Positions 1-64,000 of a stretch of 64,000 bases of DNA are shown here, one piece after another. The stretch comes from an uncultured Lachnospiraceae bacterium (lineage in GTDB: Bacteria > Bacillota > Clostridia > Lachnospirales > Lachnospiraceae). Position 1 is the stretch's first letter; each line of letters starts with the position of its first letter. The DNA is taken from positions 4,903 through 68,902 of the forward strand of contig CAZPZR010000001.1 in NCBI GenBank assembly GCA_964591105.1, given 5' to 3'. The position numbers and the translations under genes are program-made. The notes under the pieces were generated by a model, which had not been told where the DNA came from, searched no databases, and saw nothing but the letters and a program-made list of their open reading frames with translations.

Positions 1-5
1 ATGAT

Positions 6-308
6 ATGAGCAAAAAAATCAGGACTGAAGCAGTAGATCATCTGTTTGATGCGGTGTTGAGTCTTCAGAGCAAAGAAGAGTGCTACACATTCTTTGAGGA
101 TATTTGTACCATTAATGAGTTACTTTCACTTTCTCAGAGATTTGAAGTGGCGAAGATGCTGAGAGAAAAGAAGACTTATTTGGAAATCGCGGAAAAGACG
201 GGTGCGTCAACAGCAACCATCAGTCGTGTTAATCGGTCTTTGAACTATGGAAATGATGGATACGATTTAGTATTCAGCAGAATGAACCTGGATATTCCAG
301 AAGAGTAA
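6..308 (+). CDS. YerC/YecD family TrpR-related DNA-binding protein
   Basis: 100-aa ORF. Conserved pattern ECYTFFEDICTINEL..LSQRFEVAKML...YLEIAEKTGASTATISRV is typical of the YerC/YecD TrpR-like family. Confidence 0.75.
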   Translation: MSKKIRTEAVDHLFDAVLSLQSKEECYTFFEDICTINELLSLSQRFEVAKMLREKKTYLEIAEKTGASTATISRVNRSLNYGNDGYDLVFSRMNLDIPEE

Positions 309-334
309 AAATGAATAGAATGTGAATAGAAAAA

Positions 335-368
335 AGAAATAGGACATGTGCCTATTTCTTTTTTTTGT
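335..368. terminator. Bidirectional rho-independent terminator between convergent genes
   Basis: Stem agaaatagg (335-343) pairs with cctatttct (351-359). A-run upstream and T-run downstream. Confidence 0.6.
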
Positions 369-975
369 CTGCTTTTTTTTGATTTGTCGGTTCAGGAAGT
401 TGGTCAATCAACTTCTCAATAATCTGTTTTTTTACATACACATCGAAGCTGAGTGAGCATATGAAAGAGAAAAGCTGCAGATAATCATGATCTTCCTTTG
501 GAGCATCGGCAAAACAGTCAATCGCATGATTGTAAGACTTTGCAATGTCTTTCTGAAGGGAAGTGATTCTGGACTTTTCTAATTCACAGATCTCTTCATA
601 TATAGATGTAATGTCAAAATCGCTATCAGATGAAAAGTATTTTTCCGTAATTGGTGCGAGCAATGTTTCAATATCTTTGATACACAAGATATTTTTAAAA
701 TAGTAGATAAAAATCATAACTAAAATGTGCTCGCTGGAATACTTCTTCTTTACTGGTGGTGGCAACAGGTTATTCTTCGCATAATTGTTAATCATTGTCT
801 TGGTTAGAATCTTATCTTCAGGATATCGCTTGGTAGACTGAAGATGTTCTTCCATGAAAGTTGTAACCTGATCCATATAGAGATCAATATTTGGAATTTC
901 TCCTGGCTTTATATAATCAATTCGCTCAATACTTTTTAGAATACTATTTAAAATATCTTTTGTGTCAATCGTCAT
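352..975 (-). CDS. DUF1836 domain-containing protein
   Basis: 207-aa ORF with motifs LYMDQVTTFMEEHL and LTKTMINNYAKNNLLPPPVKKKYS, typical of DUF1836. Confidence 0.7.
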   Translation of the reverse strand: MTIDTKDILNSILKSIERIDYIKPGEIPNIDLYMDQVTTFMEEHLQSTKRYPEDKILTKTMINNYAKNNLLPPPVKKKYSSEHILVMIFIYYFKNILCIKDIETLLAPITEKYFSSDSDFDITSIYEEICELEKSRITSLQKDIAKSYNHAIDCFADAPKEDHDYLQLFSFICSLSFDVYVKKQIIEKLIDQLPEPTNQKKADKKKK

Positions 976-1142
976 TTTATCACCTCAATGTAACTATTAT
1001 ATAGTATTGAAAACTAGATGACAAGGGGAAAATATTTCTGCAAAAATATTTCTACCAAAAAATTTCTAGAAACATTTCTTAGAAATTGAGAACTTAACAT
1101 TAACTTAGCACACAGATATGTTACAATATTTAAAATGAGAAT

Positions 1143-2582
1143 GTGAAAGGGCGGCTTAGAATCATGAGGGAGAGAGTTGCGCCTGTAATAAAAAATAGTT
1201 TGGTCACAGTGGTGATTTTACTTTTGTCTACGGCGCTTTGTTTTGTATTGCAAAAAATTGCGTCTACGGATACACATGTACCGTTGATTTTCGTGTTGGC
1301 GGTGTTGTTTGTGTCACGATTTACAGATGGATATCGATATGGAGTAATTGCAGCGATGGTTGCGGTGGTAGGAGTGAATTATATTTTCACCTATCCATAT
1401 TTTCAGATTGATTTTACTATTACAGGATATCCAATTACATTTCTTGCGATGTTGGCTGTTGCAATCAGCGTGAGTGCATTGACTACGCAGATTAAAAAGC
1501 AGGAACAGATGCGTCTGGAAGTAGAAAAGGAGAAGATGCGAGCAAATCTTCTGCGGGCGGTGTCTCATGATATTCGTACGCCACTGACATCGATTGCGGG
1601 TTCTGCAGCAGGAATTTTGGATAATCAAGAAGTGCTATCCAGTGAAAAGGTATTGGATCTGGTGAGTAATATTAAGGAAGAAGCAGAGTGGATGGTTCGC
1701 ATGGTAATTGCAGCGATGGTTGCGGTGGTAGGAGTGAATTATATTTTCACCTATCCATATTTTCAGATTGATTTTACTATTACAGGATATCCAATTACAT
1801 TTCTTGCGATGTTGGCTGTTGCAATCAGCGTGAGTGCATTGACTACGCAGATTAAAAAGCAGGAACAGATGCGTCTGGAAGTAGAAAAGGAGAAGATGCG
1901 AGCAAATCTTCTGCGGGCGGTGTCTCATGATATTCGTACGCCACTGACATCGATTGCGGGTTCTGCAGCAGGAATTTTGGATAATCAAGAAGTGCTATCC
2001 AGTGAAAAGGTATTGGATCTGGTGAGTAATATTAAGGAAGAAGCAGAGTGGATGGTTCGCATGGTGGAAAATTTGTTATCGATTACCCGTATGAATACGG
2101 AAAATGCGAAGATAGACACTCGCGAGGAGTTGGTTGAGGAAGTTGTTAGCGGTTCTGTTGTGAAGTTTCAGAAGCGTTTTCCGGAAATTCAGGTCGTTGC
2201 CAACATTCCGGATGAAGTGCTTTTGGTACCGATGGATGTCATTTTGATTGAACAGGTGATTGTAAATCTGATGGAAAATTCCGTAGTTCATGGACGCGCA
2301 ACAGAAATCCAGATTTTAGTAGAACGAAAGAAGAGGGAAATTGTATTTCGAGTCAAAGATAATGGCTCCGGAATTGAACCGGAGGTTCTGCCACATATGT
2401 TCGACGGATCCATTGGAAGTAGTGCAGGAGAACCGGGAGACAGTAAGAGAAATATGGGAATTGGCTTATCCGTGTGCAAGAGCATCGTGAAGGCTCATAA
2501 GGGAAATATGCAGGCAGCAAATAATAAAGAAGGCGGAGCAAGCGTTTCATTTACCATCCCGTTTGAGGGAGAGGAAAGTTAG
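1143..2582 (+). CDS. Sensor histidine kinase resembling the C-terminal half of KdpD (DUF4118 TM region + HisKA + HATPase_c), carrying an internal 120-codon tandem duplication
   Basis: The ORF starts at GTG 1143; ATG 1164 is also possible. It has TM helices, the H-box SHDIRTPL (present twice), and ATPase boxes NLMENSVVHG, DNGSGI, GIGLSV. A KdpE-like regulator follows 12 nt downstream. Confidence 0.85.
   Translation: MKGRLRIMRERVAPVIKNSLVTVVILLLSTALCFVLQKIASTDTHVPLIFVLAVLFVSRFTDGYRYGVIAAMVAVVGVNYIFTYPYFQIDFTITGYPITFLAMLAVAISVSALTTQIKKQEQMRLEVEKEKMRANLLRAVSHDIRTPLTSIAGSAAGILDNQEVLSSEKVLDLVSNIKEEAEWMVRMVIAAMVAVVGVNYIFTYPYFQIDFTITGYPITFLAMLAVAISVSALTTQIKKQEQMRLEVEKEKMRANLLRAVSHDIRTPLTSIAGSAAGILDNQEVLSSEKVLDLVSNIKEEAEWMVRMVENLLSITRMNTENAKIDTREELVEEVVSGSVVKFQKRFPEIQVVANIPDEVLLVPMDVILIEQVIVNLMENSVVHGRATEIQILVERKKREIVFRVKDNGSGIEPEVLPHMFDGSIGSSAGEPGDSKRNMGIGLSVCKSIVKAHKGNMQAANNKEGGASVSFTIPFEGEES
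1344..1703. repeat. Tandem duplication, copy 1 (360 bp)
   Basis: Identical base for base to 1704-2063 by line-by-line comparison. Boundaries are ambiguous by the 2-nt microhomology gt. Confidence 0.95.
1704..2063. repeat. Tandem duplication, copy 2 (360 bp)
   Basis: Identical to 1344-1703. In frame (120 codons: VIAAMVAVVGVNY...EEAEWMVRM). Confidence 0.95.
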
Positions 2583-2593
2583 AGGAGAAAATC

Positions 2594-3298
2594 ATGCAGA
2601 TAAGAGATAAAGTACTGATTGTAGAAGATGACAAAAATATCCGGAATTTTTTAGAAACGATTCTGGAGGCGAATAATTATGATGTAATTGTATCAAAAAC
2701 GGGGATGGAAGCCAGCAGCCTGATTACGTCTCAGTGTCCGGATGTTGTGCTGTTAGACCTGGGACTTCCGGATGTTGACGGGATGAAGATTTTGCGGGAT
2801 GTGCGCAGATGGTCTGATATGCCAATCATTGTAGTGTCTGCAAGAACCCATGAAAGAGACAAAGTTGAGGCGTTGGACATGGGCGCTGATGATTATATTA
2901 CGAAACCATTTGGAACATCAGAGCTTCTTGCAAGAATACGTGCAGCAGTTCGTCATTCCAGAGGAGCAGGTAAGAGCCAAGCATCTCAGACAATGTCTTT
3001 CTTGGGCGGACGACTGGTAGTTGACTATGACAAACATCGTGTCTTTATTGATGGGAATGATGCAGGATTCACACAGAACGAATTTAAACTAATCAGCCTT
3101 CTTGGAAAATATTCTGGAAAGGTATTAACCTATGATTATATGATGAAAGAAATCTGGGGACCGAATGTGAAGAATGATAATCGGATTCTTCGCGTTAATA
3201 TGGCAAATATGCGCCGAAAAATTGAACAAAATCCAGCACAGCCGGAATTTATCTTTACGGAAATCGGTGTTGGTTATCGAATTGTGGAAGCAGACTAA
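2594..3298 (+). CDS. OmpR-family response regulator, KdpE-like
   Basis: Receiver domain (LIVEDD, DLGLPDVDG, KPF) plus a winged-helix C-terminus (GVGYR). Overall similarity to KdpE. No kdpFABC genes are in the window. Confidence 0.85.
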   Translation: MQIRDKVLIVEDDKNIRNFLETILEANNYDVIVSKTGMEASSLITSQCPDVVLLDLGLPDVDGMKILRDVRRWSDMPIIVVSARTHERDKVEALDMGADDYITKPFGTSELLARIRAAVRHSRGAGKSQASQTMSFLGGRLVVDYDKHRVFIDGNDAGFTQNEFKLISLLGKYSGKVLTYDYMMKEIWGPNVKNDNRILRVNMANMRRKIEQNPAQPEFIFTEIGVGYRIVEAD

Positions 3299-3317
3299 GT
3301 GGTCTGCTTCTTTGCTT
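3287..3317 (+). terminator. Rho-independent terminator after the two-component operon
   Basis: Stem gaagcagac (3287-3295) pairs with gtctgcttc (3302-3310), followed by tttgctt. Confidence 0.55.
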
Positions 3318-3359
3318 AAAATGGAAAATTTAGTTTATAAAATTTTAAAGATTTGATTC

Positions 3360-3387
3360 TTGATATTTTCAGAGTGTGTGCTATAAT
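3360..3387 (+). promoter_or_regulatory. Sigma-70-type promoter with extended -10
   Basis: -35 ttgata (3360-3365), 16-nt spacer ending in tgc, then -10 tataat (3382-3387). Confidence 0.55.
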
Positions 3388-3400
3388 ATAGTTCGCTATC

Positions 3401-3445
3401 AAACAATTCGAAATCGAACAATTCGAGATTGAACAATTATGAGAG
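3401..3445 (+). promoter_or_regulatory. Three 15-bp direct repeats, candidate MarR operator
   Basis: aaacaattcgaaatc / gaacaattcgagatt / gaacaattatgagag lie head to tail between the promoter and the MarR start codon. Confidence 0.5.
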
Positions 3446-3460
3446 TAGGTATTTTGCAAG

Positions 3461-3943
3461 ATGAGAAGTGAAATGAAAATTTGTATGGAAGTGCATAAGC
3501 TGGATTGTCTGCTTGGAAGAACAACAGCTTATTTTGCGCGTGTGGCTGGATTCGATGAGATAACAATGATGCATGGAAGAATCATACGATATCTATATGA
3601 CCATCAAGAACAGAATGTGTTTCAAAAGGACATTGAACAGTTCTTTTCGGTGGGACGATCAACAGTCACGAATATGCTGCAGTTGATGGAGAAGAAGGGA
3701 TATATTCGTCGAGAATCAGTGGACTACGATGCAAGGCTCAAGCGTGTGTGTCTGACAGAAGGCGGAGTGCAGGTTCAAAGAGAGATTGAAAGCATGATCT
3801 GTGATATGGACTCCAGATTGTTGGCAGGAATTGGAGACGAGGAACTGGAAGGATTTCTTCAGGTGATTCATAAAATTGAAAGTAATGCAAGAAAGGAGAG
3901 AAAAGATGATTCGAACGATATTACAACACGTAAAAGAGTATAA
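3461..3943 (+). CDS. MarR family transcriptional regulator
   Basis: Winged-helix core (QKDIEQFFSVGRSTVTNMLQLMEKKGYIRRE...DARLKRVCLTEGG). The start is uncertain; ATGs at 3461, 3473 and 3485 are all possible. Confidence 0.8.
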   Translation: MRSEMKICMEVHKLDCLLGRTTAYFARVAGFDEITMMHGRIIRYLYDHQEQNVFQKDIEQFFSVGRSTVTNMLQLMEKKGYIRRESVDYDARLKRVCLTEGGVQVQREIESMICDMDSRLLAGIGDEELEGFLQVIHKIESNARKERKDDSNDITTRKRV

Positions 3944-5654
3944 GAAGGCATCTTTTGCAACACCAATATTCATGGTGTTGGAAGTCATTATGGAAATGAT
4001 GATTCCATATTTGATGGCGTCAATTATTGACAATGGTGTGAATGCTGGGAATATGCAGCATATCTACAAGGTAGGAGCAGTGATGATTGTTGCAGCAGCA
4101 ATGGGCTTACTGTTTGGAATTCTAGGAGGAAGATATGGAGCAAAGGCTTCTACTGGGTTTGCAAAAAACTTGCGAGAAGCGATGTTTAATAATATTCAGA
4201 CATTTTCTTTTGCCAGCATTGACAAATTCAGTACTGCAGGATTGATTACACGTTTGACAACAGACGTTACATTTATTCAGCATGCATATCAGATGGTACT
4301 TCGTATGTTTGTAAGATCACCAATTAGTTTGATTTGCGCAATGGTGATGGCATTTACAATTAATGCGAGACTTGCAAAGATTTATTTGGTTGCAGTAATC
4401 ATCCTTGGTGTAATCCTGGGATTCATTATGACACATGCGACAAAGTACTTCAAACAGGCATTCCCGAAGATTGATGAGTTGAATGCATCTGTGCAGGAAA
4501 ACGTATCAGCAATCCGTGTAGTTAAAGCATATGTAAGAGAAGAAGAAGAGACAAAGAAATTTAAGAAGGCAAGTGATAACTTGTACAAAATTTTCGTAAA
4601 GGCTGAGAACAACCTTGTTTTCAATGGTCCAGTAATGCAGGTGACAATATACAGCTGTATTTTATTAATTAGCTGGATGGGAGCGAAGATGATCGTAGGT
4701 TCTACACTGACAACAGGAGAACTGATGAGTCTTCTGACTTACTGTATGAACATTCTGATGAACTTGATGATGCTTTCTATGGTATTTGTAATGATTACCA
4801 TGAGTTCTGCAAGTATTCAGCGTGTAGCGGAAGTTTTGAATGAAAAGAGTGAGATTCAGAATCCAGAGCAACCAATCATGAATGTAGAGGATGGAAGTAT
4901 TGAATTTAAACACGTAGATTTTGCATATAAGACTGGCAAGGGAGAATCTGTATTAAAAGATATTGACTTGAAGATTCGCGCTGGAGAAACCATTGGAATT
5001 ATTGGTGGAACTGGAAGTGCGAAGACGAGTCTTGTAAACTTGATCAGCCGTCTCTATGATGTAACATCTGGAGAACTGTTGGTAGGTGGAGTGAATGTAA
5101 AGGATTACGACATGGAGGTGCTTCGTAATCATGTATCTGTAGTACTTCAGAAGAATGTGTTATTCTCTGGAACCATTTTAGAAAACCTCCGTTGGGGAAA
5201 TAAGGATGCAACAGACGAACAGTGTATGGAAGCATGTCGTCTTGCATGCGCAGATGAATTTATTGAACGTTTCCCTAAGAAGTATGAAACATATATTGAG
5301 CAGGGCGGAAGCAACGTGTCTGGTGGACAGAAGCAGAGACTTTGTATTGCGAGAGCATTGCTTAAGAAACCAAAAGTATTGATCCTTGATGACAGTACGA
5401 GTGCGGTGGATACTGCAACAGATGCGAAGATCCGTCGTGCATTTAAGGAAGAGATTCCAGATACAACAAAGCTGATCATTGCACAGCGTATTTCCAGTGT
5501 ACAGGATGCAGATCGTATCATTGTTATGGAAGAAGGATGTATCAATGGATTCGGAACACATGAAGAATTATTAGAAACGAATGAAATTTACCGCGAAGTA
5601 TATGAGTCCCAGACACAGGGCGGCGGTGACTTTGATGAAAAGGCAGGTGAATAA
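3906..5654 (+). CDS. ABC transporter permease/ATP-binding protein, heterodimeric exporter subunit 1
   Basis: Six-TM domain plus an NBD (Walker A GGTGSAKTS, signature VSGGQKQR, Walker B LILDD). The start was moved to ATG 3906, which follows the RBS aaggagag (3893-3900). Confidence 0.85.
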   Translation: MIRTILQHVKEYKKASFATPIFMVLEVIMEMMIPYLMASIIDNGVNAGNMQHIYKVGAVMIVAAAMGLLFGILGGRYGAKASTGFAKNLREAMFNNIQTFSFASIDKFSTAGLITRLTTDVTFIQHAYQMVLRMFVRSPISLICAMVMAFTINARLAKIYLVAVIILGVILGFIMTHATKYFKQAFPKIDELNASVQENVSAIRVVKAYVREEEETKKFKKASDNLYKIFVKAENNLVFNGPVMQVTIYSCILLISWMGAKMIVGSTLTTGELMSLLTYCMNILMNLMMLSMVFVMITMSSASIQRVAEVLNEKSEIQNPEQPIMNVEDGSIEFKHVDFAYKTGKGESVLKDIDLKIRAGETIGIIGGTGSAKTSLVNLISRLYDVTSGELLVGGVNVKDYDMEVLRNHVSVVLQKNVLFSGTILENLRWGNKDATDEQCMEACRLACADEFIERFPKKYETYIEQGGSNVSGGQKQRLCIARALLKKPKVLILDDSTSAVDTATDAKIRRAFKEEIPDTTKLIIAQRISSVQDADRIIVMEEGCINGFGTHEELLETNEIYREVYESQTQGGGDFDEKAGE

Positions 5655-5657
5655 GAG

Positions 5658-7565
5658 ATGCCAGGACCACATGGAAGACCACCAAGAGGTGTAAAACCTC
5701 AGGTGAAGAACCCGGGAAAACTTTTTAAACGACTGATGGCTTATATTTTTCAGACTTACAAAATTCAGTATATCCTTGTATTTGTATTGATTTTTATTTC
5801 TGTAATTGCAAACGTACAGGGAACTTTGTTCATGCAGACGTTGATTGATGATTATATTACACCACTTCTGCTTGCAGATACACCGGACTTTGGACCATTG
5901 AGCTATGCGATTGCAAGAGTTGCATGCTTCTACGCAATTGGTGTACTTGCTGCATTTGCACAGAACAAGATTATGGTATATGTTACACAGGGGGTACAGC
6001 GATCTCTGAGAAATGATTTGTTCACACATATGCAGCAATTACCAATCAAATATTTCGATACACACCCACATGGGGATATCATGTCCGTATATACGAACGA
6101 TATTGACACGTTAAGACAGATGATCAGCCAGAGTATTCCACAGATTGTAAACAGTGGAATTACGATCATCAGTGTATTAGTCAGCATGATTATGTTGAAT
6201 GTGCCATTGACACTTGTAACATTAGTGATGGTTGCACTGATGATGTTCTGTACAAAGAAAACTGCTGAGAAGAGTGGAAAGTATTTTATGCAGCAGCAGA
6301 AGAACCTTGGCCGTGTCAATGGATTTATCGAGGAAATGATGGAAGGGCAGAAGGTTGTTAAGGTATTCTGTCACGAAGAGGAAAATAAAGAAAAGTTTAA
6401 AAAATTGAACGATGAACTTTTTGAAAGTGCAGACAAAGCGAATACATTCTCTAACATGCTTGGCCCAATGAATGCTCAGCTTGGTAACATCAGCTATGTA
6501 ATCTGTGCCATTGTTGGAGGTGCACTTGCACTTGGAAATGTTGGCGGATTTACACTTGGAGGACTGGCAAGTTTCCTTACATTCAATAAGAGTTTCAGCC
6601 AGCCAATCAACCAGGTGAGCCAGCAGTTAAATTCAATCGTTATGGCGATGGCAGGTGCGGAACGTATCTTTACACTTTTGGATGAAGAAGTAGAAAAAGA
6701 CGAAGGATATGTTACACTTGTCAATGCAAGAGAAAAAGAAGATGGAACGCTGGAACCATGCGAAGAACGTACGGGACGTTGGGCATGGAAGCACACACAT
6801 CAGTCCGACGGAACTACAGATTATGTGGAAGTACGTGGTGATGTAGTATTCAATGGAGTTGACTTTGGATATAATGATGACAAGATTGTTCTTCATGATG
6901 TGAAGTTATATGCAAAGCCAGGACAGAAAATTGCATTCGTAGGTTCTACAGGTGCCGGAAAGACAACCATTACAAATCTGATCAATCGTTTCTACGATAT
7001 TCAGGATGGAAAGATTCGCTACGATGGAATTAACATCAATAAGATTAAGAAGTCAGACTTAAGACGTTCGATGGGAATTGTACTCCAGGATACACATTTA
7101 TTTACAGGAACGGTAAAAGAGAATATCCGTTTTGGTAAATTGGATGCAACAGAGGAAGAAATTGTGGCAGCAGCAAAACTGGCGAATGCAGATGGGTTTA
7201 TCCGCAGACTTCCACAGGGATATGACACAATGCTTACTGGAGATGGAGCAAACTTAAGTCAGGGACAGAGACAGCTCCTTGCTATTGCAAGAGCTGCAAT
7301 CGCAGATCCACCAGTTCTGATTCTGGATGAAGCGACAAGTTCTATCGATACTCGTACGGAACGAATCGTTCAGGATGGTACAGACAAATTGATGGCAGGA
7401 AGAACGACATTTGTCATTGCACATAGACTTTCAACAGTACGCAACTCTGACTGCATCATGGTTCTGGAACAGGGAAGAATTATTGAACGAGGAACACATG
7501 AAGAGCTGATTGAAGCAAAAGGAAGATATTATCAGTTATATACAGGAAATTCTATTTCCGCGTAA
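5658..7565 (+). CDS. ABC transporter permease/ATP-binding protein, heterodimeric exporter subunit 2
   Basis: TM domain plus an NBD (GSTGAGKTT, LSQGQRQL, LILDEATS). It starts 4 nt after subunit 1. Confidence 0.85.
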   Translation: MPGPHGRPPRGVKPQVKNPGKLFKRLMAYIFQTYKIQYILVFVLIFISVIANVQGTLFMQTLIDDYITPLLLADTPDFGPLSYAIARVACFYAIGVLAAFAQNKIMVYVTQGVQRSLRNDLFTHMQQLPIKYFDTHPHGDIMSVYTNDIDTLRQMISQSIPQIVNSGITIISVLVSMIMLNVPLTLVTLVMVALMMFCTKKTAEKSGKYFMQQQKNLGRVNGFIEEMMEGQKVVKVFCHEEENKEKFKKLNDELFESADKANTFSNMLGPMNAQLGNISYVICAIVGGALALGNVGGFTLGGLASFLTFNKSFSQPINQVSQQLNSIVMAMAGAERIFTLLDEEVEKDEGYVTLVNAREKEDGTLEPCEERTGRWAWKHTHQSDGTTDYVEVRGDVVFNGVDFGYNDDKIVLHDVKLYAKPGQKIAFVGSTGAGKTTITNLINRFYDIQDGKIRYDGININKIKKSDLRRSMGIVLQDTHLFTGTVKENIRFGKLDATEEEIVAAAKLANADGFIRRLPQGYDTMLTGDGANLSQGQRQLLAIARAAIADPPVLILDEATSSIDTRTERIVQDGTDKLMAGRTTFVIAHRLSTVRNSDCIMVLEQGRIIERGTHEELIEAKGRYYQLYTGNSISA

Positions 7566-7572
7566 GCCAATG

Positions 7573-7618
7573 AAAGCGTCAAAGCGATGGACATTTGTCC
7601 TGAGCTTTGACGCTTTTA
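7573..7618 (+). terminator. Rho-independent terminator
   Basis: 13-bp stem aaagcgtcaaagc (7573-7585) pairs with gctttgacgcttt (7604-7616), followed by a T-run. Confidence 0.7.
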
Positions 7619-7748
7619 CTTCTAAATACTTATAAGAAAGAATTATAAACTGTAAGAAGAAAAACTCTATACATGATGAAAAAACTGGTATATAGTTAAT
7701 AATGGTAAAAAATGAGTTGACGGAAACAAAACGAACTGAGGGCGAAAT

Positions 7749-8516
7749 ATGATAAAAATTAGAGAGATTGTCAGACCTGAGAGTCTGGAAGAAGCGTATG
7801 AACTGAATCAGAAAAGGGCAAATCGTATTTTGGGAGGCATGATGTGGATGCGAATGAGCGATGCACAGATTATGAAAGCCATTGATTTGTCTGGATTGGG
7901 ATTGGACAAGATTGAGGAGACAGAAGAAGAATTTTCTATTGGATGTATGGTTACACTTCGTGAGTTGGAACTTCACGAAGGATTGAACGCAATGTGCGAC
8001 GGACTTATTTGCAAATCCGTAGAAAGTATTGTTGGAGTTCAATTCCGAAACACAGCAACAATTGGGGGTAGCATCTTTGGAAGATTTGGATTTTCAGATG
8101 TGCTGACAGCATTCTTAGTGTTAGATACTTATGTTGAACTGTACAAGGGTGGTATCGTATCACTGGAAGAATTTGCAACTATGAAACGAGACAATGACAT
8201 TTTGGTTCGTGTGATTGTGAAGAAGAAAGCTGGACATGCAGCTTATCAGTCACATCGTAATACAAAGACAGATTTTCCGGTACTTGCAGTTGCTATGTCA
8301 CAGAGCACAGATGGAATTAAGGTTGCCATTGGAGCAAGACCAGCCAAAGCAGTATTGCTGCGTGCGGAAGATTTGAAAGAAGAGACATTGGAACAGTTGG
8401 CAGGAAGCGTTTCTTATGACAGTAATATGCGTGCGTCTGCCCAGTATAGAGAGCATCTGGCAAAAGTCCTGCTGAAAAGGGCAGCTGCAGAACTTCAGGA
8501 AAAGGAGGCAATCTAA
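7749..8516 (+). CDS. Xanthine dehydrogenase family, FAD-binding subunit
   Basis: 255-aa ORF with the molybdopterin-dehydrogenase FAD-binding fold (ILGGMMWMR...TIGGSI). It is the first gene of the three-subunit set. Confidence 0.8.
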   Translation: MIKIREIVRPESLEEAYELNQKRANRILGGMMWMRMSDAQIMKAIDLSGLGLDKIEETEEEFSIGCMVTLRELELHEGLNAMCDGLICKSVESIVGVQFRNTATIGGSIFGRFGFSDVLTAFLVLDTYVELYKGGIVSLEEFATMKRDNDILVRVIVKKKAGHAAYQSHRNTKTDFPVLAVAMSQSTDGIKVAIGARPAKAVLLRAEDLKEETLEQLAGSVSYDSNMRASAQYREHLAKVLLKRAAAELQEKEAI

Positions 8517-8518
8517 GG

Positions 8519-8995
8519 ATGATCGTAACAATTGAGTTAAATGGAAAGAAAATTATCGAAGATGTAAAGGCAGATCAGACGTTGTATCAGTTTGTAAGAG
8601 ATCATGGATGCTACAGTGTGAAGTGTGGATGTGAGACAACAAACTGCGGATTGTGTACTGTTTTCTTAGATGAAAAGCCAGTGTTATCCTGTTCTGTTTT
8701 GACAGCACGAGCAGATGGGAAAAAAGTAGATACATTGGAAGGACTTCAGAAAGAAGCAGAAGAATTTGGAACATTTATTGCAAATCAGGGAGCTGAACAG
8801 TGTGGATTCTGTAATCCGGGAATGATCATGAATGCAATTGCACTGTTCCGTGAAATAGAAGATCCATCGGACGAAGAGATTAAGAAATATTTGGCAGGAA
8901 ATTTGTGCCGCTGTTCTGGATACGAAGGACAGATGCGAGGAATTAAAGACTTTATAGAATATAAGAAGCAGGGAGGAGCAGCATGGGCGAAGTAG
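8519..8995 (+). CDS. Xanthine dehydrogenase family, (2Fe-2S)-binding small subunit
   Basis: Cysteine motifs CGCETTNCGLCTV and CGFCNPGMIM...CRCSGY. Confidence 0.9.
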   Translation: MIVTIELNGKKIIEDVKADQTLYQFVRDHGCYSVKCGCETTNCGLCTVFLDEKPVLSCSVLTARADGKKVDTLEGLQKEAEEFGTFIANQGAEQCGFCNPGMIMNAIALFREIEDPSDEEIKKYLAGNLCRCSGYEGQMRGIKDFIEYKKQGGAAWAK

Positions 8996-11265
8996 GACAG
9001 GCAATAAGAAAAAAAGATGCAATAGCGTTAGTGACTGGTAAACCGGTGTATCTGGATGATGTAGCACCACAGGATTGTCTCGTTGTAAAGGTACTTCGAA
9101 GCCCTCATGCCAATGCGATCATTGAGAACATTGACTGCACGAATGCTTTGAAAGTGCCAGGGATTGAAGTAATCTATACATGGAAAGATGTACCAAAGAA
9201 TCGATTTGCACAGGCAGGTCAGACTTACCCAGAGTGGAGTCCTTATGACCGTTTGATCCTGGATCAGCATGTTCGTTTTGTTGGAGATGCTGTAGCAATC
9301 ATTGCAGGGGAAGACGAAGCTTGTGTTGACCTTGCAATGAAGCGAATCAAAGTCACTTATCAGGTGCTTCCAGCGGTGTTGGATTATCATCAGGCAAAAG
9401 ACAATGAAATCTTGGTGCATCCGGAAGAGAACTGGGAATCTAGATTTCCAGTAGGAGCAGACAATAAGAGAAATCTCTGTGCACATATGGAAGATACTAA
9501 GGGAGAAGTAGAGCAGGTATTTGAAGACTGTGATCTTACGATTGAACGAACATTCCATACACCAGCGGCTAATCAGGCGATGATGGAGACATTCCGAACT
9601 GCCTGTCATATTGATACATATGGGCGACTGGTTGTATTGAGTTCAACACAGATTGTGTTCCACATTCGTCGAATTCTTTCTCATGCACTTGGAATCCCAA
9701 AATCTAAGATTCGTTCTATGAAACCACGTATTGGTGGTGGATTCGGTGCAAAGCAGACGGTTGTGGCAGAGATTTACCCAGCATTTGTTACATGGATGAC
9801 AAAGAAACCATCCAAATTATTATATTCTCGCGAAGAATGTCAGATTGCTGGTTCTCCACGCCATGAAATGGATGTTACAGTGAAGATTGGTGCGAATAAA
9901 GATGGAAAAATTCGTGCGATTGAAGTATATAACTTATCCAATACGGGAGCCTATGGCGATCACGGACCAACAACGGCTGGTCTGACTGGACATAAGTCCA
10001 TCCCATTGTACACAGCGAATTTGGAAGCTTATCGTCATACCTTTGACGTAGTATATACCAATATCTGTGCGGCAGGAGCATACCGCGGATATGGGGCAAC
10101 TCAGGGAATCTATGCGTTGGAAACAACGGTAAATGAACTGGCAGAAACCTTGAAGATGGATCCAGTAGAACTTCGTATGAAGAACATGGTGCGTGAAGGA
10201 ATGACAATGATTTCATACGATAATGAATTGGCAGCAGGATGTAAACTGGATGAATGTATGATGCGAACTGCAGAGATGATCGGATGGAAAGACAAGTTCC
10301 CTTGCAAGGATCTTGGAAATGGAAAAGTGCGTTCTGTCGGAATTGCGATGGCAATGCAGGGATCTTGTATTTCTCATGTAGACGTAGGTTCTGCAACAAT
10401 CATGCTGAACGAAGATGGAAGTTATAAGTTATCCATTGCAGCAGCAGATATGGGAACTGGATGCGACACCATTCTTGCACAGATGGCAGCAGATTGCCTG
10501 AATGTGACAACAGATGAAATCTTTGTCTCAGGCGCGGATACAGATTCTTCTCCTTATGATTCTGGATCTTACGCATCAAGTACAACCTATATTACCGGTC
10601 AGGCAGTTGTACGTGCATGCACAGAGTTAGAAAAGAGAATCCGCACAGTTGCAGCGAAAATGGTGGATTGCGAGCTGGATGATCTGGAATACGATGGACA
10701 GACAGCGAAAAATATTGTGACAGGAAAGTCTGTGACATTGGAAGAAATTGGATATCAGGCACAGTGCTTCAATGATGTGGCGTTGCAGGTGACTGAAAGT
10801 TATTCTTCTCCAGTGTCTCCACCGCCATATATGGCAGGTGCCGTAGAGATTGAATTGGATAAAGAAACTGGACATGTGGAAATCATCGATTACGCAGCAG
10901 TTGTAGACTGTGGAACGGTTGTGAATCCAAACCTTGCCAGAGTGCAGGTAGAAGGTGGTCTTGGACAGGGAATTGGAATGACCTTATTTGAAAACATCCA
11001 GTATTCTCCAAAGGGACAGCTATACAATAATTCTCTGATGCAGTATAAGATTCCAACAAGAATGGATTATGGAAAATTACGTGTAGAATTTAGATCCAGC
11101 TATGAACCAACAGGACCATTTGGAGTAAAATCCATCGGTGAGATTGTAATCAATACTCCAGCACCAGCGATTACCCATGCAATTTATAATGCGACAGGTC
11201 ACTGGTTTAGAGAACTTCCAATTACAAGTGAACAGATTGCGATGGCCATTGCGGGAGATAAATAA
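8983..11265 (+). CDS. Xanthine dehydrogenase family, molybdopterin-binding large subunit
   Basis: 760-aa ORF with aldehyde oxidase/xanthine dehydrogenase a/b-hammerhead and Mo-binding domains (GGGFGAK, AYRGYG, GEI...PA). Confidence 0.9.
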   Translation: MGEVGQAIRKKDAIALVTGKPVYLDDVAPQDCLVVKVLRSPHANAIIENIDCTNALKVPGIEVIYTWKDVPKNRFAQAGQTYPEWSPYDRLILDQHVRFVGDAVAIIAGEDEACVDLAMKRIKVTYQVLPAVLDYHQAKDNEILVHPEENWESRFPVGADNKRNLCAHMEDTKGEVEQVFEDCDLTIERTFHTPAANQAMMETFRTACHIDTYGRLVVLSSTQIVFHIRRILSHALGIPKSKIRSMKPRIGGGFGAKQTVVAEIYPAFVTWMTKKPSKLLYSREECQIAGSPRHEMDVTVKIGANKDGKIRAIEVYNLSNTGAYGDHGPTTAGLTGHKSIPLYTANLEAYRHTFDVVYTNICAAGAYRGYGATQGIYALETTVNELAETLKMDPVELRMKNMVREGMTMISYDNELAAGCKLDECMMRTAEMIGWKDKFPCKDLGNGKVRSVGIAMAMQGSCISHVDVGSATIMLNEDGSYKLSIAAADMGTGCDTILAQMAADCLNVTTDEIFVSGADTDSSPYDSGSYASSTTYITGQAVVRACTELEKRIRTVAAKMVDCELDDLEYDGQTAKNIVTGKSVTLEEIGYQAQCFNDVALQVTESYSSPVSPPPYMAGAVEIELDKETGHVEIIDYAAVVDCGTVVNPNLARVQVEGGLGQGIGMTLFENIQYSPKGQLYNNSLMQYKIPTRMDYGKLRVEFRSSYEPTGPFGVKSIGEIVINTPAPAITHAIYNATGHWFRELPITSEQIAMAIAGDK

Positions 11266-12012
11266 ATGATTTTAAACTGTAAAAATGGGAAATGGGAAGA
11301 ACAAAGCAGCTTATTCGAAGCTCTGGGCTTACATAAAGAGCAGCAGGAAGTTCTTTCGTTCACAGGCGGAGGCGGTAAGACGACGCTCATCCGCAGATTA
11401 CAAAAAGAGTTGAAGGCACGGGAAATTATGCACGGTGTTTCAACGACAACCCATATGCAGTATGAATGTGAAGAAAGCTTTCTGGGGGAATCATCGCTGG
11501 AAAGCTTTCTTAAGGTTTACAGACATACGAGGACTGTATGGATGGGGGAACCCATTTCCAAGGAGAAAATACAAGGATTTTCCAGAGAATTCTATCAGCA
11601 ACTGATAAAAATGGGCGCGTGGTTGCTTTTAGAAGCAGATGGTGCAAAGCATCTCCCAGTGAAGGCTCCAGAGGCAAAGGAGCCAGTAATTCTGCCGGAG
11701 AGCACAAGGGTGTGTAATGTCTATGGCCTGGATGGGGTAGGAAAACCTATTCGGGAAGGATGCTTTCGCGTAGAACGAGTGATGGAAATTCTTGGAAAAG
11801 AAGAACATGATTTGCTGGAAGAAACGGACATTGTCCGACTTGCAGCAAGTATATCTGGAGGAAGAAAACTAGTAGGAGAACGTCCCTATCATGTGATATT
11901 AAATAAAGCAGATACGGTCGGGCAGCGGGAAATGGCAGAACGCATCGGAATGCGTATCCTCGCCCTTGGTATCGGCGAAGTACATATCACAGCGGGACTG
12001 TGTGAAGAATAA
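11266..12012 (+). CDS. yqeC: Selenium-dependent hydroxylase accessory protein YqeC
   Basis: 248-aa ORF with P-loop FTGGGGKTT. Its position directly after the Mo subunit (TAAATG overlap) and before yqeB fits the family. Confidence 0.7.
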   Translation: MILNCKNGKWEEQSSLFEALGLHKEQQEVLSFTGGGGKTTLIRRLQKELKAREIMHGVSTTTHMQYECEESFLGESSLESFLKVYRHTRTVWMGEPISKEKIQGFSREFYQQLIKMGAWLLLEADGAKHLPVKAPEAKEPVILPESTRVCNVYGLDGVGKPIREGCFRVERVMEILGKEEHDLLEETDIVRLAASISGGRKLVGERPYHVILNKADTVGQREMAERIGMRILALGIGEVHITAGLCEE

Positions 12013-12023
12013 GGAAGTAGGAA

Positions 12024-13388
12024 ATGGCACTTAGGATATTGATCAAAGGCGCAGGTGACCTGGCCACAGGGGTGGCAGCAGAACTCAAAGAGCAGGGACA
12101 TCAGATTGTAATGACAGAGATTGCAATCCCTTTGACTGTGCGTAGACAAGTGGCTTGTTCACGGGCAGTATACGAAACAGAAGTAAAGATTGAACAACAT
12201 ACAGCTGTGCTGGCACAGGATGCGGGGGAAGCGGAACAAATCCTACGAGAAGGGAAGATTGCGGTTCTTATTGATCCAAAGGCAGAAATTGCAAGAAAGC
12301 TGCAGCCAGATGTGATTGTAGACGCAATCATGGCAAAGGAAAATCTTGGAACATCTATGGAAGATGCTCCGTGTGTGGTCGCACTGGGACCTGGATTTAC
12401 AGCAGGAAAGGACTGCCATGCGGTTATCGAAACAAAACGAGGAGATACCCTTGGCGTACCGATTTATAAAGGTTCTGCGATTCCTAATACGGGAATCCCG
12501 GGGATGGTAGGCGGTTATGCCATGGAACGATTGATCCGCGCAGGCGAAGCGGGAAAAATGCAGCCGGTGGCAGCCATTGGAGATATAGTGAAAAAGGGAG
12601 ATCTTCTTGCAATTACAGGAGAAACGAAGGTGTATGCAGCCATTGATGGTGTGGTGCGCGGAATGCTCCAAGAGGGAGTTGACGTAAAAAAAGGAATGAA
12701 AATAGGTGATGTAGACCCTAGAATGGATGTAGAATTAGCATATCTGATCTCGGATAAAGCCAGAAAAATCGGACAGGGTGTGAAAGAAGCAATAAAGCGG
12801 CTGCGTTACCGGGAGTATGGAATCGTATGTCTGGCAGCAGGGCGTTCTCAGCGTTATGGAACTTCCGAAGAAAATAAGTTACTGGAATGTAAAGAGGGAA
12901 AACCAATGTATCAGTATCTTCTGGAGCAGATGCAGCAGTTTCCTATGTGTGATGTTGCAGTAGTCAGCCGGGTTCCGGAAATTTTGGATTATGCCAGAGA
13001 GCATCAGATGAAGGCTGTTGAAAATTATGAGCCGGAGAAGGGGATTTCCTGGTCTTTACGTAAGGGATTAGCAGCGTGTCAATCGGAGAAAGAAAGGCTT
13101 CGCGGTGTGCTTTTTGCAGTTTGCGATCAGCCGAATCTGAGTGCAGAGACGATTGAGCGGATGCTGGAACTTGCTTGTGAACACCCAGGGAAGATTATTT
13201 GCGCTGCAAACGAAGGTAAGAGGGGAAATCCAGTGTTGATGGATCAGTGCTATTTTGAAGAATTGGAGCAGCTGACAGGAGATGTTGGTGGCAAACAAGT
13301 GATTCAGAAACATTCAGAACAAGTGATTTTATGCGAGACAGGAGCGAAAGAGCTTTTGGATGTGGATGAAAAGGGAATAGAATGGTAA
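12024..13388 (+). CDS. yqeB: YqeB-family selenium-dependent Mo-hydroxylase maturation protein fused to a MobA/MocA-like nucleotidyltransferase domain
   Basis: The N-terminal ~260 aa are YqeB (EF2563)-like. The C-terminal ~190 aa (VCLAAGRSQRYG...AVCDQP...GNPVL) resemble a MocA/MobA NTP transferase. Confidence 0.65.
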   Translation: MALRILIKGAGDLATGVAAELKEQGHQIVMTEIAIPLTVRRQVACSRAVYETEVKIEQHTAVLAQDAGEAEQILREGKIAVLIDPKAEIARKLQPDVIVDAIMAKENLGTSMEDAPCVVALGPGFTAGKDCHAVIETKRGDTLGVPIYKGSAIPNTGIPGMVGGYAMERLIRAGEAGKMQPVAAIGDIVKKGDLLAITGETKVYAAIDGVVRGMLQEGVDVKKGMKIGDVDPRMDVELAYLISDKARKIGQGVKEAIKRLRYREYGIVCLAAGRSQRYGTSEENKLLECKEGKPMYQYLLEQMQQFPMCDVAVVSRVPEILDYAREHQMKAVENYEPEKGISWSLRKGLAACQSEKERLRGVLFAVCDQPNLSAETIERMLELACEHPGKIICAANEGKRGNPVLMDQCYFEELEQLTGDVGGKQVIQKHSEQVILCETGAKELLDVDEKGIEW

Positions 13389-13402
13389 AAGAAGGAACAT
13401 TT

Positions 13403-14431
13403 ATGAAAGAATTACTGAATGCGTGGAAGCAATGCAAACGCGGGACACACAAGCAAATTTTTACAATTCTTACAGGAGAGAAGACGGGGAAAAAGGTCTT
13501 ACTTGAAGATGGAGAAATTCGGTGGCAGTCGGAACCGGAAGAATTTTGGAGTGCTCATGTGAAGGAACTGACGGAGCAGACAACAGAAGGAAGTCAGGAA
13601 ATAGCAGGAGAACGAATTTTTGTAGAAACGCTTCGCAGAAATCCAAGGATGGTTATCTGTGGTGGTGGCCATGTAGGAGTTGCAATTGCCCGTCTGGCAA
13701 TGATTCAAGGGATGCATGTGACACTTTTGGAAGATCGACCATCCTTTGCAGACTGCGGAAGGGCAGCAGGTGTCCATGAAGTAATCTGTGAGCCATACGA
13801 ACAAGGGCTGTCACGGATTGAATCTGATGAAGATACCTATTTTGTAATTGTAACAAGAGGACATCGCTATGATCAGGTTTGTTTAGAAAAAGCCAGCCAT
13901 ATGCCACATGCATATTTGGGAATGATGGGAAGCCGCAGACGTGTTGTAATTGTGAAGCAAGAAGCAATCGCGCATGGGGCGTGCCCAGAGGCGATTGAGC
14001 GATTGCACGCACCAATTGGCCTTCACATTCAGGCAGAGACACCAGAAGAAATTGCAGTGTCTGTGATGGCAGAAGTGATTCTTGAGAAAGCAGGCCGAAA
14101 GTCTGGCTCAGGATTTTCGGGAGAAATTTTGTCCGCAATTGAGGAAGATGACTTAGAGCATGGAAAGAAAGTGCTTGCCACAATTATTTCACGCAAAGGC
14201 TCAGCACCAAGAGGTGTTGGTACGAAGATGATCATCTGTCAAAGTGGGAAAATCGTAGGAACCATTGGCGGTGGCTGTATGGAAGCAGAAGTGGTTCAGC
14301 GGGCAAAGACCATGATATATCAGAACGAAGTATTTGCGAAACTTCTTACGGTAAGCCTGTCGAATGATGAAGCGGAAGAAGAAGGAATGGTGTGCGGAGG
14401 CACCTTGGAAATATTTTTGGAAAAGGTGTAA
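13403..14431 (+). CDS. xdhC: XdhC/CoxI family Mo-enzyme maturation protein
   Basis: XdhC N-terminal domain plus a Rossmann-like domain (MVICGGGHVGVAIARLA), with the C-terminal IGGGCMEAEV motif. The start was moved to ATG 13403, which follows gaagga. Confidence 0.8.
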   Translation: MKELLNAWKQCKRGTHKQIFTILTGEKTGKKVLLEDGEIRWQSEPEEFWSAHVKELTEQTTEGSQEIAGERIFVETLRRNPRMVICGGGHVGVAIARLAMIQGMHVTLLEDRPSFADCGRAAGVHEVICEPYEQGLSRIESDEDTYFVIVTRGHRYDQVCLEKASHMPHAYLGMMGSRRRVVIVKQEAIAHGACPEAIERLHAPIGLHIQAETPEEIAVSVMAEVILEKAGRKSGSGFSGEILSAIEEDDLEHGKKVLATIISRKGSAPRGVGTKMIICQSGKIVGTIGGGCMEAEVVQRAKTMIYQNEVFAKLLTVSLSNDEAEEEGMVCGGTLEIFLEKV

Positions 14432-14466
14432 ACGAAAAGCACAAGTCAAACAGGGGGAGGAAACTT

Positions 14467-15417
14467 ATGGAAATGAATCGAGAAGGAAGAGTACTTGCCG
14501 TCTGCATCAGTGAACAGAAAGGAACACTCAAACAGGAGATTCCATCTGCAACACTTGTAGAAGACTGGGGAATAGAAGGAGATGCCCATGCAGGAAAATG
14601 GCATCGGCAGGTAAGTATGCTTTCTTTTGAAAAAATAGAAGAATTCCGCGCGAAAGGTGCTGAGGTGGAGTTCGGAGCATTTGGAGAAAATCTCGTAGTG
14701 GAAGGATTCGATCTTCGCAGTCTTCCGGTAGGGACAAGATTCGCGATTGGAGAAGCAGTGCTGGAACTGACACAGATTGGAAAAGAATGTCATAGCCACT
14801 GTGCGATTTATCAGGCAGTTGGTGATTGCATTATGCCGAGGGAAGGAGTATTTACCAAAGTGCTGAAGGGCGGAATTGTGCGTCCAGGAGATGCAATTCG
14901 AAAACTTCCATTAGATGTGAATCGACCATTGACTGCGGCAGCGATTACGCTGAGTGATAAGGGATTTGCAGGAGAACGAGAAGATTTGAGCGGACCGCTT
15001 ATACGCACCATGTTGGAAGAGCGCGGCTATGAGGTAGTAGAGACGTTGCTCCTTCCAGATGGACGTGGAAAGTTGGAACACCATTTGAAACGACTTGCGG
15101 ATCAGCGCCAGGTAAATGTGATTTTTACAACGGGAGGAACAGGATTTTCCGAACGTGACGTGACACCAGAGGCTACCATCGCGGTGTGTGACCGTATGGC
15201 TATGGGAGTTGCAGATGCGATTCGTGTATATTCGCTGTCCATAACTGATCGAGCAATGTTAAGTCGCGCAGTATCAGGAATTCGCAAGAAAACCTTGATT
15301 GTAAATCTTCCGGGAAGTCCGAAAGCAGTGCGAGAAAGTCTGGAATATATTCTTCCGGCGCTTGGCCATGGACTTGGAATTTTAAGAGGAACAGAAGGAG
15401 AGTGTGGAAACGTATGA
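14467..15417 (+). CDS. MOSC domain fused to MogA/MoaB-type molybdopterin-binding domain
   Basis: The N-terminal ~150 aa are a MOSC domain (GIEGDAHAG...GENLVVEG...ELTQIGKECH). The C-terminal domain has TTGGTGFSERDVTPEA and LPGSPKA. The start ATG 14467 follows ggggagg. Confidence 0.75.
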   Translation: MEMNREGRVLAVCISEQKGTLKQEIPSATLVEDWGIEGDAHAGKWHRQVSMLSFEKIEEFRAKGAEVEFGAFGENLVVEGFDLRSLPVGTRFAIGEAVLELTQIGKECHSHCAIYQAVGDCIMPREGVFTKVLKGGIVRPGDAIRKLPLDVNRPLTAAAITLSDKGFAGEREDLSGPLIRTMLEERGYEVVETLLLPDGRGKLEHHLKRLADQRQVNVIFTTGGTGFSERDVTPEATIAVCDRMAMGVADAIRVYSLSITDRAMLSRAVSGIRKKTLIVNLPGSPKAVRESLEYILPALGHGLGILRGTEGECGNV

Positions 15418-16259
15418 AAAAGCGATGGATTGCTAGTTTGATGTGTTTGATGATGATAATTTCTTTAGTGGGCTGTGTAGGAAAAAAGGAAGAAACTTCG
15501 GAAGAGGTAGAGCTTCAGGTATTTATTGCGGCAAGTTTGAACAAGGTAATGACAGAACTTGCGGATATGTATCATGAGGAGCATCCAGAGGTAAAGATTA
15601 TTTACAACGCGGACAGCTCCGGAACGTTGATGACACAGATTGAAGAAGGTTATGCGTGCGACTTATTTTTCAGTGCTGCACAGAAACAGATGGATATACT
15701 GGAAGCAGACGGGCTTCTTGTAGAAGGTACACGTGCAAATGTGGTAAATAATCAGGTGGTAGTTGTGACAGCCGCAGAAAGCGGTACAAAGGTCAAAGGG
15801 CTGGAGACACTCAAAGACGCGGAAAATATCGCGCTGGCAGGCGGAAGCGTTCCTGTTGGAAAATATACAAGACAGGCACTGGTAAATCTTGGAATCTTAC
15901 AGGAAACCGAAGATGTGTCAACGATTACGACGGAAGAAGTATCCGAAGCATTGGATGGTGTGGAAATCAGTGAGCAGGATAATGTCAGCAAAGTACTTTT
16001 GGCAGTGGCAGAAGGGGCTTGTGAGGTTGGAACAACTTATTATTCAGATACTTATGGATATGAAGAAGATGTGGAGATTCTGGAAACAGTCAGTTATGAT
16101 TTGACAGGGGATGTGATTTATCCAATTGCCAGAGTGAACAATGAGGAAGCAAGTGAGAAGCAGGAAACAGCAGCAGATGAATTTCTGCAGTTTGTATTGT
16201 CAGAGAAAGCAAAGGCAGTTTTCGAATCTTATTATTTTGATACAGAGGTAGAGCCTTAG
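15414..16259 (+). CDS. modA: Molybdate ABC transporter substrate-binding lipoprotein
   Basis: Signal peptide with lipobox LVGC. ModA motifs AASL, SSGTLMTQIEEG, DLFFSA. ATGA overlap with the upstream stop. Confidence 0.85.
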   Translation: MKKRWIASLMCLMMIISLVGCVGKKEETSEEVELQVFIAASLNKVMTELADMYHEEHPEVKIIYNADSSGTLMTQIEEGYACDLFFSAAQKQMDILEADGLLVEGTRANVVNNQVVVVTAAESGTKVKGLETLKDAENIALAGGSVPVGKYTRQALVNLGILQETEDVSTITTEEVSEALDGVEISEQDNVSKVLLAVAEGACEVGTTYYSDTYGYEEDVEILETVSYDLTGDVIYPIARVNNEEASEKQETAADEFLQFVLSEKAKAVFESYYFDTEVEP

Positions 16260-16281
16260 AAATAAAGTGAGGGAGCATGAC

Positions 16282-16986
16282 ATGGGAGAACTCTTAGAAA
16301 TTATAAAAACACTGGATTTTAGTCCATTATATATTTCTTTGAAAACGGGGATTGTGGCGACGCTACTGTCCTTTTTTCTCGGCATCTATGCAGCAAGGAA
16401 GGTTGTGAAGGCTCCGCCAAAATGGAAAGCCATTTTGGATGGAATCCTGACACTTCCAATGGTGCTTCCACCAACTGTAGCAGGATTTTTCCTGCTTTTG
16501 TTATTTAGCAAGAGAAGACCGCTTGGCATCCTGTTATATGAAACATTTGACCTGAAAGTGGTACAGACATGGCTAGGGTGCGTGATTGCGGCTACAGTGA
16601 TTGCATTTCCATTAATGTATCGAAATGCACGTGCAGCATTTGAACAGTTAGATGTGAACCTAATCTATGCGGCAAGGACGCTTGGAATGTCCGAAACAAG
16701 AATTTTCTGGAAAATTGTCCTTCCAACGGCGGGACCGGGGATTGTGTCCGGAACAATCCTGACGTTTGCAAGAGCACTTGGTGAGTACGGGGCAACTTCA
16801 ATGGTGGCAGGAAATATTCCCGGAAAGACGGGGACGATTTCTCAAAAGATTGCAATGGTTATTCAGGACGGAGACTATGGAACGGCAAGTATCTGGGTTG
16901 CAATTGTGATTGTGATTGCTTTTGGAATCATAGTTCTTATGAATCTGGTGACAGGCAAGAAAATGAAACAGACGAAACGGTGGTAG
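16282..16986 (+). CDS. modB: Molybdate ABC transporter permease
   Basis: Five or six TM segments and the EAA-like loop (ARTLGMSETRIFWKIVLP). Start ATG 16282 follows gtgagggag. Confidence 0.85.
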   Translation: MGELLEIIKTLDFSPLYISLKTGIVATLLSFFLGIYAARKVVKAPPKWKAILDGILTLPMVLPPTVAGFFLLLLFSKRRPLGILLYETFDLKVVQTWLGCVIAATVIAFPLMYRNARAAFEQLDVNLIYAARTLGMSETRIFWKIVLPTAGPGIVSGTILTFARALGEYGATSMVAGNIPGKTGTISQKIAMVIQDGDYGTASIWVAIVIVIAFGIIVLMNLVTGKKMKQTKRW

Positions 16987-16989
16987 AAG

Positions 16990-18069
16990 ATGGCGATAAA
17001 AGTAGAACTTCGGAAGAGGCTAGAAGGATTTGACCTTCAAATAGAATTTGCAACTTCATCGAAACGGATAGGAATTCTGGGAGCATCTGGCAGTGGAAAA
17101 AGCATGACTTTGAAAATGCTTGCAGGAATTGAAGAGCCAGATGCTGGGCGAATGGAATTGGATGGGCGTGTATTGTACGACAAGCAGCAGAAGATTAATC
17201 AAAAGCCTCAGCAAAGAAATATAGGATATTTGTTCCAGAATTATGCACTGTTTCCAACGATGACGGTAGAAGAAAATCTTCGCGTTGGGGTAGAAGGCTG
17301 GGCGAAGAAGCATGGAAAAGCATCAAAAGCGGAGCGAGAGGTTCGCGTACAGACAATGATAAGCAGATTTCAGCTGGATGGACTAGCGAAGAAATTCCCG
17401 GCGGAACTTTCCGGTGGGCAGCAACAGCGAGTGGCGTTGGCGAGAATCTTCGCATATGAGCCGGAAGTGATTCTGTTAGATGAACCATTTTCTGCAATGG
17501 ATTCCTTCCTGAAAAACAGGTTGCAGCAAGAATTACAGGAAATGTTGAAAAACTTTTCTGGAACAATTATCTGGGTGTCCCATGACCGGGATGAAATCTA
17601 TCAGTTTAGCGAGGAACTTTTGATCTTGAAAGACGGACGGAAGATTCAGTATGGAAAAACCAGAGATATTTTCAAACAGCCGGGGAATCTGGAAGCCGCA
17701 AAGCTGACTGGATGCAAGAATTATTCTCGTGCGAGAAAGGTGTCTGAATACGAAATCGAACTATTAGACTGGGAGACTACTGTGAAAGTAACAAAACCAG
17801 TGGATGATGGAGTACAATATGTGGGATATCGTGCACACGATTTTGTTCCCGTGTGGAAAAATCCTGGCGAGAATGTCATAAAAGTGGAGAAAAAAAGTGT
17901 GGTCGAATTACCATTTGAAACACAGTATTATCTAAGTGTTGCAGGGGCAAAAGAACCTGTCTGCTGGTATGTGCAGACGAAAGAGCAGAGAGAAATCGAA
18001 GAAAATGGATTTCCGGAATACTTGCAGTTGGAAGAAGAGAAGATGTTAATATTTAGGGGAGACAGATGA
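16990..18069 (+). CDS. modC: ABC transporter ATP-binding protein, ModC-like with C-terminal extension
   Basis: Walker A GASGSGKS, signature LSGGQQQR, Walker B ILLDEP, plus a ~120-aa C-terminal domain. Confidence 0.75.
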   Translation: MAIKVELRKRLEGFDLQIEFATSSKRIGILGASGSGKSMTLKMLAGIEEPDAGRMELDGRVLYDKQQKINQKPQQRNIGYLFQNYALFPTMTVEENLRVGVEGWAKKHGKASKAEREVRVQTMISRFQLDGLAKKFPAELSGGQQQRVALARIFAYEPEVILLDEPFSAMDSFLKNRLQQELQEMLKNFSGTIIWVSHDRDEIYQFSEELLILKDGRKIQYGKTRDIFKQPGNLEAAKLTGCKNYSRARKVSEYEIELLDWETTVKVTKPVDDGVQYVGYRAHDFVPVWKNPGENVIKVEKKSVVELPFETQYYLSVAGAKEPVCWYVQTKEQREIEENGFPEYLQLEEEKMLIFRGDR

Positions 18070-18110
18070 CTCGTATAAAGTCATTTGTCTCCCCTGTGTT
18101 ATTATTTTCG
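18056..18110. terminator. Bidirectional terminator between modC and the GntR regulator gene
   Basis: 15-bp stem ggggagacagatgac (18056-18070) pairs with gtcatttgtctcccc (18080-18094) with one G-U pair, followed by a T-rich tail. Confidence 0.65.
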
Positions 18111-18122
18111 CTTTATATGCAG

Positions 18123-18767
18123 TTACAAATCCTCTAAGTTAATTTCGCGCGGTGTATCCATATGTTTGAGCGTAATCTCATAAATATGGTCAACATCACC
18201 TTGCTTCATAGCTTCTAAGATTGCAAGATGCTCATCGTAAGTATCCTGCATACGTCCTTCATGCGCCAAAGATAAGCTTGCTAATTTGCGCATGCGATAC
18301 AGGAAGGTTGCGAATACAGAGATAAATTGTTCATTCTCCAGGTATTCAATGATCTTCGTATGAAACTGGAAATCGTAATCGCAGAAATCTGGAATGGATT
18401 CTGTGGTGTTAAGAATTTCACAAAGTTCTTCCATAATCCAGTCCAGTTCTCGAAAGAGCTTTTTAGCCTTGCGCGTGCCAGAATCTTTGGCAATCTGGTA
18501 GGTGCAGTAGCACTCCAGTGCAGAGCGAATCTGAAAAGTTTCAGAGACATCTTGCTTAGTTAGCTGGTGAATGCAAAAGCCTTTGCTCGGAATAATATCA
18601 ATGTATCCTTCTTGTGCAAGTCGGTGAACAGCATCTCGAAGTGGTGTTCTGGAAATGCCAAGTTCCTTGGAAAGTTTTGTCTCAGAATAGATTTCCTGAT
18701 AGGAAAGACCATTCGTAATAATTAGATTCTTCAAGTGATGATAAGCTTGTTCGTTGAGTGGTGTCAT
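18123..18767 (-). CDS. GntR family (FadR/FCD subfamily) transcriptional regulator
   Basis: N-terminal winged HTH (SETKLSKELGISRTPLRDAVHRLAQEGYI) plus a helical FCD-type C-terminal domain. Confidence 0.85.
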   Translation of the reverse strand: MTPLNEQAYHHLKNLIITNGLSYQEIYSETKLSKELGISRTPLRDAVHRLAQEGYIDIIPSKGFCIHQLTKQDVSETFQIRSALECYCTYQIAKDSGTRKAKKLFRELDWIMEELCEILNTTESIPDFCDYDFQFHTKIIEYLENEQFISVFATFLYRMRKLASLSLAHEGRMQDTYDEHLAILEAMKQGDVDHIYEITLKHMDTPREINLEDL

Positions 18768-19014
18768 AATAATCCCCTTGTTTTATCTGTAAATATATGA
18801 AAAGAGTTGCCCAACAAAATGTAAGAGCCCCCTGATATCATAGGAGTATCATACAATACCCCAGAAAAATGTTCAATAGAAAAGCAGAAGAGACGGGTCT
18901 GTGAGAGGATGAAATATGTGAAAAAGAGTTAAAAAACTAACGATAAATAATTAACGAGTTAGTAAAAATCCACAAAAAATGAAAAGAAAAAATGTGGAAA
19001 AGGGAGAAAGAAAT

Positions 19015-19044
19015 TTGACCTCTTGACCGGTATACCGGTATGCT
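19015..19044 (+). promoter_or_regulatory. Promoter overlapped by a perfect 12-bp palindrome, candidate GntR operator
   Basis: -35 ttgacc (19015-19020), palindrome ccggtataccgg (19027-19038), -10-like tatgct (19039-19044). Confidence 0.5.
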
Positions 19045-19123
19045 GTAAAGTGAAGTCAAGAAGAAATCAGACACGATTTCGTGATAGCGAGAATTGAGGA
19101 TTCGAAAGAAAGGAAGTAAGAAA

Positions 19124-20011
19124 ATGAAAGTAGGATTTATCGGATTAGGTATCATGGGAAGACCAATGGCAAAGAACATGTTGAATGCAGGTGTAGAACT
19201 GCTTGTATCTGACTTGAATAAAGAAGCAGTTGCCGATGTAGTGGCAGCTGGAGCAAAAGAAGCAACTTACGCAGAAATCGGAGAACAGTGTGAACGCGTA
19301 ATCATTATGGTTCCAAGTGGAGCAATTTCTAAATCTATCCTGTTTGGAGAAGATGGTGTAGCATCCACAATCAAACCAGGAAGCGTTGTATGTGACATGA
19401 GTTCTGTAACACCAGTTGAATCTCAGGAATGTTACCAGGGATTAAAAGAAAAAGGAGTTGGATTCGTAGATGCACCAGTATCTGGTGGAGAACCAGGAGC
19501 TGTTGCAGGAACACTTGCAATCATGGCAGGTGGAGATCAGGAAGATTTCGATGCAATGAAAGAATACTTTGATATTCTTGGTTCTTCTGCATTATTGATC
19601 GGAGGCAGCGGAAGCGGAAGCGTAACAAAATTAGCAAACCAGGTTATTGTAAATAATACAATCGCTGTTGTTTCAGAAGCATTTGTTCTTGCAACAAAAG
19701 CAGGAGCTGATCCAGCGAAGGTATACGAAGCAATCCGTGGTGGATTAGCTGGAAGTGCAGTATTAGATGCAAAAATTCCAATGATCATCGAACGTAACTT
19801 CAAACCAGGAGGACCAATCCGTATTAACCACAAAGACATTAAAAATGTTGTAAATACTGCACATTCTATTGATGTTCCAATTCCATACACAGCACAGCTT
19901 TACGAAATTCTTCAGTCACTGAAGATTCACGGACATATGGAAGATGACCACGGCGGAATCGTTCAGTACTTTGAAAAACTTGCAGATGTAGAAGTGAAAA
20001 AATTTGACTAA
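19124..20011 (+). CDS. NAD(P)-dependent beta-hydroxyacid dehydrogenase (GarR / tartronate semialdehyde reductase / LtnD-like)
   Basis: N-terminal Rossmann motif MKVGFIGLGIMG, typical of the 3-hydroxyisobutyrate dehydrogenase family. The start was moved to ATG 19124. Confidence 0.8.
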   Translation: MKVGFIGLGIMGRPMAKNMLNAGVELLVSDLNKEAVADVVAAGAKEATYAEIGEQCERVIIMVPSGAISKSILFGEDGVASTIKPGSVVCDMSSVTPVESQECYQGLKEKGVGFVDAPVSGGEPGAVAGTLAIMAGGDQEDFDAMKEYFDILGSSALLIGGSGSGSVTKLANQVIVNNTIAVVSEAFVLATKAGADPAKVYEAIRGGLAGSAVLDAKIPMIIERNFKPGGPIRINHKDIKNVVNTAHSIDVPIPYTAQLYEILQSLKIHGHMEDDHGGIVQYFEKLADVEVKKFD

Positions 20012-20030
20012 TCAGCAGGAGGAAGAAGAA

Positions 20031-21455
20031 ATGGCTTTGCACGTAGATGTATTAAACAATTATAAAAAAATCGATGAAGCAGCAATTGATGCACTGCTTC
20101 AGAAAGAAATCGAAGCAAATAATAAAAAAATCGTTGTCTTAGATGATGACCCAACAGGAGTTCAGACAGTACATGATATTTCTGTATACACAAACTGGGA
20201 AAAAGAAAGCATTCGTCAGGGATTTGCAGAAGAAAATAATTTGTTCTATGTGCTGACAAACTCTAGAGGATTTACAGTAGAACAGACAACAAAAGCACAT
20301 CTTGAGATTGCAGCAGTTGTAGATGAAGTGGCAAAAGAGACTGGAAAAGAATACATTTTCATCAGCAGAAGTGACAGTACACTTCGTGGACATTATCCAT
20401 TAGAGCCACAGATTTTGAAAGACAAGTACGAAGAAAATACTGGAAAAACAATCGATGGAGAAATCCTTTGCCCATTCTTCAAAGAAGGTGGAAGATTTAC
20501 GATTGACAATGTGCACTATGTAAAATATGGAGAAGAATTAGTTCCAGCAAATGAGACAGAATTTGCTAAGGATAAAACATTCGGTTACAGCAGTGCAACT
20601 ATGCCAGCTTACGTAGAAGAAAAAACAAAAGGAGCTTACAAAGCGGAAGACGTAACTTGCATTTCTTTGGAAGATATTCACAACATGGATATCGACAAGA
20701 TTGAAGCACAGCTTATGAACGTGAAAGACTTTAATAAAATCATTGTAAATGCTGTAGATTACGCAGACGTAAAAGTATTCTGTGTTGCACTTTATCGTGC
20801 AATGGCAAAAGGAAAAGTATTTATGTTCCGTACAGCGGCAGCAATTGTAAAAGTAATGGGCGGTGTTACAGACCAGGCACTTCTTACAAGAGAACAGATG
20901 GTAGTGAAAGAAACAACAAACGGAGGAATCATCGTTGTTGGTTCTCATACAGATAAAACAACCAAACAGGTAGAATGCTTAAAAGAATTATCTGATTTGG
21001 AATTTATCGAACTGGATGCTACTTTAGTGAAAGATGATGCAGCATTTGAAGCAGAAGTAAAACGATGCCTGGAAAAAGAAGAAGCATGCATCAAAGCAGG
21101 AAAAACAGTGTGCTGCTATACAACAAGAGCATTGATTACAGCAGATACAGGGGATAAAGAAGATGAACTTCGTTTGTCTGTGAAAATTTCCGATGCAGTA
21201 CAGTCTTTGGTAGGAAAATTATCAGTGACTCCAAGCTTTGTAATTGCAAAAGGTGGAATTACATCCAGTGATGTTGGTACAAAAGCACTTGCTGTACGCA
21301 AAGCAAATGTACTTGGCCAGATCAAACCTGGAATTCCAGTATGGCAGACAGGGGAAGAAAGCAAGTTCCCATTGACACCATACGTAATCTTCCCAGGAAA
21401 TGTTGGAGAAATCTCTACATTGAAGGAAGCTGTAGAAGTATTAATGAATTGTTAA
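20031..21455 (+). CDS. Four-carbon acid-sugar kinase family protein (DUF1537)
   Basis: N-terminal VLDDDPTGVQT and C-terminal KGGITS motifs typical of DUF1537. Start ATG 20031 follows aggagg. Confidence 0.8.
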   Translation: MALHVDVLNNYKKIDEAAIDALLQKEIEANNKKIVVLDDDPTGVQTVHDISVYTNWEKESIRQGFAEENNLFYVLTNSRGFTVEQTTKAHLEIAAVVDEVAKETGKEYIFISRSDSTLRGHYPLEPQILKDKYEENTGKTIDGEILCPFFKEGGRFTIDNVHYVKYGEELVPANETEFAKDKTFGYSSATMPAYVEEKTKGAYKAEDVTCISLEDIHNMDIDKIEAQLMNVKDFNKIIVNAVDYADVKVFCVALYRAMAKGKVFMFRTAAAIVKVMGGVTDQALLTREQMVVKETTNGGIIVVGSHTDKTTKQVECLKELSDLEFIELDATLVKDDAAFEAEVKRCLEKEEACIKAGKTVCCYTTRALITADTGDKEDELRLSVKISDAVQSLVGKLSVTPSFVIAKGGITSSDVGTKALAVRKANVLGQIKPGIPVWQTGEESKFPLTPYVIFPGNVGEISTLKEAVEVLMNC

Positions 21456-21469
21456 AAAACAAACAAAAA

Positions 21470-21488
21470 CGAACATACAATTTGTTCG
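21470..21488. promoter_or_regulatory. Inverted repeat CGAACA-N7-TGTTCG, candidate DeoR-type operator
   Basis: cgaaca (21470-21475) and tgttcg (21483-21488). The octamer acgaacat recurs at 21565-21572, downstream of the promoter. Confidence 0.35.
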
Positions 21489-21525
21489 AAAAATGAAAAA
21501 ACTCACAGAAAAATGTTAGATTTTG

Positions 21526-21554
21526 TTGACAAATGCTGTCTGACAACGTAGAAT
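21526..21554 (+). promoter_or_regulatory. Near-consensus sigma-70 promoter
   Basis: -35 ttgaca (21526-21531), 17-nt spacer, -10 tagaat (21549-21554). Confidence 0.6.
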
Positions 21555-21593
21555 ATGAACAGAAACGAACATTAGGGAGATGGAGGAAAAATT

Positions 21594-22898
21594 ATGCCGC
21601 AGTGTGTAGTAATTGCCGATGATTTAACAGGGGCGAACGCGACAGGTGTTCTCTTGAAGAAAATGAATTATCAGGCATATACCGTTATGAATACAGAAAG
21701 AATTGAGCTCTCTACCCTGGATGAATGTGACTGCCTTTTATATCCAACAGACAGCAGAGGCGTAGATCCTGAGATTGCATACAACCGAGTATACAACGTA
21801 TGTAATCTATTGAAGAATGATCAGGTAAAAGTATATGCGAATCGAATTGACAGTACACTGAGAGGAAACCTTGGGAGCGAAACAGATGCAATGCTGGATG
21901 CACTTGGTGAAGACTATGTAGCGATTGTTGCACCTTGTTTCCCATCCTCAGGAAGAATCGTGATTGGTGGATATATGTTGGTGAACGGACTTCCGTTACA
22001 TAAGACAGAGATTGCAATCGATCCGAAGACTCCGGTGAAGATTTCAGAAGTTGCAGAACTGTTTGACCAGCAGAGTAAGTACCAGGTATCTTCTGTATTT
22101 ATGAAAGATATGATGCAGGGAAGCCATGAACTTGCGAAGCTGATTCAGACACATGTGGAATACGGCAGCAGAATCATTGTTGCTGACTGTGTGACACAGG
22201 AAGATTTGGACTTGATTGCGGACGCAGTGATTGAGAGCAACTTGAAGATTGTTGCAGTTGACCCAGGAGTATTTACCGCAACACTTTCCAGAAAGTTGAT
22301 CACACCAACAGAAAAGAAAGAGAAGAATAAGATTCTTGCAGTAGTTGGAAGTGTGAATCCGAATACAACGAAGCAGATGGAAGAATTATGGTTATCACAG
22401 AAGACACAGAACGTGTTCGTGCATACGAAGCGTTTGTTAGAAAGTGAAGAAGAACGACAGAAAGAGATGAACCGTGTCATTCAGGCAGTGTTGGAATCTT
22501 GTGAGAATCAGGTAATCACAACAGTGACTGGAGATGGGATTTATCCGGAAAACCGCATTGATTTCAAACCTTATATGGAGAAGTATCAGTGTTCTATGGA
22601 TGCAGTGACCGGAATCATCAATCGTTCATTTGCAGAGATCACTTATCAGATTTTCAAAAAGGAACCTTCCTTCAAGGGACTATATACCAGTGGCGGAGAT
22701 GTAACAGTCGCTGTGTGCCGTAAGTTCCAGACAGCTGGTTTGACACTGTTAGATGAAGTGTTGCCGCTTGCAGCGTACGGACGATTCCTGAAGGGTGAAT
22801 TCGAAGGAGTTCATATTATTACAAAAGGTGGAAGTCAGGGAAGCAGCAGTGCTATTAATCAGTGCATTACGTATCTGAAAGAGAAACTATATATTTAA
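21594..22898 (+). CDS. Four-carbon acid-sugar kinase family protein (DUF1537), second paralogue
   Basis: Motifs [20 protein letters not shown] and a C-terminal TKGGSQGS. Only distantly related to the first kinase. Confidence 0.8.
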
Positions 22899-22927
22899 GA
22901 ATCACATTTAGAAAAGAGGAATTCATT

Positions 22928-23926
22928 ATGAAAAAACCATTGATTGCAGTACCAATTGGAGATCCAGCAGGTGTAGGACCTGAAATTGTTGCAAAATCCA
23001 TTGCATCAAAGGAAGTATTTGAAGCAGCAAATTGTATCATTATTGGAGATAAAGCGATTGTAGAAAATGCAATTCGTATTGTAGGTGCAGACTTGAAAGT
23101 GAATGTTGTTCATGCACCAGAAGAAGGAGATTATTCCGAAGGAATTTTAAATCTCATTGATTTAGGCAATGTTGACCTGGAAAACTTTGCGTTCGGTAAG
23201 GTCAATGGAATGTGCGGAAAGGCCGCATACGAATGTATTGCAAAAAGTATTGAACTTGCTAATGAAGGAAAGGTTGATGCTGTTGCCACAACACCAATCA
23301 ACAAAGAATCTTTACGTGCAGGAGAAATCAATTTCATTGGTCACACAGAGATCTTTGGAGCGCTGACAGATACGGAAGATCCATTGACAATGTTTGAGAC
23401 AAATGGAATGCGAGTATTTTTCCTCACAAGACACGTTTCCTTGCGTGAAATGCTGGATATGATTACAAAAGACAGAATTAAGGATTATGTAAAACGTTGT
23501 CTGAAGGCTTTGGAAAAACTTGGAGTAACAGACGGTACAATGGCGATTGCAGGACTGAACCCACACAGCGGGGAACATGGACTCTTTGGATGGGAAGAAG
23601 TAAATGAAATCATCCCAGCAGTGGAAGAGCTCCAGGCAGAAGGATACGACGTTGTAGGACCAATCGGAGCAGACTCTGTATTCCATCAGGCTGCAATTGG
23701 CAGATACAACAGTGTACTGTCCCTCTATCATGACCAGGGACATATCGCAACAAAGACATTGGATTTCGAAAAAACAATTGCGATTACAAATGGTATGCCA
23801 ATCCTTCGTACATCTGTGGATCACGGTACTGCATTTGACATTGCTGGAAAAGGAATCGTAAGTGAAGTCAGCATGATCGAAGCCATTTTATTAGCAGCGA
23901 AATACGCGCCAAACTTTACAAAATAA
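22928..23926 (+). CDS. PdxA family 4-phospho-hydroxyacid dehydrogenase (PdxA2-like)
   Basis: Motifs [26 protein letters not shown] and [14 protein letters not shown]. Start ATG 22928. Confidence 0.85.
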
Positions 23927-23953
23927 ATTTTCAGGAGAAAGAGGAGATCTATT

Positions 23954-25357
23954 ATGGTAAACGGACTGAGCGGGGAAAGAATGTTAATCGGTCTTGCAAT
24001 TGGTATTGCAGTCCTGATTTTTTTAGTACTCAAAACAAAAGTACAGGCATTTTTGGCACTGATTATTTGTACAATCATCGTAGGTGTTGTTGGAGGAATG
24101 CCATTAGTTAATATTACATTAGAAGACGGAAAAACCTTTGGAATTGTCAATTCGATTACGACAGGATTCGGTGGAACTTTAGGAAGTATCGGTATTATCA
24201 TCGGTTTCGGTGTTATGATGGGACAGATTTTCGAAGTAACAGGTGCAGCGCAGAGAATGGCGCATACATTCCTGAAATTATTCGGAAAGAAACGTGAAGA
24301 AGAAGCATTAGCATTAACAGGTTTCCTTGTGTCTATTCCAATTTTCTGTGACTCAGGATTCGTTGTTCTTGCACCAATTGCAAAAGCTATTTCAAAAGCA
24401 ACTAAGAAATCAGTTATCGGTCTTGGTGTTGCACTTGCAGCCGGACTTGTAATTACTCACTCATTGGTACCACCTACACCAGGTCCTTTAGGAGTATGTG
24501 GAATCTTTGGAGTAGACGTAGGAAAATTCATCCTTATAACAATTTTACTTGCAATCCCAATGGCAATTGCTTGTATCGCATATTCAAGATTATACCTTTC
24601 TAAAAAGTATTATCGTGTAGTAGATGATAACGGTGAAATCGTAGAAAAACCATATCAGGAACCAGACTACGATGGAGCGTTCTCAATGGATACAAAAGAT
24701 ATGCCAGGAACATTTGTATCATTCCTTCCATTACTTGCACCAATCGTATTAATCTTAATCAATACAGTAGCAAGTGCACTTGGAAAAACAGATGGCATCA
24801 TGGAAGTATTAATCTTCTTAGGACAGCCAATCGTAGCAGTTGGAATCGGATTATTGATTGCAATCTTCACATTAGGTAGAAACCTTGACAGACAGACAAT
24901 CATCAGCGAAATGGAAAAAGGTATGATGTCTGCAGGTATCATCATGCTGGTAACAGGTGGTGGTGGAGCTCTTGGACAGATCATCAAAGACTCTGGACTT
25001 GGAACATTTATGGCAGAAGGACTTGCTGGAACAGCAATCCCAATCATCATCCTTCCATTATTAATTTCAACAGCAATGAGATTTATCCAGGGATCTGGTA
25101 CTGTTGCTATGACAACAGCAGCTGGTATCACAGCTCCAATCCTTGCAGCAGCAAATGTTAGCCCATTACTTGGAGCAGTTGCTTGCTGTGTAGGTTCTTT
25201 ATTCTTTGGATACTTCAACGACAGCTACTTCTGGGTTGTAAACAGAACTCTTGGAGTAAGCGAAGCAAAAGACCAGTTAAAGGTTTGGTCTGTAACATCT
25301 ACAATTGCATGGGCAGTTGGTGTTGTGGAAGTATTAGTATTGAGTATTTTTATGTAA
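23954..25357 (+). CDS. GntP family acid-sugar permease
   Basis: 467-aa polytopic membrane protein with GntP-type conserved segments (PIFCDSGFVVLAPI, VTHSLVPPTPGP). Confidence 0.8.
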   Translation: MVNGLSGERMLIGLAIGIAVLIFLVLKTKVQAFLALIICTIIVGVVGGMPLVNITLEDGKTFGIVNSITTGFGGTLGSIGIIIGFGVMMGQIFEVTGAAQRMAHTFLKLFGKKREEEALALTGFLVSIPIFCDSGFVVLAPIAKAISKATKKSVIGLGVALAAGLVITHSLVPPTPGPLGVCGIFGVDVGKFILITILLAIPMAIACIAYSRLYLSKKYYRVVDDNGEIVEKPYQEPDYDGAFSMDTKDMPGTFVSFLPLLAPIVLILINTVASALGKTDGIMEVLIFLGQPIVAVGIGLLIAIFTLGRNLDRQTIISEMEKGMMSAGIIMLVTGGGGALGQIIKDSGLGTFMAEGLAGTAIPIIILPLLISTAMRFIQGSGTVAMTTAAGITAPILAAANVSPLLGAVACCVGSLFFGYFNDSYFWVVNRTLGVSEAKDQLKVWSVTSTIAWAVGVVEVLVLSIFM

Positions 25358-25368
25358 TCATGTAAAAT

Positions 25369-25406
25369 AAAAGGCAGTGAAGGCAGTGGAATTCACTGCC
25401 TTTTTT
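25369..25406 (+). terminator. Rho-independent terminator
   Basis: Stem aggcagtga pairs with tcactgcct, followed by tttttt. Confidence 0.65.
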
Positions 25407-25465
25407 GTACGATAAGCGTCAGAGAAAAATGACGTTTTGCTTAAAAAATTAGGAGTGTGAAAGAG

Positions 25466-26212
25466 ATGCTTGCAGCAGAAAGACAGGCAAAAATTGTAGA
25501 ACTTGTAAGAGAACAGGGGAGTGTACAGGTAGAGGAACTGGCACAGGAACTGAATGTCAGTGCGATGACGATTCGAAGAGATTTGGTAAAGTTACAGGAA
25601 GAAGACCGACTCACACGTTGTCATGGCGGAGCAGTGATCAAAGAAGAAGTGACGTATGCAGATAAGCAGACCAGTAATATTGATGCGAAAAAAGAATTGG
25701 CAAAGAAAGCGGCAGCTTTTGTAAAACCAGGAGACACGGTATTTTTAGATGCGGGAACAAGCACCTATGAAATTGCAAAATTAATCAAGGACATTGAAAA
25801 CCTTATGGTTGTGACGAATGATTTGGAGATTGCCAGATTATTAAATGGAAGCGAAGCAGACGTAGTCATTTGTGGTGGAAAGATTCAAAAGAGTACAGGA
25901 AGTATGTTTGACCGATATGCAACAAAGATGCTGGAAGATTTTCAGTTTGATGTAGGATTCTTCGGAGCGGCTTCTATTAATGATAAATTTGAAGTGATGA
26001 CACCTACGCTTGATAAGATGTGGCTGAAGCGAGAAGTGCCAAAGAAGTGTACGAAGTCGTATCTTGTGGCAGATGAATCCAAGTTTCATCGACAGGCAAG
26101 AACCAAGATTAATCATCTGGGGGATTTCACAGGAGTGATCACCAATCAGAAATTTGAGAAGAAAGAACGTGAACTCTTGGAAAAAACAGGGTGTCATACA
26201 ATAGAAATTTAG
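25466..26212 (+). CDS. DeoR/GlpR family transcriptional regulator
   Basis: N-terminal HTH (ELAQELNVSAMTIRRDL) plus a DeoR C-terminal sugar-phosphate sensor domain. ATG 25466 lies 10 nt after aggag. Confidence 0.85.
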   Translation: MLAAERQAKIVELVREQGSVQVEELAQELNVSAMTIRRDLVKLQEEDRLTRCHGGAVIKEEVTYADKQTSNIDAKKELAKKAAAFVKPGDTVFLDAGTSTYEIAKLIKDIENLMVVTNDLEIARLLNGSEADVVICGGKIQKSTGSMFDRYATKMLEDFQFDVGFFGAASINDKFEVMTPTLDKMWLKREVPKKCTKSYLVADESKFHRQARTKINHLGDFTGVITNQKFEKKERELLEKTGCHTIEI

Positions 26213-26223
26213 GAGAAAGTTAG

Positions 26224-26709
26224 ATGGAAGGACTTACACATTTTGATCAGGATGGAAGGGCAAGAATGGTGGATGTATCTGAAAAACCAGATACAATGCG
26301 AGAAGCAATTGCCAAAGGAAAAATAACAGTCAATCAGGAAGTTTATGATGCCATTGAGCAAGGTAGGATGGAAAAGGGAGATGTCCTTGGGGTGGCAACA
26401 ACGGCAGGAATTATGGGAGTGAAGAGAACGGCAGATCTGATTCCGATGTGTCATGTACTTCCAATTACGAAGTGTGCCATTACTTTTGAAAAAGATCCGA
26501 AACTTCGAGAAATCCATTGTACATGTACGGTTCGGGTTACTGGAAAAACAGGGGTAGAGATGGAAGCATTGACAGGTGTGAGCGTGGCACTGTTGACAGT
26601 ATATGACATGTGCAAGGCACTGGATAAGTCTATGGAGATTGGCGAAATATATTTGTATAAAAAGACGGGCGGAAAAAGTGGTCTTATTGAAAATAAGAAG
26701 AAATGCTAG
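26224..26709 (+). CDS. moaC: Cyclic pyranopterin monophosphate synthase
   Basis: Motifs [29 protein letters not shown] and GVEMEALT. Confidence 0.9.
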
Positions 26710-26721
26710 AAAGTGTGCGGT

Positions 26722-27066
26722 ATGCGAGCAGACGGATTGATACTAGCAGGCGGAAGTCTTGGCAAAAAGGCTGGATGAAATATTAGAGCAAGTAGACTTG
26801 ATTGTAACGACGGGTGGTGTATCCGTTGTAATATTGTAGAAAATGCACCGCAGGGGGTGCTGTATTTTCGGCACAACGGATATTTATACATAAAGAAGAG
26901 AAAGACACCGAGATTACAAAGCTCATAGAACAATTTTCAGAAGCGGATTTTCTTTTAATAGAAGGAATGAAAGAGAGCAGTTATTCGAATGAGGAGCCAA
27001 TGATTTCTATAAATGATGTTAAAAAAATTGCCGAGATTCTGATACAGAAGAGGCAGGAGGAACGAT
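26722..27066 (+). pseudogene. Debris of Moco-biosynthesis genes (nucleotidyltransferase-like N-terminus, MoeA/MogA-like fragment, MobB-like C-terminus) in three frames
   Basis: Fragment 1: MRADGLILAGGSLGKKAG then a stop (26722-26778). Fragment 2: LDEILEQVDLIVTTGGVSVVIL then a stop, in another frame. Fragment 3: ADFLLIEGMKESSYS...ISINDVKKIAEIL. No intact ORF is present. Confidence 0.45.
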
Positions 27067-27069
27067 AAC

Positions 27070-28089
27070 ATGAAGATGATAAAGACAGAAGAAGCGGTAG
27101 GACAAGTACTCTGCCATGACATTACTCAAATTATCAAAGGAGTAACGAAGGATGCAGTGTTTCGCAAGGGACATGTAATTCGCAAAGAAGACATTCCCGT
27201 ACTTTTAAGTGTTGGAAAGGAACATATCTATATATGGGAAAAGGATGAGAATCAACTGCATGAGAATGAGGCGGCAGAAATCCTGTATGAGCTTTGTGCC
27301 AACGATTCCATGCGTCCGACTCCGGTAAAAGAAGGAAAAATTGAAGTTGTTGCAACGTGTGATGGCTTGCTGAAAGTAGATCAAAAGAAGCTGCAGGCGG
27401 TGAATGCATTAGGGGAAATGATGATTGCCAGCCGCCATGGGAACTTTCCAATCAAAGCAGGGGAGAAGATTGCGGGAACAAGAATCATTCCACTTGTAAT
27501 TGAGAAGCAAAAAATGGAACGTGCAAGAGAAGCGGCAGAAGGTGGGAAAATCTTCACATTGTTGCCATTTACCCATAAAAAAGTCGGGATTGTAACAACG
27601 GGAAATGAAGTGTACCGTGGAAGAATCCAGGATACATTTACCCCAGTGATTTTAGAAAAGTTATCTGAGTATAAAGTAGAGGTTCTTGGACAAACCATTT
27701 GTAGTGATGATCCGGAGATGATTGAAGCGGCAATTCGGAATTTTCTGGACGAGGGTGCAGAACTTGTCATCTGCACAGGCGGAATGAGTGTAGATCCAGA
27801 TGATCAGACACCACTTGCAATCCGTCGCGCAACAGAACGGGTGGTGACGTATGGTGCGCCGGTGCTTCCGGGGGCGATGTTCCTTCTTGCGTATACGGAG
27901 AATCAGGTACCAGTGGTAGGTCTTCCAGGATGCGTGATGTATGCGAAAAGAACGATTTTTGATCTGGTACTTCCAAGACTCATGGCAGGAGAAATACTGA
28001 GCAAAGATGATATCACTGTGTTGGGAGAAGGTGGATTATGTCTGTCTTGTCCAGTTTGCACCTTCCCAAACTGTGGATTTGGAAAATAA
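27070..28089 (+). CDS. Molybdopterin-binding protein, MoeA-like but lacking the MoeA C-terminal domain
   Basis: 339-aa ORF with a MoCF-biosynthesis domain (VGIVTTGNEV...LVICTGGMSVDPDD) and a C-terminal Cys-rich tail (CLSCPVCTFPNC). Confidence 0.7.
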   Translation: MKMIKTEEAVGQVLCHDITQIIKGVTKDAVFRKGHVIRKEDIPVLLSVGKEHIYIWEKDENQLHENEAAEILYELCANDSMRPTPVKEGKIEVVATCDGLLKVDQKKLQAVNALGEMMIASRHGNFPIKAGEKIAGTRIIPLVIEKQKMERAREAAEGGKIFTLLPFTHKKVGIVTTGNEVYRGRIQDTFTPVILEKLSEYKVEVLGQTICSDDPEMIEAAIRNFLDEGAELVICTGGMSVDPDDQTPLAIRRATERVVTYGAPVLPGAMFLLAYTENQVPVVGLPGCVMYAKRTIFDLVLPRLMAGEILSKDDITVLGEGGLCLSCPVCTFPNCGFGK

Positions 28090-28103
28090 ATGGAGCGTAG
28101 GAT

Positions 28104-29084
28104 ATGAAAGACGGATTTGGAAGAGAAATTAATTATATGCGAATTTCAATCACAGATCGATGCAATCTTCGATGCCGTTATTGTATGCCAGAAGGCGTTT
28201 CCTGTGTAGGAATGGAAGAAATTCTGACTTTCGAAGAGATTGAACAAACGGTGCGGGCGGCCATTCGAGCGGGAATCACACGATTTAAGATTACCGGAGG
28301 TGAACCGCTGGTAAGACGGGATTGCGCGGAGCTGATCGCAAAGTTACTGCAGATTCCGGGGACAGAGGAAGTGACGTTGACAACGAATGGAATACTTTTG
28401 GAGCAGGAGATTCCAAAGCTTTGGGCAGCAGGACTTCGTGCGGTAAATATCAGTCTTGATACCTTGCAGCGAACACGGTATCAAGAGTTGACTGGATTTG
28501 ACCGACTGGAACAGGTAAAAGCAGGCGTGGAAGCAGCTGTAAATATGGGAATGAAGATAAAGATCAATGTAGTGCTTCAAAAGGGTTACAACGATGATGA
28601 GTGGAAAGCACTGGCGGAACTTGCAAAGGATTTACCCGTGGATGTGCGCTTCATTGAACTAATGCCGATTGGTTCTGGAAAAATGCTTCCGGTCGTTTAT
28701 CACGAAGAGATTTTGAAAAAGCTTCGGGAGGCATACGAAGGAGTGGAACAGGACTTATCCTATCATGGAAATGGGCCAGCAGTGTATTATCAGATTCCGG
28801 GCTTTCGCGGAAGTGTAGGATTCATCAGTGCGATGCATGGGAAGTTCTGTGAGCATTGTAATCGCATCCGCCTGACATCCAAAGGGCAGCTGAAGGCGTG
28901 TCTTTGTTATGGCGAAACCATAGATATTCGACAGATTCTGCGAAGAGAAGGAACTCTGGAAGAGACGGAAGAAGCTGTATATCAGGCAATTGTGGCGGCA
29001 GTGGAGAAGAAGCCAAAGCAGCACTGTTTCGAACAGTTAGATGAAATCACAGAAGCCAGAAAGATGGCACAGATTGGCGGATAA
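28104..29084 (+). CDS. moaA: GTP 3',8-cyclase
   Basis: Radical-SAM motif CNLRCRYC, followed by GGEPL and the C-terminal cluster CEHCNRIRLTSKGQLKACL. Confidence 0.9.
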   Translation: MKDGFGREINYMRISITDRCNLRCRYCMPEGVSCVGMEEILTFEEIEQTVRAAIRAGITRFKITGGEPLVRRDCAELIAKLLQIPGTEEVTLTTNGILLEQEIPKLWAAGLRAVNISLDTLQRTRYQELTGFDRLEQVKAGVEAAVNMGMKIKINVVLQKGYNDDEWKALAELAKDLPVDVRFIELMPIGSGKMLPVVYHEEILKKLREAYEGVEQDLSYHGNGPAVYYQIPGFRGSVGFISAMHGKFCEHCNRIRLTSKGQLKACLCYGETIDIRQILRREGTLEETEEAVYQAIVAAVEKKPKQHCFEQLDEITEARKMAQIGG

Positions 29085-29205
29085 TTATCAGGATACGAAT
29101 AAATAACTATAAGCAAAATGAATAAATGGTCTTGTTGAAGGAAAAATGGTTAAATGTTAAGATAGAAGACAGTGACAAGAGAGTAAATGTCTAGGAGGAA
29201 AAAAC

Positions 29206-30588
29206 ATGTTAGAAAAACTTTTTAAATTAAAGGAGAATGGCACAGACGCTAAGACAGAAATTCTTGCGGGTGTTACTACATTCATGACGATGGCATACAT
29301 TCTCGCAGTAAACCCAAGTATTATGTCAGCAGCGGGTATGGACCAGGGAGCAGTGTTTACAGCGACTGCTGTTGCTTCTTTTATAGGGACATTGCTGATG
29401 GCATTTTTGGCAAATTATCCATTTGCACTTGCTCCAGGAATGGGATTGAATGCTTACTTTGCATATACAGTTGTTCTTGGAATGGGATATGAATGGCAGG
29501 TTGCATTAACTGCAGTATTTGTGGAAGGTATCATTTTCATCCTTCTTTCACTTACTAGTGTACGTGAAGCAATTTTCAATGCAATTCCAATGAACTTAAA
29601 GTCAGCAGTTAGTGTTGGAATTGGTTTCTTTATCGCATTTATTGGACTTCAGAATGCCAACATTGTTGTTGGTGGTTCTACATTGTTGGAATTATTCTCT
29701 GTTGATGGATATAATGCGGCAAAAGGTGTAGAAGCATCTTTCCAGAATGTAGGAATTACAGTGCTTCTTGCAGTCATTGGTGTAGTTATTATTGGAATCC
29801 TTGTAGTGAAGAATGTAAAAGGTAACATCTTATGGGGAATTTTGATTACATGGATTCTTGGTATTATTTGCCAGTTTGCAGGAATTTACGTACCAGATGC
29901 TGAACTCGGATTCTATAGCTTACTTCCAGATTTCAGCAATGGACTTTCTATTCCAAGTATTGCGCCAGTATTTTGTAAATTAAGATTCGATGGAATCTTT
30001 ACATTAGAATTCTTTGTTGTCGTATTTGCATTCTTGTTTGTAGATTTATTTGATACACTTGGAACATTGATTGGTGTATCTACAAAGGCAAATATGTTAG
30101 ATGAAAACGGACAGCTTCCTAATATCAAGGGAGCATTGATGGCAGATGCTGTGGCAACAACAGCAGGTGCTGCATTAGGAACAACAACAGTAACAACATT
30201 CGTAGAGAGTGCATCTGGTGTAGCAGATGGAGGAAGAACAGGACTTACATCACTTACAACAGCAATTTTATTTGGATTATCTTTGCTGTTTTCCCCAATC
30301 TTCCTTGCAATTCCATCTTTTGCAACAGCACCAGCATTGATTGTAGTAGGATTCCACATGGTAACAAACATTGTGAATATTGACTTTAAAGATATGTTAG
30401 AAGCAATTCCATGTTACATTTGCATTATTGCAATGCCATTCTTCTACAGCATTTCAGAAGGAATTTCTATGGGAGTAATCTCCTATGTAGCAATTACACT
30501 TTTCTCTGGAAAAGCAAAGGAAAAGAAATTAAGTCCTCTGATGTATGTATTGTCAATTTTATTTATTTTGAAATATGTATTCTTGTAA
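29206..30588 (+). CDS. NCS2/AzgA family purine (adenine/guanine/hypoxanthine) permease
   Basis: N-terminus LFKLKENGTDAKTEILAGVTTFMTMAYILAVNP and ~13 TM segments. Confidence 0.85.
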   Translation: MLEKLFKLKENGTDAKTEILAGVTTFMTMAYILAVNPSIMSAAGMDQGAVFTATAVASFIGTLLMAFLANYPFALAPGMGLNAYFAYTVVLGMGYEWQVALTAVFVEGIIFILLSLTSVREAIFNAIPMNLKSAVSVGIGFFIAFIGLQNANIVVGGSTLLELFSVDGYNAAKGVEASFQNVGITVLLAVIGVVIIGILVVKNVKGNILWGILITWILGIICQFAGIYVPDAELGFYSLLPDFSNGLSIPSIAPVFCKLRFDGIFTLEFFVVVFAFLFVDLFDTLGTLIGVSTKANMLDENGQLPNIKGALMADAVATTAGAALGTTTVTTFVESASGVADGGRTGLTSLTTAILFGLSLLFSPIFLAIPSFATAPALIVVGFHMVTNIVNIDFKDMLEAIPCYICIIAMPFFYSISEGISMGVISYVAITLFSGKAKEKKLSPLMYVLSILFILKYVFL

Positions 30589-30621
30589 GAAATAAAATAA
30601 GAGAAATTAGTAAAATCCGGT

Positions 30622-30658
30622 TGTGCATAGGCGCAGCCGGATTTTTTGCAGTTTTTAA
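30622..30658 (+). terminator. Rho-independent terminator
   Basis: Stem aatccggttg pairs with cagccggatt with one G-U pair, followed by ttttt. Confidence 0.6.
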
Positions 30659-30728
30659 AGATTTTGAGTTGTGGAAAATAATTTTTATAGAGTGCTTGAA
30701 TGAGTTTATCTGAAAATTCAATTATGCG

Positions 30729-31089
30729 TTGCAAGCTGAAAGGTCTAAAATAGTAATAATGAGAATCGAAAAATTTACAGAAGAAAAGAGGATGAGAAGT
30801 AATGTACGTTTCATGAAGAGAATGAGAGAAGAAGTAGATTGTAAAGTAGTGCTGCACACATGTGGATTATATGATGACAGATTAGATCTCGTATTAGATG
30901 AGCATGGAGATGCATGGCACCTTGCGGATACATCTACGAAAAAGATCAAAGACCTGTATGGATGGCGCTTATGATGGAAGATTTATCCTGAGTGCTGACT
31001 GTGCTGTGCCACCATCTACGACAGATGAAAATATGAAGGCGGTTGTGCGTGCTGCGAAAGATGCAGAGAAGGTATTGTTTGGAAAATAA
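30729..31089 (+). pseudogene. Remnant of a uroporphyrinogen-decarboxylase-family (MtaA/CmuA-like methyltransferase) gene: 5'-truncated, internally deleted and frameshifted
   Basis: Two ORFs in different frames carry URO-D-like C-terminal motifs: VVLHTCG...DLVLDEHGDAWHL and GRFILSADCAVPPSTTDENMKAVVRAA. Only about 120 of the expected ~340 aa remain. Confidence 0.55.
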
Positions 31090-31100
31090 AGAAAATACGA

Positions 31101-31136
31101 AAAATCAGCGGGGAGAGCTCCTCGCTGATTTTTTAT
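31101..31136 (+). terminator. Rho-independent terminator
   Basis: GC-rich hairpin atcagcgggga..tcctcgctgat followed by tttttt. Confidence 0.65.
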
Positions 31137-31236
31137 TTAGGATGTTGAGTTGAAATCATGAATCAGTTATAATAATTAGGTCTGTAAAGGCGAAGCAATT
31201 TACTTGACGATGTGAAATAGATGAGGATTGAAAAGA

Positions 31237-33045
31237 ATGAATTTACTTACAATGGAACATATTACAAAATCCTACACAGACAGAATCCTTCTGGATGATG
31301 TGGATTTTAGCATTAACGAGAATGAAAAGATTGGTGTAATTGGAATCAACGGAATGGGAAAGTCTACTTTGCTGAAAGTGGCAGCAGGAATTGAGTCTTG
31401 CGAAGCAGGAAAAATCAGCATGGGGACTTCGATTAAGATGTGTTATCTTCCACAGACACCAGTGTTTGAAGAAGGGGCAACAGTTCTTCAGGCAGCAATA
31501 GCAGGAAATGTGGATGAACTGAATCGATGGACAATCGAAGCGGATGCAAAATCTATGCTGAATAAGCTTGGTTTTGTAGATTATGAGGAAAAAGTGGAGC
31601 ACATGTCCGGAGGACAGCGCAAGAGAATTGCACTTGTCAATGCACTTTTGACATCAGCAGATATTCTGGTTCTGGATGAACCAACGAACCATTTGGACAA
31701 TGCAATGTCTGAATGGCTGGAAGAATATTTGATTCAATTTCGCGGCGCAATTCTGATGGTTACGCATGATCGTTACTTTTTGGATCGTGTGGCAAATCGA
31801 ATCGTTGAAGTAGATCAAGGGAAATTATATAACTACCCAGGAAATTACTCCGAGTTTGTCCGTTTGAAAGAAGAACGACAGAACATTGCACTGGCGACAG
31901 AAAGAAAACGCAAAAGCTTGCTGAGAACAGAACTGGAATGGCTGAGTCGCGGAGCAAGAGCGCGAAGCACGAAGCAGAAAGCACATATTGACCGTATTAA
32001 GGCAATGCAGGAGATTCAGGATATTCAGGAAGAAAAGCGTGTCATCATGGATTCTGTTGCATCTCGTATGGGAAACAAAACGATTGAATTAGAACAGATT
32101 TCTAAATCATATGGAGAGCGCACACTGATTCAAGACTACAACTATATTTTTCTGAAAAATGACCGTATAGGAATCATTGGACCGAACGGTTGTGGAAAAA
32201 CAACTCTGTTGAAGATGATCAATGGCATTGTACAGCCAGATGCAGGGACAATTGAAATCGGACAGACGATTAAAATTGGATATTTCTCACAGGAAAATGA
32301 ATACATGGATGACTCAATGAAGGTCATTGATTATGTGAAAGAAGTGGGAGAATATATTGCAACATCCGATGGAAAGATTACAGCTTCTCAGATGTTGGAA
32401 CGATTCTTATTTGATGGAACACTCCAGTATTCTAAGATTGAGAAATTATCAGGTGGAGAAAAACGAAGACTGTATCTGCTTCGTGTACTGATGAGTTCTC
32501 CGAACGTATTGATTTTGGACGAACCAACCAACGACCTGGATATTCAGACGTTGACTATTTTGGAAGACTATCTGGATCGTTTTGATGGAATCATTATTGT
32601 TGTGTCTCATGACCGATATTTCTTAGACCGAATTGTGAACCGAATCTTTTCTTTTGAAGGGCAGGGAGTTGTCCGTCAGTTTGAGGGTGGATATTCGGAT
32701 TATCTGATTCGCAAGGAATTGGAAAAAGAACCGGATGAACAACCGAAAGAAGCAAAAAAAGAAAAATCACAGGCATCAAAAGCAACATGGAAACAAAGAG
32801 AAAAGAAACTCAAATTTTCTTACAAAGAGCAGAAGGAATTTGAGACAATTGACGAAGACATTGAAAAGCTGGAAACAAAAATTGAGTCTTTGGATGAAGA
32901 GATGGCAAAGAATGCAACAAACTCTGTGAAACTTCGAGAACTGATGGAGAAGAAAGACGAAGCAGAAGCACAGTTGGAAGAAAAAATGGAACGCTGGGTA
33001 TATTTGAATGATTTAAATGAAAGGATCTTGAACGGGGATGCGTAA
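31237..33045 (+). CDS. ABC-F family ATPase (Uup/YfmR-like, with C-terminal coiled coil)
   Basis: Two NBDs (GINGMGKST / MSGGQRKR; GPNGCGKTT / LSGGEKRR) and no TM domain. The linker carries ELEWLSRGARARSTKQKAHIDR, and the tail is a Lys/Glu-rich coiled coil. Confidence 0.85.
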   Translation: MNLLTMEHITKSYTDRILLDDVDFSINENEKIGVIGINGMGKSTLLKVAAGIESCEAGKISMGTSIKMCYLPQTPVFEEGATVLQAAIAGNVDELNRWTIEADAKSMLNKLGFVDYEEKVEHMSGGQRKRIALVNALLTSADILVLDEPTNHLDNAMSEWLEEYLIQFRGAILMVTHDRYFLDRVANRIVEVDQGKLYNYPGNYSEFVRLKEERQNIALATERKRKSLLRTELEWLSRGARARSTKQKAHIDRIKAMQEIQDIQEEKRVIMDSVASRMGNKTIELEQISKSYGERTLIQDYNYIFLKNDRIGIIGPNGCGKTTLLKMINGIVQPDAGTIEIGQTIKIGYFSQENEYMDDSMKVIDYVKEVGEYIATSDGKITASQMLERFLFDGTLQYSKIEKLSGGEKRRLYLLRVLMSSPNVLILDEPTNDLDIQTLTILEDYLDRFDGIIIVVSHDRYFLDRIVNRIFSFEGQGVVRQFEGGYSDYLIRKELEKEPDEQPKEAKKEKSQASKATWKQREKKLKFSYKEQKEFETIDEDIEKLETKIESLDEEMAKNATNSVKLRELMEKKDEAEAQLEEKMERWVYLNDLNERILNGDA

Positions 33046-33961
33046 GACGGTAAAAAGAATTTTAAAGACATTATCGGCAAATGGAATAGAAGTTGAAGCT
33101 TCCAGACAGCTTGCAAATCTGAAGGCGATTGCACCATTGAAAGTTTTTCACAAAACGGTAGATGCAAAGATTTTTAATGGCGATTATGAAATTCCAATCC
33201 GCGTGTTCCTGCCAAGAGAAGAGGCTTACGAAAAACAGGAGATTCTCCTGTTTTTTCACGGTGGAGGCTGGGTGACAGAAAGCATTGATACATACGAGAG
33301 ATGCTGCGCCAGACTGGCACAACAGACAGATTGTGTTGTAATTTCTGTCGAATATCGCCTTGCACCAGAATACAAGTTCCCAATTCCATTTGAAGATTGT
33401 TATGCAGCTGCAAAAGCGATTTATCAGGGAGAATTTTTACAAAATATCCATCCAGAGAAGATTACTTTAATTGGGGATAGTGCAGGAGGTAATCTGGCGG
33501 CAGCGGTTTCTTTGAAGGCAAGAGATACTGGAGACTTTATGCCAAAGAAGCAGATTCTGATCTATCCGGTGACTTATGGAGATTATACAGATTTTTCTCC
33601 ATTTGCTTCTGTGGATGAGAACGGGCAGGATTATATTTTGACGAAAGGGAAAATGCAGGATTATGTGGAACTTTACCTGTCTTGTGACAAAGACTGGATG
33701 AATCCATATTTTGCACCTCTTCGTGCAAGAAATCACGAAAATCAGCCGGAGACTTTAATCTTGACCGCAGAATTTGACCCGCTTCGCGATGAAGGAGAGG
33801 CTTATGCGAAAAAACTTGAAGAGGGCGGCAATGTAGTTGAACTGCATCGAATCAAGGACGCAATCCATGGATTTTTTGCGTTAGGGCTTAAGGCATATCC
33901 AATGCCAGAATGCTACGAGATTATCAATCATTTTTTGAAAGGGGATGAAAATCTTGCGTGA
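33038..33961 (+). CDS. Alpha/beta hydrolase, hormone-sensitive-lipase-like esterase (family IV)
   Basis: Oxyanion motif HGGGW, nucleophile elbow GDSAGG, then DPLRDEG and HGF. Overlaps the ABC-F gene by 8 nt. Confidence 0.85.
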   Translation: MRKTVKRILKTLSANGIEVEASRQLANLKAIAPLKVFHKTVDAKIFNGDYEIPIRVFLPREEAYEKQEILLFFHGGGWVTESIDTYERCCARLAQQTDCVVISVEYRLAPEYKFPIPFEDCYAAAKAIYQGEFLQNIHPEKITLIGDSAGGNLAAAVSLKARDTGDFMPKKQILIYPVTYGDYTDFSPFASVDENGQDYILTKGKMQDYVELYLSCDKDWMNPYFAPLRARNHENQPETLILTAEFDPLRDEGEAYAKKLEEGGNVVELHRIKDAIHGFFALGLKAYPMPECYEIINHFLKGDENLA

Positions 33962-35774
33962 GGAAAAAAGAGCATATTGGAGAAATCTGGATAATGCGGG
34001 GAAATTATTTTCTGCAGCAAGTACATCCAAAGATACACGTGTCTTTCGCTTCTACTGTGAACTAAAAGAGCAGGTGAAGGAGGAAATCCTTCAAGAAGCA
34101 GTGAATCTTACAGTAAAAAAATATCCGATTTTTCTGTCTGTTATGCGAAAAGGCTTTTTTTGGCACTATCTGGAGAAGAGTGAACTTCGTCCAGTTGTAA
34201 AAGAAGAATACAAAGAGCCATGCAGCTGCCTGTATGTGCGAGATAAAAAGGCATTGCTCTTTGAAGTTACATATTATAAAAACCGCATTAATTTTGAGGT
34301 GTTCCATGCACTGACAGATGGAACGGGAGCTACGCTGTTTTTGAAAGAAATCGTAGAAAATTATTTGTACCTGGCACACAGAGAAGAAGGACTTTGTGAA
34401 CGGGCAGAAGATCAGGAGAAGATTGCGATTTCTGCACAGGAATCTGACAGCTTTACGAAGTATTATGATCCATCCGTGAAGATGCGCAGAAAGAAAAGAA
34501 AGCATGCCTTTCAGATTAAGTGGGGACAGCAGGAGTATGAACCGCTTCAGGTATCAGAGGCGACCGGTTCCGCGAAAGAACTGTTGAAGATAGCGCGAGA
34601 AAAGGGCGTGTCATTGACAGTTCTGATTACAACGGCAATGATTATGGCTATTCATAAGACCATGACGAAAGCACAGGAAAAGAAGCCGGTAATCTTGATG
34701 ATTCCGGTAAACTTAAGAAAAATATTCCCGTCAGAATCTATGCTGAATTTTTTTGGTTATATTGAGCCAGAATACAAATTTGGCAACGGGAAGGATGAAT
34801 TTGACGACGTCCTTGAAGAAGTAAAGACATATTTTACAGAAAACCTGACACAGGAAGAAATTGCGCGCAGAATGAACGAGCTGATTGCATTTGAGAAGCA
34901 TAAGATTCTCAGATGGGCGCCGCTGGATTTGAAAAATGCGTGCATCCGTGCAGGGGCAAAAATGGCAGAAAAAGAAGTGACTGCTGTATTCTCGAATATG
35001 AGCGTTGTGAAATTGCCAAAAGAGTATGAACCATACGTAGAACGTTTTGGAGTGTATACAAGTACGCCAAGAACAGAATTGTGTGTAGTATCTTATGCTG
35101 ATACAGTGAACTTTGGATTTACATCACGATATGACAGTATGGAAATCCAGAGAAATTTTTATGAAATATTGGAAACACTTGGGGCGAAGACGCAGCCAGT
35201 GAATCCAGAGTATCCGAAGGATGCAAAGCCAAATTATGAAGGGCGAAAATTTATGAAAAGCTTTTCGTATGTTTGTATTGTGGCAGCGGTACTTTGCGCG
35301 ATGGCGAATGCAATTCTGTCACCAGAGGGACATTGGAGTATTCTGGCAGGAGCCGGAATTTTGAGTATGTGGCTGGCACTGATGGTAGGCTATACAAAGC
35401 GTCACAATCTAATGAAAAATGCCATGTGGGAACTTCTGGTCGTCACCCTTGGAGCAATCCTATGGGACGTATGTATGGGATGGCGTGGCTGGTCGGTAAA
35501 CTGGGTACTTCCGTGTGTATCAATCTTGATTCAGTTATCGATGGTCGTTATATCGAAGATTCAATCCCATTCGCCACGAGAATATATGATTTATTATGTG
35601 ATGGCAAATATTTATGGGGTGTTACTCCCATTGGGATGTATGTTCGCGGGACTTTCAACATTCCATATACCAGCCATCCTTTGTGTAGGATTTAGTTTCT
35701 TGTTCTTTCTTGCGTTATTGTTGTTTAAAGGACGGGAGTTTCGAGAGGAAATTTACAAAAAATTTCATGTATAA
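33945..35774 (+). CDS. HxxxD-motif acyltransferase (condensation/WS-DGAT-like fold) fused to a C-terminal polytopic membrane domain
   Basis: The motif HALTDGTG sits ~120 aa from the N-terminus. The last ~170 aa contain 5-6 hydrophobic helices. Overlaps the esterase gene by 17 nt. Confidence 0.6.
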   Translation: MKILREEKRAYWRNLDNAGKLFSAASTSKDTRVFRFYCELKEQVKEEILQEAVNLTVKKYPIFLSVMRKGFFWHYLEKSELRPVVKEEYKEPCSCLYVRDKKALLFEVTYYKNRINFEVFHALTDGTGATLFLKEIVENYLYLAHREEGLCERAEDQEKIAISAQESDSFTKYYDPSVKMRRKKRKHAFQIKWGQQEYEPLQVSEATGSAKELLKIAREKGVSLTVLITTAMIMAIHKTMTKAQEKKPVILMIPVNLRKIFPSESMLNFFGYIEPEYKFGNGKDEFDDVLEEVKTYFTENLTQEEIARRMNELIAFEKHKILRWAPLDLKNACIRAGAKMAEKEVTAVFSNMSVVKLPKEYEPYVERFGVYTSTPRTELCVVSYADTVNFGFTSRYDSMEIQRNFYEILETLGAKTQPVNPEYPKDAKPNYEGRKFMKSFSYVCIVAAVLCAMANAILSPEGHWSILAGAGILSMWLALMVGYTKRHNLMKNAMWELLVVTLGAILWDVCMGWRGWSVNWVLPCVSILIQLSMVVISKIQSHSPREYMIYYVMANIYGVLLPLGCMFAGLSTFHIPAILCVGFSFLFFLALLLFKGREFREEIYKKFHV

Positions 35775-35886
35775 GTATGAATTTTTCCTTACATTTTGTC
35801 GATTTTCGGTGATATAATATACTATAAGGGGAGACTGTAGCGTGTTGGGACGGGCCTGACAGACAGTGTCTCCGTAGGAGGTATAT

Positions 35887-36387
35887 ATGTTTAAAATTGG
35901 TGATTATGTGGCACATTACAAACAAGGAATCTGTGAAGTGACGAATATCGGAAGACTAGATATCAGTTGCTCAGATAAGAAGAAAGAATACTATACATTG
36001 AAACCTCTTTACGATCAGGCGGGGATACTTTATACTCCGGTTTCTAATGAGAAAAATCAGATTCGTGAAGTTGTCACATGTGAAGAAGCGAAGAAGTTGA
36101 TTGAAGAAATGCCAACTATCGATACTATCTGGGTAGCAGATGAAAAGAGAAGAGAGGCATTTTACAAGGAAGCATTGATGAAAAATGAGTGCAGAGAGTG
36201 GATTGCGATTATCAAAACATCTTATTTGCGCAAGATGAAGCGACTTGCATCAGGAAAAAAATCAATCAATGTGGATGAAAAATATTTGAGTATTGCAGAA
36301 CGCTTCTTATATGGAGAACTTGCGGTGGCACTTGATATGAAAAAAGAAGATGTGAGGAATTATATTGTGGAACATATTCAAGAATAG
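35887..36387 (+). CDS. CarD/CdnL family transcriptional regulator
   Basis: N-terminal MFKIGDYVAHYKQGICEV is a CarD_CdnL_TRCF Tudor-like domain. The ORF is 166 aa. Confidence 0.7.
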   Translation: MFKIGDYVAHYKQGICEVTNIGRLDISCSDKKKEYYTLKPLYDQAGILYTPVSNEKNQIREVVTCEEAKKLIEEMPTIDTIWVADEKRREAFYKEALMKNECREWIAIIKTSYLRKMKRLASGKKSINVDEKYLSIAERFLYGELAVALDMKKEDVRNYIVEHIQE

Positions 36388-36478
36388 GCATTGACTTTTT
36401 TCTTGGGATTGGGTATTATTACTTTAGTAGTAAAAAGCGTTAAAGTGTGAAAATATAATGCGGGAAAGGAGATATCCA

Positions 36479-38113
36479 ATGCCAATTACGGAAATATTAG
36501 AAAAGAATTGTCGTTTATATGGCGAAGAGACATGCCTTGTGGAAATCAATCCGGAACTTCCAGAAACAAGACGTGTAACATGGAAAGAATTTGAATTGAT
36601 GGAGCCAGCACCTTCGGCTTATTATCGAAGAGAAATTACATGGAATGTCTTTAATGAAAAGGCAAACCGATTTGCAAACCTGCTCCTGGAACACGGAATC
36701 AAGAAAGGGGACAAGGTTGCAATTCTCTTAATGAACTGCTTAGAGTGGTTGCCAATTTATTTTGGAATCTTGAAAACTGGGGCGTTGGCAGTACCGTTAA
36801 ACTTCCGCTATTCTGCAGATGAGATTAAATATTGTGTAGAACTTGCGGATGTAGACATTCTCGTATTTGGTCCAGAATTTATCGGACGAGTAGAAGAAGT
36901 TGCAGATGAGATCAGCAAAGGACGTTTACTCTACTATGTAGGAGAGGGATGTCCAGGATTTGCGGAAGATTACCGTGCCAATACAGTGAACTGTTCCAGT
37001 CAGTCTCCAAAAATTGATGTCAATGATGAAGATTATGCAGCGATTTATTTTTCATCAGGAACAACAGGATTTCCAAAAGCAATCCTTCACACCCATCAGG
37101 CATTGTTGCATTCTGCGAAGGTAGAACAGAATCATCATGGACAGACGAAAGATGATGTATTCCTGTGTATTCCTCCACTGTATCATACAGGTGCGAAGAT
37201 GCACTGGTTTGGAAGTCTCCTGACAGGTGGGAAAGCAGTACTCCTGAAGGGAACAAATCCAGAATTTATCTTACGTGCAGTATCCGAGGAGAAATGTACG
37301 ATTGTATGGCTGCTTGTTCCATGGGCGCAAGACCTTTTACTTGCAATTGACCGTGGAGAGATTCAGTTGGAAGATTACGAACTGTCACAGTGGCGTTTGA
37401 TGCACATCGGTGCGCAGCCAGTTCCACAGAGTCTGATCAAGCATTGGAAGGAATACTTCCCACAGCATCAGTACGATACTAACTATGGTTTGAGCGAATC
37501 TATTGGACCTGGATGTGTACATCTGGGTGTAGATAATATAGAAAAAGTTGGAGCAATTGGAAAAGCCGGTTATGGATGGGAAACGAAGATCATCGATGAA
37601 CAAGGCAACACCGTTGCAAGAGGTGAGACTGGTGAGTTAGCAGTGAAAGGACCTGGGGTCATGGTCTGCTACTACAAAGATCCAGAAGCTACTGCGAAAG
37701 TGCTTCGTGATGGATGGTTATACACCGGTGATATGGCTATGGAAGATGAAGATGGATTTATCTTCCTTGTAGACAGAAAGAAAGATGTAATCATCAGTGG
37801 TGGTGAGAACATTTATCCAGTGCAGATTGAAGATTTCTTAAGAACTAATGACAGCATTCTGGATGTAGCCGTTATTGGACTTCCAGATCCAAGACTTGGA
37901 GAAATCTCTGCAGCAATTATTGAATTAAAACCAGGAGAGACATGTACAGAAGAAGATATCAATCAATTTTGTAAGAAGCTTCCAAGGTACAAGAGACCAA
38001 GGAAAGTTATCTTTGCAGAAGTACCGCGAAATGCAACTGGCAAGATTGAGAAACCAAAGCTTCGAGAAATGTACGGAGCGCAGCAGTTGGTTGCAGCGCA
38101 GAACTTGGGATAA
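36479..38113 (+). CDS. AMP-dependent synthetase/ligase (acyl-CoA synthetase family)
   Basis: AMP-binding motif YFSSGTTGFPKA, then YGLSE, YTGDMA and the C-terminal GKIEK lysine. ATG 36479 follows aaggag. Confidence 0.85.
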   Translation: MPITEILEKNCRLYGEETCLVEINPELPETRRVTWKEFELMEPAPSAYYRREITWNVFNEKANRFANLLLEHGIKKGDKVAILLMNCLEWLPIYFGILKTGALAVPLNFRYSADEIKYCVELADVDILVFGPEFIGRVEEVADEISKGRLLYYVGEGCPGFAEDYRANTVNCSSQSPKIDVNDEDYAAIYFSSGTTGFPKAILHTHQALLHSAKVEQNHHGQTKDDVFLCIPPLYHTGAKMHWFGSLLTGGKAVLLKGTNPEFILRAVSEEKCTIVWLLVPWAQDLLLAIDRGEIQLEDYELSQWRLMHIGAQPVPQSLIKHWKEYFPQHQYDTNYGLSESIGPGCVHLGVDNIEKVGAIGKAGYGWETKIIDEQGNTVARGETGELAVKGPGVMVCYYKDPEATAKVLRDGWLYTGDMAMEDEDGFIFLVDRKKDVIISGGENIYPVQIEDFLRTNDSILDVAVIGLPDPRLGEISAAIIELKPGETCTEEDINQFCKKLPRYKRPRKVIFAEVPRNATGKIEKPKLREMYGAQQLVAAQNLG

Positions 38114-38125
38114 AATCTCATTGGT

Positions 38126-38162
38126 AACGGGGTTTTTGCAAAAAAACCCCGTTGCCTTTTTT
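38126..38162. terminator. Bidirectional terminator
   Basis: Stem aacggggttttt (38126-38137) pairs with aaaaaccccgtt (38142-38153), flanked by T/A runs. It serves the ligase gene (+) and the split SBP gene (-). Confidence 0.75.
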
Positions 38163-38734
38163 AATTTTCAATTGCTTTTTCAGCGAAAGAAGTATCTACT
38201 AAATCAGCGTATGGTGCGCGTTCGCTGAGTTCACCGGATTCTTCCAAGATATCTTGGAGCAGTTCAAAGCTTTCCTGCTGGAAAATAAGATCCGCTTTCC
38301 AAGTGTTTTGTTCGTAGTAACGTGCAACAATTGTGGTGATAGTATCTAAATCCGTTTCTTTAAATTGTGGGGCAATCAGTGATGCAATTTCTTCTGGAGT
38401 GTGAGTTTGCACATAGTCCATGCCTTTTTGGAGCGCATTGGTGAAGCCCTGAATGATGTCTGGATGCTGCTTGATATAACTTTGTTTGGCAGAAAATGCA
38501 GTATAAGGAACATAGCCGCTTTCTTCGCCAAGAGAAGCAACAACATATCCCCTGCCTTCCTTTTCTAATGCCGTAGCATGTGGTTCAAATTCAACGGTGA
38601 AATCTCCATTTCCTTCGGAAAATGCAGCTGCAGTTGAACCAAAATCAATACTTTGATTAATGGTCATGTCTTTCTGTGGATCCAGATGATGCTCTTTCAA
38701 AATGTATTCAAATACCATCTGAGGCATACCACCT
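38161..38734 (-). pseudogene. 3' part of a split NMT1/THI5-like ABC substrate-binding lipoprotein gene (C-terminal 189 codons)
   Basis: GMPQMVFEYILKEHHLDP...FEPHATALEKEGRGYVVASLGEESGYVPYTAF is NMT1-like. It has no N-terminus of its own; the missing part lies at 50095-50554. Confidence 0.85.
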
Positions 38735-38759
38735 GTCGTTCCCAGCATGATGTAAATGT

Positions 38760-40361
38760 CTACGGGGGATCCGCGAGATTAAGGTGAAAATCTATACCAT
38801 CAGGCAAGCTGTATTTGAAATGAATTTCTGGGGATCCGTATGCATCTACTTCAATCCGTTCAATTAAGATTTCGATATCTTTTCGGTCAAGCACACCGTT
38901 TTCAATAATCTTATCCATTACCTGTAAAGCATTATGAAGTTTTTCTTTTTTATTTTCATTCTTTGAATGGATTTCGTTTAATTCCTGAAGCTTTAATTCA
39001 AAATCATGAATCTGCGAAATGATATCCTGCTGCAGGGCATCGTAGATTTCATTTACAAGATTTTCGTTTCTGTGAGCATTGGACAAGTCTCTGACTTTCT
39101 GAGTAAAGAGAATTTTCAACTGTACTTTTCGTTCTCCCAACTGTTTTTGAATCTCTAAACGTTTTTCGTCTACTGTTTTTTCCTCAGAATCAAAATCCTT
39201 CATATCATAAGCCTCAATGATTTCACAAAGAGAATTTCGACAGAGTTTCAGGTAGGTTATCACATCTTTCATTAGATTATTTTCTTCGATAAGATGGGAT
39301 TTTTCACAATAGCGTTTACCTTTGGTGTTGTATGTGGTACAGATATAATATTTTCGCTCTCTGGCAGTGGTCGTTCGTTTGATTGGGGTTAAACGCTTTC
39401 CGCAATCTTTGCAAAAAAGACAGTTTCCAAAAGGATTCTGCATGTTGGGCAACTGCCTGCGACTGCCACGATAATTATTTTTTACGCGCTTTTCCTTTAT
39501 ATCCTGTATCAAATCAAAAGTGGCTTTATCAATGATGGCAGGGTGATGATTTTCGAAAATATACTGTTCTTCTTTGGGAATACGTTTGTCTTTGCCGTGA
39601 ACCGTAGAACGGGCACGTTTTCGTAATCGAAGGATGCCGATGTAAAAATCATTATTTAGTAGCTCTTTGACCATAGAATCTGACCAGACAGTGGCAACTG
39701 CACGTTTGCTGATTTTCCCTTCTACAAGTTCACGCTTGTGGCGAACCATAGAAGGAGTTGGCACTTTGTGTTTCGTCAAATAATTGGAAATCTTGCGATA
39801 GCCGAAGCCCTTTAGATAAAGGTCGTAAATCATGTGTATGACGGAAGCCTCTTCCGGTATGATTTCCATCGTTGTTTCGTCTTTGTCGTTCCTTTTATAT
39901 CCAAATGGTGGTTGAGTCACCAGGATTCCATCTTTTTGTCTAGCTTCAATCGCACTTTTGATTTTGTGGCTGATATCTTTGACATATTTTTCGTTATACC
40001 AGGTTAAGATGCCAATTGTATCATCGTCATCAGATTCTGAATGATAGTTGGTATCAATGATAACCAGTTCTTTTTGGCGTTCTTTGAAATCTTCCAAAAG
40101 AAGGAGGACGCGAGCGTTATGACGTCCGATACGAGACAGGTCTTTGACAAACACGCGCTCAATATGATCCAAATCCTCCAGTAATCTGTTTAATCCGGGG
40201 CGATTGAAGCTATAGCCGGAGACACCATCATCTTCATACCAACTGTCAATTACGACGTTGTATTCAGCCGCAAATTGACGAATGATTCGTTTTTGATTTT
40301 CAATAGAGACATAATTACGTTTGTCATCATCTCTGGATAGACGTACATACCCAACATTCAT
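38760..40361 (-). CDS. Large serine recombinase (resolvase + recombinase + zinc-ribbon domains, DUF4368-like C-terminus; TnpX-like)
   Basis: Catalytic motif VGYVRLSRDD. Zinc ribbon CLFCKDCG...YYICTTY...CE. C-terminal coiled coil plus IERIEV. Confidence 0.9.
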   Translation of the reverse strand: MNVGYVRLSRDDDKRNYVSIENQKRIIRQFAAEYNVVIDSWYEDDGVSGYSFNRPGLNRLLEDLDHIERVFVKDLSRIGRHNARVLLLLEDFKERQKELVIIDTNYHSESDDDDTIGILTWYNEKYVKDISHKIKSAIEARQKDGILVTQPPFGYKRNDKDETTMEIIPEEASVIHMIYDLYLKGFGYRKISNYLTKHKVPTPSMVRHKRELVEGKISKRAVATVWSDSMVKELLNNDFYIGILRLRKRARSTVHGKDKRIPKEEQYIFENHHPAIIDKATFDLIQDIKEKRVKNNYRGSRRQLPNMQNPFGNCLFCKDCGKRLTPIKRTTTARERKYYICTTYNTKGKRYCEKSHLIEENNLMKDVITYLKLCRNSLCEIIEAYDMKDFDSEEKTVDEKRLEIQKQLGERKVQLKILFTQKVRDLSNAHRNENLVNEIYDALQQDIISQIHDFELKLQELNEIHSKNENKKEKLHNALQVMDKIIENGVLDRKDIEILIERIEVDAYGSPEIHFKYSLPDGIDFHLNLADPP

Positions 40362-40625
40362 AAAGACAATTCCTTGTAGTGATTTTTAATGATTGCCTTT
40401 AATCCGTCGTGAATATTTTCATCTTTCTTCCCATCCAGATAAGTGACAACTCGAAAGCCATGTTTTCTATATTGTTCTTTTGCTGTTTCGAATTCTTCCT
40501 GTGATGAAAAATTATTTCTCCAAAGATAATAGGTTGGTTTGCTCAAATGTGATTTCATCCTCCTCGTCTGATAAGCGGAAGCAGTCTTGCTTCCAGTTTA
40601 TGCAATTTTGCTCTGGGTGTTGCAA
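40348..40625. repeat. Repeat R1, copy a (278 bp): recombinase 5' end, 66-aa ORF and its upstream region
   Basis: Matches 43271-43548 at offset 2923, with about 5 mismatches by eye, all outside the small ORF. Confidence 0.9.
40358..40558 (-). CDS. Hypothetical 66-aa protein translationally coupled to the recombinase (candidate accessory/directionality factor)
   Basis: Its stop overlaps the recombinase ATG (ATGA). An identical copy lies at 43281-43481. The AGGAGG abuts the ATG, so the start is not certain. Confidence 0.55.
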   Translation of the reverse strand: MKSHLSKPTYYLWRNNFSSQEEFETAKEQYRKHGFRVVTYLDGKKDENIHDGLKAIIKNHYKELSL

Positions 40626-40737
40626 GTTCCAGTTGCAGTTTTATCGACTGAACTGAGATTACGGTTTTATTAATGTCAAGGATCGAGAGTGTTTGCTCTT
40701 TTATTGGATAGTATATACAAAAAATCATAGCAAAAAG

Positions 40738-40936
40738 ATGGCTAATTTTAACACAGGCTTTGGCTGTAAATAGTTTTCCGTTTGAAATCAAAAGAGCACG
40801 TACCATTCCATATGAAGCTTTATCTGGAACAGAATTATGGGATAAGTTAGAAAAATCTAGTCAGAACGCAGCATAGGCGAAATATCGTGATGCTTCAGAG
40901 GCTTCTCGTGATATGAGGGAAAAATATGGATTATAG
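40738..40936 (+). pseudogene. Possible RelB/DinJ-family antitoxin remnant
   Basis: MANFNTGFGCK then a stop, a shift to FPFEIKRARTIPYEALSGTELWDKLEKSSQNAA, an in-frame TAG, then AKYRDASEASRDMREKYGL. The (I)PFE and IP..E.L pattern resembles a DinJ C-terminus. Confidence 0.35.
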
Positions 40937-41204
40937 GATTACGAAAACAAAATGTGTTAGTTTATCTGCCATACATTCATCAGAAAATACAGGATAGTCA
41001 AAACTAACATACAATTTGTTTGCGTGATTTAAATTGACACATAAGTCAGTGTTATTGGAGGGGGGGAGTGACATTACCAAATGTTATGCAATAATTAACT
41101 GAAAATATAGACAAGGAAATTCAGAAGTGTTAAAATCTTGTTAAATACAAAGATACAATTGAATTGTATAAGGACGTTAGAGTGTGAAGCAAAGGAGGAT
41201 GAAT

Positions 41205-42941
41205 ATGAATAGGAAACGTGGGAAATCTATAGCAAGTTTATTACTTGTTTTCGCCTTAGTGGTGACATTGTGTCCGGTGGTGGCTCCAGTACCGGTAGAG
41301 GCGGCATCTGGGAATGATTTTGTTGTGAAAGCAATTTCCGATGCAGAAAATGGAGCCGCAATTGATTATGCTTGTACGGATCAGACATTGTATATTACTG
41401 ACGCTGGTTTGGAAAGTATGGCAGAATATTCCGATGATTTTATGACGGGATATCTGGAAGGAGAGGAACCGCAGGTTCAGTGGTTTAGAGAAAAAGGCGG
41501 AAATGCAACAGAAATTGCGGGAGCAACTGGAAGAGTCTATAATAAAGTGTCATTAGCGGATGACTCTGGAGCAAAACTTTATGCAAAAGTAACTTACGGT
41601 GGAGACTCTATCAAGACAGCTAAAGTTCAAGTAGTTAGTGACTCAGAGAGGCTAGAGTTGACTTCTGGAAAGCCAGTAAGAGTACATTTCACTAGCAAAG
41701 GTTATAATTCTCAACAGAATCATTATTGGAAGATTAATATTCCTGTAAATTCAAAAGTTACTGTGAAATTGGATGCTGATTACACAGGAACTTTTGAACC
41801 TTATGTAACAGGTAGATTAGCTGGATCTAGTGGTTATGCTGCTTTTCGTGCTTCTGCGAACGAGAGCGACACTTGTTTTATAGAAAAGGGTGGAGACTAT
41901 TATGTTGATTTCGATGGTAGATCAAATGCTGAAGGTACTTATACATTGACAATCACAGTCGCCCCGATTAACTGGGGAACAGTAACCATCTCAGGATTAG
42001 ATAATTTAGTAGCAGGTACTTATGAAAATACAAAATTCAAAATCAAGTTAACTGGTGCAGATAGTGAAGTTAATCTTGATCGTTGGAGTTCAAATAATGA
42101 TTATAGTACTAATAACTACGATAGTAATCTTTCAGGAAAGAGTGCAACCGGTTATCTCACCACAAGCAGTACAGATGCCGGACACTATAAGTTGGAAGTA
42201 AGGCTGGATAATGAACTAACTTCAGATTTGACGAAAACAGTTATCTTTGATCTGGTTGTCAAACCGAAGAAGATTACAAATTATGATTTGTCAGATCTGG
42301 AAGTAGGATATAACAGTGTGAAATTTACACTTCCATTTGGTGATGGTGCAGGAACTTATGGATCAAAGATTCAGATTCAGAGATACAAATCCGGCAAATG
42401 GACAACTGTAAAAACGGTGAAAGATGGAACCAAGAGTACAACATTGACAGGTTTGAGTTCCAATACATCATATAAATATCGTTTGGTAGGATATGTACCT
42501 GCAAGCAATGGAAAGAAGTCTATTTCTGGTGCACCTTCCAAGACTTTATCCGTCAAGACAGGATACAGCAGCAAGCCACAGGTAAAATCTATCAAGTGTT
42601 ATGATGCAAAACAAAAATATGTTAAGAGAGTGTACCACCCAGGACATTGGACCACAACTGGTAAATGGCAGAACGGATATTATACTGGTGGTTACTATGT
42701 GACAAACTTCAAAGTCAAAGTAACATTGAAGAAAAAGATGACAGGACAGAAAGGTCTTATAATCTATAACGAACTGCTCGATTCAAAGAAAGTTTCAGGA
42801 ACAGGTACGACCTTTACAACAACAATGTCTGTTGATGGAAAAAAGAAAGGCAAAACAATTTCTTTGAAAATAAAAGGATACCGTAATGGTTCTTATCTTG
42901 GATACTCAAAATACACAACCAAGAAAGTAAAAATTAAATAA
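41205..42941 (+). CDS. Secreted protein with a fibronectin type III-like domain and a possible pre-peptidase C-terminal-like (PPC-like) domain
   Basis: Signal peptide ending VEA/AS. A segment around GTYTLTITV may be PPC-like. An FN3-like module follows (SGKWTTVKTVKDGTKSTTLTGLSSNTSYKYRLVGY). Start ATG 41205 lies 6 nt after aaaggagg. Confidence 0.65.
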   Translation: MNRKRGKSIASLLLVFALVVTLCPVVAPVPVEAASGNDFVVKAISDAENGAAIDYACTDQTLYITDAGLESMAEYSDDFMTGYLEGEEPQVQWFREKGGNATEIAGATGRVYNKVSLADDSGAKLYAKVTYGGDSIKTAKVQVVSDSERLELTSGKPVRVHFTSKGYNSQQNHYWKINIPVNSKVTVKLDADYTGTFEPYVTGRLAGSSGYAAFRASANESDTCFIEKGGDYYVDFDGRSNAEGTYTLTITVAPINWGTVTISGLDNLVAGTYENTKFKIKLTGADSEVNLDRWSSNNDYSTNNYDSNLSGKSATGYLTTSSTDAGHYKLEVRLDNELTSDLTKTVIFDLVVKPKKITNYDLSDLEVGYNSVKFTLPFGDGAGTYGSKIQIQRYKSGKWTTVKTVKDGTKSTTLTGLSSNTSYKYRLVGYVPASNGKKSISGAPSKTLSVKTGYSSKPQVKSIKCYDAKQKYVKRVYHPGHWTTTGKWQNGYYTGGYYVTNFKVKVTLKKKMTGQKGLIIYNELLDSKKVSGTGTTFTTTMSVDGKKKGKTISLKIKGYRNGSYLGYSKYTTKKVKIK

Positions 42942-42958
42942 GAAACCTTAAGTAAATG

Positions 42959-43008
42959 AAAACATCCTCTCATGGAGAAATATCTTCTTCTGAGAGGATG
43001 TTTTTTTG
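42959..43008 (+). terminator. Rho-independent terminator
   Basis: 12-bp stem aacatcctctca (42961-42972) pairs with tgagaggatgtt (42991-43002), followed by ttttt. Confidence 0.75.
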
Positions 43009-43270
43009 TGTTGAATAATTCCGAAAAATATTGCATTGTTAATTTTCACAATTTCTATGTTTGCATAGTGGAAAAATTATTTTACTGGGGATATGCACAT
43101 TGAACATAGTATTGTGGGAATTTTATTATCAAGAGTAGCAAAGAAGACAGTGAGAATGAAAAAGAAGGAAAACGAAAGAGTATGAGGGAGGAACTATGAA
43201 AAAAATGAGTTTTTTGTGTGCATTAAGTATTTCAACAGCGATTCTGTGTGGAATCTGGTCTTACCTGGCT
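43003..43270. repeat. Repeat R2, copy a (268 bp): promoter/leader and first 25 codons of the DUF1097 gene
   Basis: Matches 44861-45128 at offset 1858 with 6 mismatches by eye. Five lie in the first ~50 nt and one is a synonymous change in codon 8. Confidence 0.9.
43196..43270 (+). pseudogene. Truncated 5' fragment (25 codons) of a DUF1097 gene, fused to repeat R1b
   Basis: MKKMSFLCALSISTAILCGIWSYLA is identical to the start of the 45054 gene. The reading frame then runs into antisense R1 sequence and stops after 13 codons. Confidence 0.85.
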
Positions 43271-43548
43271 TACCCAACGTTCATAAAGACAATTCCTTGT
43301 AGTGATTTTTAATGATTGCCTTTAATCCGTCGTGAATATTTTCATCTTTCTTCCCATCCAGATAAGTGACAACTCGAAAGCCATGTTTTCTATATTGTTC
43401 TTTTGCTGTTTCGAATTCTTCCTGTGATGAAAAATTATTTCTCCAAAGATAATAGGTTGGTTTGCTCAAATGTGATTTCATCCTCCTCGCTTGATAAGCG
43501 GAAGCAGTCTTGCTTCCAGTTTATGCAATTTTGCGCTGGGTGTTGCAA
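43271..43548. repeat. Repeat R1, copy b (278 bp), recombinase-less
   Basis: It begins with tacccaacgttcat, which is the first 13 nt of a recombinase gene on the minus strand (MNVG then a stop), and continues through the 66-aa ORF and its upstream hairpin. Confidence 0.9.
43281..43481 (-). CDS. Hypothetical 66-aa protein, second identical copy
   Basis: 201/201 nt identical to 40358-40558. Confidence 0.5.
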   Translation of the reverse strand: MKSHLSKPTYYLWRNNFSSQEEFETAKEQYRKHGFRVVTYLDGKKDENIHDGLKAIIKNHYKELSL

Positions 43549-43635
43549 ACGATAGGAGATTTCAATAATAAATTTCAGATTCCTTCCTTGCAGACCAGCA
43601 CACACACTTGAGAAATTTTTTTATCATGATTAGTT

Positions 43636-44133
43636 TTATCGGTCCCACTCATATGCGAGCTTTGGACCTCCATCAAAAGTAATCAGCCCGCAATATTCAA
43701 ACCCTTCTCGGACAAGAATATGCTGCATTACTTTGTTTTCGTCTTGCGTGTCAACACGAATTGCTTCAATCGCATTCTCAATACAGAAATTCTTTATCAA
43801 TGTAATTGCCTTCTTGGACAATCCCTTCCCTCTAGCATTCTGAGAAAAGGCCATTCTATGTACGACGGCATAGGGACGATTTGTTTTCCACTCGCCGTCA
43901 ATAACACGATAAGCTGGTTCATCTCCAATGATAATGCAGCAGTATCCGTAAATTTTATTTTCTTCTTCAAATACATAACCAATACTCGCTTTAATATCGT
44001 CTTCAATCGTAGCAAGTGTTGGGTACCCCGGGTGCCATTGTACAAATCCCATAGAGTTGTGATATGCTCTCGCGTCTTCGATACATTGATAAGATATTTT
44101 TGCTTCATTCATTTGTGCTTTTCTTAATAACAT
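43636..44133 (-). CDS. GNAT family N-acetyltransferase
   Basis: Acetyl-CoA binding segment VHRMAFSQNARGKGLSKKAI. The start was moved to ATG 44133, which follows aggag. Confidence 0.8.
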   Translation of the reverse strand: MLLRKAQMNEAKISYQCIEDARAYHNSMGFVQWHPGYPTLATIEDDIKASIGYVFEEENKIYGYCCIIIGDEPAYRVIDGEWKTNRPYAVVHRMAFSQNARGKGLSKKAITLIKNFCIENAIEAIRVDTQDENKVMQHILVREGFEYCGLITFDGGPKLAYEWDR

Positions 44134-44175
44134 GGTTTTTCTCCTATAAAAAATTTTCGCGATAAACAAAAGATA

Positions 44176-44258
44176 TTGACCTTAGTTTATTTATTCGATA
44201 TAGTGAAAAAAATTCGATATATCGTATTTCTCTTATATTATACTAATAGTCCGATATA
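44176..44258. promoter_or_regulatory. Divergent promoter region with three (T)CGATATA boxes
   Basis: -35 ttgacc (44176-44181), 17-nt spacer, -10 tatagt (44199-44204). Boxes: attcgatata at 44193-44202 and 44212-44221, and tccgatata at 44250-44258. It includes the perfect palindrome cgatatatcg (44215-44224). Confidence 0.5.
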
Positions 44259-44277
44259 TTATCAATGAGGAGAGCAC

Positions 44278-44829
44278 ATGGATATTCAAAAAAATGTAGG
44301 GAAAAACATTAAAACAATTAGAGAGCAAAAGAAAATCACGTTAGACTCAGCGTCAAAACTAACCGGAGTCTCTCGAAGTATGCTTGCGCAAATTGAAAAA
44401 GGAGAAGTAAATCCTACCATTTCCATTCTCTGGAAAATTGCAAACGGATATAAGGTGTCGTTTACTTCACTTGTTAAATACGATACGCCTTCTCTTTTGA
44501 TAAAATCAGAAGAAGTACGCCCATTTATTGAAAGTGATGAAAAATATATTAATTATCCCGCTTTTCCATTTCAAGAAGATAAACAGTTTGAAACATATCG
44601 CATTGAAATAAAAGAAGGTGGATATTTGCAGGCTCAACCTCATTTAGACGGAGCCGAAGAATATATTACTGTTTTTGATGGAGAAGTTGAGATAATAGCT
44701 GATTCGGAAACATTTCGGATAAAAAAAGGCGATTCATTATGTTTTAAGGCGGATGTAGCCCATTCATATAAAAACACAGGAGAAACAACAGCATATTTAA
44801 GCATGATTATTTATTATTCAAATAAATAG
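44278..44829 (+). CDS. XRE-family HTH regulator with C-terminal cupin domain
   Basis: HTH motif LDSASKLTGVSRSMLAQIEKGEVNPTISILWKIA. Cupin motifs: first PHLDGAEEYITVFDGEV, then FKADVAHSYKN. Confidence 0.85.
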   Translation: MDIQKNVGKNIKTIREQKKITLDSASKLTGVSRSMLAQIEKGEVNPTISILWKIANGYKVSFTSLVKYDTPSLLIKSEEVRPFIESDEKYINYPAFPFQEDKQFETYRIEIKEGGYLQAQPHLDGAEEYITVFDGEVEIIADSETFRIKKGDSLCFKADVAHSYKNTGETTAYLSMIIYYSNK

Positions 44830-44860
44830 GATGGAAAGTATGATTCAAGTTCGAGCAGAT

Positions 44861-45128
44861 TTTTTGTATTGAATAATTTCGAAAAATAGTGTATTGTTAA
44901 TTTTTACAATTTCTATGTTTGCATAGTGGAAAAATTATTTTACTGGGGATATGCACATTGAACATAGTATTGTGGGAATTTTATTATCAAGAGTAGCAAA
45001 GAAGACAGTGAGAATGAAAAAGAAGGAAAACGAAAGAGTATGAGGGAGGAACTATGAAAAAAATGAGTTTTTTGTGCGCATTAAGTATTTCAACAGCGAT
45101 TCTGTGTGGAATCTGGTCTTACCTGGCT
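44861..45128. repeat. Repeat R2, copy b (268 bp), continuous with the intact DUF1097 gene
   Basis: See copy a. Confidence 0.9.
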
Positions 45129-45524
45129 GGGATGGTTGGATTAATCGGTTGGGCTGGATTTGCCGGATGTACAACATATTTTGCATGCGGAAAGCATGGG
45201 GCAGAAGGTGTTAAGAAGACGATTATTCCAAATCTGACAGGAGTAATTTGTGGAATGGTGATTATTACATTAAGCAATATTGTCCCAGAATTAGGAGATC
45301 TTGGAATATGGTGTGCGATTATTACGTTTGTAATGTGCATCATAGCAAAATGCGAGTGGTTTGATTTTTGTCCAGGAACATTCATGGGATGCTTTACAAC
45401 ATTTGCAGCTGGCGGTGATTGGAAATTGTTATCGGTGTCACTGGTCATCGGTGCATTTTTAGGTCTTGGATGTGACTACGGCGGGGAATGGTTACATAAG
45501 ATTGTGACAGGAAAAAAATCATAA
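45054..45524 (+). CDS. Small polytopic membrane protein, DUF1097-like
   Basis: 156-aa ORF with 4-5 TM helices and the motif GWAGFAGCTTYFACG. The family assignment is from memory. Confidence 0.55.
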   Translation: MKKMSFLCALSISTAILCGIWSYLAGMVGLIGWAGFAGCTTYFACGKHGAEGVKKTIIPNLTGVICGMVIITLSNIVPELGDLGIWCAIITFVMCIIAKCEWFDFCPGTFMGCFTTFAAGGDWKLLSVSLVIGAFLGLGCDYGGEWLHKIVTGKKS

Positions 45525-45625
45525 AAAATATAACAAAAATGGAGATAAAGGTTGAATGACCATCCCCTAATGGTGTACTGTAAAAAAGAAGTTGATTTTA
45601 AAGTAGCTATACTAAGGGGGAAAAC

Positions 45626-47893
45626 ATGAGAAACAAAAGATTAAAAATGATGGCTTGGATTTTGGCTGTTGCTATGTTTATGACAGCGATTCCAGGTGGA
45701 GTTGTCTATGCGGAAGAATCTACGGCGACATCTGAGGTGAGTACGGAGGCGCAGGAAGAGATTCTGGAAGTGCAGGAGGAAATTCCGGCAGCATTGAATT
45801 ATTTGTATATCAATGAAGCAGAGCAGGAAGCAGGAGCGGAACAGAATATCGTTGTTTCCTGGGGCGATGGAACGGAAGAAATCCGTGACATTAAGCTGGA
45901 ATTGGAGAATGCTAAGGGAGAAAAACAGTCAATTAGTTCCATTTATGACGTAGACGGAGTTTTTCTTTTTAGTGATTTCTTTGAAAAAGGAGTATATCAT
46001 GTTACTAATCTTACGATTGTAACTAAGACAGCGGAAAAAACATTTTCTATGGATGAAGTAGGTGTTAATGCTTACTTTTCAGTTGGAAAAGAGTGTTCAG
46101 ATGAAAAGAAGAGTGAACATTTAGAAATGGAGAGTATAGCAACCGATGAAATCGAGACGCAAGTGGTAACAATTGATGATGAGGGTGTTGCGACAGCGCA
46201 GGACAGTATTGCAGACGCATTGGAAGAAATTAGTTCCGGTGAAGTATCTTCTCGCAGTACATCACGAGCAGTGTCAAAGGAAAAGGTAGTGGCACTGGAT
46301 CCGGGACATGACAGTAAACATGTAGGTGCTAGAGGAAATGATGTAAAGGAAGAGGTTGCGACTTTAAAAATTGCGAAATATTGCAAGGCAGAACTGGAAA
46401 CTTATGATGGTGTTACGGTGCTTATGACGCGCGACAATGCAGCATGTCCATTTCCAACATCGACAAGTAATTTAGATGATATTCGTAAACGAGTGCAATG
46501 GGCGGTAGAAAAAGGAGCAAATATATTTGTAAGTATACATTTGAATTCAGCAACTGCAACTTCAGCGAAAGGGGCAGAAGTATATTACGCAGCATCTAAC
46601 AAAAATGGAAAAGATTTGGCGCAGAAGATTCAGAATGAGTTGGTGAAAATTGGCTTATATGACAGAGGAATCAAAAGTGGTGATGTGTACACAGTGATCG
46701 ATGCTTCAAAGAAAAATGGAATTCCTGGTATCATTGTGGAACATGCATTTTTATCGAATAAGTCAGATGCAGACAAATATTTGAAAAAAGAGTCAGGCTT
46801 GAAAAAACTGGGAGTTGCAGATGCAACTGGAATTGCGACATATCTCAAACTTAAAAAGAAAAGTGCTGTGCCAATTACGGAACTGGATACGCCAGTTTTA
46901 AAATCTATCGTTCAAGACGAAGGTGCGGTTACTGTGAACTGGGGAAAAGTAACAAATGCAAGCGGTTATTATATTTATCGTAAACAGGGAGAAGAGCCTT
47001 GGGCGCAGATTGCGAAAGTTACTTCAGGAAAAACGACTTCTTACACAGATAAAACAGTTCCAGAAGGTGAGATTTACAGTTACACAGTGAAGGCATATCA
47101 TGAATCTGTGTACAGCAATTATGATGAAAATGGATTGTCGATTTTTGCATTGGATCAGCCAGTAGTTACTTCGGCAGTATATGATGGAACTTCAATTACT
47201 GTACAATGGAAATCTGTTGAAAATGCGAAAAAGTACTACATCTATCGAAAAACAAACGATGGAAAATGGTCTTGCATTGGAAATGTGGATCAGGAAACAT
47301 TTTTATATAAAGATAGTACAATGGCTGCAGGAAATCGATATTCGTATACTGTTCGAGCATTTAGCGAATCTAATTACAGCAGCTGTTGTGAAGGGAAAGA
47401 AGTAATCAGCTTCACAAAACCAAAACTTGTTTCAGCAAAATACGAGGCAGGTCAGGTGACTGTGAAATGGAAGAAAGTGACTGGTGCAGAAGGGTATCGT
47501 GTATATCGTAAGGAAGAAGGCGGAAGCTGGAAACGAATTGGCAAAGTAGCATCTGGTTCAAAAGTTACATATGCAGATAATAAAATTGAAGCTAGAAAAA
47601 AATATGTGTATATGGTACGTGCATATAAAGGCGATTGTGTGAGTGGATACGAAAAAGAAGGAGTTTCAGTTACAACACCAAAAAAACTTTATATCACATA
47701 TAAGACAAAAACCAATTTGAATTATCGTACGGGTCCGGGAAAATCTTATAAAATTGCAGGTATGCTAAAAAAGAATAAAAAGGTTCAGGTAGTATCAGGA
47801 TATTCCAAGAAAGCAAATGGAATGACTTGGTACAAAATCAAGATAAATTCAAAGTTCTACTATGTATCTTCAAAATATTTAAAAAAAGTGTAA
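45626..47893 (+). CDS. Secreted N-acetylmuramoyl-L-alanine amidase with three FN3-like repeats and a C-terminal SH3b domain
   Basis: Signal peptide. Amidase_3 core (LDPGHDSKHVGA...FVSIHLNS...GAEVYY...VEHAFLSN). Three ~85-aa repeats, each with a W.KV..A.GY.(I/V)YRK pattern. SH3b tail (YRTGPGKSYKIAG...WYKI). Confidence 0.85.
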   Translation: MRNKRLKMMAWILAVAMFMTAIPGGVVYAEESTATSEVSTEAQEEILEVQEEIPAALNYLYINEAEQEAGAEQNIVVSWGDGTEEIRDIKLELENAKGEKQSISSIYDVDGVFLFSDFFEKGVYHVTNLTIVTKTAEKTFSMDEVGVNAYFSVGKECSDEKKSEHLEMESIATDEIETQVVTIDDEGVATAQDSIADALEEISSGEVSSRSTSRAVSKEKVVALDPGHDSKHVGARGNDVKEEVATLKIAKYCKAELETYDGVTVLMTRDNAACPFPTSTSNLDDIRKRVQWAVEKGANIFVSIHLNSATATSAKGAEVYYAASNKNGKDLAQKIQNELVKIGLYDRGIKSGDVYTVIDASKKNGIPGIIVEHAFLSNKSDADKYLKKESGLKKLGVADATGIATYLKLKKKSAVPITELDTPVLKSIVQDEGAVTVNWGKVTNASGYYIYRKQGEEPWAQIAKVTSGKTTSYTDKTVPEGEIYSYTVKAYHESVYSNYDENGLSIFALDQPVVTSAVYDGTSITVQWKSVENAKKYYIYRKTNDGKWSCIGNVDQETFLYKDSTMAAGNRYSYTVRAFSESNYSSCCEGKEVISFTKPKLVSAKYEAGQVTVKWKKVTGAEGYRVYRKEEGGSWKRIGKVASGSKVTYADNKIEARKKYVYMVRAYKGDCVSGYEKEGVSVTTPKKLYITYKTKTNLNYRTGPGKSYKIAGMLKKNKKVQVVSGYSKKANGMTWYKIKINSKFYYVSSKYLKKV

Positions 47894-47977
47894 CAGAAAC
47901 GTAGGAACAAAAGGGAGAATACCAGTAAAAAATATTAGTAATAGACAAATTTGTAAAAAAACAGAAGAATAGATGCT

Positions 47978-48010
47978 AAGAAAGTCGGGAATTCAACTCC
48001 CGACTTTCTT
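47978..48010. terminator. Bidirectional terminator
   Basis: 13-bp stem aagaaagtcggga (47978-47990) pairs with tcccgactttctt (47998-48010). Confidence 0.75.
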
Positions 48011-48017
48011 GATATTG

Positions 48018-48473
48018 TTACATAATTTTATTTAAAATACATCTTGATACAAAAAGGCATACAGCAAAGGTTGCGAGAATGACCAATATAGTTTTCATTA
48101 CAATTACATTCAGTGCACCAGTAATTAGGAGTGCAATGTAGAGGATAAGAAACATTGCATACCCTGCGTATGACCAACATTTAAGGCCAATCATGCGATT
48201 TCTTTCATCAAATTCGTAAATTTCACGATTCTTTAAAGCTTCTTCATTTTTAAGCAATCGAATATTCCGAATGATTGTGATAATGCTTGCGGCAATGAGC
48301 GAACATCCAGTTCCTACATAAAATCCAGAAGAATATGCAGTATTGCCGGAAGCAAGTGGTATAAATGTTCCAACATAAAGTGAAGCACTTCCTAAAATGA
48401 CAAGCACTACACAATAAATAATACGAAATTTGATTTTCTGTTTAATACTTTTTCTTGAATTATTTGGTAACAT
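48018..48473 (-). CDS. Small membrane protein (about 4 TM helices) co-transcribed with the XRE regulator
   Basis: 151 aa counted from MLPNNSRKS (internal ATG at 48473). The longer tracked ORF overlaps the XRE gene out of frame. Confidence 0.5.
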
Positions 48474-48675
48474 GTGATTCCTCCTCGTCGAATAAAAATA
48501 TTTCTTCAATGGACTTCCCAAAATAAACAGCAATCGTGTGTGCAAGCATAAGTGATGCGTTGTATTTTCCGTTTTCCAATGAAATGATTGTTTGTCTTGT
48601 GACATTAACTGCATTTGCAAGTTCTTCCTGAGAAATGCGGTGTTCTTTTCGTAATTCTTTAATTAGATTCTTCAC
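48460..48675 (-). CDS. XRE family HTH transcriptional regulator (71 aa)
   Basis: [39 protein letters not shown] is a Cro/C1-type HTH. Confidence 0.85.
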
Positions 48676-48700
48676 GACTCACCTCCAAAATGTAAAATTA

Positions 48701-48761
48701 ACTTTACAATAAAAGTATAGTTTACTTTACAATAAATGTCAAGTTTATTTTACATTTATTG
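48701..48761. promoter_or_regulatory. Operator-like repeats upstream of the XRE gene
   Basis: actttacaataaa occurs twice (48701-48713 and 48724-48736). A perfect 10-bp inverted repeat, caataaatgt (48730-48739) and acatttattg (48752-48761), is also present. Confidence 0.45.
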
Positions 48762-48874
48762 CGAATGAATTGAAAGTCTATTATACTGAATACATGAGAG
48801 ATACCACGGGATATGTGTTTTGCGTGGGGGGAAGGAAGCAAGTGGGTTCCTGAGATGTAAGAAATTCCTCATAG

Positions 48875-49080
48875 AAATCCGCACCAATCCAAAAGAAAAA
48901 GAGTCCCATAGAACCCCACAAATCAAAAAATAAATTCAAAAAGATACTTATTGAGAGTGTTTATTTTCAGATGTCAGATAATGATATTGCAAAATTGCAT
49001 AATATGACTAAGGACAATGTGAGAAAAATTCGTTCTCGCGCAAAGCAAAAGCTGATTGAGAAAATGAAGGAGGAAACATA
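48875..49080 (+). pseudogene. 5'-truncated sigma-70/ECF-type sigma factor remnant (region 4 only)
   Basis: The open frame after TAG 48872-48874 reads ...KKILIESVYFQMSDNDIAKLHNMTKDNVRKIRSRAKQKLIEKM, a region 4.2 HTH. No region 2 is present. The stop lies 1 nt before the anti-sigma ATG. Confidence 0.5.
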
Positions 49081-49081
49081 G

Positions 49082-50068
49082 ATGAGTGAGTGGAATGAAA
49101 ATAAATTGGATCAAGAGCTAGAAGCGATTATGAACGATATCCCAGAATCCGACGATTTGGAAAAACGGGTGAATAAGTGTATTGACCGCAGAATCAAGAA
49201 GACAGTGGTTCGAACTGTAGGATCCATTTTGGTGATTGTGATAATTGCAATATTTATCATCAATCCAGTTATGAATATGGCATTTTTTAATCCTTATAAG
49301 ATGAATGATGGTGAGGAGCAGAAAATGCTTGGTGTCATGAGAGACTATGTAGAAACAGTTCTTCCATATCGAGAAGTTTCAAGCTTGGAAGTAGAGAAAC
49401 GAGGATTTGGAAGATATGAAATCTCTATGCAGTGGTTAGATTTGTCTCAATCTCAGGTGCAAATTGGTGAACCGAATGTATGGGTAGAGATGAACTGGGG
49501 AACATACGAATCTGTGAAGGATGCAGATTCCGCTATGACAATTAACGTCGGCAGATTCAACTGTACTTACGAGGATCAAAAGAAAATGATCAACCAAATC
49601 GAGGAACTTCCAAAGTCAGCGAGGCTATATTTGTCTATCGGTGATGCTCAGCCGAAATCAATTGAGCAATTAAGAAGTTTTCCAGTGACATTGCTCTGGA
49701 TGCAAGTCTATCAGCCGAAAGTAGAATTCCAGGGAGGATTATCCTACCAACCAATTTCCCTGTATAGTAACGATGATGATAGAGAGGAAATGTCAGGACA
49801 AGAGCTCTTGGAAGTATATTTTGAAAACTTGAAAAACATGATAGATCATCCAGAAGTATGGAAAGGAATTGGAGTTTTTAACAGTGGAGACGGCAAGATT
49901 TATACAGAACCGGAAACAGTTTTAAAGGAAACTTATGAAGATGCAATGAAATTAACGGAGCTGAAAAGCAAGAACTATTGTGTTGTTGGTAATCGAGATG
50001 AGATTCTTGAGTTTTTACGTGAAAATACTTGTGATTCCATCAGCGTAGAGAATGTTACACTCTGGTAA
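49082..50068 (+). CDS. Anti-sigma factor-like membrane protein (single TM, sigma-regulator N- and C-terminal domains)
   Basis: 328-aa ORF with a short cytoplasmic N-terminus, one TM helix (VGSILVIVIIAIFIINPV) and a large extracytoplasmic domain. It sits immediately after a sigma gene remnant. Confidence 0.55.
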   Translation: MSEWNENKLDQELEAIMNDIPESDDLEKRVNKCIDRRIKKTVVRTVGSILVIVIIAIFIINPVMNMAFFNPYKMNDGEEQKMLGVMRDYVETVLPYREVSSLEVEKRGFGRYEISMQWLDLSQSQVQIGEPNVWVEMNWGTYESVKDADSAMTINVGRFNCTYEDQKKMINQIEELPKSARLYLSIGDAQPKSIEQLRSFPVTLLWMQVYQPKVEFQGGLSYQPISLYSNDDDREEMSGQELLEVYFENLKNMIDHPEVWKGIGVFNSGDGKIYTEPETVLKETYEDAMKLTELKSKNYCVVGNRDEILEFLRENTCDSISVENVTLW

Positions 50069-50094
50069 GAAAATTTACATTGTTCGGTGGATGT

Positions 50095-50554
50095 CACCTT
50101 TTCGACCACCAAGGATATTTTTGCCTTTCAAATCTTCCCATTTGAAATCCGGCATTTTCTCGCGTGCGACAAGGAAATTTCCAGCACGTTGCGTCAGTTG
50201 TGCAAAATTAATGACAAAATCATTGGCGCCTTCGTTGTAAGTGTAGATGGAAGACTCAGAGCCCATAAAACCGATGTTGGCACTGTCGGAAAGAACAGCA
50301 GTCATTGTTTTGTCTGCACCGAAGCCGGTGACAAGAGTAAGGGCAATCCCTTCCTCTTCGAAATACCCATTTTCAATGGCGACGTACATTGGGGCATAGA
50401 AGATAGAATGTGCCACTTCATTTAATGTGACCGCAGTAAGAGCATCTTCGGATGTGTGAGAAACAGTGGCAGTTTCCTGCTTTGCGCTGCATCCACTCAG
50501 GATGGACAGGATCAGAAGCAGTACAAGAAATACAGAACAGATACGTTTTTTCAT
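50095..50554 (-). pseudogene. 5' part of the split NMT1/THI5-like substrate-binding lipoprotein gene (N-terminal 153 codons)
   Basis: Signal peptide with lipobox LSGC, then VTLNEVAHSIFYAPMYVAIENGYFEEEG...NILGGRKG. Six element-encoded codons and a stop follow (50075-50094). Confidence 0.85.
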
Positions 50555-50696
50555 AAACGTCCTCCTTAAAATGTCTTAGCGATATAGTATATTCTGCAGA
50601 AAAGAAAAGGTGCTGGTGCAAGCGTTTACTTTACTTTTTTTGTATGTTACAATTCACTGGAATGAATCTATAGGAAAGAGAATAACGGAGGACAAA

Positions 50697-52022
50697 ATGA
50701 AGGACAATTATTCAAGAAATGAAGCATCCATTGATAACATTTACACTTTGGATGGAAAAGTACCATTGGGAAAATCAGTCCCATTTGGACTACAGCATGT
50801 ACTTGCAATGTTCGTAGCAAATATTGCACCAATTATGATCGTGACAGGTGCAAGCGGACTGAGTGCGCAAGAGACAGCAGCTTTGATTCAGACAGCCATG
50901 CTTATGGCAGGAATCGGTACATTTGTACAGCTTTTCACAGTATGGAAATTGGGCGCGCGCTTGCCAATCGTAATGGGAATCAGTTTTACATTTGTTTCTA
51001 TTTTCTGTTATGTCGGACCACAGTGGGGATATGAGGCTGTGATCGGTGCGGTTATCGTAGGCGGAATTGTCGAGGGACTTCTTGGGTTCTGTGCAAAATA
51101 TTGGCGTAAGATTATTTCACCAATTGTTGCAGCATGTGTAGTTACAGCAATTGGATTCAGCTTGTTGAGTGTTGGAGCGAATTCCTTTGCTGGAGGAAGC
51201 GGAGCGGAAGATTTTGGTAGTGTAGAAAACTGGATGTTGGGTACCATTACATTAATTTGCTGTATTGCATTCAATATTCTGGCAAAAGGACATTTGAAGC
51301 AGTTGAGCGTTCTTTTTGGATTAGCAGTAGGATATGTGGTTGCAATCTGTATGGGTGTTGTTGATTTCTCAGCATTAGAAGGTGTTGGAATTGTATCTAT
51401 TCCAAAATTTATGCCTTACAAACCAGTTTTTAATCTTAGTGCGATCATTTCCGTAACGATGATTTTCCTCGTGTCTGCGACGGAGACAATTGGAGATACT
51501 TCTGCGATGACTAACACGGTACTTGGCAGAGATGCGACGGACAAAGAGATCTCTGGAAGTTTGGCGTGTGATGGACTGATCAGTTCTTTATCCGCATGTT
51601 TTGGATGTATGCCAATTACATCATTCAGTCAGAACGTAGGACTGCTTGCAATGACAAAAGTTATTAACCGTTATACAATCGCGACAGGGGCAGGAATCTT
51701 GATTCTTGCAGGAATTTTTCCAGTAGTTGGTGCGGTATTGGCGACACTTCCAGAATCAGTGCTCGGTGGATGTACGATTATGATGTTCGGAAATATCGTA
51801 ATCTCTGGGCTTCAGATGATTGGATCTTGCGGATATACACAGAGAAATATTACAATTGCTGCGTTATCATTAAGCGTAGGTCTTGGATTTACACAGGTAC
51901 CAGAGATGTTCCGTATTTTCCCAGACATTATTCGCACAATTTTTGCAGAAAACTGTGTAGCAGTTGTATTTTTAACGGCAATTATATTGAATTTGATCAT
52001 GCCAAAAGAAAAAGAAGCATAA
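50697..52022 (+). CDS. NCS2 family nucleobase (uracil/xanthine-type) permease
   Basis: Motifs FGLQHVLAMFVANIAP and ATETIGD. 441 aa counted from ATG 50697, which lies 6 nt after ggagg. Confidence 0.85.
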   Translation: MKDNYSRNEASIDNIYTLDGKVPLGKSVPFGLQHVLAMFVANIAPIMIVTGASGLSAQETAALIQTAMLMAGIGTFVQLFTVWKLGARLPIVMGISFTFVSIFCYVGPQWGYEAVIGAVIVGGIVEGLLGFCAKYWRKIISPIVAACVVTAIGFSLLSVGANSFAGGSGAEDFGSVENWMLGTITLICCIAFNILAKGHLKQLSVLFGLAVGYVVAICMGVVDFSALEGVGIVSIPKFMPYKPVFNLSAIISVTMIFLVSATETIGDTSAMTNTVLGRDATDKEISGSLACDGLISSLSACFGCMPITSFSQNVGLLAMTKVINRYTIATGAGILILAGIFPVVGAVLATLPESVLGGCTIMMFGNIVISGLQMIGSCGYTQRNITIAALSLSVGLGFTQVPEMFRIFPDIIRTIFAENCVAVVFLTAIILNLIMPKEKEA

Positions 52023-52035
52023 GAGAGGTTAGCAT

Positions 52036-53178
52036 ATGCGATTTTTCCATTTATCCGATCTTCATATTGGAAAGCAATTACATCATTACAATTTGAAAGA
52101 GGATCAGAAAGCGATATTACAGCAGGTTGTGAATTATGCCCGCGACCTGCATCCAGATGCAATTATTATTGCAGGAGACATTTATGACAAATCCGTCCCA
52201 TCGGCAGAGGCGGTTACAATTTTTGATGAATTTCTGACAGATTTAGCGGAAATCCAACCAGTGATTCCTGTGCTGATCATTAGTGGAAATCATGATTCTG
52301 CGGAGCGCATGAACTATGCGGCGGAATTTTTGGAGAAGCACAAAATTTATGTGGTTGGAAATGCACCGGGGACGAAGGATGAGTGGATAAAAAAGGTAGA
52401 GTTGGAAGATGAATGGGGAAAAGTACATGTGTATCTGCTCCCATTTTTGAAACCATCCTATGTGAAACCAATTTTTGATGAGACACCAGAATCTTATACC
52501 GATGCAGTGAAACGCTTATTGGAGCGAGAAGAAATTGATGAGTCGGCACGCAATATTCTGGTGTCTCATCAATTTTATACAGGAAATTCCACTCCAGAAA
52601 CTTGTGATTCGGAGACAATTTCTGTGGGCGGAATTGATAATGTAGATGTGAGTGTTGTGGAGCAATTCGACTACGTGGCACTGGGACATTTGCATGGAAA
52701 ACAGAGCGTGAAATCGCCCCATATTCGCTATCCTGGGACCCTGTTAAAATACTCAGTTAGTGAGACAAATCACGTGAAGACTTTGACACAAGTCACACTT
52801 GGGAAAAAGGGAGAACAACCGGAAATTAGTGAACTTACCTTATCTCCACTTCATGATGTGAAGAAGAAATGTGGAAAATTAGAAGAATTACTGGATCAGA
52901 AGGAAGTGTGTGAGGATTACGTGAGCATTACACTTACCGATGAAGTAGACCCATATCGCCCAAAGGAACAGTTGGAACGAAAGTATTCCAGAATATTGGA
53001 AATTCGAGTGGATAATACGAGAACCAGAAAGAAGCTTGCAGAATTTGAAGAAGAGATTCAGATTAAAGAGCCATTTCAGGCGTTTGAAGATTTCTATAAA
53101 GAGATGCAAGGCGAGGCGATGAGCGAGGAACAAGTGGATTATATGAAACAGATTTTTGCGCAGGCAAGGGAGGAGTAA
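52036..53178 (+). CDS. sbcD: Exonuclease SbcCD, nuclease subunit D
   Basis: Calcineurin-like phosphoesterase motifs MRFFHLSDLHIG, AGDIYD, GNHD and GHLH. Confidence 0.9.
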   Translation: MRFFHLSDLHIGKQLHHYNLKEDQKAILQQVVNYARDLHPDAIIIAGDIYDKSVPSAEAVTIFDEFLTDLAEIQPVIPVLIISGNHDSAERMNYAAEFLEKHKIYVVGNAPGTKDEWIKKVELEDEWGKVHVYLLPFLKPSYVKPIFDETPESYTDAVKRLLEREEIDESARNILVSHQFYTGNSTPETCDSETISVGGIDNVDVSVVEQFDYVALGHLHGKQSVKSPHIRYPGTLLKYSVSETNHVKTLTQVTLGKKGEQPEISELTLSPLHDVKKKCGKLEELLDQKEVCEDYVSITLTDEVDPYRPKEQLERKYSRILEIRVDNTRTRKKLAEFEEEIQIKEPFQAFEDFYKEMQGEAMSEEQVDYMKQIFAQAREE

Positions 53179-53181
53179 GGA

Positions 53182-56100
53182 ATGCGTCCAATTAAATTAA
53201 GGATGTCAGCGTTTGGTTCGTACGCAGGAAAAACAGAGATAGATTTTTCATCCATGAATCGTGGACTTTTCCTTATTACCGGGGATACTGGAGCAGGAAA
53301 AACAACAATTTTCGATGCAATGATGTATGCGCTGTATGGACAGACAAGCGGAGGAAAGCGTGATGGAAATATGATGCGCAGCCAGTATGCGTCAGAAGAT
53401 GTTGAGACGTATGTGGAACTTGCATTTTCTTACCGGGAGAAATGCTATCGCGTGCGCAGAAATCCAGAATATCAAAGGCTTGGAAAACGAAAGTATGCAG
53501 ATGGTTCCCCACGCTATGTGAAAGAAAGTCCAAAAGTGGAATTGGAACTTCCAGATGGAACGATTTTTCAAGGGAAGAAGAAAGAAACGGATCAGAAACT
53601 TGTGGAAATTCTAGGGATGGATGCAGAGCAATTTACTCAAATTGCAATGATCGCTCAAGGGGATTTCCTGAAGCTTTTGCATGCGGAATCGAAGGAACGA
53701 AAGAAAATATTTTCTAAGATTTTTCACACGAATTATTATTATCAGGTGCAGGAAATCTTGAAGAAACAGGCAGCAGAACTAGCGGTAAATCTGCAGGATA
53801 ATCTGAAAGATTTGAAACGCGAGATGGAGCGAGTGGATTACGATGGTCCGCTTCCAGTGTGGGAAGAGTGGAAAGAACTTCTTCAGGCGGAGATTCCACA
53901 GCAGGAAGCATCGATGCAGTGTGTGAATCAAATTGTGGAAGAGACAAAACTTCGTTTGCGTCAGATGGGGCAGCAGGAAGAAGAACAGCAGAAAAAGCTG
54001 TCTGAACAGAAGCAGGAAATTCAAGAAATTTTGCGAGTGAATCAGCAGTTTGAACAGTTGGAACAGATCAAATGCGAAATCGAGAAACTGAAAGAACAGG
54101 AGCCAGAATATAGAAGAAAAGAACAGCAGATTCGAGAGTGGAAAGTGGTGGAACAGTTGACACCATATTTTCACAATTATAAACAGGCGCAGTTGGAGCA
54201 GGCTCGTTCAAAAGAACGAGAAGAACAGTTGACGGTTCAGCTTCAAACATTGGAAGTGCAGACAAAGAAAGTGCAGCGCACATGTGAAGCAGCAGAAGTG
54301 TATCTGAAACAACATGAGAATGTATGGATGCAGGAAATTATAAAGATAGCGGAAATGCTGCCACGTTATACACAGTTGGAACGACTGAGGACACAGAAAA
54401 TCCAACAGGAAACGGAACTGGAAGCAGGAAGAGTGAGTCTGGAAAAAATACAGAGTCAGTTGAAGGAATTGGAAAAGAAGCAAAAGATGCTTGAGAAAGT
54501 CTGTGCGGATAAGCAAGAAAGCGAAGGTGAATGTGTAAAAGCGGAAGTCAGGTATGCGCAGGCACAGGAGCGAAAGCAACAACTGACAGAAATGGAAGAG
54601 ACGCTGCAAAGTGCGAAAACGCAAGAACTACAGTATCGCAAGAGACAAAAAGAGTTGGAACAGGCAACGAAAGCATATCGGGATGCTGCCTGGAAGTATG
54701 AGGAAACATACGAAGCATTTCTTGATGCACAAGCTGGAATTTTAGCAAAAGATCTGAAAGCTGGAATGCCTTGCCCAGTGTGCGGTTCTACCTCACATCC
54801 AAAGAAAATGCAGTTGCAGGAAGATGCTCCTGGGGAAGCTGAAGTGAGACGGAAAAAGAGTGTCCGTGACGAACAGGAAAAGCTGCGAGAAGAAAAAGCA
54901 GACGAATTCCGCAGGTGTGGGAACCGTTATGAGTCAGTAAAATCTGTTTTGCTACGTCAATTTCTGGAAGCGGCAGGACATGAAGAAACTGCGTTGGAAA
55001 AAATAGAAGAACAGTTAGTCAAATTAAAAGATGTAACAAAGCAAGAAGAACAAGAAGCTGCAGCATTGGTGCAACATTTGAAAGCAGAGGTCAAGCTTTA
55101 TCAAGAATCACTGGAACAGCAAAAGGAATTCAAAGATATGCATCAGCAATTAACCGTAAGCTTGGAGCAAGAGAAAGAAAACTGCCACAAGCAAGAGCTG
55201 GCACTGGAAGCAGTGAAGACAGAGTACCAACAAAGTCTGGAACAGGTAGAATATGACTCAGAACAAACTGCGCTTGCGGAGAAACAGGCGAGAGAACTAC
55301 AGTTGACACAGGCAAAAGATAGTGTAGAAACTGCGAGAAAGACAATGCAGCAGCATATAGAACAGAAGCAGATGCTGACAGGAAAACTGGAAGCAGAGCG
55401 TGTGAATGGAGAGAATCTGGAGCAGAAAGAAAAGGAAGCAAGAGCAGAATTTCTTACACAGTTGCATGTACGAGAACTGACAGAAGAACAATTCCATGAG
55501 AAAAAGGAAGATCAGTGGAAGCTGGAAACTTATGAAGAAGCATTGGAACTTTATCAAAAGCAGTGCCAGGAATGGAAATGGAAGTATAAAGCAATCCAAG
55601 AACAATGTGAGGGAAAAGAACGGGTAGACGTTACCTCATTTGAAGAAGCTTATGCAGCATTAGAAAAGATTGTGAAAGAACATAAGGAAACACAGATGCA
55701 ATTGTATAGCATGCATCAGAAAAATGAACTTGCCAAAGCACAGATGGAACAGATCTTTCAGCAAAATGCAAAAGTTCAGAAAAAGTACGAGATGATTTCC
55801 AACTTGAGCCGAACAGCAAATGGAACGCTGACAGGAAGTGTAAAACTAGACTTTGAAACTTACGTGCAGCGATATTATTTCAAACAGATTATTCAGGCGG
55901 CCAATAAACGTTTGGTTCAAATGACATCCAACGAATTTATTTTACAGTGCCGAGATGTGAAGCATTTGGGAAATCAAGGACAGGCAGGTTTGGACTTGGA
56001 TGTATATCATCTGGTAAGCGATACGGTGAGAGATGTGAAGACATTGTCTGGTGGGGAATCCTTTATGGCATCCTTGTCTATGGCGCTTGGATTAGCAGAT

Positions 56101-56346
56101 ATTGTACAATCATCTGTAGGTGGCATTAAGCTGGAAACAATGTTTGTAGACGAAGGATTTGGAAGCTTGGATGACGCATCCAGAGAACAGGCAATCCGCG
56201 TACTTGTGGAGCTTGCTGGAAATGACAGACTGGTGGGAATCATTTCCCATGTAAATGAATTAAAAGAACAGATTGACACCAAATTGATTGTTACAAAGAC
56301 TGAAACAGGAAGTATGGTGAAATTAGTAGGAGACGCAGCAAATTGA
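53182..56346 (+). CDS. sbcC: Exonuclease SbcCD, ATPase subunit C
   Basis: Walker A GDTGAGKTT, a long coiled coil with the zinc hook CPVCGS, and a C-terminal LSGGESF / VDEGFGSLD. Confidence 0.9.
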   Translation: MRPIKLRMSAFGSYAGKTEIDFSSMNRGLFLITGDTGAGKTTIFDAMMYALYGQTSGGKRDGNMMRSQYASEDVETYVELAFSYREKCYRVRRNPEYQRLGKRKYADGSPRYVKESPKVELELPDGTIFQGKKKETDQKLVEILGMDAEQFTQIAMIAQGDFLKLLHAESKERKKIFSKIFHTNYYYQVQEILKKQAAELAVNLQDNLKDLKREMERVDYDGPLPVWEEWKELLQAEIPQQEASMQCVNQIVEETKLRLRQMGQQEEEQQKKLSEQKQEIQEILRVNQQFEQLEQIKCEIEKLKEQEPEYRRKEQQIREWKVVEQLTPYFHNYKQAQLEQARSKEREEQLTVQLQTLEVQTKKVQRTCEAAEVYLKQHENVWMQEIIKIAEMLPRYTQLERLRTQKIQQETELEAGRVSLEKIQSQLKELEKKQKMLEKVCADKQESEGECVKAEVRYAQAQERKQQLTEMEETLQSAKTQELQYRKRQKELEQATKAYRDAAWKYEETYEAFLDAQAGILAKDLKAGMPCPVCGSTSHPKKMQLQEDAPGEAEVRRKKSVRDEQEKLREEKADEFRRCGNRYESVKSVLLRQFLEAAGHEETALEKIEEQLVKLKDVTKQEEQEAAALVQHLKAEVKLYQESLEQQKEFKDMHQQLTVSLEQEKENCHKQELALEAVKTEYQQSLEQVEYDSEQTALAEKQARELQLTQAKDSVETARKTMQQHIEQKQMLTGKLEAERVNGENLEQKEKEARAEFLTQLHVRELTEEQFHEKKEDQWKLETYEEALELYQKQCQEWKWKYKAIQEQCEGKERVDVTSFEEAYAALEKIVKEHKETQMQLYSMHQKNELAKAQMEQIFQQNAKVQKKYEMISNLSRTANGTLTGSVKLDFETYVQRYYFKQIIQAANKRLVQMTSNEFILQCRDVKHLGNQGQAGLDLDVYHLVSDTVRDVKTLSGGESFMASLSMALGLADIVQSSVGGIKLETMFVDEGFGSLDDASREQAIRVLVELAGNDRLVGIISHVNELKEQIDTKLIVTKTETGSMVKLVGDAAN

Positions 56347-56365
56347 TACTGCGTCTCCCTTTTTA
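56329..56365. terminator. Bidirectional terminator between sbcC and the DUF1846 gene
   Basis: Stem ggagacgcag (56329-56338) pairs with ctgcgtctcc (56349-56358), followed by cttttt. Confidence 0.65.
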
Positions 56366-56368
56366 AGA

Positions 56369-57835
56369 TTAACATCTTTCATTCTTTGGTTCAAATGTTG
56401 CCTGAATAGACATCTTTTTAAACTGCTTCATGTCTACGGAACCTACCATAACAGAAGTATGAGCCTGACAACCTTTCAATTTTGGAAGCTGCTCTAATGC
56501 AAGCTGGGCAACAGGATCTGTTGCAGCACTGACAGAAAGGGCAATCAGAACTTCGTCAGTGTGAAGACGAGGGTTCTTACTTCCAAGATACTGTGTCTTT
56601 AATTTCTGAATTGGTTCAATAGCTGCTGGAGAAATCACATGACGTTCATGTTCAATTCCGGCAAGTTCTTTTAATGCGTTCAAAAGAAGAGAAGCAGAAG
56701 CTCCAAGAAGCTTGGATGTCTTTCCTTTGATCATGCGGCCATCGTGTAATAAAAGTGCAGCAGCTGGGCCATCTGTTTCCTGTTCGTATTCTAATGCTGC
56801 ATCAACAACGGAACGATCATGAACGGTAATATCTGCCTGATTCATCAGCATCTCTAACTTATAAACTTCTTCGTCTCGGCAGGAACCTTCCATGTGACGG
56901 CGAAGAGCATCATAGTATCTGCGAATGATTTCCTGATTGGAAGCTTCTCTACACACTTCATCATCGCAAATACAATTTCCAGCCATGTTTACCCCCATAT
57001 CTGTTGGTGATTTGTATGGGCACTCACCCTGAATCTTCTGAAACATTGCTTTTAATACAGGGAAAATCTCAACGTCACGGTTGTAGTTGACAGTTGTTTC
57101 ACCGTAAGCTTCCAGATGGAATGGGTCAATCATGTTGACATCGTTCAGGTCAGCAGTAGCAGCTTCATATGCAAGGTTCACTGGATGTTTCAATGGAATG
57201 TTCCAGATTGGGAATGTCTCAAACTTCGCATATCCGGCACAAATGCCACGCTTGTGCTCATGATATAACTGGGAGAGGCATACAGCCATCTTCCCGCTTC
57301 CAGGACCAGGTGCTGTGATGACAACCAATGGTCTGCTTGTTTCGATATATTCGTTCTTGCCATAACCTTCCTCACTTACAATATGAGGAATGTTTGATGG
57401 GTATCCAGAGATTGGATAGTGCTGATAAACTTTCACGCCAAGATTTTCAAGCTTCTGTTTGAAAAGAATTGCACTTTCCTGGCCATTGAACTTTGTAATG
57501 CAGACGCTGCCAACGTAGAGTCCATGTTCTTTGAATACAGACATCAGTCGGAGTACGTCCAAATCATAAGTAATACCAAGGTCACCGCGAATCTTATTCT
57601 TTTCAATATCATCGGCACTGATTACAATAACAACTTCGGCCTGATCTGACAGCTGCATCAGCATTCTCATCTTACTGTCTGGCTGAAAACCAGGAAGAAC
57701 ACGTGATGCATGATAGTCATCAAATAACTTTCCGCCAAATTCTAGATAAAGCTTATTATCGAACTGGCTGATACGCTCTTTGATATGTGAAGATTGCATC
57801 TGCAAGTACTTTTCGTTGTCAAATCCTATTTTCAT
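56369..57835 (-). CDS. DUF1846 (UPF0371) family protein
   Basis: The 488-aa N-terminus MKIGFDNEKYLQMQSSHIKERI...YLEFGGKLFDDYHASRVLPGF is characteristic of the family. Confidence 0.8.
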   Translation of the reverse strand: MKIGFDNEKYLQMQSSHIKERISQFDNKLYLEFGGKLFDDYHASRVLPGFQPDSKMRMLMQLSDQAEVVIVISADDIEKNKIRGDLGITYDLDVLRLMSVFKEHGLYVGSVCITKFNGQESAILFKQKLENLGVKVYQHYPISGYPSNIPHIVSEEGYGKNEYIETSRPLVVITAPGPGSGKMAVCLSQLYHEHKRGICAGYAKFETFPIWNIPLKHPVNLAYEAATADLNDVNMIDPFHLEAYGETTVNYNRDVEIFPVLKAMFQKIQGECPYKSPTDMGVNMAGNCICDDEVCREASNQEIIRRYYDALRRHMEGSCRDEEVYKLEMLMNQADITVHDRSVVDAALEYEQETDGPAAALLLHDGRMIKGKTSKLLGASASLLLNALKELAGIEHERHVISPAAIEPIQKLKTQYLGSKNPRLHTDEVLIALSVSAATDPVAQLALEQLPKLKGCQAHTSVMVGSVDMKQFKKMSIQATFEPKNERC

Positions 57836-57946
57836 GTTCGTTCCCCTTTTCTATAAAAAATATATTTTTAGTTTCAGTATGGAATAATCCAATCCTTAGT
57901 ATACTACAAGATATAGGAAGTTTACAATCTTTTCATAATCTTTTTA

Positions 57947-57975
57947 TTGATTTCTAAGGTTGCTGTTCGTATAAT
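57947..57975 (+). promoter_or_regulatory. Sigma-70 promoter upstream of ftsH
   Basis: -35 ttgatt (57947-57952), 17-nt spacer, -10 tataat (57970-57975). Confidence 0.5.
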
Positions 57976-58043
57976 GTAAGAATAGTAGTGATACGCAAAA
58001 ACGTTGATTTTTCGCGTCTCAATGCTGATACAGGAGGAGAAAA

Positions 58044-60020
58044 ATGGAAAACCAGAATAAGAATAATCAGGGTCCTGGGAAGAATAATCAAAATAAACGA
58101 CCAGGATTTTCTTTTGTAATTTTGATTACGCTGCTCACAACAATCTTAGTATTTGCATTATCTGAATTTGGTGGTGTAAGCACGAAGGAAGAGATTAGCT
58201 ATAATGAGTTCCTCAAGATGGTGGACAGCAACAAAGTCGAGGAAGTCGAGATTCAGAATGACAAGCTTGTGATCACGGAAAAGAAAGCGAAGAATGAACT
58301 GACAGCGAAGCAGTATGAGACAGGACTTGTAGATGATGAAGGACTTTCTGATCGCTTGTATAAGGCGGGCGTGAAGTATGGACACAAGATTCCAGATACA
58401 ACAGGAGCAATTGTGTTGAATTTACTTAGTACATTCCTTCCAATTGTATTGATGGTTGGATTACTAGTATGGATGACAAGTAAGATGTCCAAAGGCGGCG
58501 GCATCATGGGTGTTGGTAAAAGTAATGCCAAGATGTACGTTGAGAAGCAGACAGGAATTACTTTCAAGGATGTAGCTGGACAGGATGAAGCGAAGGAGTC
58601 ATTACAGGAAGTGGTAGATTTCCTTCACAATCCTGGGAAATATACGAGTGTTGGTGCAAAACTTCCAAAGGGAGCTCTTTTAGTAGGACCTCCGGGAACA
58701 GGTAAGACCTTGCTTGCAAAGGCGGTTGCAGGAGAAGCGAATGTTCCATTCTTTTCACTTTCCGGTTCTGCATTCGTAGAGATGTATGTAGGTGTTGGAG
58801 CTTCTCGTGTGCGAGATCTTTTTAAGACAGCACAGCAGATGGCACCATGTATCATTTTCATCGATGAGATTGATGCAATTGGAAAGAGCCGTGAAAGTCA
58901 GTTGGGCGGCAATGATGAGAGAGAACAGACATTGAACCAGTTGTTGGCAGAGATGGATGGATTTGAAAGCAATAAGGGGCTTGTACTCCTTGCTGCAACG
59001 AATAGACCTGAGATTCTGGATCCGGCATTGTTAAGACCAGGACGTTTCGACCGTCGAGTAATTGTAGAGAAACCAGATTTGAAAGGTCGTGTAGATGTTC
59101 TGAAAGTACATTCAAAAGATGTACGTATGGATGAAACTGTGAATCTGGAAGAGATTGCACTTGCAACTTCTGGAGCAGTTGGTGCTGACCTTGCGAATAT
59201 GATCAATGAAGCTGCGATTACAGCTGTTAAGCATGGAAGAAATGCAGTTTCACAGGAAGATTTGTTTGAAGCAGTGGAAGTAGTTCTTGTCGGAAAAGAA
59301 AAGAAAGACCGCATCATGAGTATGGAAGAGCGAAAAATCGTTTCTTACCACGAAGTTGGGCATGCACTTGTCAGTGCGCTTCAGAAGGATGCGGAACCAG
59401 TTCAGAAGATTACAATCGTGCCAAGAACGATGGGAGCTTTGGGATATGTTATGCAGACACCAGAGAAAGAAAAGTTCTTGAATACGAAGAAAGAATTAGA
59501 AGCAATGTTGGTGGGTATGCTCGCCGGAAGAGCAGCAGAGGAAGTTGTGTTCAACACTGTTACAACAGGTGCTTCGAATGATATCGAGAAAGCAACGAGC
59601 ATTGCGAGAGCAATGATTACACAGTACGGTATGAGTGAAAAGTTCGGATTGATTGGTTTGGAGTCTGTGCAGAACAGATATCTGGATGGAAGACCAGTAT
59701 CCAACTGTGGAGAAGAAACAGCGTCTGAGGTTGATAAAGAAGTTATGAAGATGCTGAAAGAAGCATACGAAGAAGCAAAACGACTTCTGACAGAACATAG
59801 AAGTTCTTTGGATCAGATTGCAGAATTCCTGATTGAGAAAGAAACAATCACTGGAAAAGAATTTATGAAGATTTTCCGTGAAGTGGAAGGAATTGATTCT
59901 GAGGAAGTAAAACCGGAAGAACGTATTTACATCAATCCAGTTCAAAAACCAGAAGTAGAGGTTGAAGCTGAAGCTGAACCAGAAATGAAAGCTGAAGTGG
60001 AAGACGCATCAGAAGAATAA
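58044..60020 (+). CDS. ftsH: ATP-dependent zinc metalloprotease FtsH
   Basis: Two TM helices, an AAA+ module ([16 protein letters not shown]) and the zinc motif HEVGHA. Confidence 0.95.
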
Positions 60021-60030
60021 TTATAATGAG

Positions 60031-60068
60031 AGAGCCAAGGACAGGAATCTGTATTGGCTCTTTTTTTG
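60031..60068 (+). terminator. Rho-independent terminator
   Basis: Stem agagccaa (60031-60038) pairs with ttggctct (60054-60061), followed by tttttt. Confidence 0.65.
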
Positions 60069-60120
60069 CGGAAACCTTTGCTATAATCACGAGCAGAGGT
60101 TACAATAAGTAGAGAAGAAA

Positions 60121-61977
60121 ATGGAGAGGAAGAATCCAATGTTTGATATACAAGAAGAGTTAAAGAAATTACCTGGAAAACCAGGAGTCTATATTATGCA
60201 TGGGGAAAAAGATGAGATTATCTATGTTGGAAAGGCAATTAGTCTGAAAAACAGAGTTCGTCAATATTTTCAAAGCAGCAGAAATAAAGGCGTGAAAATT
60301 GAACAGATGGTGACGCATATTACCAGATTCGAATATATCATTACAGATTCCGAACTGGAGGCTTTGGTGTTGGAATGCAACTTAATCAAAGAGCATCGAC
60401 CAAAGTATAATACGATGCTTATGGATGACAAAGCATATCCATTTATTAAAGTGACTGTCGATGAACCATTTCCAAGAATCATGATGGCGAGACAGATGGC
60501 AAAGGATAAGGCAAAGTATTTTGGACCGTATACTAGTGTGAATGCGGTGAAAGATACGATTGATTTGATTCGAAAATTGTATCACCTTCGCAGTTGTCAT
60601 CGAAAACTTCCAAAAGATATTGGAAAAGAAAGACCTTGTCTGAACTATCACATTCACCAATGCAAGGCTCCATGTCAGGGATATATTTCACAGGAAGAAT
60701 ATCGGAAATCTGTAGACCAGGTACTCAAGTTCTTAAATGGAGATTACGATGCGATTCTAAAGGAGTTGCAGGAGAAGATGCAGCAGGCATCAGATCAATT
60801 GGAATTTGAAAAGGCTGTGGAATATCGAGAATTATTATTCAGTGTACAAAAGATTGCTCAAAAGCAAAAAATTACAGATACAGATGGGGAAGACCGAGAT
60901 ATCCTTGCAGTTGCAAAAGACATGGAAGATGCGGTTGTACAAGTATTCTTTATCCGTGGGGGACGACTCATCGGGCGAGACCATTTTTACCTGAAACATG
61001 TGGAAGGGGAAACAAAAGCAGAGATTCTCTCAAGCTTTATTAAGCAGTTCTACGCGGGCACGCCATACATTCCATCACTGCTGATGATACAGGAAGAAGT
61101 GGAAGATTTAGAGTTATTGGAAGAGTGGCTGACGAAGAAGCGTGGACACAGAGTTTACATTCGTATTCCAAAAAAAGGAAGCAAAGAGAAATTAGTTGAA
61201 CTGGCGAGAAAGAATGCGGCGTTAGTCTTGAATACGGATAAAGAGCGTTTGAAACGCGAGGAAGGACGAACTATAGGAGCAGTCAAAGAACTGGAACAAT
61301 TGCTGGGACTGACAGGACTTGTGCGAATGGAAGCTTACGATATTTCCAACACCAGCGGATTTGCGTCAGTAGGATCTATGATCGTATACGAGAAAGGGAA
61401 ACCGAAGAAAAACGATTATCGAAAGTTTAAAATCAAAGGTGTACAGGGAGCAGATGACTACGCGAGCATGGATGAGGTGTTGACGCGGCGATTTGAGCAT
61501 GGACTGCGAGAGCAGGAAGAAGGAAAAGAGCTGGGTGGCTTTACCGCATTTCCAGACTTGATTCTCATGGACGGTGGAAAAGGACAGGTAAATGTTGCTC
61601 AGGAAGTTCTGGACCGTCTGCATATCAATATTCCAGTGTGCGGGATGGTAAAAGATGACCACCATCGTACAAGAGGATTATATTATCAGAATGAGGAAAT
61701 ACCGATTGACAGACATTCGGAAGCATTCCGTCTGATTACACGAATTCAGGATGAAGCCCATCGTTTCGCGATTACATTCCACAGACAATTGCGAGGTCAG
61801 AGCCAGGTACATTCCATTTTGGATGATATTCCAGAAATTGGACCGACGCGTAGAAAAACGTTAATGAAGCATTTTGATAATATCGAAGCGATTAAAAATG
61901 CATCAGTTGACGAACTGAAAGATTTGCCATCGATGAATGAAAAATCTGCACAAAATGTATACGACTTCTTTCATTAA
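60121..61977 (+). CDS. uvrC: Excinuclease ABC subunit C
   Basis: GIY-YIG motif (PGVYIM...IIYVGKA), a UVR domain, an endonuclease V-like domain and a C-terminal HhH. The start could instead be the Met at 60139. Confidence 0.95.
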
Positions 61978-62021
61978 TGTGCTATACTAAAGTTTAGGAA
62001 AAGAGACAAAAGGAGACAATC

Positions 62022-62948
62022 ATGGTAAACAAAATTAAATTGACAGATCTTGTTGAAAAATTGAATTTGCAGAATTTAACTCCAGAAGTGGATATGTCAG
62101 AGATTTATGTAACAGTACCGGAAATCAACCGACCAGCACTGCAGCTGACAGGATTTTTTGATCACTTTGCATCAAAGAGAATTCAGATTATCGGATATGT
62201 AGAGTATACATTTTTGGAAAAGATGGATCCAGAAGAGAAGAATAAGATTTACGATACATTTGTATCTTATCAGATGCCAGGAATTATTTTCTGCCGTAAC
62301 CTTCAGCCAGATGATTCATTGGTGGAAAAAGCCAGAAAAGCAAATATTCCAGTATTTGTAACAGAGAAACAGACTTCTCAATTCTCCGCAGAAATCATTC
62401 GCTGGATGGGACTGGAACTTGCACCATGTATCTCTATTCATGGGGTATTAGTGGACGTATATGGTATCGGAGTTCTGATCATGGGTGAAAGCGGCATTGG
62501 TAAGAGCGAGGCGGCATTGGAGCTGATTAAGCGCGGCCATCGATTAGTAAGTGATGATGTTGTAGAGATTCGCAAGATTAATGATGATACGTTGGTAGGA
62601 AAAGCGCCTGGAATCACACGCCATTTCATCGAACTGCGCGGAATTGGAATTGTAGACGTTAAGATGTTATTCGGTGTACAAAGCGTCAAAGAACAGAAAA
62701 ATATCGACCTTGTAATCACATTAGAAGATTGGGACAAAGAAAAAGAATATGAACGTCTTGGTTTGGAAGAAAAGCATACAGAGTTTTTAGGAAATAAAGT
62801 GGTATGCCATAATCTGCCAATTCGTCCGGGAAGAAATCTTGCGTTGATTGTAGAAACTGCAGCTATCAATCATAGACAGAAATTACTTGGATATAATGCG
62901 GCAGAAGAATTATATAAAAGAATGCAGGAAAATATGGCGAGAAAGTAG
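62022..62948 (+). CDS. hprK: HPr kinase/phosphorylase
   Basis: P-loop GESGIGKSE and signature IELRGIGIVDV. Confidence 0.95.
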   Translation: MVNKIKLTDLVEKLNLQNLTPEVDMSEIYVTVPEINRPALQLTGFFDHFASKRIQIIGYVEYTFLEKMDPEEKNKIYDTFVSYQMPGIIFCRNLQPDDSLVEKARKANIPVFVTEKQTSQFSAEIIRWMGLELAPCISIHGVLVDVYGIGVLIMGESGIGKSEAALELIKRGHRLVSDDVVEIRKINDDTLVGKAPGITRHFIELRGIGIVDVKMLFGVQSVKEQKNIDLVITLEDWDKEKEYERLGLEEKHTEFLGNKVVCHNLPIRPGRNLALIVETAAINHRQKLLGYNAAEELYKRMQENMARK

Positions 62949-62959
62949 AGGAAATACAG

Positions 62960-63895
62960 ATGAAATATTGTTTTGGCGTTGACATTGGCGGAACGACGGT
63001 GAAGATGGGAATCTTTGAACTGGAAGGGAAGATCCTTGATAAGTGGGAAATTCCTACAAGAACGGAAAATAAGGGCGAGAATATTCTTCCAGATATTGCG
63101 AAAGCAATTGAAGAAAAGATTCAGAGCATGAATTTGAAACGCGAGGACATCCAGGGAATTGGAATGGGAGTTCCAGCTCCTGTAACAGAAGACGGAGTTG
63201 TGCAGAACACAGCAAATCTTGGATGGGGTTATAAAGAAGTAACAAGAGAGATGCAGGAATTGACAGGATTTCCAGCAAAAGCAGGGAATGATGCAAATGT
63301 GGCAGCACTTGGAGAAATGTGGCTTGGTGCCGGAAAAGGACATGAGAATGTAGTCATGGTGACACTCGGAACAGGTGTTGGCGGTGGAATCATCCTTGGT
63401 GGTAAGATTTTGACAGGGCAGAATGGAGCTGGTGGTGAAATCGGACATATCTGTGTGAACTACGAAGAGACAGAAAGCTGTGGCTGTGGAAAACAAGGAT
63501 GTCTGGAACAATATGCATCTGCAACAGGAATTACAAGACTTGCGAAAAGACGACTTGCAAAAAATGAAGATGCTTCGCTGTTAAGAACACAGGAGATCAG
63601 TTCAAAGACTGTATTTGATGCATTGAAAGAAGGAGATGCAGTAGCAGAAGAAATCGTAGAAGAATTCGGAGCATATTTGGGACATGCAATGGCAAATGTG
63701 GCAGTGATTGTTGATCCGGCTGTAATTGTCATTGGTGGAGGAGTTTCCAAAGCAGGAGAGATTCTTCTTGGCTATGTAGAGAAGAACTTCCAGGAAAAAG
63801 CATTCTTTGCAGATAAGGATACGAAGTTTGTGTTGGCACAGCTTGGAAATGATGCTGGAATCTGTGGAGCAGCAAAACTGATTATTGATAATTAG
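62960..63895 (+). CDS. glcK: ROK family glucokinase
   Basis: N-terminal GVDIGGTTVK, DANVAALGE, and the ROK zinc motif CGCGKQGCLE. Confidence 0.85.
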   Translation: MKYCFGVDIGGTTVKMGIFELEGKILDKWEIPTRTENKGENILPDIAKAIEEKIQSMNLKREDIQGIGMGVPAPVTEDGVVQNTANLGWGYKEVTREMQELTGFPAKAGNDANVAALGEMWLGAGKGHENVVMVTLGTGVGGGIILGGKILTGQNGAGGEIGHICVNYEETESCGCGKQGCLEQYASATGITRLAKRRLAKNEDASLLRTQEISSKTVFDALKEGDAVAEEIVEEFGAYLGHAMANVAVIVDPAVIVIGGGVSKAGEILLGYVEKNFQEKAFFADKDTKFVLAQLGNDAGICGAAKLIIDN

Positions 63896-63909
63896 GATAG
63901 AACAAATAG

Positions 63910-63956
63910 AAAGCGCGTTACGCTTGCATCTTGAATGCTTACGTAACGCGCTTTTT
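63910..63956 (+). terminator. Rho-independent terminator
   Basis: 13-bp stem aaagcgcgttacg (63910-63922) pairs with cgtaacgcgcttt (63942-63954), followed by tt. Confidence 0.75.
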
Positions 63957-64000
63957 GCGTTGCTATTAAATCCTTAAGAATTAGGTAGTTCCATCAGTAT

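What the first reader, a model, noticed from the sequence alone, without database searches (positions are those of the whole stretch)
1344..2063. A perfect in-frame 360-bp tandem duplication in a histidine-kinase gene doubles two TM helices and the phospho-acceptor domain
**What the sequence shows.** 1344-1703 and 1704-2063 are identical base for base, with a 2-nt gt microhomology at the joint. The unit is exactly 120 codons. It spans the last two membrane helices, the coiled-coil linker and the HisKA helix carrying the H-box SHDIRTPL.

**Consequence for the protein.** The predicted protein has two phospho-acceptor domains. Because an even number of TM helices is duplicated, membrane topology is preserved: the first dimerisation/phospho-acceptor (DHp) copy is cytoplasmic, the chain then crosses the membrane out and back, and the second DHp copy plus the ATPase domain are cytoplasmic. 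Without the duplication the protein would be 359 aa.

**Interpretation.** Zero divergence implies a very recent event. It could be a reversible RecA-dependent duplication/collapse acting as a population-level switch of the two-component system. It could also be an assembly artefact.
Basis: seen in the sequence. Interest (0 to 1): 0.65.

Follow-up and report, generated by a model that had tools for sequence, protein, structure and literature searches.

The report
One-off duplication inside a sensor-kinase gene
A gut Clostridia bacterium carries a perfect 360-base head-to-tail duplication inside a sensor-kinase gene; every other copy of the gene found, including otherwise identical strains, has one copy, so this is most likely a very recent private mutation (or less likely an assembly error), not an evolved switch.

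Summary
Window 1344-1703 and 1704-2063 are identical base for base. The unit is 120 codons, in frame, and the joint has 2 nt (GT) of microhomology. The gene (1164-2582) encodes a short KdpD-like histidine kinase (DUF4118, HisKA, HATPase_c), followed by a KdpE-like regulator.

- The protein is 472 aa, and 352 aa when collapsed.
- The unit holds TM3, TM4, the linker, helix α1 with the His, and only 21 of 33 residues of DHp helix α2 (HisKA profile 2-53 of 66). The first "phospho-acceptor domain" is therefore truncated and fused directly to a membrane helix.
- Recency is shown mainly by comparison, not by zero divergence between the copies.

The exact collapsed protein is encoded on 9 contigs from independent sequencing runs. 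Eight of these were compared, and their DNA is 99.95-100% identical to the collapsed window with no gaps. The other 119 top homologues are single-copy by length, 41 related genomes give single matches of about 1 kb without internal repeats, and none of the 150 best representatives of 1.84 billion proteins spans the junction.

Best reading: a recent, private tandem duplication formed by illegitimate recombination. It is unstable and probably perturbs signalling. An assembly artefact cannot be excluded without reads. The switch idea has no support. Interest is low.

The parts
1164..2582 (+). Sensor histidine kinase gene carrying the duplication: 472 aa, DUF4118 membrane domain, HisKA, HATPase_c. 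An alternative GTG start lies at 1143.
   Evidence: ORF list. Pfam: DUF4118 4.6e-44, HisKA 2e-25 in 2 stretches, HATPase_c 1.6e-21. Database gene call P0001 is 472 aa. Closest solved structure is the E. coli KdpD kinase core 6lgq_C, 3.9e-24.
1344..1703 (+). Copy 1 of the 360-bp unit (residues 61-180): TM3, TM4, coiled-coil linker, DHp α1 with His135 (codon 1566-1568), and the first 21 residues of α2.
   Evidence: Exact identity to copy 2. Unit alone matches DUF4118 profile 48-104/107 and HisKA 2-53/66. Helix map from the AlphaFold model of the native protein.
1704..2063 (+). Copy 2 of the unit (residues 181-300, His255 codon 1926-1928). It continues into the rest of α2 and the ATPase domain, so this copy belongs to an intact kinase core.
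   Evidence: In the alignment with 45 homologues, all leave a 120-column gap against one copy.
1702..1705 (+). The new junction (…CGCATG|GTAATT…), at protein level …EWMVRM|VIAAMV…. Helix α2 is fused to TM3'.
   Evidence: Sequence. The junction 38-mer has no match in JGI metagenome contigs, but the control 38-mer has none either.
2064..2065 (+). GT microhomology: the 2 nt after copy 2 that repeat the first 2 nt of the unit.
   Evidence: Right extension 2 nt, left extension 0 nt.
2594..3298 (+). Cognate OmpR/KdpE-like response regulator gene, 11 nt downstream of the kinase stop. It is untouched by the duplication.
   Evidence: Pfam Response_reg and Trans_reg_C. Best NCBIfam match is KdpE, 211 bits, below the 325 cut-off. 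A regulator lies directly downstream of the kinase in 36 of 41 related genomes.
1100..1127 (+). Promoter-like site upstream of the kinase (TTAACT, 16 nt, TACAAT, with TG). Consensus match only.

Best explanation
This is a real, very recent, private tandem duplication inside the gene for a short KdpD-like sensor kinase.

**How it formed (inferred).** It arose once in this lineage by illegitimate, homology-independent joining such as replication slippage or template switching. Only 2 nt are shared at the joint.

**What it does to the DNA (inferred).** It now provides 360 bp of perfect homology, so homologous recombination can delete one copy precisely. It is therefore an unstable allele that persists only if it is young, bottlenecked or selected. 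If the assembly was made from short reads, two copies is a lower bound.

**What it does to the protein.** It inserts TM3-TM4-linker-α1(His)-two-thirds of α2 in front of an intact TM3'-TM4'-DHp-ATPase core (shown). The first hairpin lacks the conserved end of α2. Its remaining α2 (21 residues) is too short to run back along the 45-residue cytoplasmic part of the TM4-linker-α1 helix to the membrane. The extra module is therefore unlikely to be a working second phospho-acceptor. More probably it distorts or uncouples the membrane input, leaving the kinase off or deregulated (inferred). The regulator gene downstream remains expressed because the frame is kept.

**What it is not.** It is an ordinary spontaneous mutation, not an evolved device.
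For: **Shown by tool results.**
- Exact 2 x 360 bp, in frame, with a 2-nt joint.
- The two-copy protein P0001 is a singleton on one contig among 5.8 billion clusters.
- The exact collapsed 352-aa protein P0003 is on 9 contigs from independent runs. The 8 examined align to the collapsed window without gaps at 99.95-100% identity, including 6,934 bp and 4,990 bp at 100%.
- The 97-99% identical variants P0002, P0004 and P0005, and all 119 other top homologues, are 339-401 aa.
- The 41 related genome loci give single matches of about 1 kb and have no internal repeat of 60 bp or more.
- None of the 150 best of 1.84 billion representatives matches colinearly across the junction.
- All 45 aligned homologues leave a 120-residue gap against one copy.
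- The breakpoints map to the start of TM3 and the middle of α2.

**From the literature.** Amplification junctions with microhomology or no homology are documented in Staphylococcus aureus (PMC11721125).

**Inference from how assemblers work (my own knowledge).** A graph assembler cannot create the junction k-mers without reads containing them. Placing a 360-bp exact repeat twice in one contig needs read-pair or long-read support.
Against: - No reads, depth or assembler information are available, so the junction is unverified.
- It is seen in one contig only.
- No fragment protein ending at the unit borders, which would signal a broken assembly graph elsewhere, was found.
- Being in frame is only a 1-in-3 coincidence.
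- The AlphaFold model of the duplicated protein is poor (mean pLDDT 57.7, first copy below 50). The protein-level consequences are therefore geometric inference, not a result.
Confidence: 0.62

Rival explanations
1. Assembly or post-assembly artefact. The genome has one copy. The second copy came from joining two contigs whose ends overlapped by 360 bp without merging them, from a gap-filling or polishing step, or from a long-read consensus error.
For: The two-copy form exists on a single contig in the whole protein collection. Otherwise identical DNA from 8 other runs is single-copy. Perfect identity of the copies is what an unmerged overlap would give. Nothing independent confirms the junction.
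Against: There is no N or gap at the joint, and there is no other such duplication in 64 kb. From my own knowledge, k-mer graph assemblers cannot invent a junction that has only 2 nt of overlap, and contig-end overlaps from such assemblers are normally k-sized (127-141 nt or less), not 360. The unit being an exact multiple of 3 and the joint having microhomology are mild points for a biological event, with a combined likelihood ratio of perhaps 5-10.
Confidence: 0.25
2. An evolved, reversible duplication/collapse switch (phase variation) of the two-component system.
For: Collapse by recombination between 360-bp repeats is expected to be frequent (inference). There is a precedent of this kind: a spontaneous 661-bp duplication in the Pseudomonas tolaasii sensor gene that causes phenotypic switching (Han et al. 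1997, listed as reference 33 in PMC12124856). Keeping the frame would allow a distinct protein state rather than a null.
Against: About 26 contigs of this species cluster (P0002-P0005) encode only 352-aa single-copy products, and the 41 related genome loci show one copy each. Nothing at the breakpoints would make the forward step frequent: 2 nt of homology, and the nearby 7-nt GATGGTT repeats are 336 nt apart, out of register with the 360-bp unit. No architecture of this kind exists among the best 150 representatives.
Confidence: 0.05
3. A selected change-of-function allele. The duplicated kinase is locked on or off, and that state was favoured in the host or in culture, so the unstable allele rose to dominance.
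For: An unstable duplication that reaches assembly consensus needs a bottleneck or selection (inference). The frame is preserved and the C-terminal kinase core is intact. Small in-frame insertions and duplications in sensor kinases are selected under antibiotic stress, for example in envZ (PMC9241649).
Against: There is no phenotype and no recurrence. The regulon is unknown, because the neighbours of the kinase-regulator pair are not conserved. A single-colony bottleneck explains fixation equally well.
Confidence: 0.08

Closest known systems
Spontaneous tandem duplications with microhomology or no-homology junctions (gene duplication-amplification in bacteria; review PMC11721125)
   Same: Head-to-tail identical copies, a novel joint with 0 to a few nt of homology, absence from near-identical relatives, and expected instability through recombination between the copies.
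   Different: Those cases usually span whole genes (kilobases and more) and act through dosage. This one is 360 bp, lies inside one gene, is in frame, and changes protein architecture rather than copy number.
661-bp duplication in the Pseudomonas tolaasii sensor-regulator gene pheN that causes colony phenotype switching (Han, Pain and Johnstone 1997; cited in PMC12124856, ref 33)
   Same: An intragenic tandem duplication of a few hundred bp in a two-component sensor gene, and reversible.
   Different: 661 bp is not a multiple of 3, so from my own reading it disrupts the frame. It recurs and has a demonstrated phenotype. Here the frame is kept, the event is seen once, and no phenotype is known. 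I did not read the original paper.
RecA-dependent 208.6-kb duplication between insertion sequences in Burkholderia thailandensis that activates a two-component system (PMC12124856)
   Same: A duplication state changes two-component signalling and produces population heterogeneity.
   Different: That duplication forms between long, nearly identical IS copies at a constant measurable rate in both directions and acts through gene dosage. Here there are no flanking repeats and the change is inside the kinase.
KdpD/KdpE potassium-sensing two-component system
   Same: The membrane domain is DUF4118. The kinase core is closest to E. coli KdpD (6lgq_C, 3.9e-24; NCBIfam KdpD positions 648-883). The regulator is closest to KdpE.
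   Different: There is no N-terminal KdpD or Usp domain, since the protein starts at the membrane domain. Scores are far below the equivalog cut-offs (149 vs 1123 and 211 vs 325). No neighbour beyond the kinase-regulator pair is conserved in relatives, and none of the neighbours scanned here is a Kdp protein.
Internal tandem duplications in eukaryotic receptor kinases (FLT3-ITD; from my own knowledge, not tested)
   Same: An in-frame internal tandem duplication near the membrane in a membrane receptor kinase, altering regulation while leaving the catalytic domain intact.
   Different: Unrelated protein family and organism, much shorter duplications, and activation there is proven. This is a conceptual analogy only.

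Membership tests
Class I (HisKA) membrane histidine kinase | HisKA dimerisation/phospho-acceptor domain with an H-box histidine | tested here: met
   Pfam HisKA 2e-25. SHDIRTPL is invariant across 46 homologues.
Class I (HisKA) membrane histidine kinase | HATPase_c catalytic domain with N, G1 and G2 boxes | tested here: met
   Pfam HATPase_c 1.6e-21. NLMENS..HG, DNGSGI and GIGLSV are conserved. Alignment to the KdpD, SrrB and VicK kinase cores.
KdpD sensor kinase (NCBIfam NF007793 equivalog) | Whole-protein score at or above the curated cut-off, with the N-terminal KdpD and Usp domains present | tested here: not met
   149 bits against a cut-off of 1123. Only profile positions 648-883 of 895 are matched. 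Pfam finds no KdpD or Usp domain.
KdpD sensor kinase (NCBIfam NF007793 equivalog) | Four-helix DUF4118 membrane domain directly before the kinase core | tested here: met
   DUF4118 4.6e-44. Four hydrophobic helices in the native form.
Spontaneous tandem duplication by illegitimate recombination | Two identical head-to-tail copies with a novel joint that has no or only a few nt of homology | tested here: met
   360/360 identical, 2-nt GT joint. No in-register longer repeat at the breakpoints.
Spontaneous tandem duplication by illegitimate recombination | Derived state: close relatives carry one copy | tested here: met
   8 contigs compared at 99.95-100% DNA identity are single-copy. All other homologues are single-copy.
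Spontaneous tandem duplication by illegitimate recombination | Junction and doubled depth present in the raw reads | not testable with these tools
   No reads or assembly metadata are available. The protein is not in the gene-position index.
Phase-variation / reversible duplication switch | Both states recur in independent populations of the species | tested here: not met
   Only this contig has two copies. P0002-P0005, on about 26 contigs, all encode 352-aa single-copy products.
Phase-variation / reversible duplication switch | A sequence feature that makes the forward step frequent (long flanking repeats, simple repeats, recombinase sites) | tested here: not met
   2-nt microhomology only. 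The GATGGTT repeats are 336 nt apart and out of register. No notable inverted repeats at the breakpoints.
Phase-variation / reversible duplication switch | Measurable interconversion and distinct phenotypes | not testable with these tools
   Needs cultures.

The most novel reading that the evidence does not exclude
The two-copy allele is real and encodes a working six-helix sensor kinase. Its extra membrane-tethered histidine hairpin changes signalling, for example as an internal phosphate sink or a locked state. Formation and RecA-mediated collapse of the duplication give a gut Clostridia population two heritable, interconvertible signalling states.
Probability: 0.04. Interest if true: 0.55.

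Novelty: new member of a known kind. Interest (0 to 1): 0.2.

Why it matters
If real, this is a clean natural example of how a membrane sensor kinase can gain modules in one step. One in-frame event adds two membrane helices and most of a phospho-acceptor hairpin while keeping an intact kinase core. It is also an allele that can revert precisely.

That is of modest interest for understanding domain accretion in two-component sensors and mutational heterogeneity in gut bacteria. The kinase's signal and targets are unknown, the event is seen once, and intragenic tandem duplications are a well-known class of spontaneous mutation.

If it is an artefact, it matters only as a quality flag for this assembly and for the 472-aa protein record derived from it.

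Tried and rejected
1. **JGI metagenome scan for the junction 38-mer** found 0 hits. The control 38-mer across the native left boundary also found 0. The species is simply absent there, so the result is uninformative.
2. **Exact look-up of the 472-aa protein** in the gene-position index found nothing on record, so the source contig and sample could not be identified.
3. **Search with the 120-aa unit** for database fragments ending at the unit borders, which would be a signature of a broken assembly graph in another sample. It returned only short fragments of 81% identity or less. It did not even list P0001 or P0003, so candidate retrieval was limited. This is weak negative evidence.
4. **AlphaFold of the duplicated protein** gave mean pLDDT 57.7, with the first copy below 50, because the alignment covers only one copy. 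I used it only for helix boundaries, and rely on the native model instead.
5. **Longer homology at the breakpoints.** GATGGTT occurs near both ends, but 336 nt apart and not in register. Rejected as the cause.
6. **Conserved neighbours that might reveal the regulon.** Only the kinase-regulator pair is conserved; every other neighbour family occurs in 9 or fewer of 41 loci.
7. **Literature searches** for in-frame tandem duplications in histidine kinases gave no direct precedent of this size. Only small envZ in-frame insertions (PMC9241649) and the P. tolaasii citation turned up.
8. **GTDB genome scan.** The species itself is not among the representatives; the best match is 65% identity. The organism can only be placed near Lachnospiraceae-like Clostridia, from the names of homologues.

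Full report
**1.

Window 1344-1703 and 1704-2063 are identical at all 360 positions. Tandem Repeats Finder reports one array, period 360, 2.0 copies, 100% matches, 1344-2065. The identity continues for 2 nt (GT) beyond the second copy and for 0 nt to the left, so the joint has 2 nt of microhomology. The window contains no N. The only other long exact repeats are two unrelated dispersed pairs at 40-45 kb. 360 nt is 120 codons, and the reading frame stays open.

**2. The gene**

- The ORF runs from 1143 (GTG) or 1164 (ATG) to 2582. The database gene call is the 472-aa product starting at 1164 (P0001).
- Pfam finds DUF4118 (4.6e-44), HisKA (2e-25, two stretches) and HATPase_c (1.6e-21).
- The closest solved structure is the E. 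coli KdpD kinase core (6lgq_C, 3.9e-24).
- The NCBIfam KdpD model matches only at its positions 648-883 of 895, with 149 bits against a cut-off of 1123. There is no N-terminal KdpD or Usp domain. This is a short KdpD-like kinase, not KdpD.
- An OmpR-family regulator follows at 2594-3298. Its best match is KdpE, 211 bits against a cut-off of 325.
- In 41 related genome loci the regulator sits directly downstream of the kinase in 36. No other neighbour family recurs in more than 9 loci. The signal and the regulon are therefore unknown.
- Named homologues at 61-69% identity are from Lachnospiraceae-like Clostridia: Massilistercora, Dorea, Pilosibacter, Hominiventricola and various Clostridium sp. 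isolates. The species itself is not among the GTDB representatives scanned; the best match is 65%.

**3. What exactly is duplicated**

- The unit is residues 61-180 of the native 352-aa protein.
- The AlphaFold model of the native form (mean pLDDT 71.6; 86-87 over residues 141-170) has helices 2-32, 38-53, 57-79, 89-153 and 160-192.
- These are TM1, TM2, TM3, one long helix made of TM4, linker and DHp α1 (His135), and DHp α2. Hydropathy agrees on four membrane segments.
- The left breakpoint (60|61) lies at the start of TM3, just after the invariant GY.YG motif.
- The right breakpoint (180|181) lies inside α2, after 21 of its 33 residues and just before the invariant VENLLS.TR motif.
- Scanned alone, the unit matches DUF4118 profile positions 48-104 of 107 and HisKA positions 2-53 of 66. 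With the native continuation, HisKA reaches 65 of 66.
- The duplicated protein therefore reads TM1-TM2-TM3-TM4-linker-α1(His135)-truncated α2, fused directly to TM3'-TM4'-linker-α1(His255)-full α2-ATPase.

**4. Is the two-copy form found anywhere else? No**

- Among 5.8 billion protein clusters, P0001 is a singleton on one contig of 90,290 bp.
- The exact collapsed protein (P0003, 352 aa) is encoded on 9 contigs, and the 8 places shown come from 8 sequencing runs in three accession series.
- With one copy removed, the window aligns to those 8 contigs without any gap at 99.95-100% identity. This includes 6,934 bp, 4,990 bp and 2,099 bp at 100%.
- Variants at 97-99% identity (P0002, P0004, P0005) and all the other top 119 homologues are 339-401 aa.
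- All 45 aligned homologues leave exactly a 120-residue gap against one copy.
- The 41 related genome loci show single matches of about 1 kb and contain no internal repeat of 60 bp or more.
- I searched 1.84 billion representatives with a query made of the junction-spanning permuted segment: linker-α1-partial α2-TM3'-TM4', window 1485-1847. The 150 best all match in two non-colinear pieces, and none spans the junction.
- The duplication is thus derived, private and very recent. The strongest evidence for recency is its absence from strains with identical flanks. Zero divergence between two 360-bp copies would be expected for a very long time anyway (inference).

**5. How it arose, and its stability**

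With only 2 nt shared at the joint, and no in-register longer repeat, formation must have been homology-independent. The nearby GATGGTT repeats are 336 nt apart and so out of register. Junctions with microhomology or none are documented for bacterial amplifications (PMC11721125). Once formed, 360 bp of perfect homology allows precise loss by homologous recombination (established knowledge, not tested here). The forward step is therefore rare and the reverse step frequent. That asymmetry is not what an evolved switch looks like.

**6. Real or artefact?**

This cannot be settled without reads.

- *For a real event (my own knowledge of assemblers).* Graph assemblers cannot produce junction k-mers that are absent from the reads, and a 2-nt overlap cannot create a false loop. 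Assemblers that emit each graph node once cannot place a 360-bp exact repeat twice in one contig, so some read-pair or long-read evidence was probably used. There is no gap at the joint, and the unit is a multiple of 3.
- *For an artefact.* The form occurs only once, the copies are perfectly identical, and two contigs overlapping by 360 bp could have been concatenated.
- *Failed attempts at independent evidence.* JGI metagenomes lack the species altogether, since the control pattern also gave 0 hits. The protein is not in the gene-position index. No database fragments end at the unit borders (a limited search).
- *My estimate.* About 0.7-0.75 that the junction exists in the sample, and about 0.25 that it is an artefact.
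- If the assembly was made from short reads, two copies is a lower bound and the population may be mixed.

**7. Likely consequence for the protein (inference)**

- In the native model, the cytoplasmic part of the TM4-linker-α1 helix is about 45 residues (109-153). The first copy's α2 has only 21 residues before the hydrophobic TM3' begins.
- At 1.5 Å per helical residue, and counting the 6-residue loop, it cannot return to the membrane alongside an intact α1. Either the first hairpin is distorted, or TM3' does not insert. The latter would put the kinase core on the wrong side of the membrane.
- The first hairpin also lacks the conserved end of α2, which completes the four-helix bundle.
- The extra module is thus unlikely to be a second working phospho-acceptor. 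More probably it decouples or locks the membrane input.
- The AlphaFold model of the duplicated protein is too poor to test this: mean pLDDT 57.7, first copy below 50.
- The regulator gene is unaffected.

**8. Comparison with what is known**

- The closest kind is the ordinary spontaneous tandem duplication.
- The closest specific precedent is the 661-bp duplication in the Pseudomonas tolaasii sensor gene that switches colony phenotype (Han et al. 1997, cited in PMC12124856).
- A duplication that controls a two-component system through dosage, formed between insertion sequences, is described in Burkholderia thailandensis (PMC12124856).
- Small in-frame insertions and duplications in envZ are selected by cefotaxime (PMC9241649).
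- None of these is an in-frame 120-codon duplication that adds membrane helices. The particular allele is new, but the kind of event is not.

**9. Verdict**

This is most likely a one-off, recent, unstable mutation in one genome, or else an assembly error. There is no support for a population switch. Interest is low (0.2).

Noticed in passing
window 40357-40611 vs 43280-43534, and 43048-43270 vs 44906-45128: Two pairs of near-identical dispersed direct repeats (255 bp and 223 bp, 1-2 mismatches).
- One pair overlaps the start of a 533-aa minus-strand ORF (38760-40361).
- The other pair is the promoter plus the first ~25 codons of a small membrane-protein gene. The intact copy is at 45054-45524.
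- Between the repeats lie a 585-aa secreted protein gene and two further ORFs, 43636-44169 (-) and 44278-44829 (+), whose function I did not check.

The layout looks like nested integration of mobile DNA with duplicated target or terminal sequence.
   Followed up: partly
window 1029-1085: ATTTCT occurs four times at spacings of 14, 14 and 12 nt, just upstream of the promoter-like site of the kinase gene. Tandem Repeats Finder reports it as 14 nt x 3.1. It could be a regulator-binding array in the divergent intergenic region. It is absent upstream of the kinase in 28 related genomes.
   Followed up: partly
window 3398-3438: A 15-nt tandem repeat (ATCAAACAATTCGAA x 2.7) lies between a strong promoter-like site (3360-3387, 11 of 12 matches) and the MarR-family gene at 3461. 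It is possibly the MarR operator for the MarR-ABC exporter operon.
   Followed up: no
window 48688-48754: A 23-nt tandem repeat x 2.9 (AAAAGTAAAGTTTACTTTACAAT) containing an internal palindrome, in an intergenic region. It is a possible operator array.
   Followed up: no
window 7749-13388: A cluster for a molybdenum hydroxylase of the xanthine dehydrogenase family: FAD-binding, 2Fe-2S and molybdopterin subunits, followed by YqeC and an NTP-transferase maturation gene. This is inferred from the Pfam labels of the identical genes on locus L001.
   Followed up: no
window 1-64000: No tRNA gene and no Rfam family at gathering score in the whole 64-kb window.
   Followed up: yes
L001-L008 (runs SRR19576302/306/311/312, SRR17221326/328/340, SRR22923222): The same strain-level sequence (0-4 mismatches over 2-12 kb) turns up in eight runs from three accession series. 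Yet the species has no GTDB representative closer than 65% for this protein, and no exact match in JGI metagenome contigs to either 38-mer tested from this gene.
   Followed up: partly

Follow-up and report, generated by a model that had tools for sequence, protein, structure and literature searches.

A serine-recombinase element splits an NMT1-like lipoprotein gene at a conserved Gly-Gly site in gut Lachnospiraceae

An 11,365 bp segment (38735-50099, one pentamer copy included) interrupts the gene for an NMT1-like substrate-binding lipoprotein in the window, as we call the whole 64,000 nt stretch analysed here (uncultured Lachnospiraceae bacterium, assembly GCA_964591105.1, contig CAZPZR010000001.1, positions 4,903-68,902, forward strand). 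The segment is probably an element that integrates site-specifically by means of a large serine recombinase (LSR) and belongs to a large, very common and horizontally mobile family of 4-11 kb elements of gut Lachnospiraceae; the interruption would then not be regulatory. The copy is a reduced and composite one. The split gene, the junctions and the att arms are as follows.

50095-50554, minus strand: 5' part of the lipoprotein gene, codons 1-153, with a signal peptide and an LSGC lipobox.
50075-50554, minus strand: N-half as called; 153 gene-derived residues ending ...NILGGRKG, then DIHRTM and a stop (six element-derived codons).
38161-38734, minus strand: 3' part of the gene, codons 154-342 and stop, colinear with orthologues and with the natural intact allele P0246.
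38161-38748, minus strand: C-half as called, MLGTTG and then GMPQMVFEYILK..., with 189 gene-derived residues; the ATG at 38748 is element-derived.
38730-38734: core overlap CACCT (AGGTG on the gene strand) at the recombinase-proximal junction, from the empty-site comparison and the attP arms.
50095-50099: second copy of CACCT at the distal junction, from the empty-site comparison.
38735-50094: element-specific DNA, absent from the conspecific contigs L166-L169; L001 has a related copy at this site.
38735-38759: attP-derived arm adjoining the recombinase gene, with the octamer ATGTAAAT (plus strand, 38750-38757) 15 nt from the core.
50073-50094: distal attP-derived arm, with the inverted octamer ATTTACAT (plus strand, 50073-50080) 14 nt from the core.

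In silico removal of 38735-50099 gave an uninterrupted 342-codon ORF reading ...GGRKGGMPQM.... A first-pass annotation had proposed the split, the exact in-frame rejoining and the pentamer at both break points, and all of its coordinates proved correct. Residues 54-263 of the rejoined protein match the Pfam NMT1 domain (E 2e-23), and the joint falls inside this stretch. Intact orthologues (339-350 aa, 75-78% identity) aligned colinearly across the joint, as the proposal demanded, and share an invariant LGGRKGGMP motif.

The empty site, which the annotation had suggested seeking in related genomes, was found on contig L166 of the same species (~95% identical). This contig aligned to window positions 31201-38734 (95.5%) and 50095-57089 (95.2%), and the stretch common to both alignments is exactly 5 nt long: it is the CACCT pentamer at which the natural empty site ends. 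Its intact product P0246 (342 aa) differs from the in silico rejoined protein at four residues. On empty-site contigs the host gene is flanked by a divergent xanthine/uracil permease gene and a convergent gene for an AMP-binding enzyme; no transporter partner adjoins it, in line with the annotation.

The right junction was recovered in eight independent assemblies (L170-L177), with L170 99.99% identical over 12.8 kb, and both junctions are also present in the related strain L001. Identical copies of the 159-aa N-half product were found on 11 contigs, and the left-junction ORF with its foreign MLGTTG start on four further contigs. A misjoin of the 11.4-kb interval into the gene during assembly has no point in its favour and is refuted by these junction-spanning contigs, obtained independently from many assemblies and strains; its probability is negligible. 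In the window's species the host gene is split on about 44 contigs and intact on about ten, and at least three variants of the element occur (window type, L001/L178 type and L086 type).

The recombinase-side octamer is conserved in about 80 family loci, and the arms in the window are arranged as in the intact attP of the circular contig L086. The family attP reads ATTTACAT-N15-AGGTG-N14-ATGTAAAT. From the symmetry of these arms (15 + 5 + 14 nt between the two octamers), the crossover dinucleotide is inferred to be CC at 38732-38733 (GG on the gene strand), with its distal copy at 50097-50098. All family members recombine this attP with a single host attB in the LGGRKGGMP motif, and strand exchange would fall on the GG linking the codons for Gly153 and Gly154. 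Integration leaves the gene as two halves that do not function, and excision, if any, restores it exactly.

In total, 86 loci were examined: the window and 85 others, fetched for the recombinase or a relative down to 62% identity. In about 79 of the 85 the recombinase directly precedes a C-terminal gene half starting at the same Gly-Gly. The conserved octamer arm was present in 81 of the 86 loci and continues at the same codon into GGMP(E/Q)M in 79 of these 81, the two exceptions being the attP circle L086 and L094, an integrant at a secondary site. L086 came out of assembly as a circle of 11.6 kb, its ends overlapping by 123 nt and its attP intact. A natural attB/attL/attR triple is available for L133 and L038, and L090 and L029 are 99.2% identical outside the element. 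Recombinase and host-gene identities were uncorrelated (r = 0.11 over 1,953 pairs): recombinases of 99-100% identity sit in hosts with target genes of just 63-75% identity, and hosts with identical alleles carry recombinases that match at only 73-80%. The family therefore behaves as horizontally mobile elements.

Cargo differs between strains. Some relatives carry a Mob_Pre module (MobV relaxase, E 2e-52) with a DnaG primase zinc finger, others RepA_N with an IstB-like protein or a D5-like primase; toxin-antitoxin pairs are also found. All complete relatives measure 3.9-11.4 kb. The genes of the window copy are listed below.

38760-40361, minus strand: LSR, 533 aa, with Resolvase, Recombinase and Zn_ribbon_recom domains.
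40358-40558, minus strand: small ORF of 66 aa, conserved, sharing 4 nt with the start of the recombinase gene.
41184-42941, plus strand: 585-aa cargo protein without a family match, bearing a hydrophobic signal-like segment at its N-terminus; also in L001.
43002-43270, plus strand: duplicate (98%) of 44860-45128, which takes in the region upstream of the DUF1097 gene and that gene's first 75 nt.
43271-43548, minus strand: second copy (99%) of 40348-40625, comprising the first 14 nt of the recombinase gene and the small ORF (43281-43481).
43636-44169, minus strand: GNAT acetyltransferase (cargo), inside the extra module.
44278-44829, plus strand: XRE-HTH/cupin regulator (cargo), inside the extra module.
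45054-45524, plus strand: DUF1097 membrane protein (cargo).
45626-47893, plus strand: N-acetylmuramoyl-L-alanine amidase (cargo), 755 aa; its N-terminus bears a hydrophobic signal-like segment, and it also has Ig-like repeats and an SH3 domain.
48018-48675, minus strand: XRE-type HTH gene (48460-48675), then a 151-aa predicted membrane protein (48018-48473).
48688-48757: close upstream of the HTH gene, three 23-nt direct repeats that double as a 34-nt palindrome.
48932-49081, plus strand: ECF sigma-factor gene reduced to a stump of its last 49 codons (region 4).
49082-50068, plus strand: 328-aa membrane protein, anti-sigma-like (Sigma_reg_N), now orphaned.

The recombinase stop codon (38760-38762) lies 25 nt inside the left boundary, where the first-pass annotation had placed the end of a 533-aa LSR. 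All residues invariant across 13 relatives are kept. The best sequence match among solved structures is TnpX (2mhc, E 6e-12), the similarity being limited to the catalytic domain. A C-terminal domain of ~100 aa present in 76 of 81 relatives is missing, as is the read-through tail of most relatives, and on account of the missing domain the window copy may be immobile. The recombinase ORF of 76 of 81 relatives has attP within its 3' end, so that integration alters the C-terminus of the protein, which ends in either a host-encoded 7-aa tail or a conserved element-encoded tail of ~28 aa. Such an integration-dependent product has parallels in the repressor of mycobacteriophages BPs/Brujita and in SSV-type archaeal integrases (PMC3694055, PMC4557955, PMC8371274), although tyrosine integrases are at work there and the gene affected is that of a repressor or a split int, whereas here the tail of a serine recombinase is concerned; in the window copy, which ends short of the crossover, the feature is lost. 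Recombinases stopping short of the crossover were found at the same site in other hosts (L001, L082, L083 and L085), and four of them (533-540 aa) also lack the C-terminal domain. Since their endpoints differ, it seems that integration or persistence of short forms has happened repeatedly.

The small ORF is the sole gene besides the recombinase common to the whole family (14 complete elements compared) and is a candidate accessory or directionality factor. Its AlphaFold2 model (beta-alpha-beta-alpha, pLDDT 71) gave no match in a fold search. The repeats at 48688-48757 resemble an operator.

The window copy is reduced and composite, with cell-envelope and regulatory genes as cargo. The DUF1097 duplicate meets the recombinase stub at 43270/43271 without microhomology, and the 1,858-bp segment 43271-45128 is missing from L001. 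The scar at 43271-43548 is the leftover of a second, deleted copy: two related elements were joined and partly deleted. No internal att site survives at the scar, and the joining could have proceeded by site-specific accretion or by homologous recombination between variants. The full ECF sigma factor of L001 has 180 aa; in the window, the deletion endpoint adjoins a ~50-nt hairpin repeat (48832-48881) that has seven copies in L001. The recombinase truncation, the composite structure with its two internal duplications and the sigma-gene stump had escaped the first-pass annotation. No capsid, terminase, relaxase or T4SS family was matched in Pfam or PHROGs, as that annotation had stated, and its description of a small non-conjugative or decayed integrative element fits. 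Neither relaxase, replication and primase modules nor their remnants were found in the window copy; no transfer function was identified, an oriT being beyond what the tools used could recognise.

Descent from a temperate phage with the LSR as integrase is improbable. It would account for the PHROG matches 'integrase' (recombinase, E 1e-95) and 'endolysin' (the amidase part of the 755-aa protein), for the presence of the relative L085 on an IMG/VR contig and for a phage-associated DUF5131 in one small relative. Against it, portal and tail genes are as absent from the window element as those for capsid and terminase, the complete relatives are small and share only two genes, the modules identified in relatives are of relaxase/primase or plasmid-replication type, and the amidase is a 755-aa protein with a signal-like segment. 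A less remote, though still minority, alternative is that the truncated recombinase is inactive or integration-only and has left the lipoprotein gene permanently off in this lineage. The missing C-terminal domain and tail, the lack of relaxase, replication and primase genes, the sigma-gene stump and internal deletion scars point this way, and no empty allele is on record for the window strain. The recombinase ORF is nevertheless intact with every family-invariant residue and under purifying selection (dN/dS 0.17), the octamers persist in both att arms, short recombinases of differing endpoints occupy the same site elsewhere, and the same 533-aa type occurs in three diverged strains with different cargo.

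Restoration of the ORF on excision had led the annotation to liken the element to the skin and SPbeta switches, and this part of its reading was not supported. In skin, SPbeta and gin (Bacillus/Clostridioides) an LSR element splits a coding gene that precise excision reconstitutes (PMC4191935, PMC5595907, PMC5025042), and gin is likewise a small non-prophage element. On that reading the host would keep the element and have it excised in response to a particular condition, for instance sporulation or a shortage of nutrients, so that the gene is rebuilt in some cells. The skin-like reduction to little more than recombinase and cargo, the selection on the truncated recombinase, the intact C-halves in 61 of 68 assessable family loci and a dN/dS of 0.02 for both halves (window against L001), equal to that of the adjacent intact gene, would agree with this. 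The known elements, however, break up sporulation genes, and their excision takes place in the mother cell, is governed by sporulation and uses a dedicated RDF. Here the target is a solute-binding lipoprotein gene outside the known sporulation genes, the element varies among members of the species and is spread horizontally, and no sign of developmental control is seen. Empty, window-type and L086-type alleles coexist, cargo varies from strain to strain, the element has diverged more than its host (recombinase 91.1%, flanks 96.3% identical to L001) and a regulator coupling excision to a signal was not found. The window's own strain yielded neither a circular form nor an empty site, and the exact rejoined protein is absent from a collection of 15 billion proteins, although the strain occurs in at least eight samples. 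The low dN/dS is better accounted for by recent, independent insertion, to judge from the recombinase and flank identities just given; the family-wide horizontal transfer likewise accounts for the intact halves as recently split. A programmed switch is thus possible but unsupported, and we consider it unlikely. Against the integrative-element reading count the missing circular form, empty site and rejoined protein of the window strain, the truncated recombinase, the lack of an identified transfer function and the dN/dS of 0.02, which is also compatible with a gene still in use.

The family resembles Tn4451/Tn4453 of Clostridia (TnpX) in its small size, single LSR, circular form and 2-bp crossover, and several relatives carry a MobV/Mob_Pre relaxase, like TnpZ. 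TnpX requires no directionality factor, and Tn4451 integrates with low site specificity (PMC5704250), whereas the present family uses one site, L094 being the single exception, and the window copy has neither relaxase nor resistance gene. Site-specific serine-recombinase IMEs of Firmicutes, for example the streptococcal ones in rumA, likewise insert into a conserved gene and disrupt it, and they have very short flanking repeats, variable cargo and tandem accretions with decayed elements (PMC5704250); host family (here Lachnospiraceae), target gene and recombinase lineage differ, and the window copy is without the relaxase that defines a canonical IME. The scar fused to the duplicated DUF1097 5' end fits the joined, partly deleted elements of the CIME and tandem-accretion model of ICESt1/ICESt3 (PMC5704250), except that no internal att site is left.

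The window element is best seen as a member of a site-specific family with ties to integrative mobilizable elements, one that has partly decayed and carries only cargo. It retains the recombinase, the small upstream ORF and both att arms. Its anatomy and target, the natural empty site, the site specificity and horizontal spread of the family and the circular relative are shown directly, whereas the crossover dinucleotide, any remaining ability of this truncated copy to excise and its manner of transfer are matters of inference. The interruption of the lipoprotein gene would be a by-product of targeting a very conserved sequence and not a regulatory device.

The host gene, which encodes an NMT1-like lipoprotein, was found in two parts on the minus strand of the window, separated by the element. 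The features that define the insertion are

50075-50554, minus strand: ORF of the N-terminal half (signal peptide, LSGC lipobox, up to ...NILGGRKG, then six foreign codons DIHRTM and a stop)
38161-38748, minus strand: ORF of the C-terminal half (six foreign codons MLGTTG, then GMPQMVFEYILK..., 189 residues)
38730-38734 and 50095-50099: pentamer CACCT

Removal of 38735-50099 (11,365 bp) gave a 342-codon ORF, and the rejoined-site sequence expected for the window strain is ...GGTGGTCGAAAAGGTGGTATGCCTCAGATGG.... Read on the gene strand, both junctions fell exactly where the first-pass annotation had placed them in proposing a split gene that can be rejoined in frame. The product was identified with Pfam as an NMT1/THI5-like ABC substrate-binding lipoprotein (NitT/TauT-type binding protein in source annotations), the NMT1 domain of the rejoined protein covering residues 54-263 (E 2e-23) and spanning the joint. 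Thousands of Lachnospiraceae proteins matched the rejoined protein at E <= 1e-20, and the best 120 matches were 339-406 aa in length with 75-78% identity. The aligned intact orthologues were colinear over the joint, as had been anticipated, with LGGRKGGMP invariant. The top-scoring orthologue, P0001 (406 aa, NCBI), contains a 47-residue tandem duplication (QRAGNFLV...GGRKGGMPEMVFEYILKEKG; columns 139-185 of alignment A1) which takes in the att-site motif and may have arisen in assembly or be a genuine duplication at the recombination hot spot.

A 342-aa intact protein, P0246, was present in the 90%-identity cluster of the N-half product and differs from the in-silico rejoin at four residues. 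The contigs that encode it (L166-L169) belong to the same species and have the synteny of the window (SbcC, SbcD, xanthine permease, NMT1, AMP-binding enzyme, CarD). L166 aligned with the window over 31201-38734 (95.5%) and 50095-57089 (95.2%), the two alignments meeting with an overlap of exactly five bases, CACCT. The unoccupied attB of L166-L169 is a precise deletion of the element, and this is the natural empty site that the proposed rejoining implied. The junctions are real and an assembly artefact is excluded by independent contigs, because L170 is 99.99% identical to window positions 45099-57950, the right junction is spanned in seven further assemblies, the left-junction ORF is present on four more contigs and both junctions occur in L001, a strain with a host flank about 96% identical to that of the window. 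Rfam and tRNA scans of the window found nothing, so that no riboswitch or tRNA target is present there.

The attachment sites were delimited by comparing junctions of related loci. On the gene strand, the recombinase-side arm consists of ATTTACAT, 15 nt and AGG(TG), and the far-side arm of AGGTG, 14 nt and ATGTAAAT. The two octamers, ATTTACAT and ATGTAAAT, form an inverted repeat with 34 nt between them, in a pattern kept in about 80 loci, and therefore centre on the GG of AGGTG; in hosts with codon GGC instead of GGT, AGG alone is in common. From the arm centre and this shared AGG we infer that GG is the crossover dinucleotide, corresponding to CC on the plus strand at 38732-38733 and 50097-50098. 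attL and attR have few common bases around the central dinucleotide and the arms form an imperfect inverted repeat, as large serine recombinase (LSR) elements require. The attP joint expected for the excised window element is ...GGGAACGACAGGTGACATCCACCGAACAATGTAAAT.... An intact attP (ATTTACAT-N15-AGGTG-N14-ATGTAAAT) was found in the relative L086 (JGI Ga0129316_1001057, positions 1-11761), which is an 11.6-kb circle as judged from its 123-nt terminal overlap and has a recombinase 83% identical to the window enzyme over the part in common. No such circle was seen for the window copy. Among viral contigs, an attP scan gave no match and a recombinase scan one relative only (62%).

Eighty metagenome loci were fetched for the closest recombinase relatives (62-83% identity), together with loci of individual homologues; 86 loci were examined (the window and 85 others). 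The octamer arm was present in 81 of them and, in all but two of these, ran directly into GGMP(E/Q)MVFEYIL, the NMT1-like C-half beginning at the same glycine. The exceptions are L086, with its intact attP, and L094. The L094 recombinase is 99.7% identical to site-faithful copies, yet it lies inside a gene for a PTS-EIIC-like membrane protein, where about 8 of 16 positions of the usual attB half-site are matched in L094:6587-6650; L094 is a natural secondary (pseudo-attB) integration. For 14 elements both junctions were available, and these elements are 3.9-11.4 kb long. Thousands of sequences fall in the recombinase clusters, among them sequences from Coprococcus comes, Mediterraneibacter gnavus and Dorea.

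Over 1,953 locus pairs, recombinase nucleotide identity was uncorrelated with the identity of the host C-half (r = 0.11). Many pairs have recombinases that are 99-100% identical in hosts that are only 63-75% identical, and the reverse also occurs, with host alleles 98-100% identical and recombinases only 73-80% identical. Occupied and empty sites coexist at 97-99% host identity: the occupied/empty pair L090 and L029 is 99.2% identical over 6.5 kb, further cases are L133, L038 and L012 as well as L140 and L023, and L133 and L038 provide a clean natural attL/attR/attB set. Judged from these sequence comparisons, the family is horizontally mobile. No description of this element family or its target was found in the literature, although search coverage was incomplete and novelty is not proven thereby; this very abundant Lachnospiraceae family with a single conserved target is apparently undescribed. 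In three loci (L084, L108 and L131) the C-half of the host gene is cut again about 46-50 codons past the first site. The second cut in L084 is followed by a 454-aa serine recombinase on the opposite strand (L084:11928-13475), which adjoins phage-like replication genes (DUF927 primase, ERCC4, AAA_24), and looks like a second att site within the host gene.

The only genes common to all elements are the recombinase gene and a small ORF of about 62 aa. A Mob_Pre (MobV) relaxase (E 2e-52) accompanied by a DnaG-type zinc finger is encoded in some relatives (L116, L138, L144, L163), RepA_N and an IstB-like ATPase in others, and toxin-antitoxin pairs are common. L086 encodes a 674-aa recombinase, a D5-type primase-helicase, ParE, an HD-domain protein and XRE regulators. 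The N-half tail VASIVM of P0247 (L180, L181) matches the L086 element, so that an L086-type element also integrates in the window's species. The gene make-up of the relatives is that of integrative mobilizable or replicative elements.

In the window, the small ORF is found at

40358-40558: small ORF, 66 aa, with a 4-nt overlap with the recombinase start
43281-43481: duplicate of the small ORF

Conservation of this ORF extends to 71 of the 86 loci, usually with a GTG or TTG start that mostly comes right after an in-frame stop (window and homologues in L082-L165). Its spacing to the recombinase gene varies between a 4-nt overlap and over 5 kb, so cargo has entered between these two conserved genes. 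The product carries no annotation beyond hypothetical protein, has no significant Pfam match (one weak sub-threshold match, E 0.02) and falls in no PHROG family. The AF2 model is a beta-alpha-beta-alpha unit of moderate confidence (pLDDT 71), for which a Foldseek search of the PDB gave no match below E 0.5. When the sequences preceding the recombinase gene were aligned between loci, indels were too numerous for the alignment to inform. The small ORF is the only candidate for an accessory or directionality factor (RDF).

The remaining cargo, repeats and duplications of the window copy are

protein of 585 aa, signal-like N-terminus, no family match
DUF1097 membrane protein
amidase of 755 aa with SH3 domain
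XRE regulator and membrane protein
GNAT, XRE-cupin regulator and anti-sigma-like protein
48932-49081: ECF sigma stump, last 49 codons (partner gene of 180 aa in L001)
48832-48881: repeat of about 50 nt with internal hairpin (AAGGAAGCAAGTGGGTTCCTGAGATG.AAGAAA.TCCTCATAGAAACCCG), single copy
48688-48757: three 23-nt direct repeats, also a 34-nt imperfect palindrome, just 5' of the XRE-HTH gene
40348-40625 and 43271-43548: first duplication, 99% identical
43002-43270 and 44860-45128: second duplication, 98% identical

The repeats at 48688-48757 are probably the operator of the XRE-HTH gene. The hairpin repeat occurs in seven copies in L001 (reverse-complement coordinates 9894-11853), where they flank the XRE-HTH/membrane-protein pair and overlie the ECF sigma region; the sole copy in the window sits at the deletion that took most of the sigma gene. 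The two duplications bracket an extra module at 43271-45128 (1,858 bp; GNAT and XRE-cupin) that is absent from L001. The duplicate at 43271-43548 holds the small ORF and a recombinase stub, the initial 14 nt of the gene; fused to this stub, with no microhomology, are the initial 75 nt of a second DUF1097 gene. The duplications are best read as two related elements joined, then reduced by deletion. L082 contains a partial second small-ORF copy (5343-5438), so such scars recur in the family. A third cargo variant within the window's species is found in L178.

Relaxase, replication and primase genes gave no family match in the window copy and no remnants by tblastn, and capsid, portal and terminase matches were likewise absent, which upholds the earlier reading that relaxase, capsid and terminase genes are lacking. 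A prophage was rejected on the latter result; weak 'major tail protein' PHROG matches fell only in the Ig-like repeats of the 755-aa amidase, also the source of an 'endolysin' match. The 533-aa recombinase contains Resolvase (PF00239, E 2.5e-24), Recombinase (PF07508, E 8.5e-27) and zinc-ribbon (PF13408, E 4.3e-08) domains, consistent with its initial description as a large serine recombinase. It keeps all columns invariant in 13 relatives, including Ser9 and the SRxGR motif, and matches a PHROG integrase family. With these domains, a short shared core with inverted arms and an empty attB in relatives, the window copy has the features of an LSR element. The integration/excision module of its own (recombinase and att sites) is that of an integrative mobilizable element (IME); the relaxase used for mobilization is missing, in a test that covered relaxase genes and their remnants. 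IMEs with site-specific serine recombinases that interrupt the gene they target, and their accretion in tandem with decayed elements, have been described (PMC5704250). The best solved-structure match of the window recombinase was the catalytic domain of TnpX, which requires no directionality factor (PMC5704250). Membership of the Tn4451/3 group was ruled out, since the likeness to TnpX is limited to the catalytic domain, Tn4451/3 has the TnpZ (MobV) relaxase whereas the window copy has no MobV, and target specificity is low in Tn4451/3 but strict in the window family. The element is a site-specific serine-recombinase integrative element of a kind related to IMEs, and a newly seen example of an established type. 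Within its family the window copy is reduced, composite and partly decayed but ordinary; without transfer or replication genes, and with a truncated recombinase and a sigma stump, it answers to the first-pass description of a small non-conjugative or decayed integrative element.

Among 81 assessable loci of the relatives, 76 have a recombinase ORF that continues past the crossover point. Read-through was seen in L087-L165 and L084 (for example L116:9498-11445), and in the circular form at L086:5789-7813. In the read-through frame the octamer encodes (D/Y)LH and AGG encodes Arg, followed by seven host-encoded codons, W(H/Y)AGNG(I/L/F). In the integrated state the recombinase ends in R-W(H/Y)AGNG(I/L/F), the stop being read from the invariant Phe-Glu codons of the host. 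In the circular state, read from L086 and from attP reconstructed for ten elements, it has a conserved element-encoded tail of about 28 aa, RWRTYINVN(L/Y)E(S/T)IVILCNWVDG(M/L)NSAK. Beyond the att arm, synonymous exceed non-synonymous differences in this tail (pN/pS about 0.4), which is suggestive of a real peptide without being conclusive.

Most relatives are about 649 aa long and have an extra conserved C-terminal domain of about 100 aa (MNRRENEIIYQTM...YTSAKYLSKALTDLG...LKPYTI), which gave only a weak DUF5343 match (E 1e-4). The domain was lost in the lineages of the window and P0122, of P0138 and of P0144 (columns ~570-694 of alignment A2), with three different end points, and a stop codon lies just before the att arm in all three loci inspected as DNA (window, L001, L083). 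The window recombinase ends 25 nt short of the crossover and has lost the read-through feature; its ORF is intact, with a dN/dS of 0.17 against the L001 copy. We tentatively suggest, as a rather doubtful proposal, that the tail is a built-in read-out of the recombinase's integration state and that the window copy is a derivative freed from such control. If so, the read-out could set directionality or stability without a classical RDF, and the window copy would be frozen in place or under host or small-ORF control, the latter being its only route to becoming a true gene switch. The read-through design, if functional, would be a new control principle for a serine recombinase.

The first-pass annotation had likened the element to the skin and SPbeta elements, as a possible reversible switch whose excision would restore the gene. 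This reading draws on the low dN/dS of both gene halves between the window and L001 (0.02; 34 synonymous and three non-synonymous differences), a value shared with the neighbouring AMP-binding gene. It was rejected as decisive evidence for a switch, given that the family is mobile and that the three host lineages, occupied in the window and L001 and empty in L166, are about equally distant from one another in their flanks (95.7-96.8%) but the element is more diverged, the recombinase genes of the window and L001 being only 91% identical. Because of these distances, the differing cargo of the strains and the L086-type insertions in the window's species, the intact halves are explained by independent recent insertions. 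Furthermore, no regulated excision module is evident, the sole RDF candidate being the 66-aa ORF, and the protein collection does not contain the window strain's rejoined protein in its exact sequence.

The skin, SPbeta and gin elements interrupt a sporulation-specific gene, whereas the target here encodes a solute-binding lipoprotein; they excise in a particular cell type through a regulated RDF; and they are stable vertical elements, whereas here empty and differently occupied alleles coexist within a species. With such a target, a polymorphic site and the uncorrelated recombinase and host identities, the analogy is unsupported, and a programmed switch is very improbable. That the window copy is a locked-in relic deserves more serious attention but is still unlikely. 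The remaining weight lies on a still-excisable but non-autonomous element.

The most interesting lead lies with the family, in the proposed state-dependent tail and the prospects of the recombinase/attB pair as a tool, and not in the window copy. Conservation of attB extends over several genera, among them Dorea, Coprococcus, Mediterraneibacter, Faecalimonas, Sellimonas and Schaedlerella, which makes the recombinase/attP pair a candidate tool for site-specific integration in bacteria whose engineering is reported to be difficult (bioRxiv 10.1101/2025.11.08.687059). Many gut Lachnospiraceae have this conserved solute-binding lipoprotein gene disrupted in a large share of their strains; for the window's species, split alleles are on about 44 contigs and intact ones on about ten. 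The insertion is a frequent, in-principle reversible source of strain-level differences in a dominant gut family.

Follow-up and report, generated by a model that had tools for sequence, protein, structure and literature searches.

Homology-facilitated illegitimate recombination is known from Acinetobacter, S. pneumoniae, P. stutzeri and E. coli, in the last case in conjugation (PMC3240628), and has been proposed to account for gene arrays, for example the orphan immunity-gene arrays of Vibrio cholerae T6SS clusters (PMC5361080). In such arrays, the incoming allele is added beside the resident one instead of replacing it, one side of the event is homologous and the other illegitimate, and serial modules with repeated conserved stretches result; the locus described here shares these features but differs in that its joint lacks microhomology, its resident cargo has been kept whole, and the flanks on both sides are duplicated. 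Integrative elements, on the other hand, accrete in tandem, as in the ICE/IME/CIME arrays of streptococci (reviewed in PMC5704250 and PMC5812530), where an att site formed by site-specific recombination lies between the elements. The present locus is similar in that related units with different cargo lie side by side, as do accreted elements before later deletions turn them into composites, whereas its boundary is a blunt joint within two genes, with only 13 nt of a second recombinase gene and no att site between the two units. An ordinary tandem (segmental) duplication likewise has one novel join between the end of one unit and the start of the next and can collapse by homologous recombination; in our case, however, the units carry unrelated cargo and their flanks derive from two diverged alleles, so that plain duplication is not sufficient. 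With respect to the host island, a resolvase/recombinase/zinc-ribbon enzyme at one end and a split host gene are reminiscent of the fdxN element (XisF), SCC (Ccr) and Tn4451 (TnpX), but the repeats studied here are unrelated to the att sites of their island, and membership of the recombinase in the XisF or CcrA/B families was rejected, the scores being far below the curated cut-offs.

The window analyzed is a 64,000-nt stretch of a gut Lachnospiraceae genome, in which an 11.3-kb island of the large-serine-recombinase type (38.75-50.07 kb) interrupts an NMT1-like substrate-binding protein gene. The 3' half of this gene (38161-38748, minus strand) matches the C-terminal part of the Pfam NMT1_2/NMT1 profiles and has counterparts in many relatives, and the 5' half (50075-50554, minus strand) matches the N-terminal half of a 387-aa homologue whose gene is intact in L007 (69% identity, E = 3e-56). 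Alignment with four related elements placed the left junction (attL region) at 38730-38760, with a conserved ATGTAAAT motif, and showed that the NMT1 sequence restarts right after a conserved ATTTACAT; in ~60 related loci, the recombinase gene and the small ORF beside it (orf66) adjoin the NMT1 3' half with a conserved junction motif, and the point of insertion into the split target gene is thus common to related elements. The recombinase (533 aa; 38760-40361, minus strand) scores above the cut-offs for Pfam Resolvase, Recombinase and Zn_ribbon_recom (PF00239, PF07508 and PF13408). It lacks the ~330 bp C-terminal tail present in more distant relatives, has the same length in the sister lineage L043 (20 kb from ENA, ~94% identical), and, with a dN/dS of 0.17 in comparison with L043, is still under purifying selection. 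A circular relative exists (L051); like the selection on the recombinase, it bears only indirectly on excision and integration activity. The present island carries no replication or transfer genes, and its dS relative to L043 is in the same range as that of the flanks, which points to vertical inheritance; it looks like an old, vertically inherited island. Its right-hand backbone, including a cell-wall amidase gene (Amidase_3, repeats and SH3_3; 45626-47893, plus strand), is common to L043 at 94% nucleotide identity, and the exact amidase protein is also found on the Logan contig L050. Further illegitimate deletions relative to L043 affect the isochorismatase and sigma-factor genes, and blunt deletions in the island keep only the first few codons, as in the isochorismatase gene at 47944/47955.

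Within this island, two unrelated cargo segments are each bracketed by the same two repeats. R1 (40348-40625 and 43271-43548), located as in the preliminary description, is 278 nt long and extends from within the recombinase gene, of which it includes the first 13-14 nt, through the small ORF to 67 nt upstream of it. R2 (43002-43270 and 44860-45128), which starts 1 nt earlier than had been noted, is 269 nt long and covers the promoter/leader and first 25 codons of a DUF1097 gene, a weak promoter-like site lying at 43100-43129 in copy a; copy b runs on into the intact gene for the DUF1097 membrane protein (45054-45524, plus strand; Pfam E = 1.8e-36). The copies of R1 differ at 4 positions (40356, 40567, 40568 and 40612; 98.6% identity) and those of R2 at 6 (43010, 43021, 43031, 43034, 43047 and 43219; 97.8% identity), repeats of ~270 nt at 98-99% identity being far beyond chance, and both occur twice and no more in the whole assembly. 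The start-to-start spacings of 2923 bp (R1) and 1858 bp (R2) also agree with the earlier reading. A divergence of about 2 percent had been taken to argue against a very recent duplication; we measured 1.4% for R1 and 2.2% for R2, but the mismatches cluster at the cargo-proximal ends, a pattern that looks like recombination tracts and not like a clock. The small ORF is 66 aa as read, with a probable true length of 62 aa starting at TTG. Copy a (40358-40558, minus strand) overlaps the recombinase start, whereas copy b (43281-43481, minus strand) is no longer followed by a recombinase; the two are identical at 201 of 201 nt. The product has no match in Pfam, PHROG or NCBIfam and no fold match.

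The two units meet at 43270/43271, where codon 25 of DUF1097 runs directly into recombinase codons 1-4 in antisense orientation. As previously proposed, this is a blunt illegitimate junction, with 0 nt of microhomology, no shared base at the breakpoint and dissimilar parental sites. It shows no att-like sequence and no similarity to the att regions of the island, and no remnant of a second recombinase gene was found past 13 nt. A 38-aa hybrid ORF spans the joint (43196-43312, plus strand), consisting of DUF1097 codons 1-25 followed by the start of the recombinase gene and the end of the small ORF, both in antisense; this ORF was absent from the protein collection searched, and the joint pattern was likewise not found elsewhere. 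Evidence bearing on the assembly comes from Logan contigs, which are built at k=31 and are independent of it. The outer end of R2 is the exact break point of Logan contigs from at least six runs: in five runs (L036-L040), contigs end exactly at 43270, and L050 (SRR19576306; 12.8 kb, 99.99% identical) starts at 45099, that is, at 45129 minus 30. Three contigs (L035, L041 and L042) end at 43077, 30 nt past the R2a/R2b mismatch at 43047, and L035 begins at 40596, 30 nt before 40626. A fork at the R2 outer end cannot come from A-type and B-type single alleles that are merely mixed, and these breaks at the predicted branch points support a joint that we take to be real. Not all contigs fit equally well. 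In five runs, the cargo A contig crosses the R2 5' merge point unbroken, which is not expected if cargo B-R2b were present at equal depth, and the five contigs ending at 43270 also start at another fork, near 40939. In SRR19576306, R1 forks at 40625/6, yet R1b of the present genome differs at 40612.

Cargo A and cargo B gave no cross-match, in agreement with the description of the sequences between the repeats as unrelated. The first segment opens with a stretch (40626-40940) that had been counted as cargo but is a remnant of the ancestral backbone, with the small-ORF upstream region continuing to 40667 and a RelB-antitoxin remnant at 40746-40940; it matches the circular relative L051 at 82-90% nucleotide identity, where its counterpart is an intact RelB-ParE pair, and is absent from L043. 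The secreted protein that follows (585 aa; 41184-42941, plus strand) is of unknown family, with no Pfam match, and is 100% identical on eight Logan contigs, with an 88% homologue in L043-L046. Cargo B comprises a GNAT acetyltransferase (165 aa from ATG; 43636-44133, minus strand; Pfam Acetyltransf_1) and a PuuR-like XRE-HTH and cupin regulator (44278-44829, plus strand; Pfam HTH_3 and Cupin_2, NCBIfam PuuR-like). This two-gene module (43610/43629-44837) occurs at 85-87% nucleotide identity in other contexts (L048 and L126, in the latter adjoining spo0A), and in L127 and L128 the GNAT part occurs by itself, next to a TnpV gene. The 90%-identity cluster of the GNAT protein has 39 members; 14 of the 15 that were listed were compared, and each of these shows 11 differences or more. 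For the exact cargo B proteins, this genome is the only one on record; the second cassette may therefore differ between samples. The region holds neither a transposase domain nor flanking inverted repeats such as would indicate a composite transposon or IS-mediated origin.

Single-cassette relatives, which the preliminary description had proposed to look for, do exist. The sister lineage L043 and the Logan contigs L044 and L045 have the form recombinase-R1-cargo A-R2-DUF1097, with R1 and R2 together on one element around a single cargo, and L034 (Logan, SRR19576298) carries cargo B-R2b-DUF1097 without a branch. Comparison of the repeats with L043 suggests where the two units came from. R1a equals L043 at all four variable R1 sites and continues into ancestral sequence absent from both L043 and R1b, whereas R1b has four derived sites, one of them a synonymous change (AAT>AAC) in codon 2 of the recombinase, and has its inner breakpoint in common with L043, as common descent explains. 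In R2, on the other hand, it is copy b whose 5' part equals L043, and relative to L043 and R2b, R2a has five derived changes in its first 46 nt, adjoining the more diverged cargo A. Judged from these alignments, R1a/R2a and R1b/R2b stem from two diverged alleles of the island with the same backbone. Shared backbone in this sense does not extend to the whole family: among 80 related loci, R2/DUF1097 was found in the nearest lineage (L043) only and is not family backbone, and across the family everything beyond the small-ORF upstream region varies. The earlier view of the interval between the small ORF and DUF1097 as the cargo-variable slot of the element family was thus overstated.

Together, these data make it probable that the array consists of two cargo-segment alleles placed head to tail by one illegitimate joint, with the rest arising by homology. 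One allele (E1) would have been recombinase-R1a-backbone remnant-cargo A-R2a-DUF1097 and the other (E2) recombinase-R1b-cargo B-R2b-DUF1097; a single blunt, non-homologous break-and-join would have connected E1, at DUF1097 codon 25, with E2, at recombinase codon 4/5, and everything to the right of the joint would have been resolved via ordinary homology. Because there is a single illegitimate joint and a shared backbone, R1 and R2 would not be recombination sites but parts of the backbone flanking the joint. Among the routes to this arrangement, which are not separable, we rank highest the capture of imported E2 DNA in one step, joined by homology on the right and illegitimately on the left, either by homology-facilitated illegitimate recombination or by unequal exchange between E1 and E2. 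The ends of the captured DNA agree with this, the right side showing 98-100% homology (R2b and DUF1097 onward) and the left side being blunt. Joints of homology-facilitated illegitimate recombination typically use 3-10 nt of microhomology, and here 0 nt was found. We infer a donor, a route of uptake and a single step.

Ranked next is the history favored in the preliminary description, in which a complete A-type element was followed on its right by a complete B-type one, until a ~6.5-kb deletion between DUF1097 codon 25 of the former and recombinase codon 4/5 of the latter fused the two; it is possible but doubtful. What it said about two related elements stands insofar as two diverged alleles with the same backbone are involved, whereas the whole-element tandem and its deletion are conjectural, there being no att-like site and no more than 13 nt of a second recombinase at the joint, and two other routes fit equally. 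The recombinase-start fragment in R1b carries a synonymous difference, as a second functional recombinase allele would leave, and the recombinase itself is still under purifying selection; the other blunt deletions in the island, with their retained first codons, provide a precedent for the fusion. The circular relative L051 also speaks for this route. Against it, two rare steps would be needed, an intermediate with kilobases of homology would collapse fast, attL and attR are not targets for serine integrases, so that tandem entry would require homologous recombination with a circle, the island lacks replication and transfer genes and looks vertically inherited, and tandem elements were found in 0 of the 80 related loci. 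Third in rank, and unlikely, is a duplication that came first: illegitimate sister-strand exchange would have doubled R1-A-R2, and imported B would then have replaced the second A through crossovers between homologous sequence, one in R1 and one in R2/DUF1097. The pattern seen in five Logan runs, where the cargo A contig passes through R2a without an R2b-type merge and stops at 43270, is the one expected from an A-A tandem, but such a tandem leaves the fork of these contigs near 40939 unexplained. Donor tracts would be expected to place most mismatches next to the cargo, as is seen in R1b and R2b; the difference at 43279 in R1b, however, is only 9 nt away from the joint, so that either the crossover fell within 8 nt or a further mutation arose, and a perfect 2.9-kb tandem would be very unstable.

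An assembly artefact, with one chromosomal cassette and the second threaded in from a co-occurring strain variant or a small circle, is improbable. The genome is a 132-contig metagenome bin, the restriction of the exact cargo B proteins to it would fit, and an A-type chromosome together with an R1-B-R2 circle gives the same de Bruijn graph as the tandem. Where two single-cassette strains are mixed, on the other hand, neither R1 nor R2 has a branch at its outer end that would make an assembler jump, contrary to the breaks at the R2 outer end; in the contig, the joint is linked to the R2a-type base at 43219 and to the 5' variants of R2a, where a B circle would link it to R2b-type ones; and the 1.86-kb circle would have no replication gene. 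Close to refuted is a site-specific cassette system, in which R1-cargo-R2 units circularize, R2|R1 is the circle junction, and a dedicated recombinase, such as the serine recombinase with the small ORF, inserts units serially in an integron-like manner. Formally, the joint corresponds to the circle junction of either unit, the small ORF is carried by both units, and the inner end of R1 is, to within 2 nt, the point at which three different sequences part, although common descent accounts for the breakpoint shared by R1b and L043. The three junctions (40347/8, 43270/1 and 45128/9) have no common core or dinucleotide, their best ungapped similarity of 35-40% being background, and the junctions of the array fall inside two coding sequences. 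Boundaries recurring around other cargo were not found in relatives: the 80 related loci contain no second orf66/R1 copy and no other such array, and no comparable array was detected in 500 Lachnospiraceae genomes.

The array is therefore an ordinary kind of structural rearrangement, with no new cassette system and no new mechanism. It leaves two identical copies of the small ORF, the second presumably uncoupled from the recombinase, and transcription from the orphan DUF1097 promoter would cover the 38-aa hybrid ORF before entering small-ORF copy b in antisense orientation. RecA-type recombination between the R1 copies would remove 2923 bp and give a B-type allele, and between the R2 copies 1858 bp, giving an A-type allele. 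A functional array is very improbable, whether an antisense RNA driven by the orphan promoter in R2a silences excision of the island in trans or circularizable R1-cargo-R2 cassettes are shuffled in the population. If the former were true, the RNA across small-ORF copy b would be 100% complementary to the R1a small-ORF/recombinase leader; the latter is hinted at by fork patterns that differ among sequencing runs. From an evolutionary point of view, the locus would offer a clean natural example of island cargo alleles stacked by a single illegitimate joint and later resolvable to either allele via ~270-bp repeats, and thereby bears on the accumulation and sorting of accessory genes in gut Lachnospiraceae. 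Metagenome assemblies and strain-level analyses will, moreover, break or mis-phase at this site. Possibly more useful is a by-product of the comparison, namely the widespread serine-recombinase elements that target the NMT1 gene and carry a conserved small ORF of unknown function, kept beside the recombinase in the ~60 related loci.

The array runs in the order recombinase, R1a, cargo A, R2a, R1b, cargo B, R2b, and DUF1097 gene, and the two cargo sequences are unrelated to each other. R1, the repeat over the recombinase start and the neighboring small ORF (orf66), lies at 40348-40625 and 43271-43548 (278 nt; 4 mismatches, at 40356, 40567, 40568, and 40612), and R2, which spans the promoter/leader and first 25 codons of the DUF1097 gene, lies at 43002-43270 and 44860-45128 (269 nt; 6 mismatches, five within the first 46 nt and one at 43219). 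Re-measurement of coordinates and mismatches left both repeats as the preliminary description had them, and a whole-assembly search found two copies of each and no more in this metagenome bin (132 contigs, 89% complete). The small ORF copies (40358-40558 and 43281-43481, minus strand) are identical in sequence; cargo A encodes a secreted protein of 585 aa assigned to no family, and cargo B encodes a GNAT acetyltransferase and an XRE-HTH/cupin regulator. At the joint (43270/43271), DUF1097 codon 25 meets the antisense of recombinase codons 1-4, creating a 38-aa hybrid ORF, and the earlier reading of this joint as blunt was borne out, as the parental sites are dissimilar and microhomology is absent at the breakpoint. 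The joint pattern was not found in a search of metagenome contigs, the hybrid ORF had no match when searched for, and exact-protein look-ups with the 585-aa (GTG start), XRE-cupin, orf66, and GNAT proteins returned none outside the source genome. The phage collection gave no match and the plasmid collection a single 69-nt match at 83%, in a Fusobacterium record. No Rfam family was detected in the R2 leader or elsewhere in the island, which leaves R2 as a riboswitch without support. The arrangement would leave two copies of the small ORF, the second uncoupled from the recombinase, with an orphan putative DUF1097 promoter (weak consensus match) directed antisense into copy b, and homologous recombination could collapse the array to either single allele.

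The whole repeat/cargo region is contained in an 11.3-kb island that splits an NMT1-like gene into a 3' half (38161-38748, minus strand) and a 5' half (50075-50554, minus strand); this gene is intact in relatives. A large serine recombinase of 533 aa is encoded at the left end of the island. The small ORF and recombinase also occur beside the NMT1 3' half in G042, three species genomes, and 75 metagenome loci, and orf66-recombinase elements are a widespread family with one insertion site. Its members (window 38730-50099; L025, L031-L033, L043, and L051-L125) measure ~4-11 kb and occupy the same NMT1-like substrate-binding protein gene in gut Clostridia, many of the 75 metagenome loci coming from human gut assemblies; cargo varies, and the small ORF by the recombinase is always kept. 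The nearest JGI relative, L051 (Ga0129316_1001057, 1-11761; ~11.6 kb; recombinase 83%, small ORF 93%), is probably circular, since its contig ends are identical over 123 nt, and may represent a free or excised form of the family; it carries a D5-type primase-helicase, an intact RelB-ParE pair, an HD hydrolase, and HTH regulators. Two stretches of the window, 40626-40667 and 40746-40940, are remnants of the ancestral backbone as found in L051, so that the left part of "cargo A" is not cargo. Upstream of the small ORF lies a ~150-nt stretch (GGGGAGGCTCGGCAC...CGTTCACCAAAG...) that is strongly conserved (L051:5355-5500, with equivalents in L052, L053, L055, and L025) across elements with recombinase identities of only 77-83% and may act as a regulatory region or structured RNA; the window retains approximately the last 40 nt (40626-40667). 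In eight loci (L073, L087, L090, L100, L108, L121, L122, and L125), the small ORF and the recombinase gene are separated by an insertion of 1.4-3.2 kb, perhaps an IS element or group II intron.

The recombinase has 533 aa in both the window and L043, the sister lineage with a single A-type cassette, vs 649-674 aa in more distant relatives (38760-38800 vs L025:13128-13494), all of which have the missing C-terminal tail of ~330 bp (~115 aa), a segment without a Pfam domain. Its dN/dS of 0.17 against L043 argues that the gene is still under purifying selection and rules out a dead recombinase despite the missing tail. No Pfam, PHROG, or NCBIfam family was assigned to orf66, and its AlphaFold model (pLDDT 71) had no fold match in the PDB (best E = 0.44). 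In an alignment of relatives, the ATG used in the window (40546-40558) is directly followed by TGA, and the conserved small protein begins at a TTG four codons downstream (MSKPTYYLW...), so the true product is probably 62 aa.

A cargo A homologue search with context look-ups identified L043 (ENA ERZ27271034, 20-kb contig), in which NMT1 3' half, recombinase, R1, a 63-nt spacer, cargo A (88%), R2, and DUF1097 are followed by amidase, isochorismatase, HTH, sigma, and anti-sigma genes and the NMT1 5' half. Identity to the window is ~94% in backbone and flanks. The island genes have diverged at synonymous sites by 0.17-0.32, comparable to 0.21-0.23 for the NMT1 halves on either side, indicating that the island was in place before the two lineages split and has been vertically inherited. 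The Logan contigs L044 and L045 read from cargo A through R2 into DUF1097 unbranched in the same order, and relative to this ancestral A-type arrangement the window has 1858 extra bp. A B-type single form is indicated by L034 (SRR19576298), a short contig in which the cargo B end, R2b, DUF1097, and the amidase follow one another unbroken at 99.6% identity. With L043 as outgroup, R1a matches at 4/4 variable R1 sites and runs on into ancestral sequence absent from both L043 and R1b; R1b has its inner breakpoint (...GCAAAC|) in common with L043 and, 9 nt from the joint, has recombinase codon 2 changed synonymously from AAT to AAC. At the five cargo-proximal R2 sites, R2b equals L043 and R2a is derived, these derived sites adjoining a cargo A that is itself 12% diverged from that of L043; at 43219, R2a equals L043, and the other base is common to R2b and L034. 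R1a+R2a and R1b+R2b thus trace back to two diverged alleles of a single island, which argues against plain duplication. Of the earlier interpretation, two forms with the same backbone and different cargo are thus supported, but R2/DUF1097 as backbone of the whole element family is rejected, being restricted to the sub-lineage of the window. The GNAT + XRE-cupin module (~43610-44837) is a small module that moves between contexts: at 85-87% nucleotide identity it recurs beside spo0A on a chromosome (L126) and on a contig that also encodes a MobA/MobL relaxase (L048), and its GNAT part alone adjoins a TnpV gene in L127 and L128.

Logan contigs, which are raw-read assemblies (k = 31) ending at graph branches, provide an indirect test of the joint. 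Five contigs, one per run (SRR17221323, SRR17221326, SRR17221328, SRR17221333, and SRR17221344), end exactly at 43270; L050 (SRR19576306; 12,795 nt; 99.99% identical) begins exactly at 45099 (45129 minus 30); L035, L041, and L042 stop at 43077, the last R2a/R2b mismatch plus 30; and L035 begins at 40596 (40626 minus 30). Were A-type and B-type single alleles simply mixed, branches would be confined to the inner ends of the repeats; branching at the outer R2 end thus implies a second continuation, the joint, and an assembler faced with such a mixture would have no cause to invent the outer boundaries. On these contig ends, the array is very likely real. The second cassette may differ between samples, since the five contigs reaching 43270 run unbroken past the R2 5' merge point and have their starts at a different fork, near 40939; SRR19576306 has its R1 fork at 40625/6, yet R1b of the genome differs at 40612; and exact copies of the cargo B proteins are recorded from the source genome only. 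Contigs L036-L038 and L041 start at 40935 or 40939, the boundary between sequence homologous to the ancestral RelB remnant and cargo A proper, so that in some samples cargo A must have another left neighbor.

The array is a real but ordinary rearrangement, and three routes to it are inseparable, each of which would involve one illegitimate joint and homology for the remainder. Whole elements in tandem followed by a ~6.5-kb deletion, as initially proposed, would be in keeping with other gene-truncating deletions in the same island; however, the intermediate would be unstable, and serine integrases are not known to use attL or attR. Tandem duplication of R1-A-R2 with a later allelic swap would be consistent with the five A-only contigs forking at 43270 but requires an extra change at 43279. 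In the third route, imported B-type DNA might have been captured in one step, its right end joined by homology and its left end illegitimately, although such capture joints usually show microhomology and this one does not. Reasoning from a homologous plus an illegitimate end has a precedent (PMC5361080). A site-specific cassette system is close to excluded, as the junctions have no core in common, no second array occurs among 80 related loci, and none was found in 500 Lachnospiraceae genomes. Serine-recombinase action at pseudo-sites was rejected because the parental sites have no common crossover dinucleotide, and an IS or transposon origin because there is neither a transposase nor inverted repeats.

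Elsewhere in the island, the window differs from L043 in having lost the isochorismatase gene, of which ~7 codons are kept (47944-47955 vs L043:9227-10244), and region 2 of an ECF-type sigma factor gene (48828-48942 vs L043:11120-12282) that is intact in L043 (160 aa), leaving the 328-aa anti-sigma-like protein of the window without its sigma partner. Just upstream of the sigma factor gene, L043 carries a 328-nt tandem direct repeat (L043:11137-11797; 93% identical), which is reduced in the window to one short copy (48832-48942).
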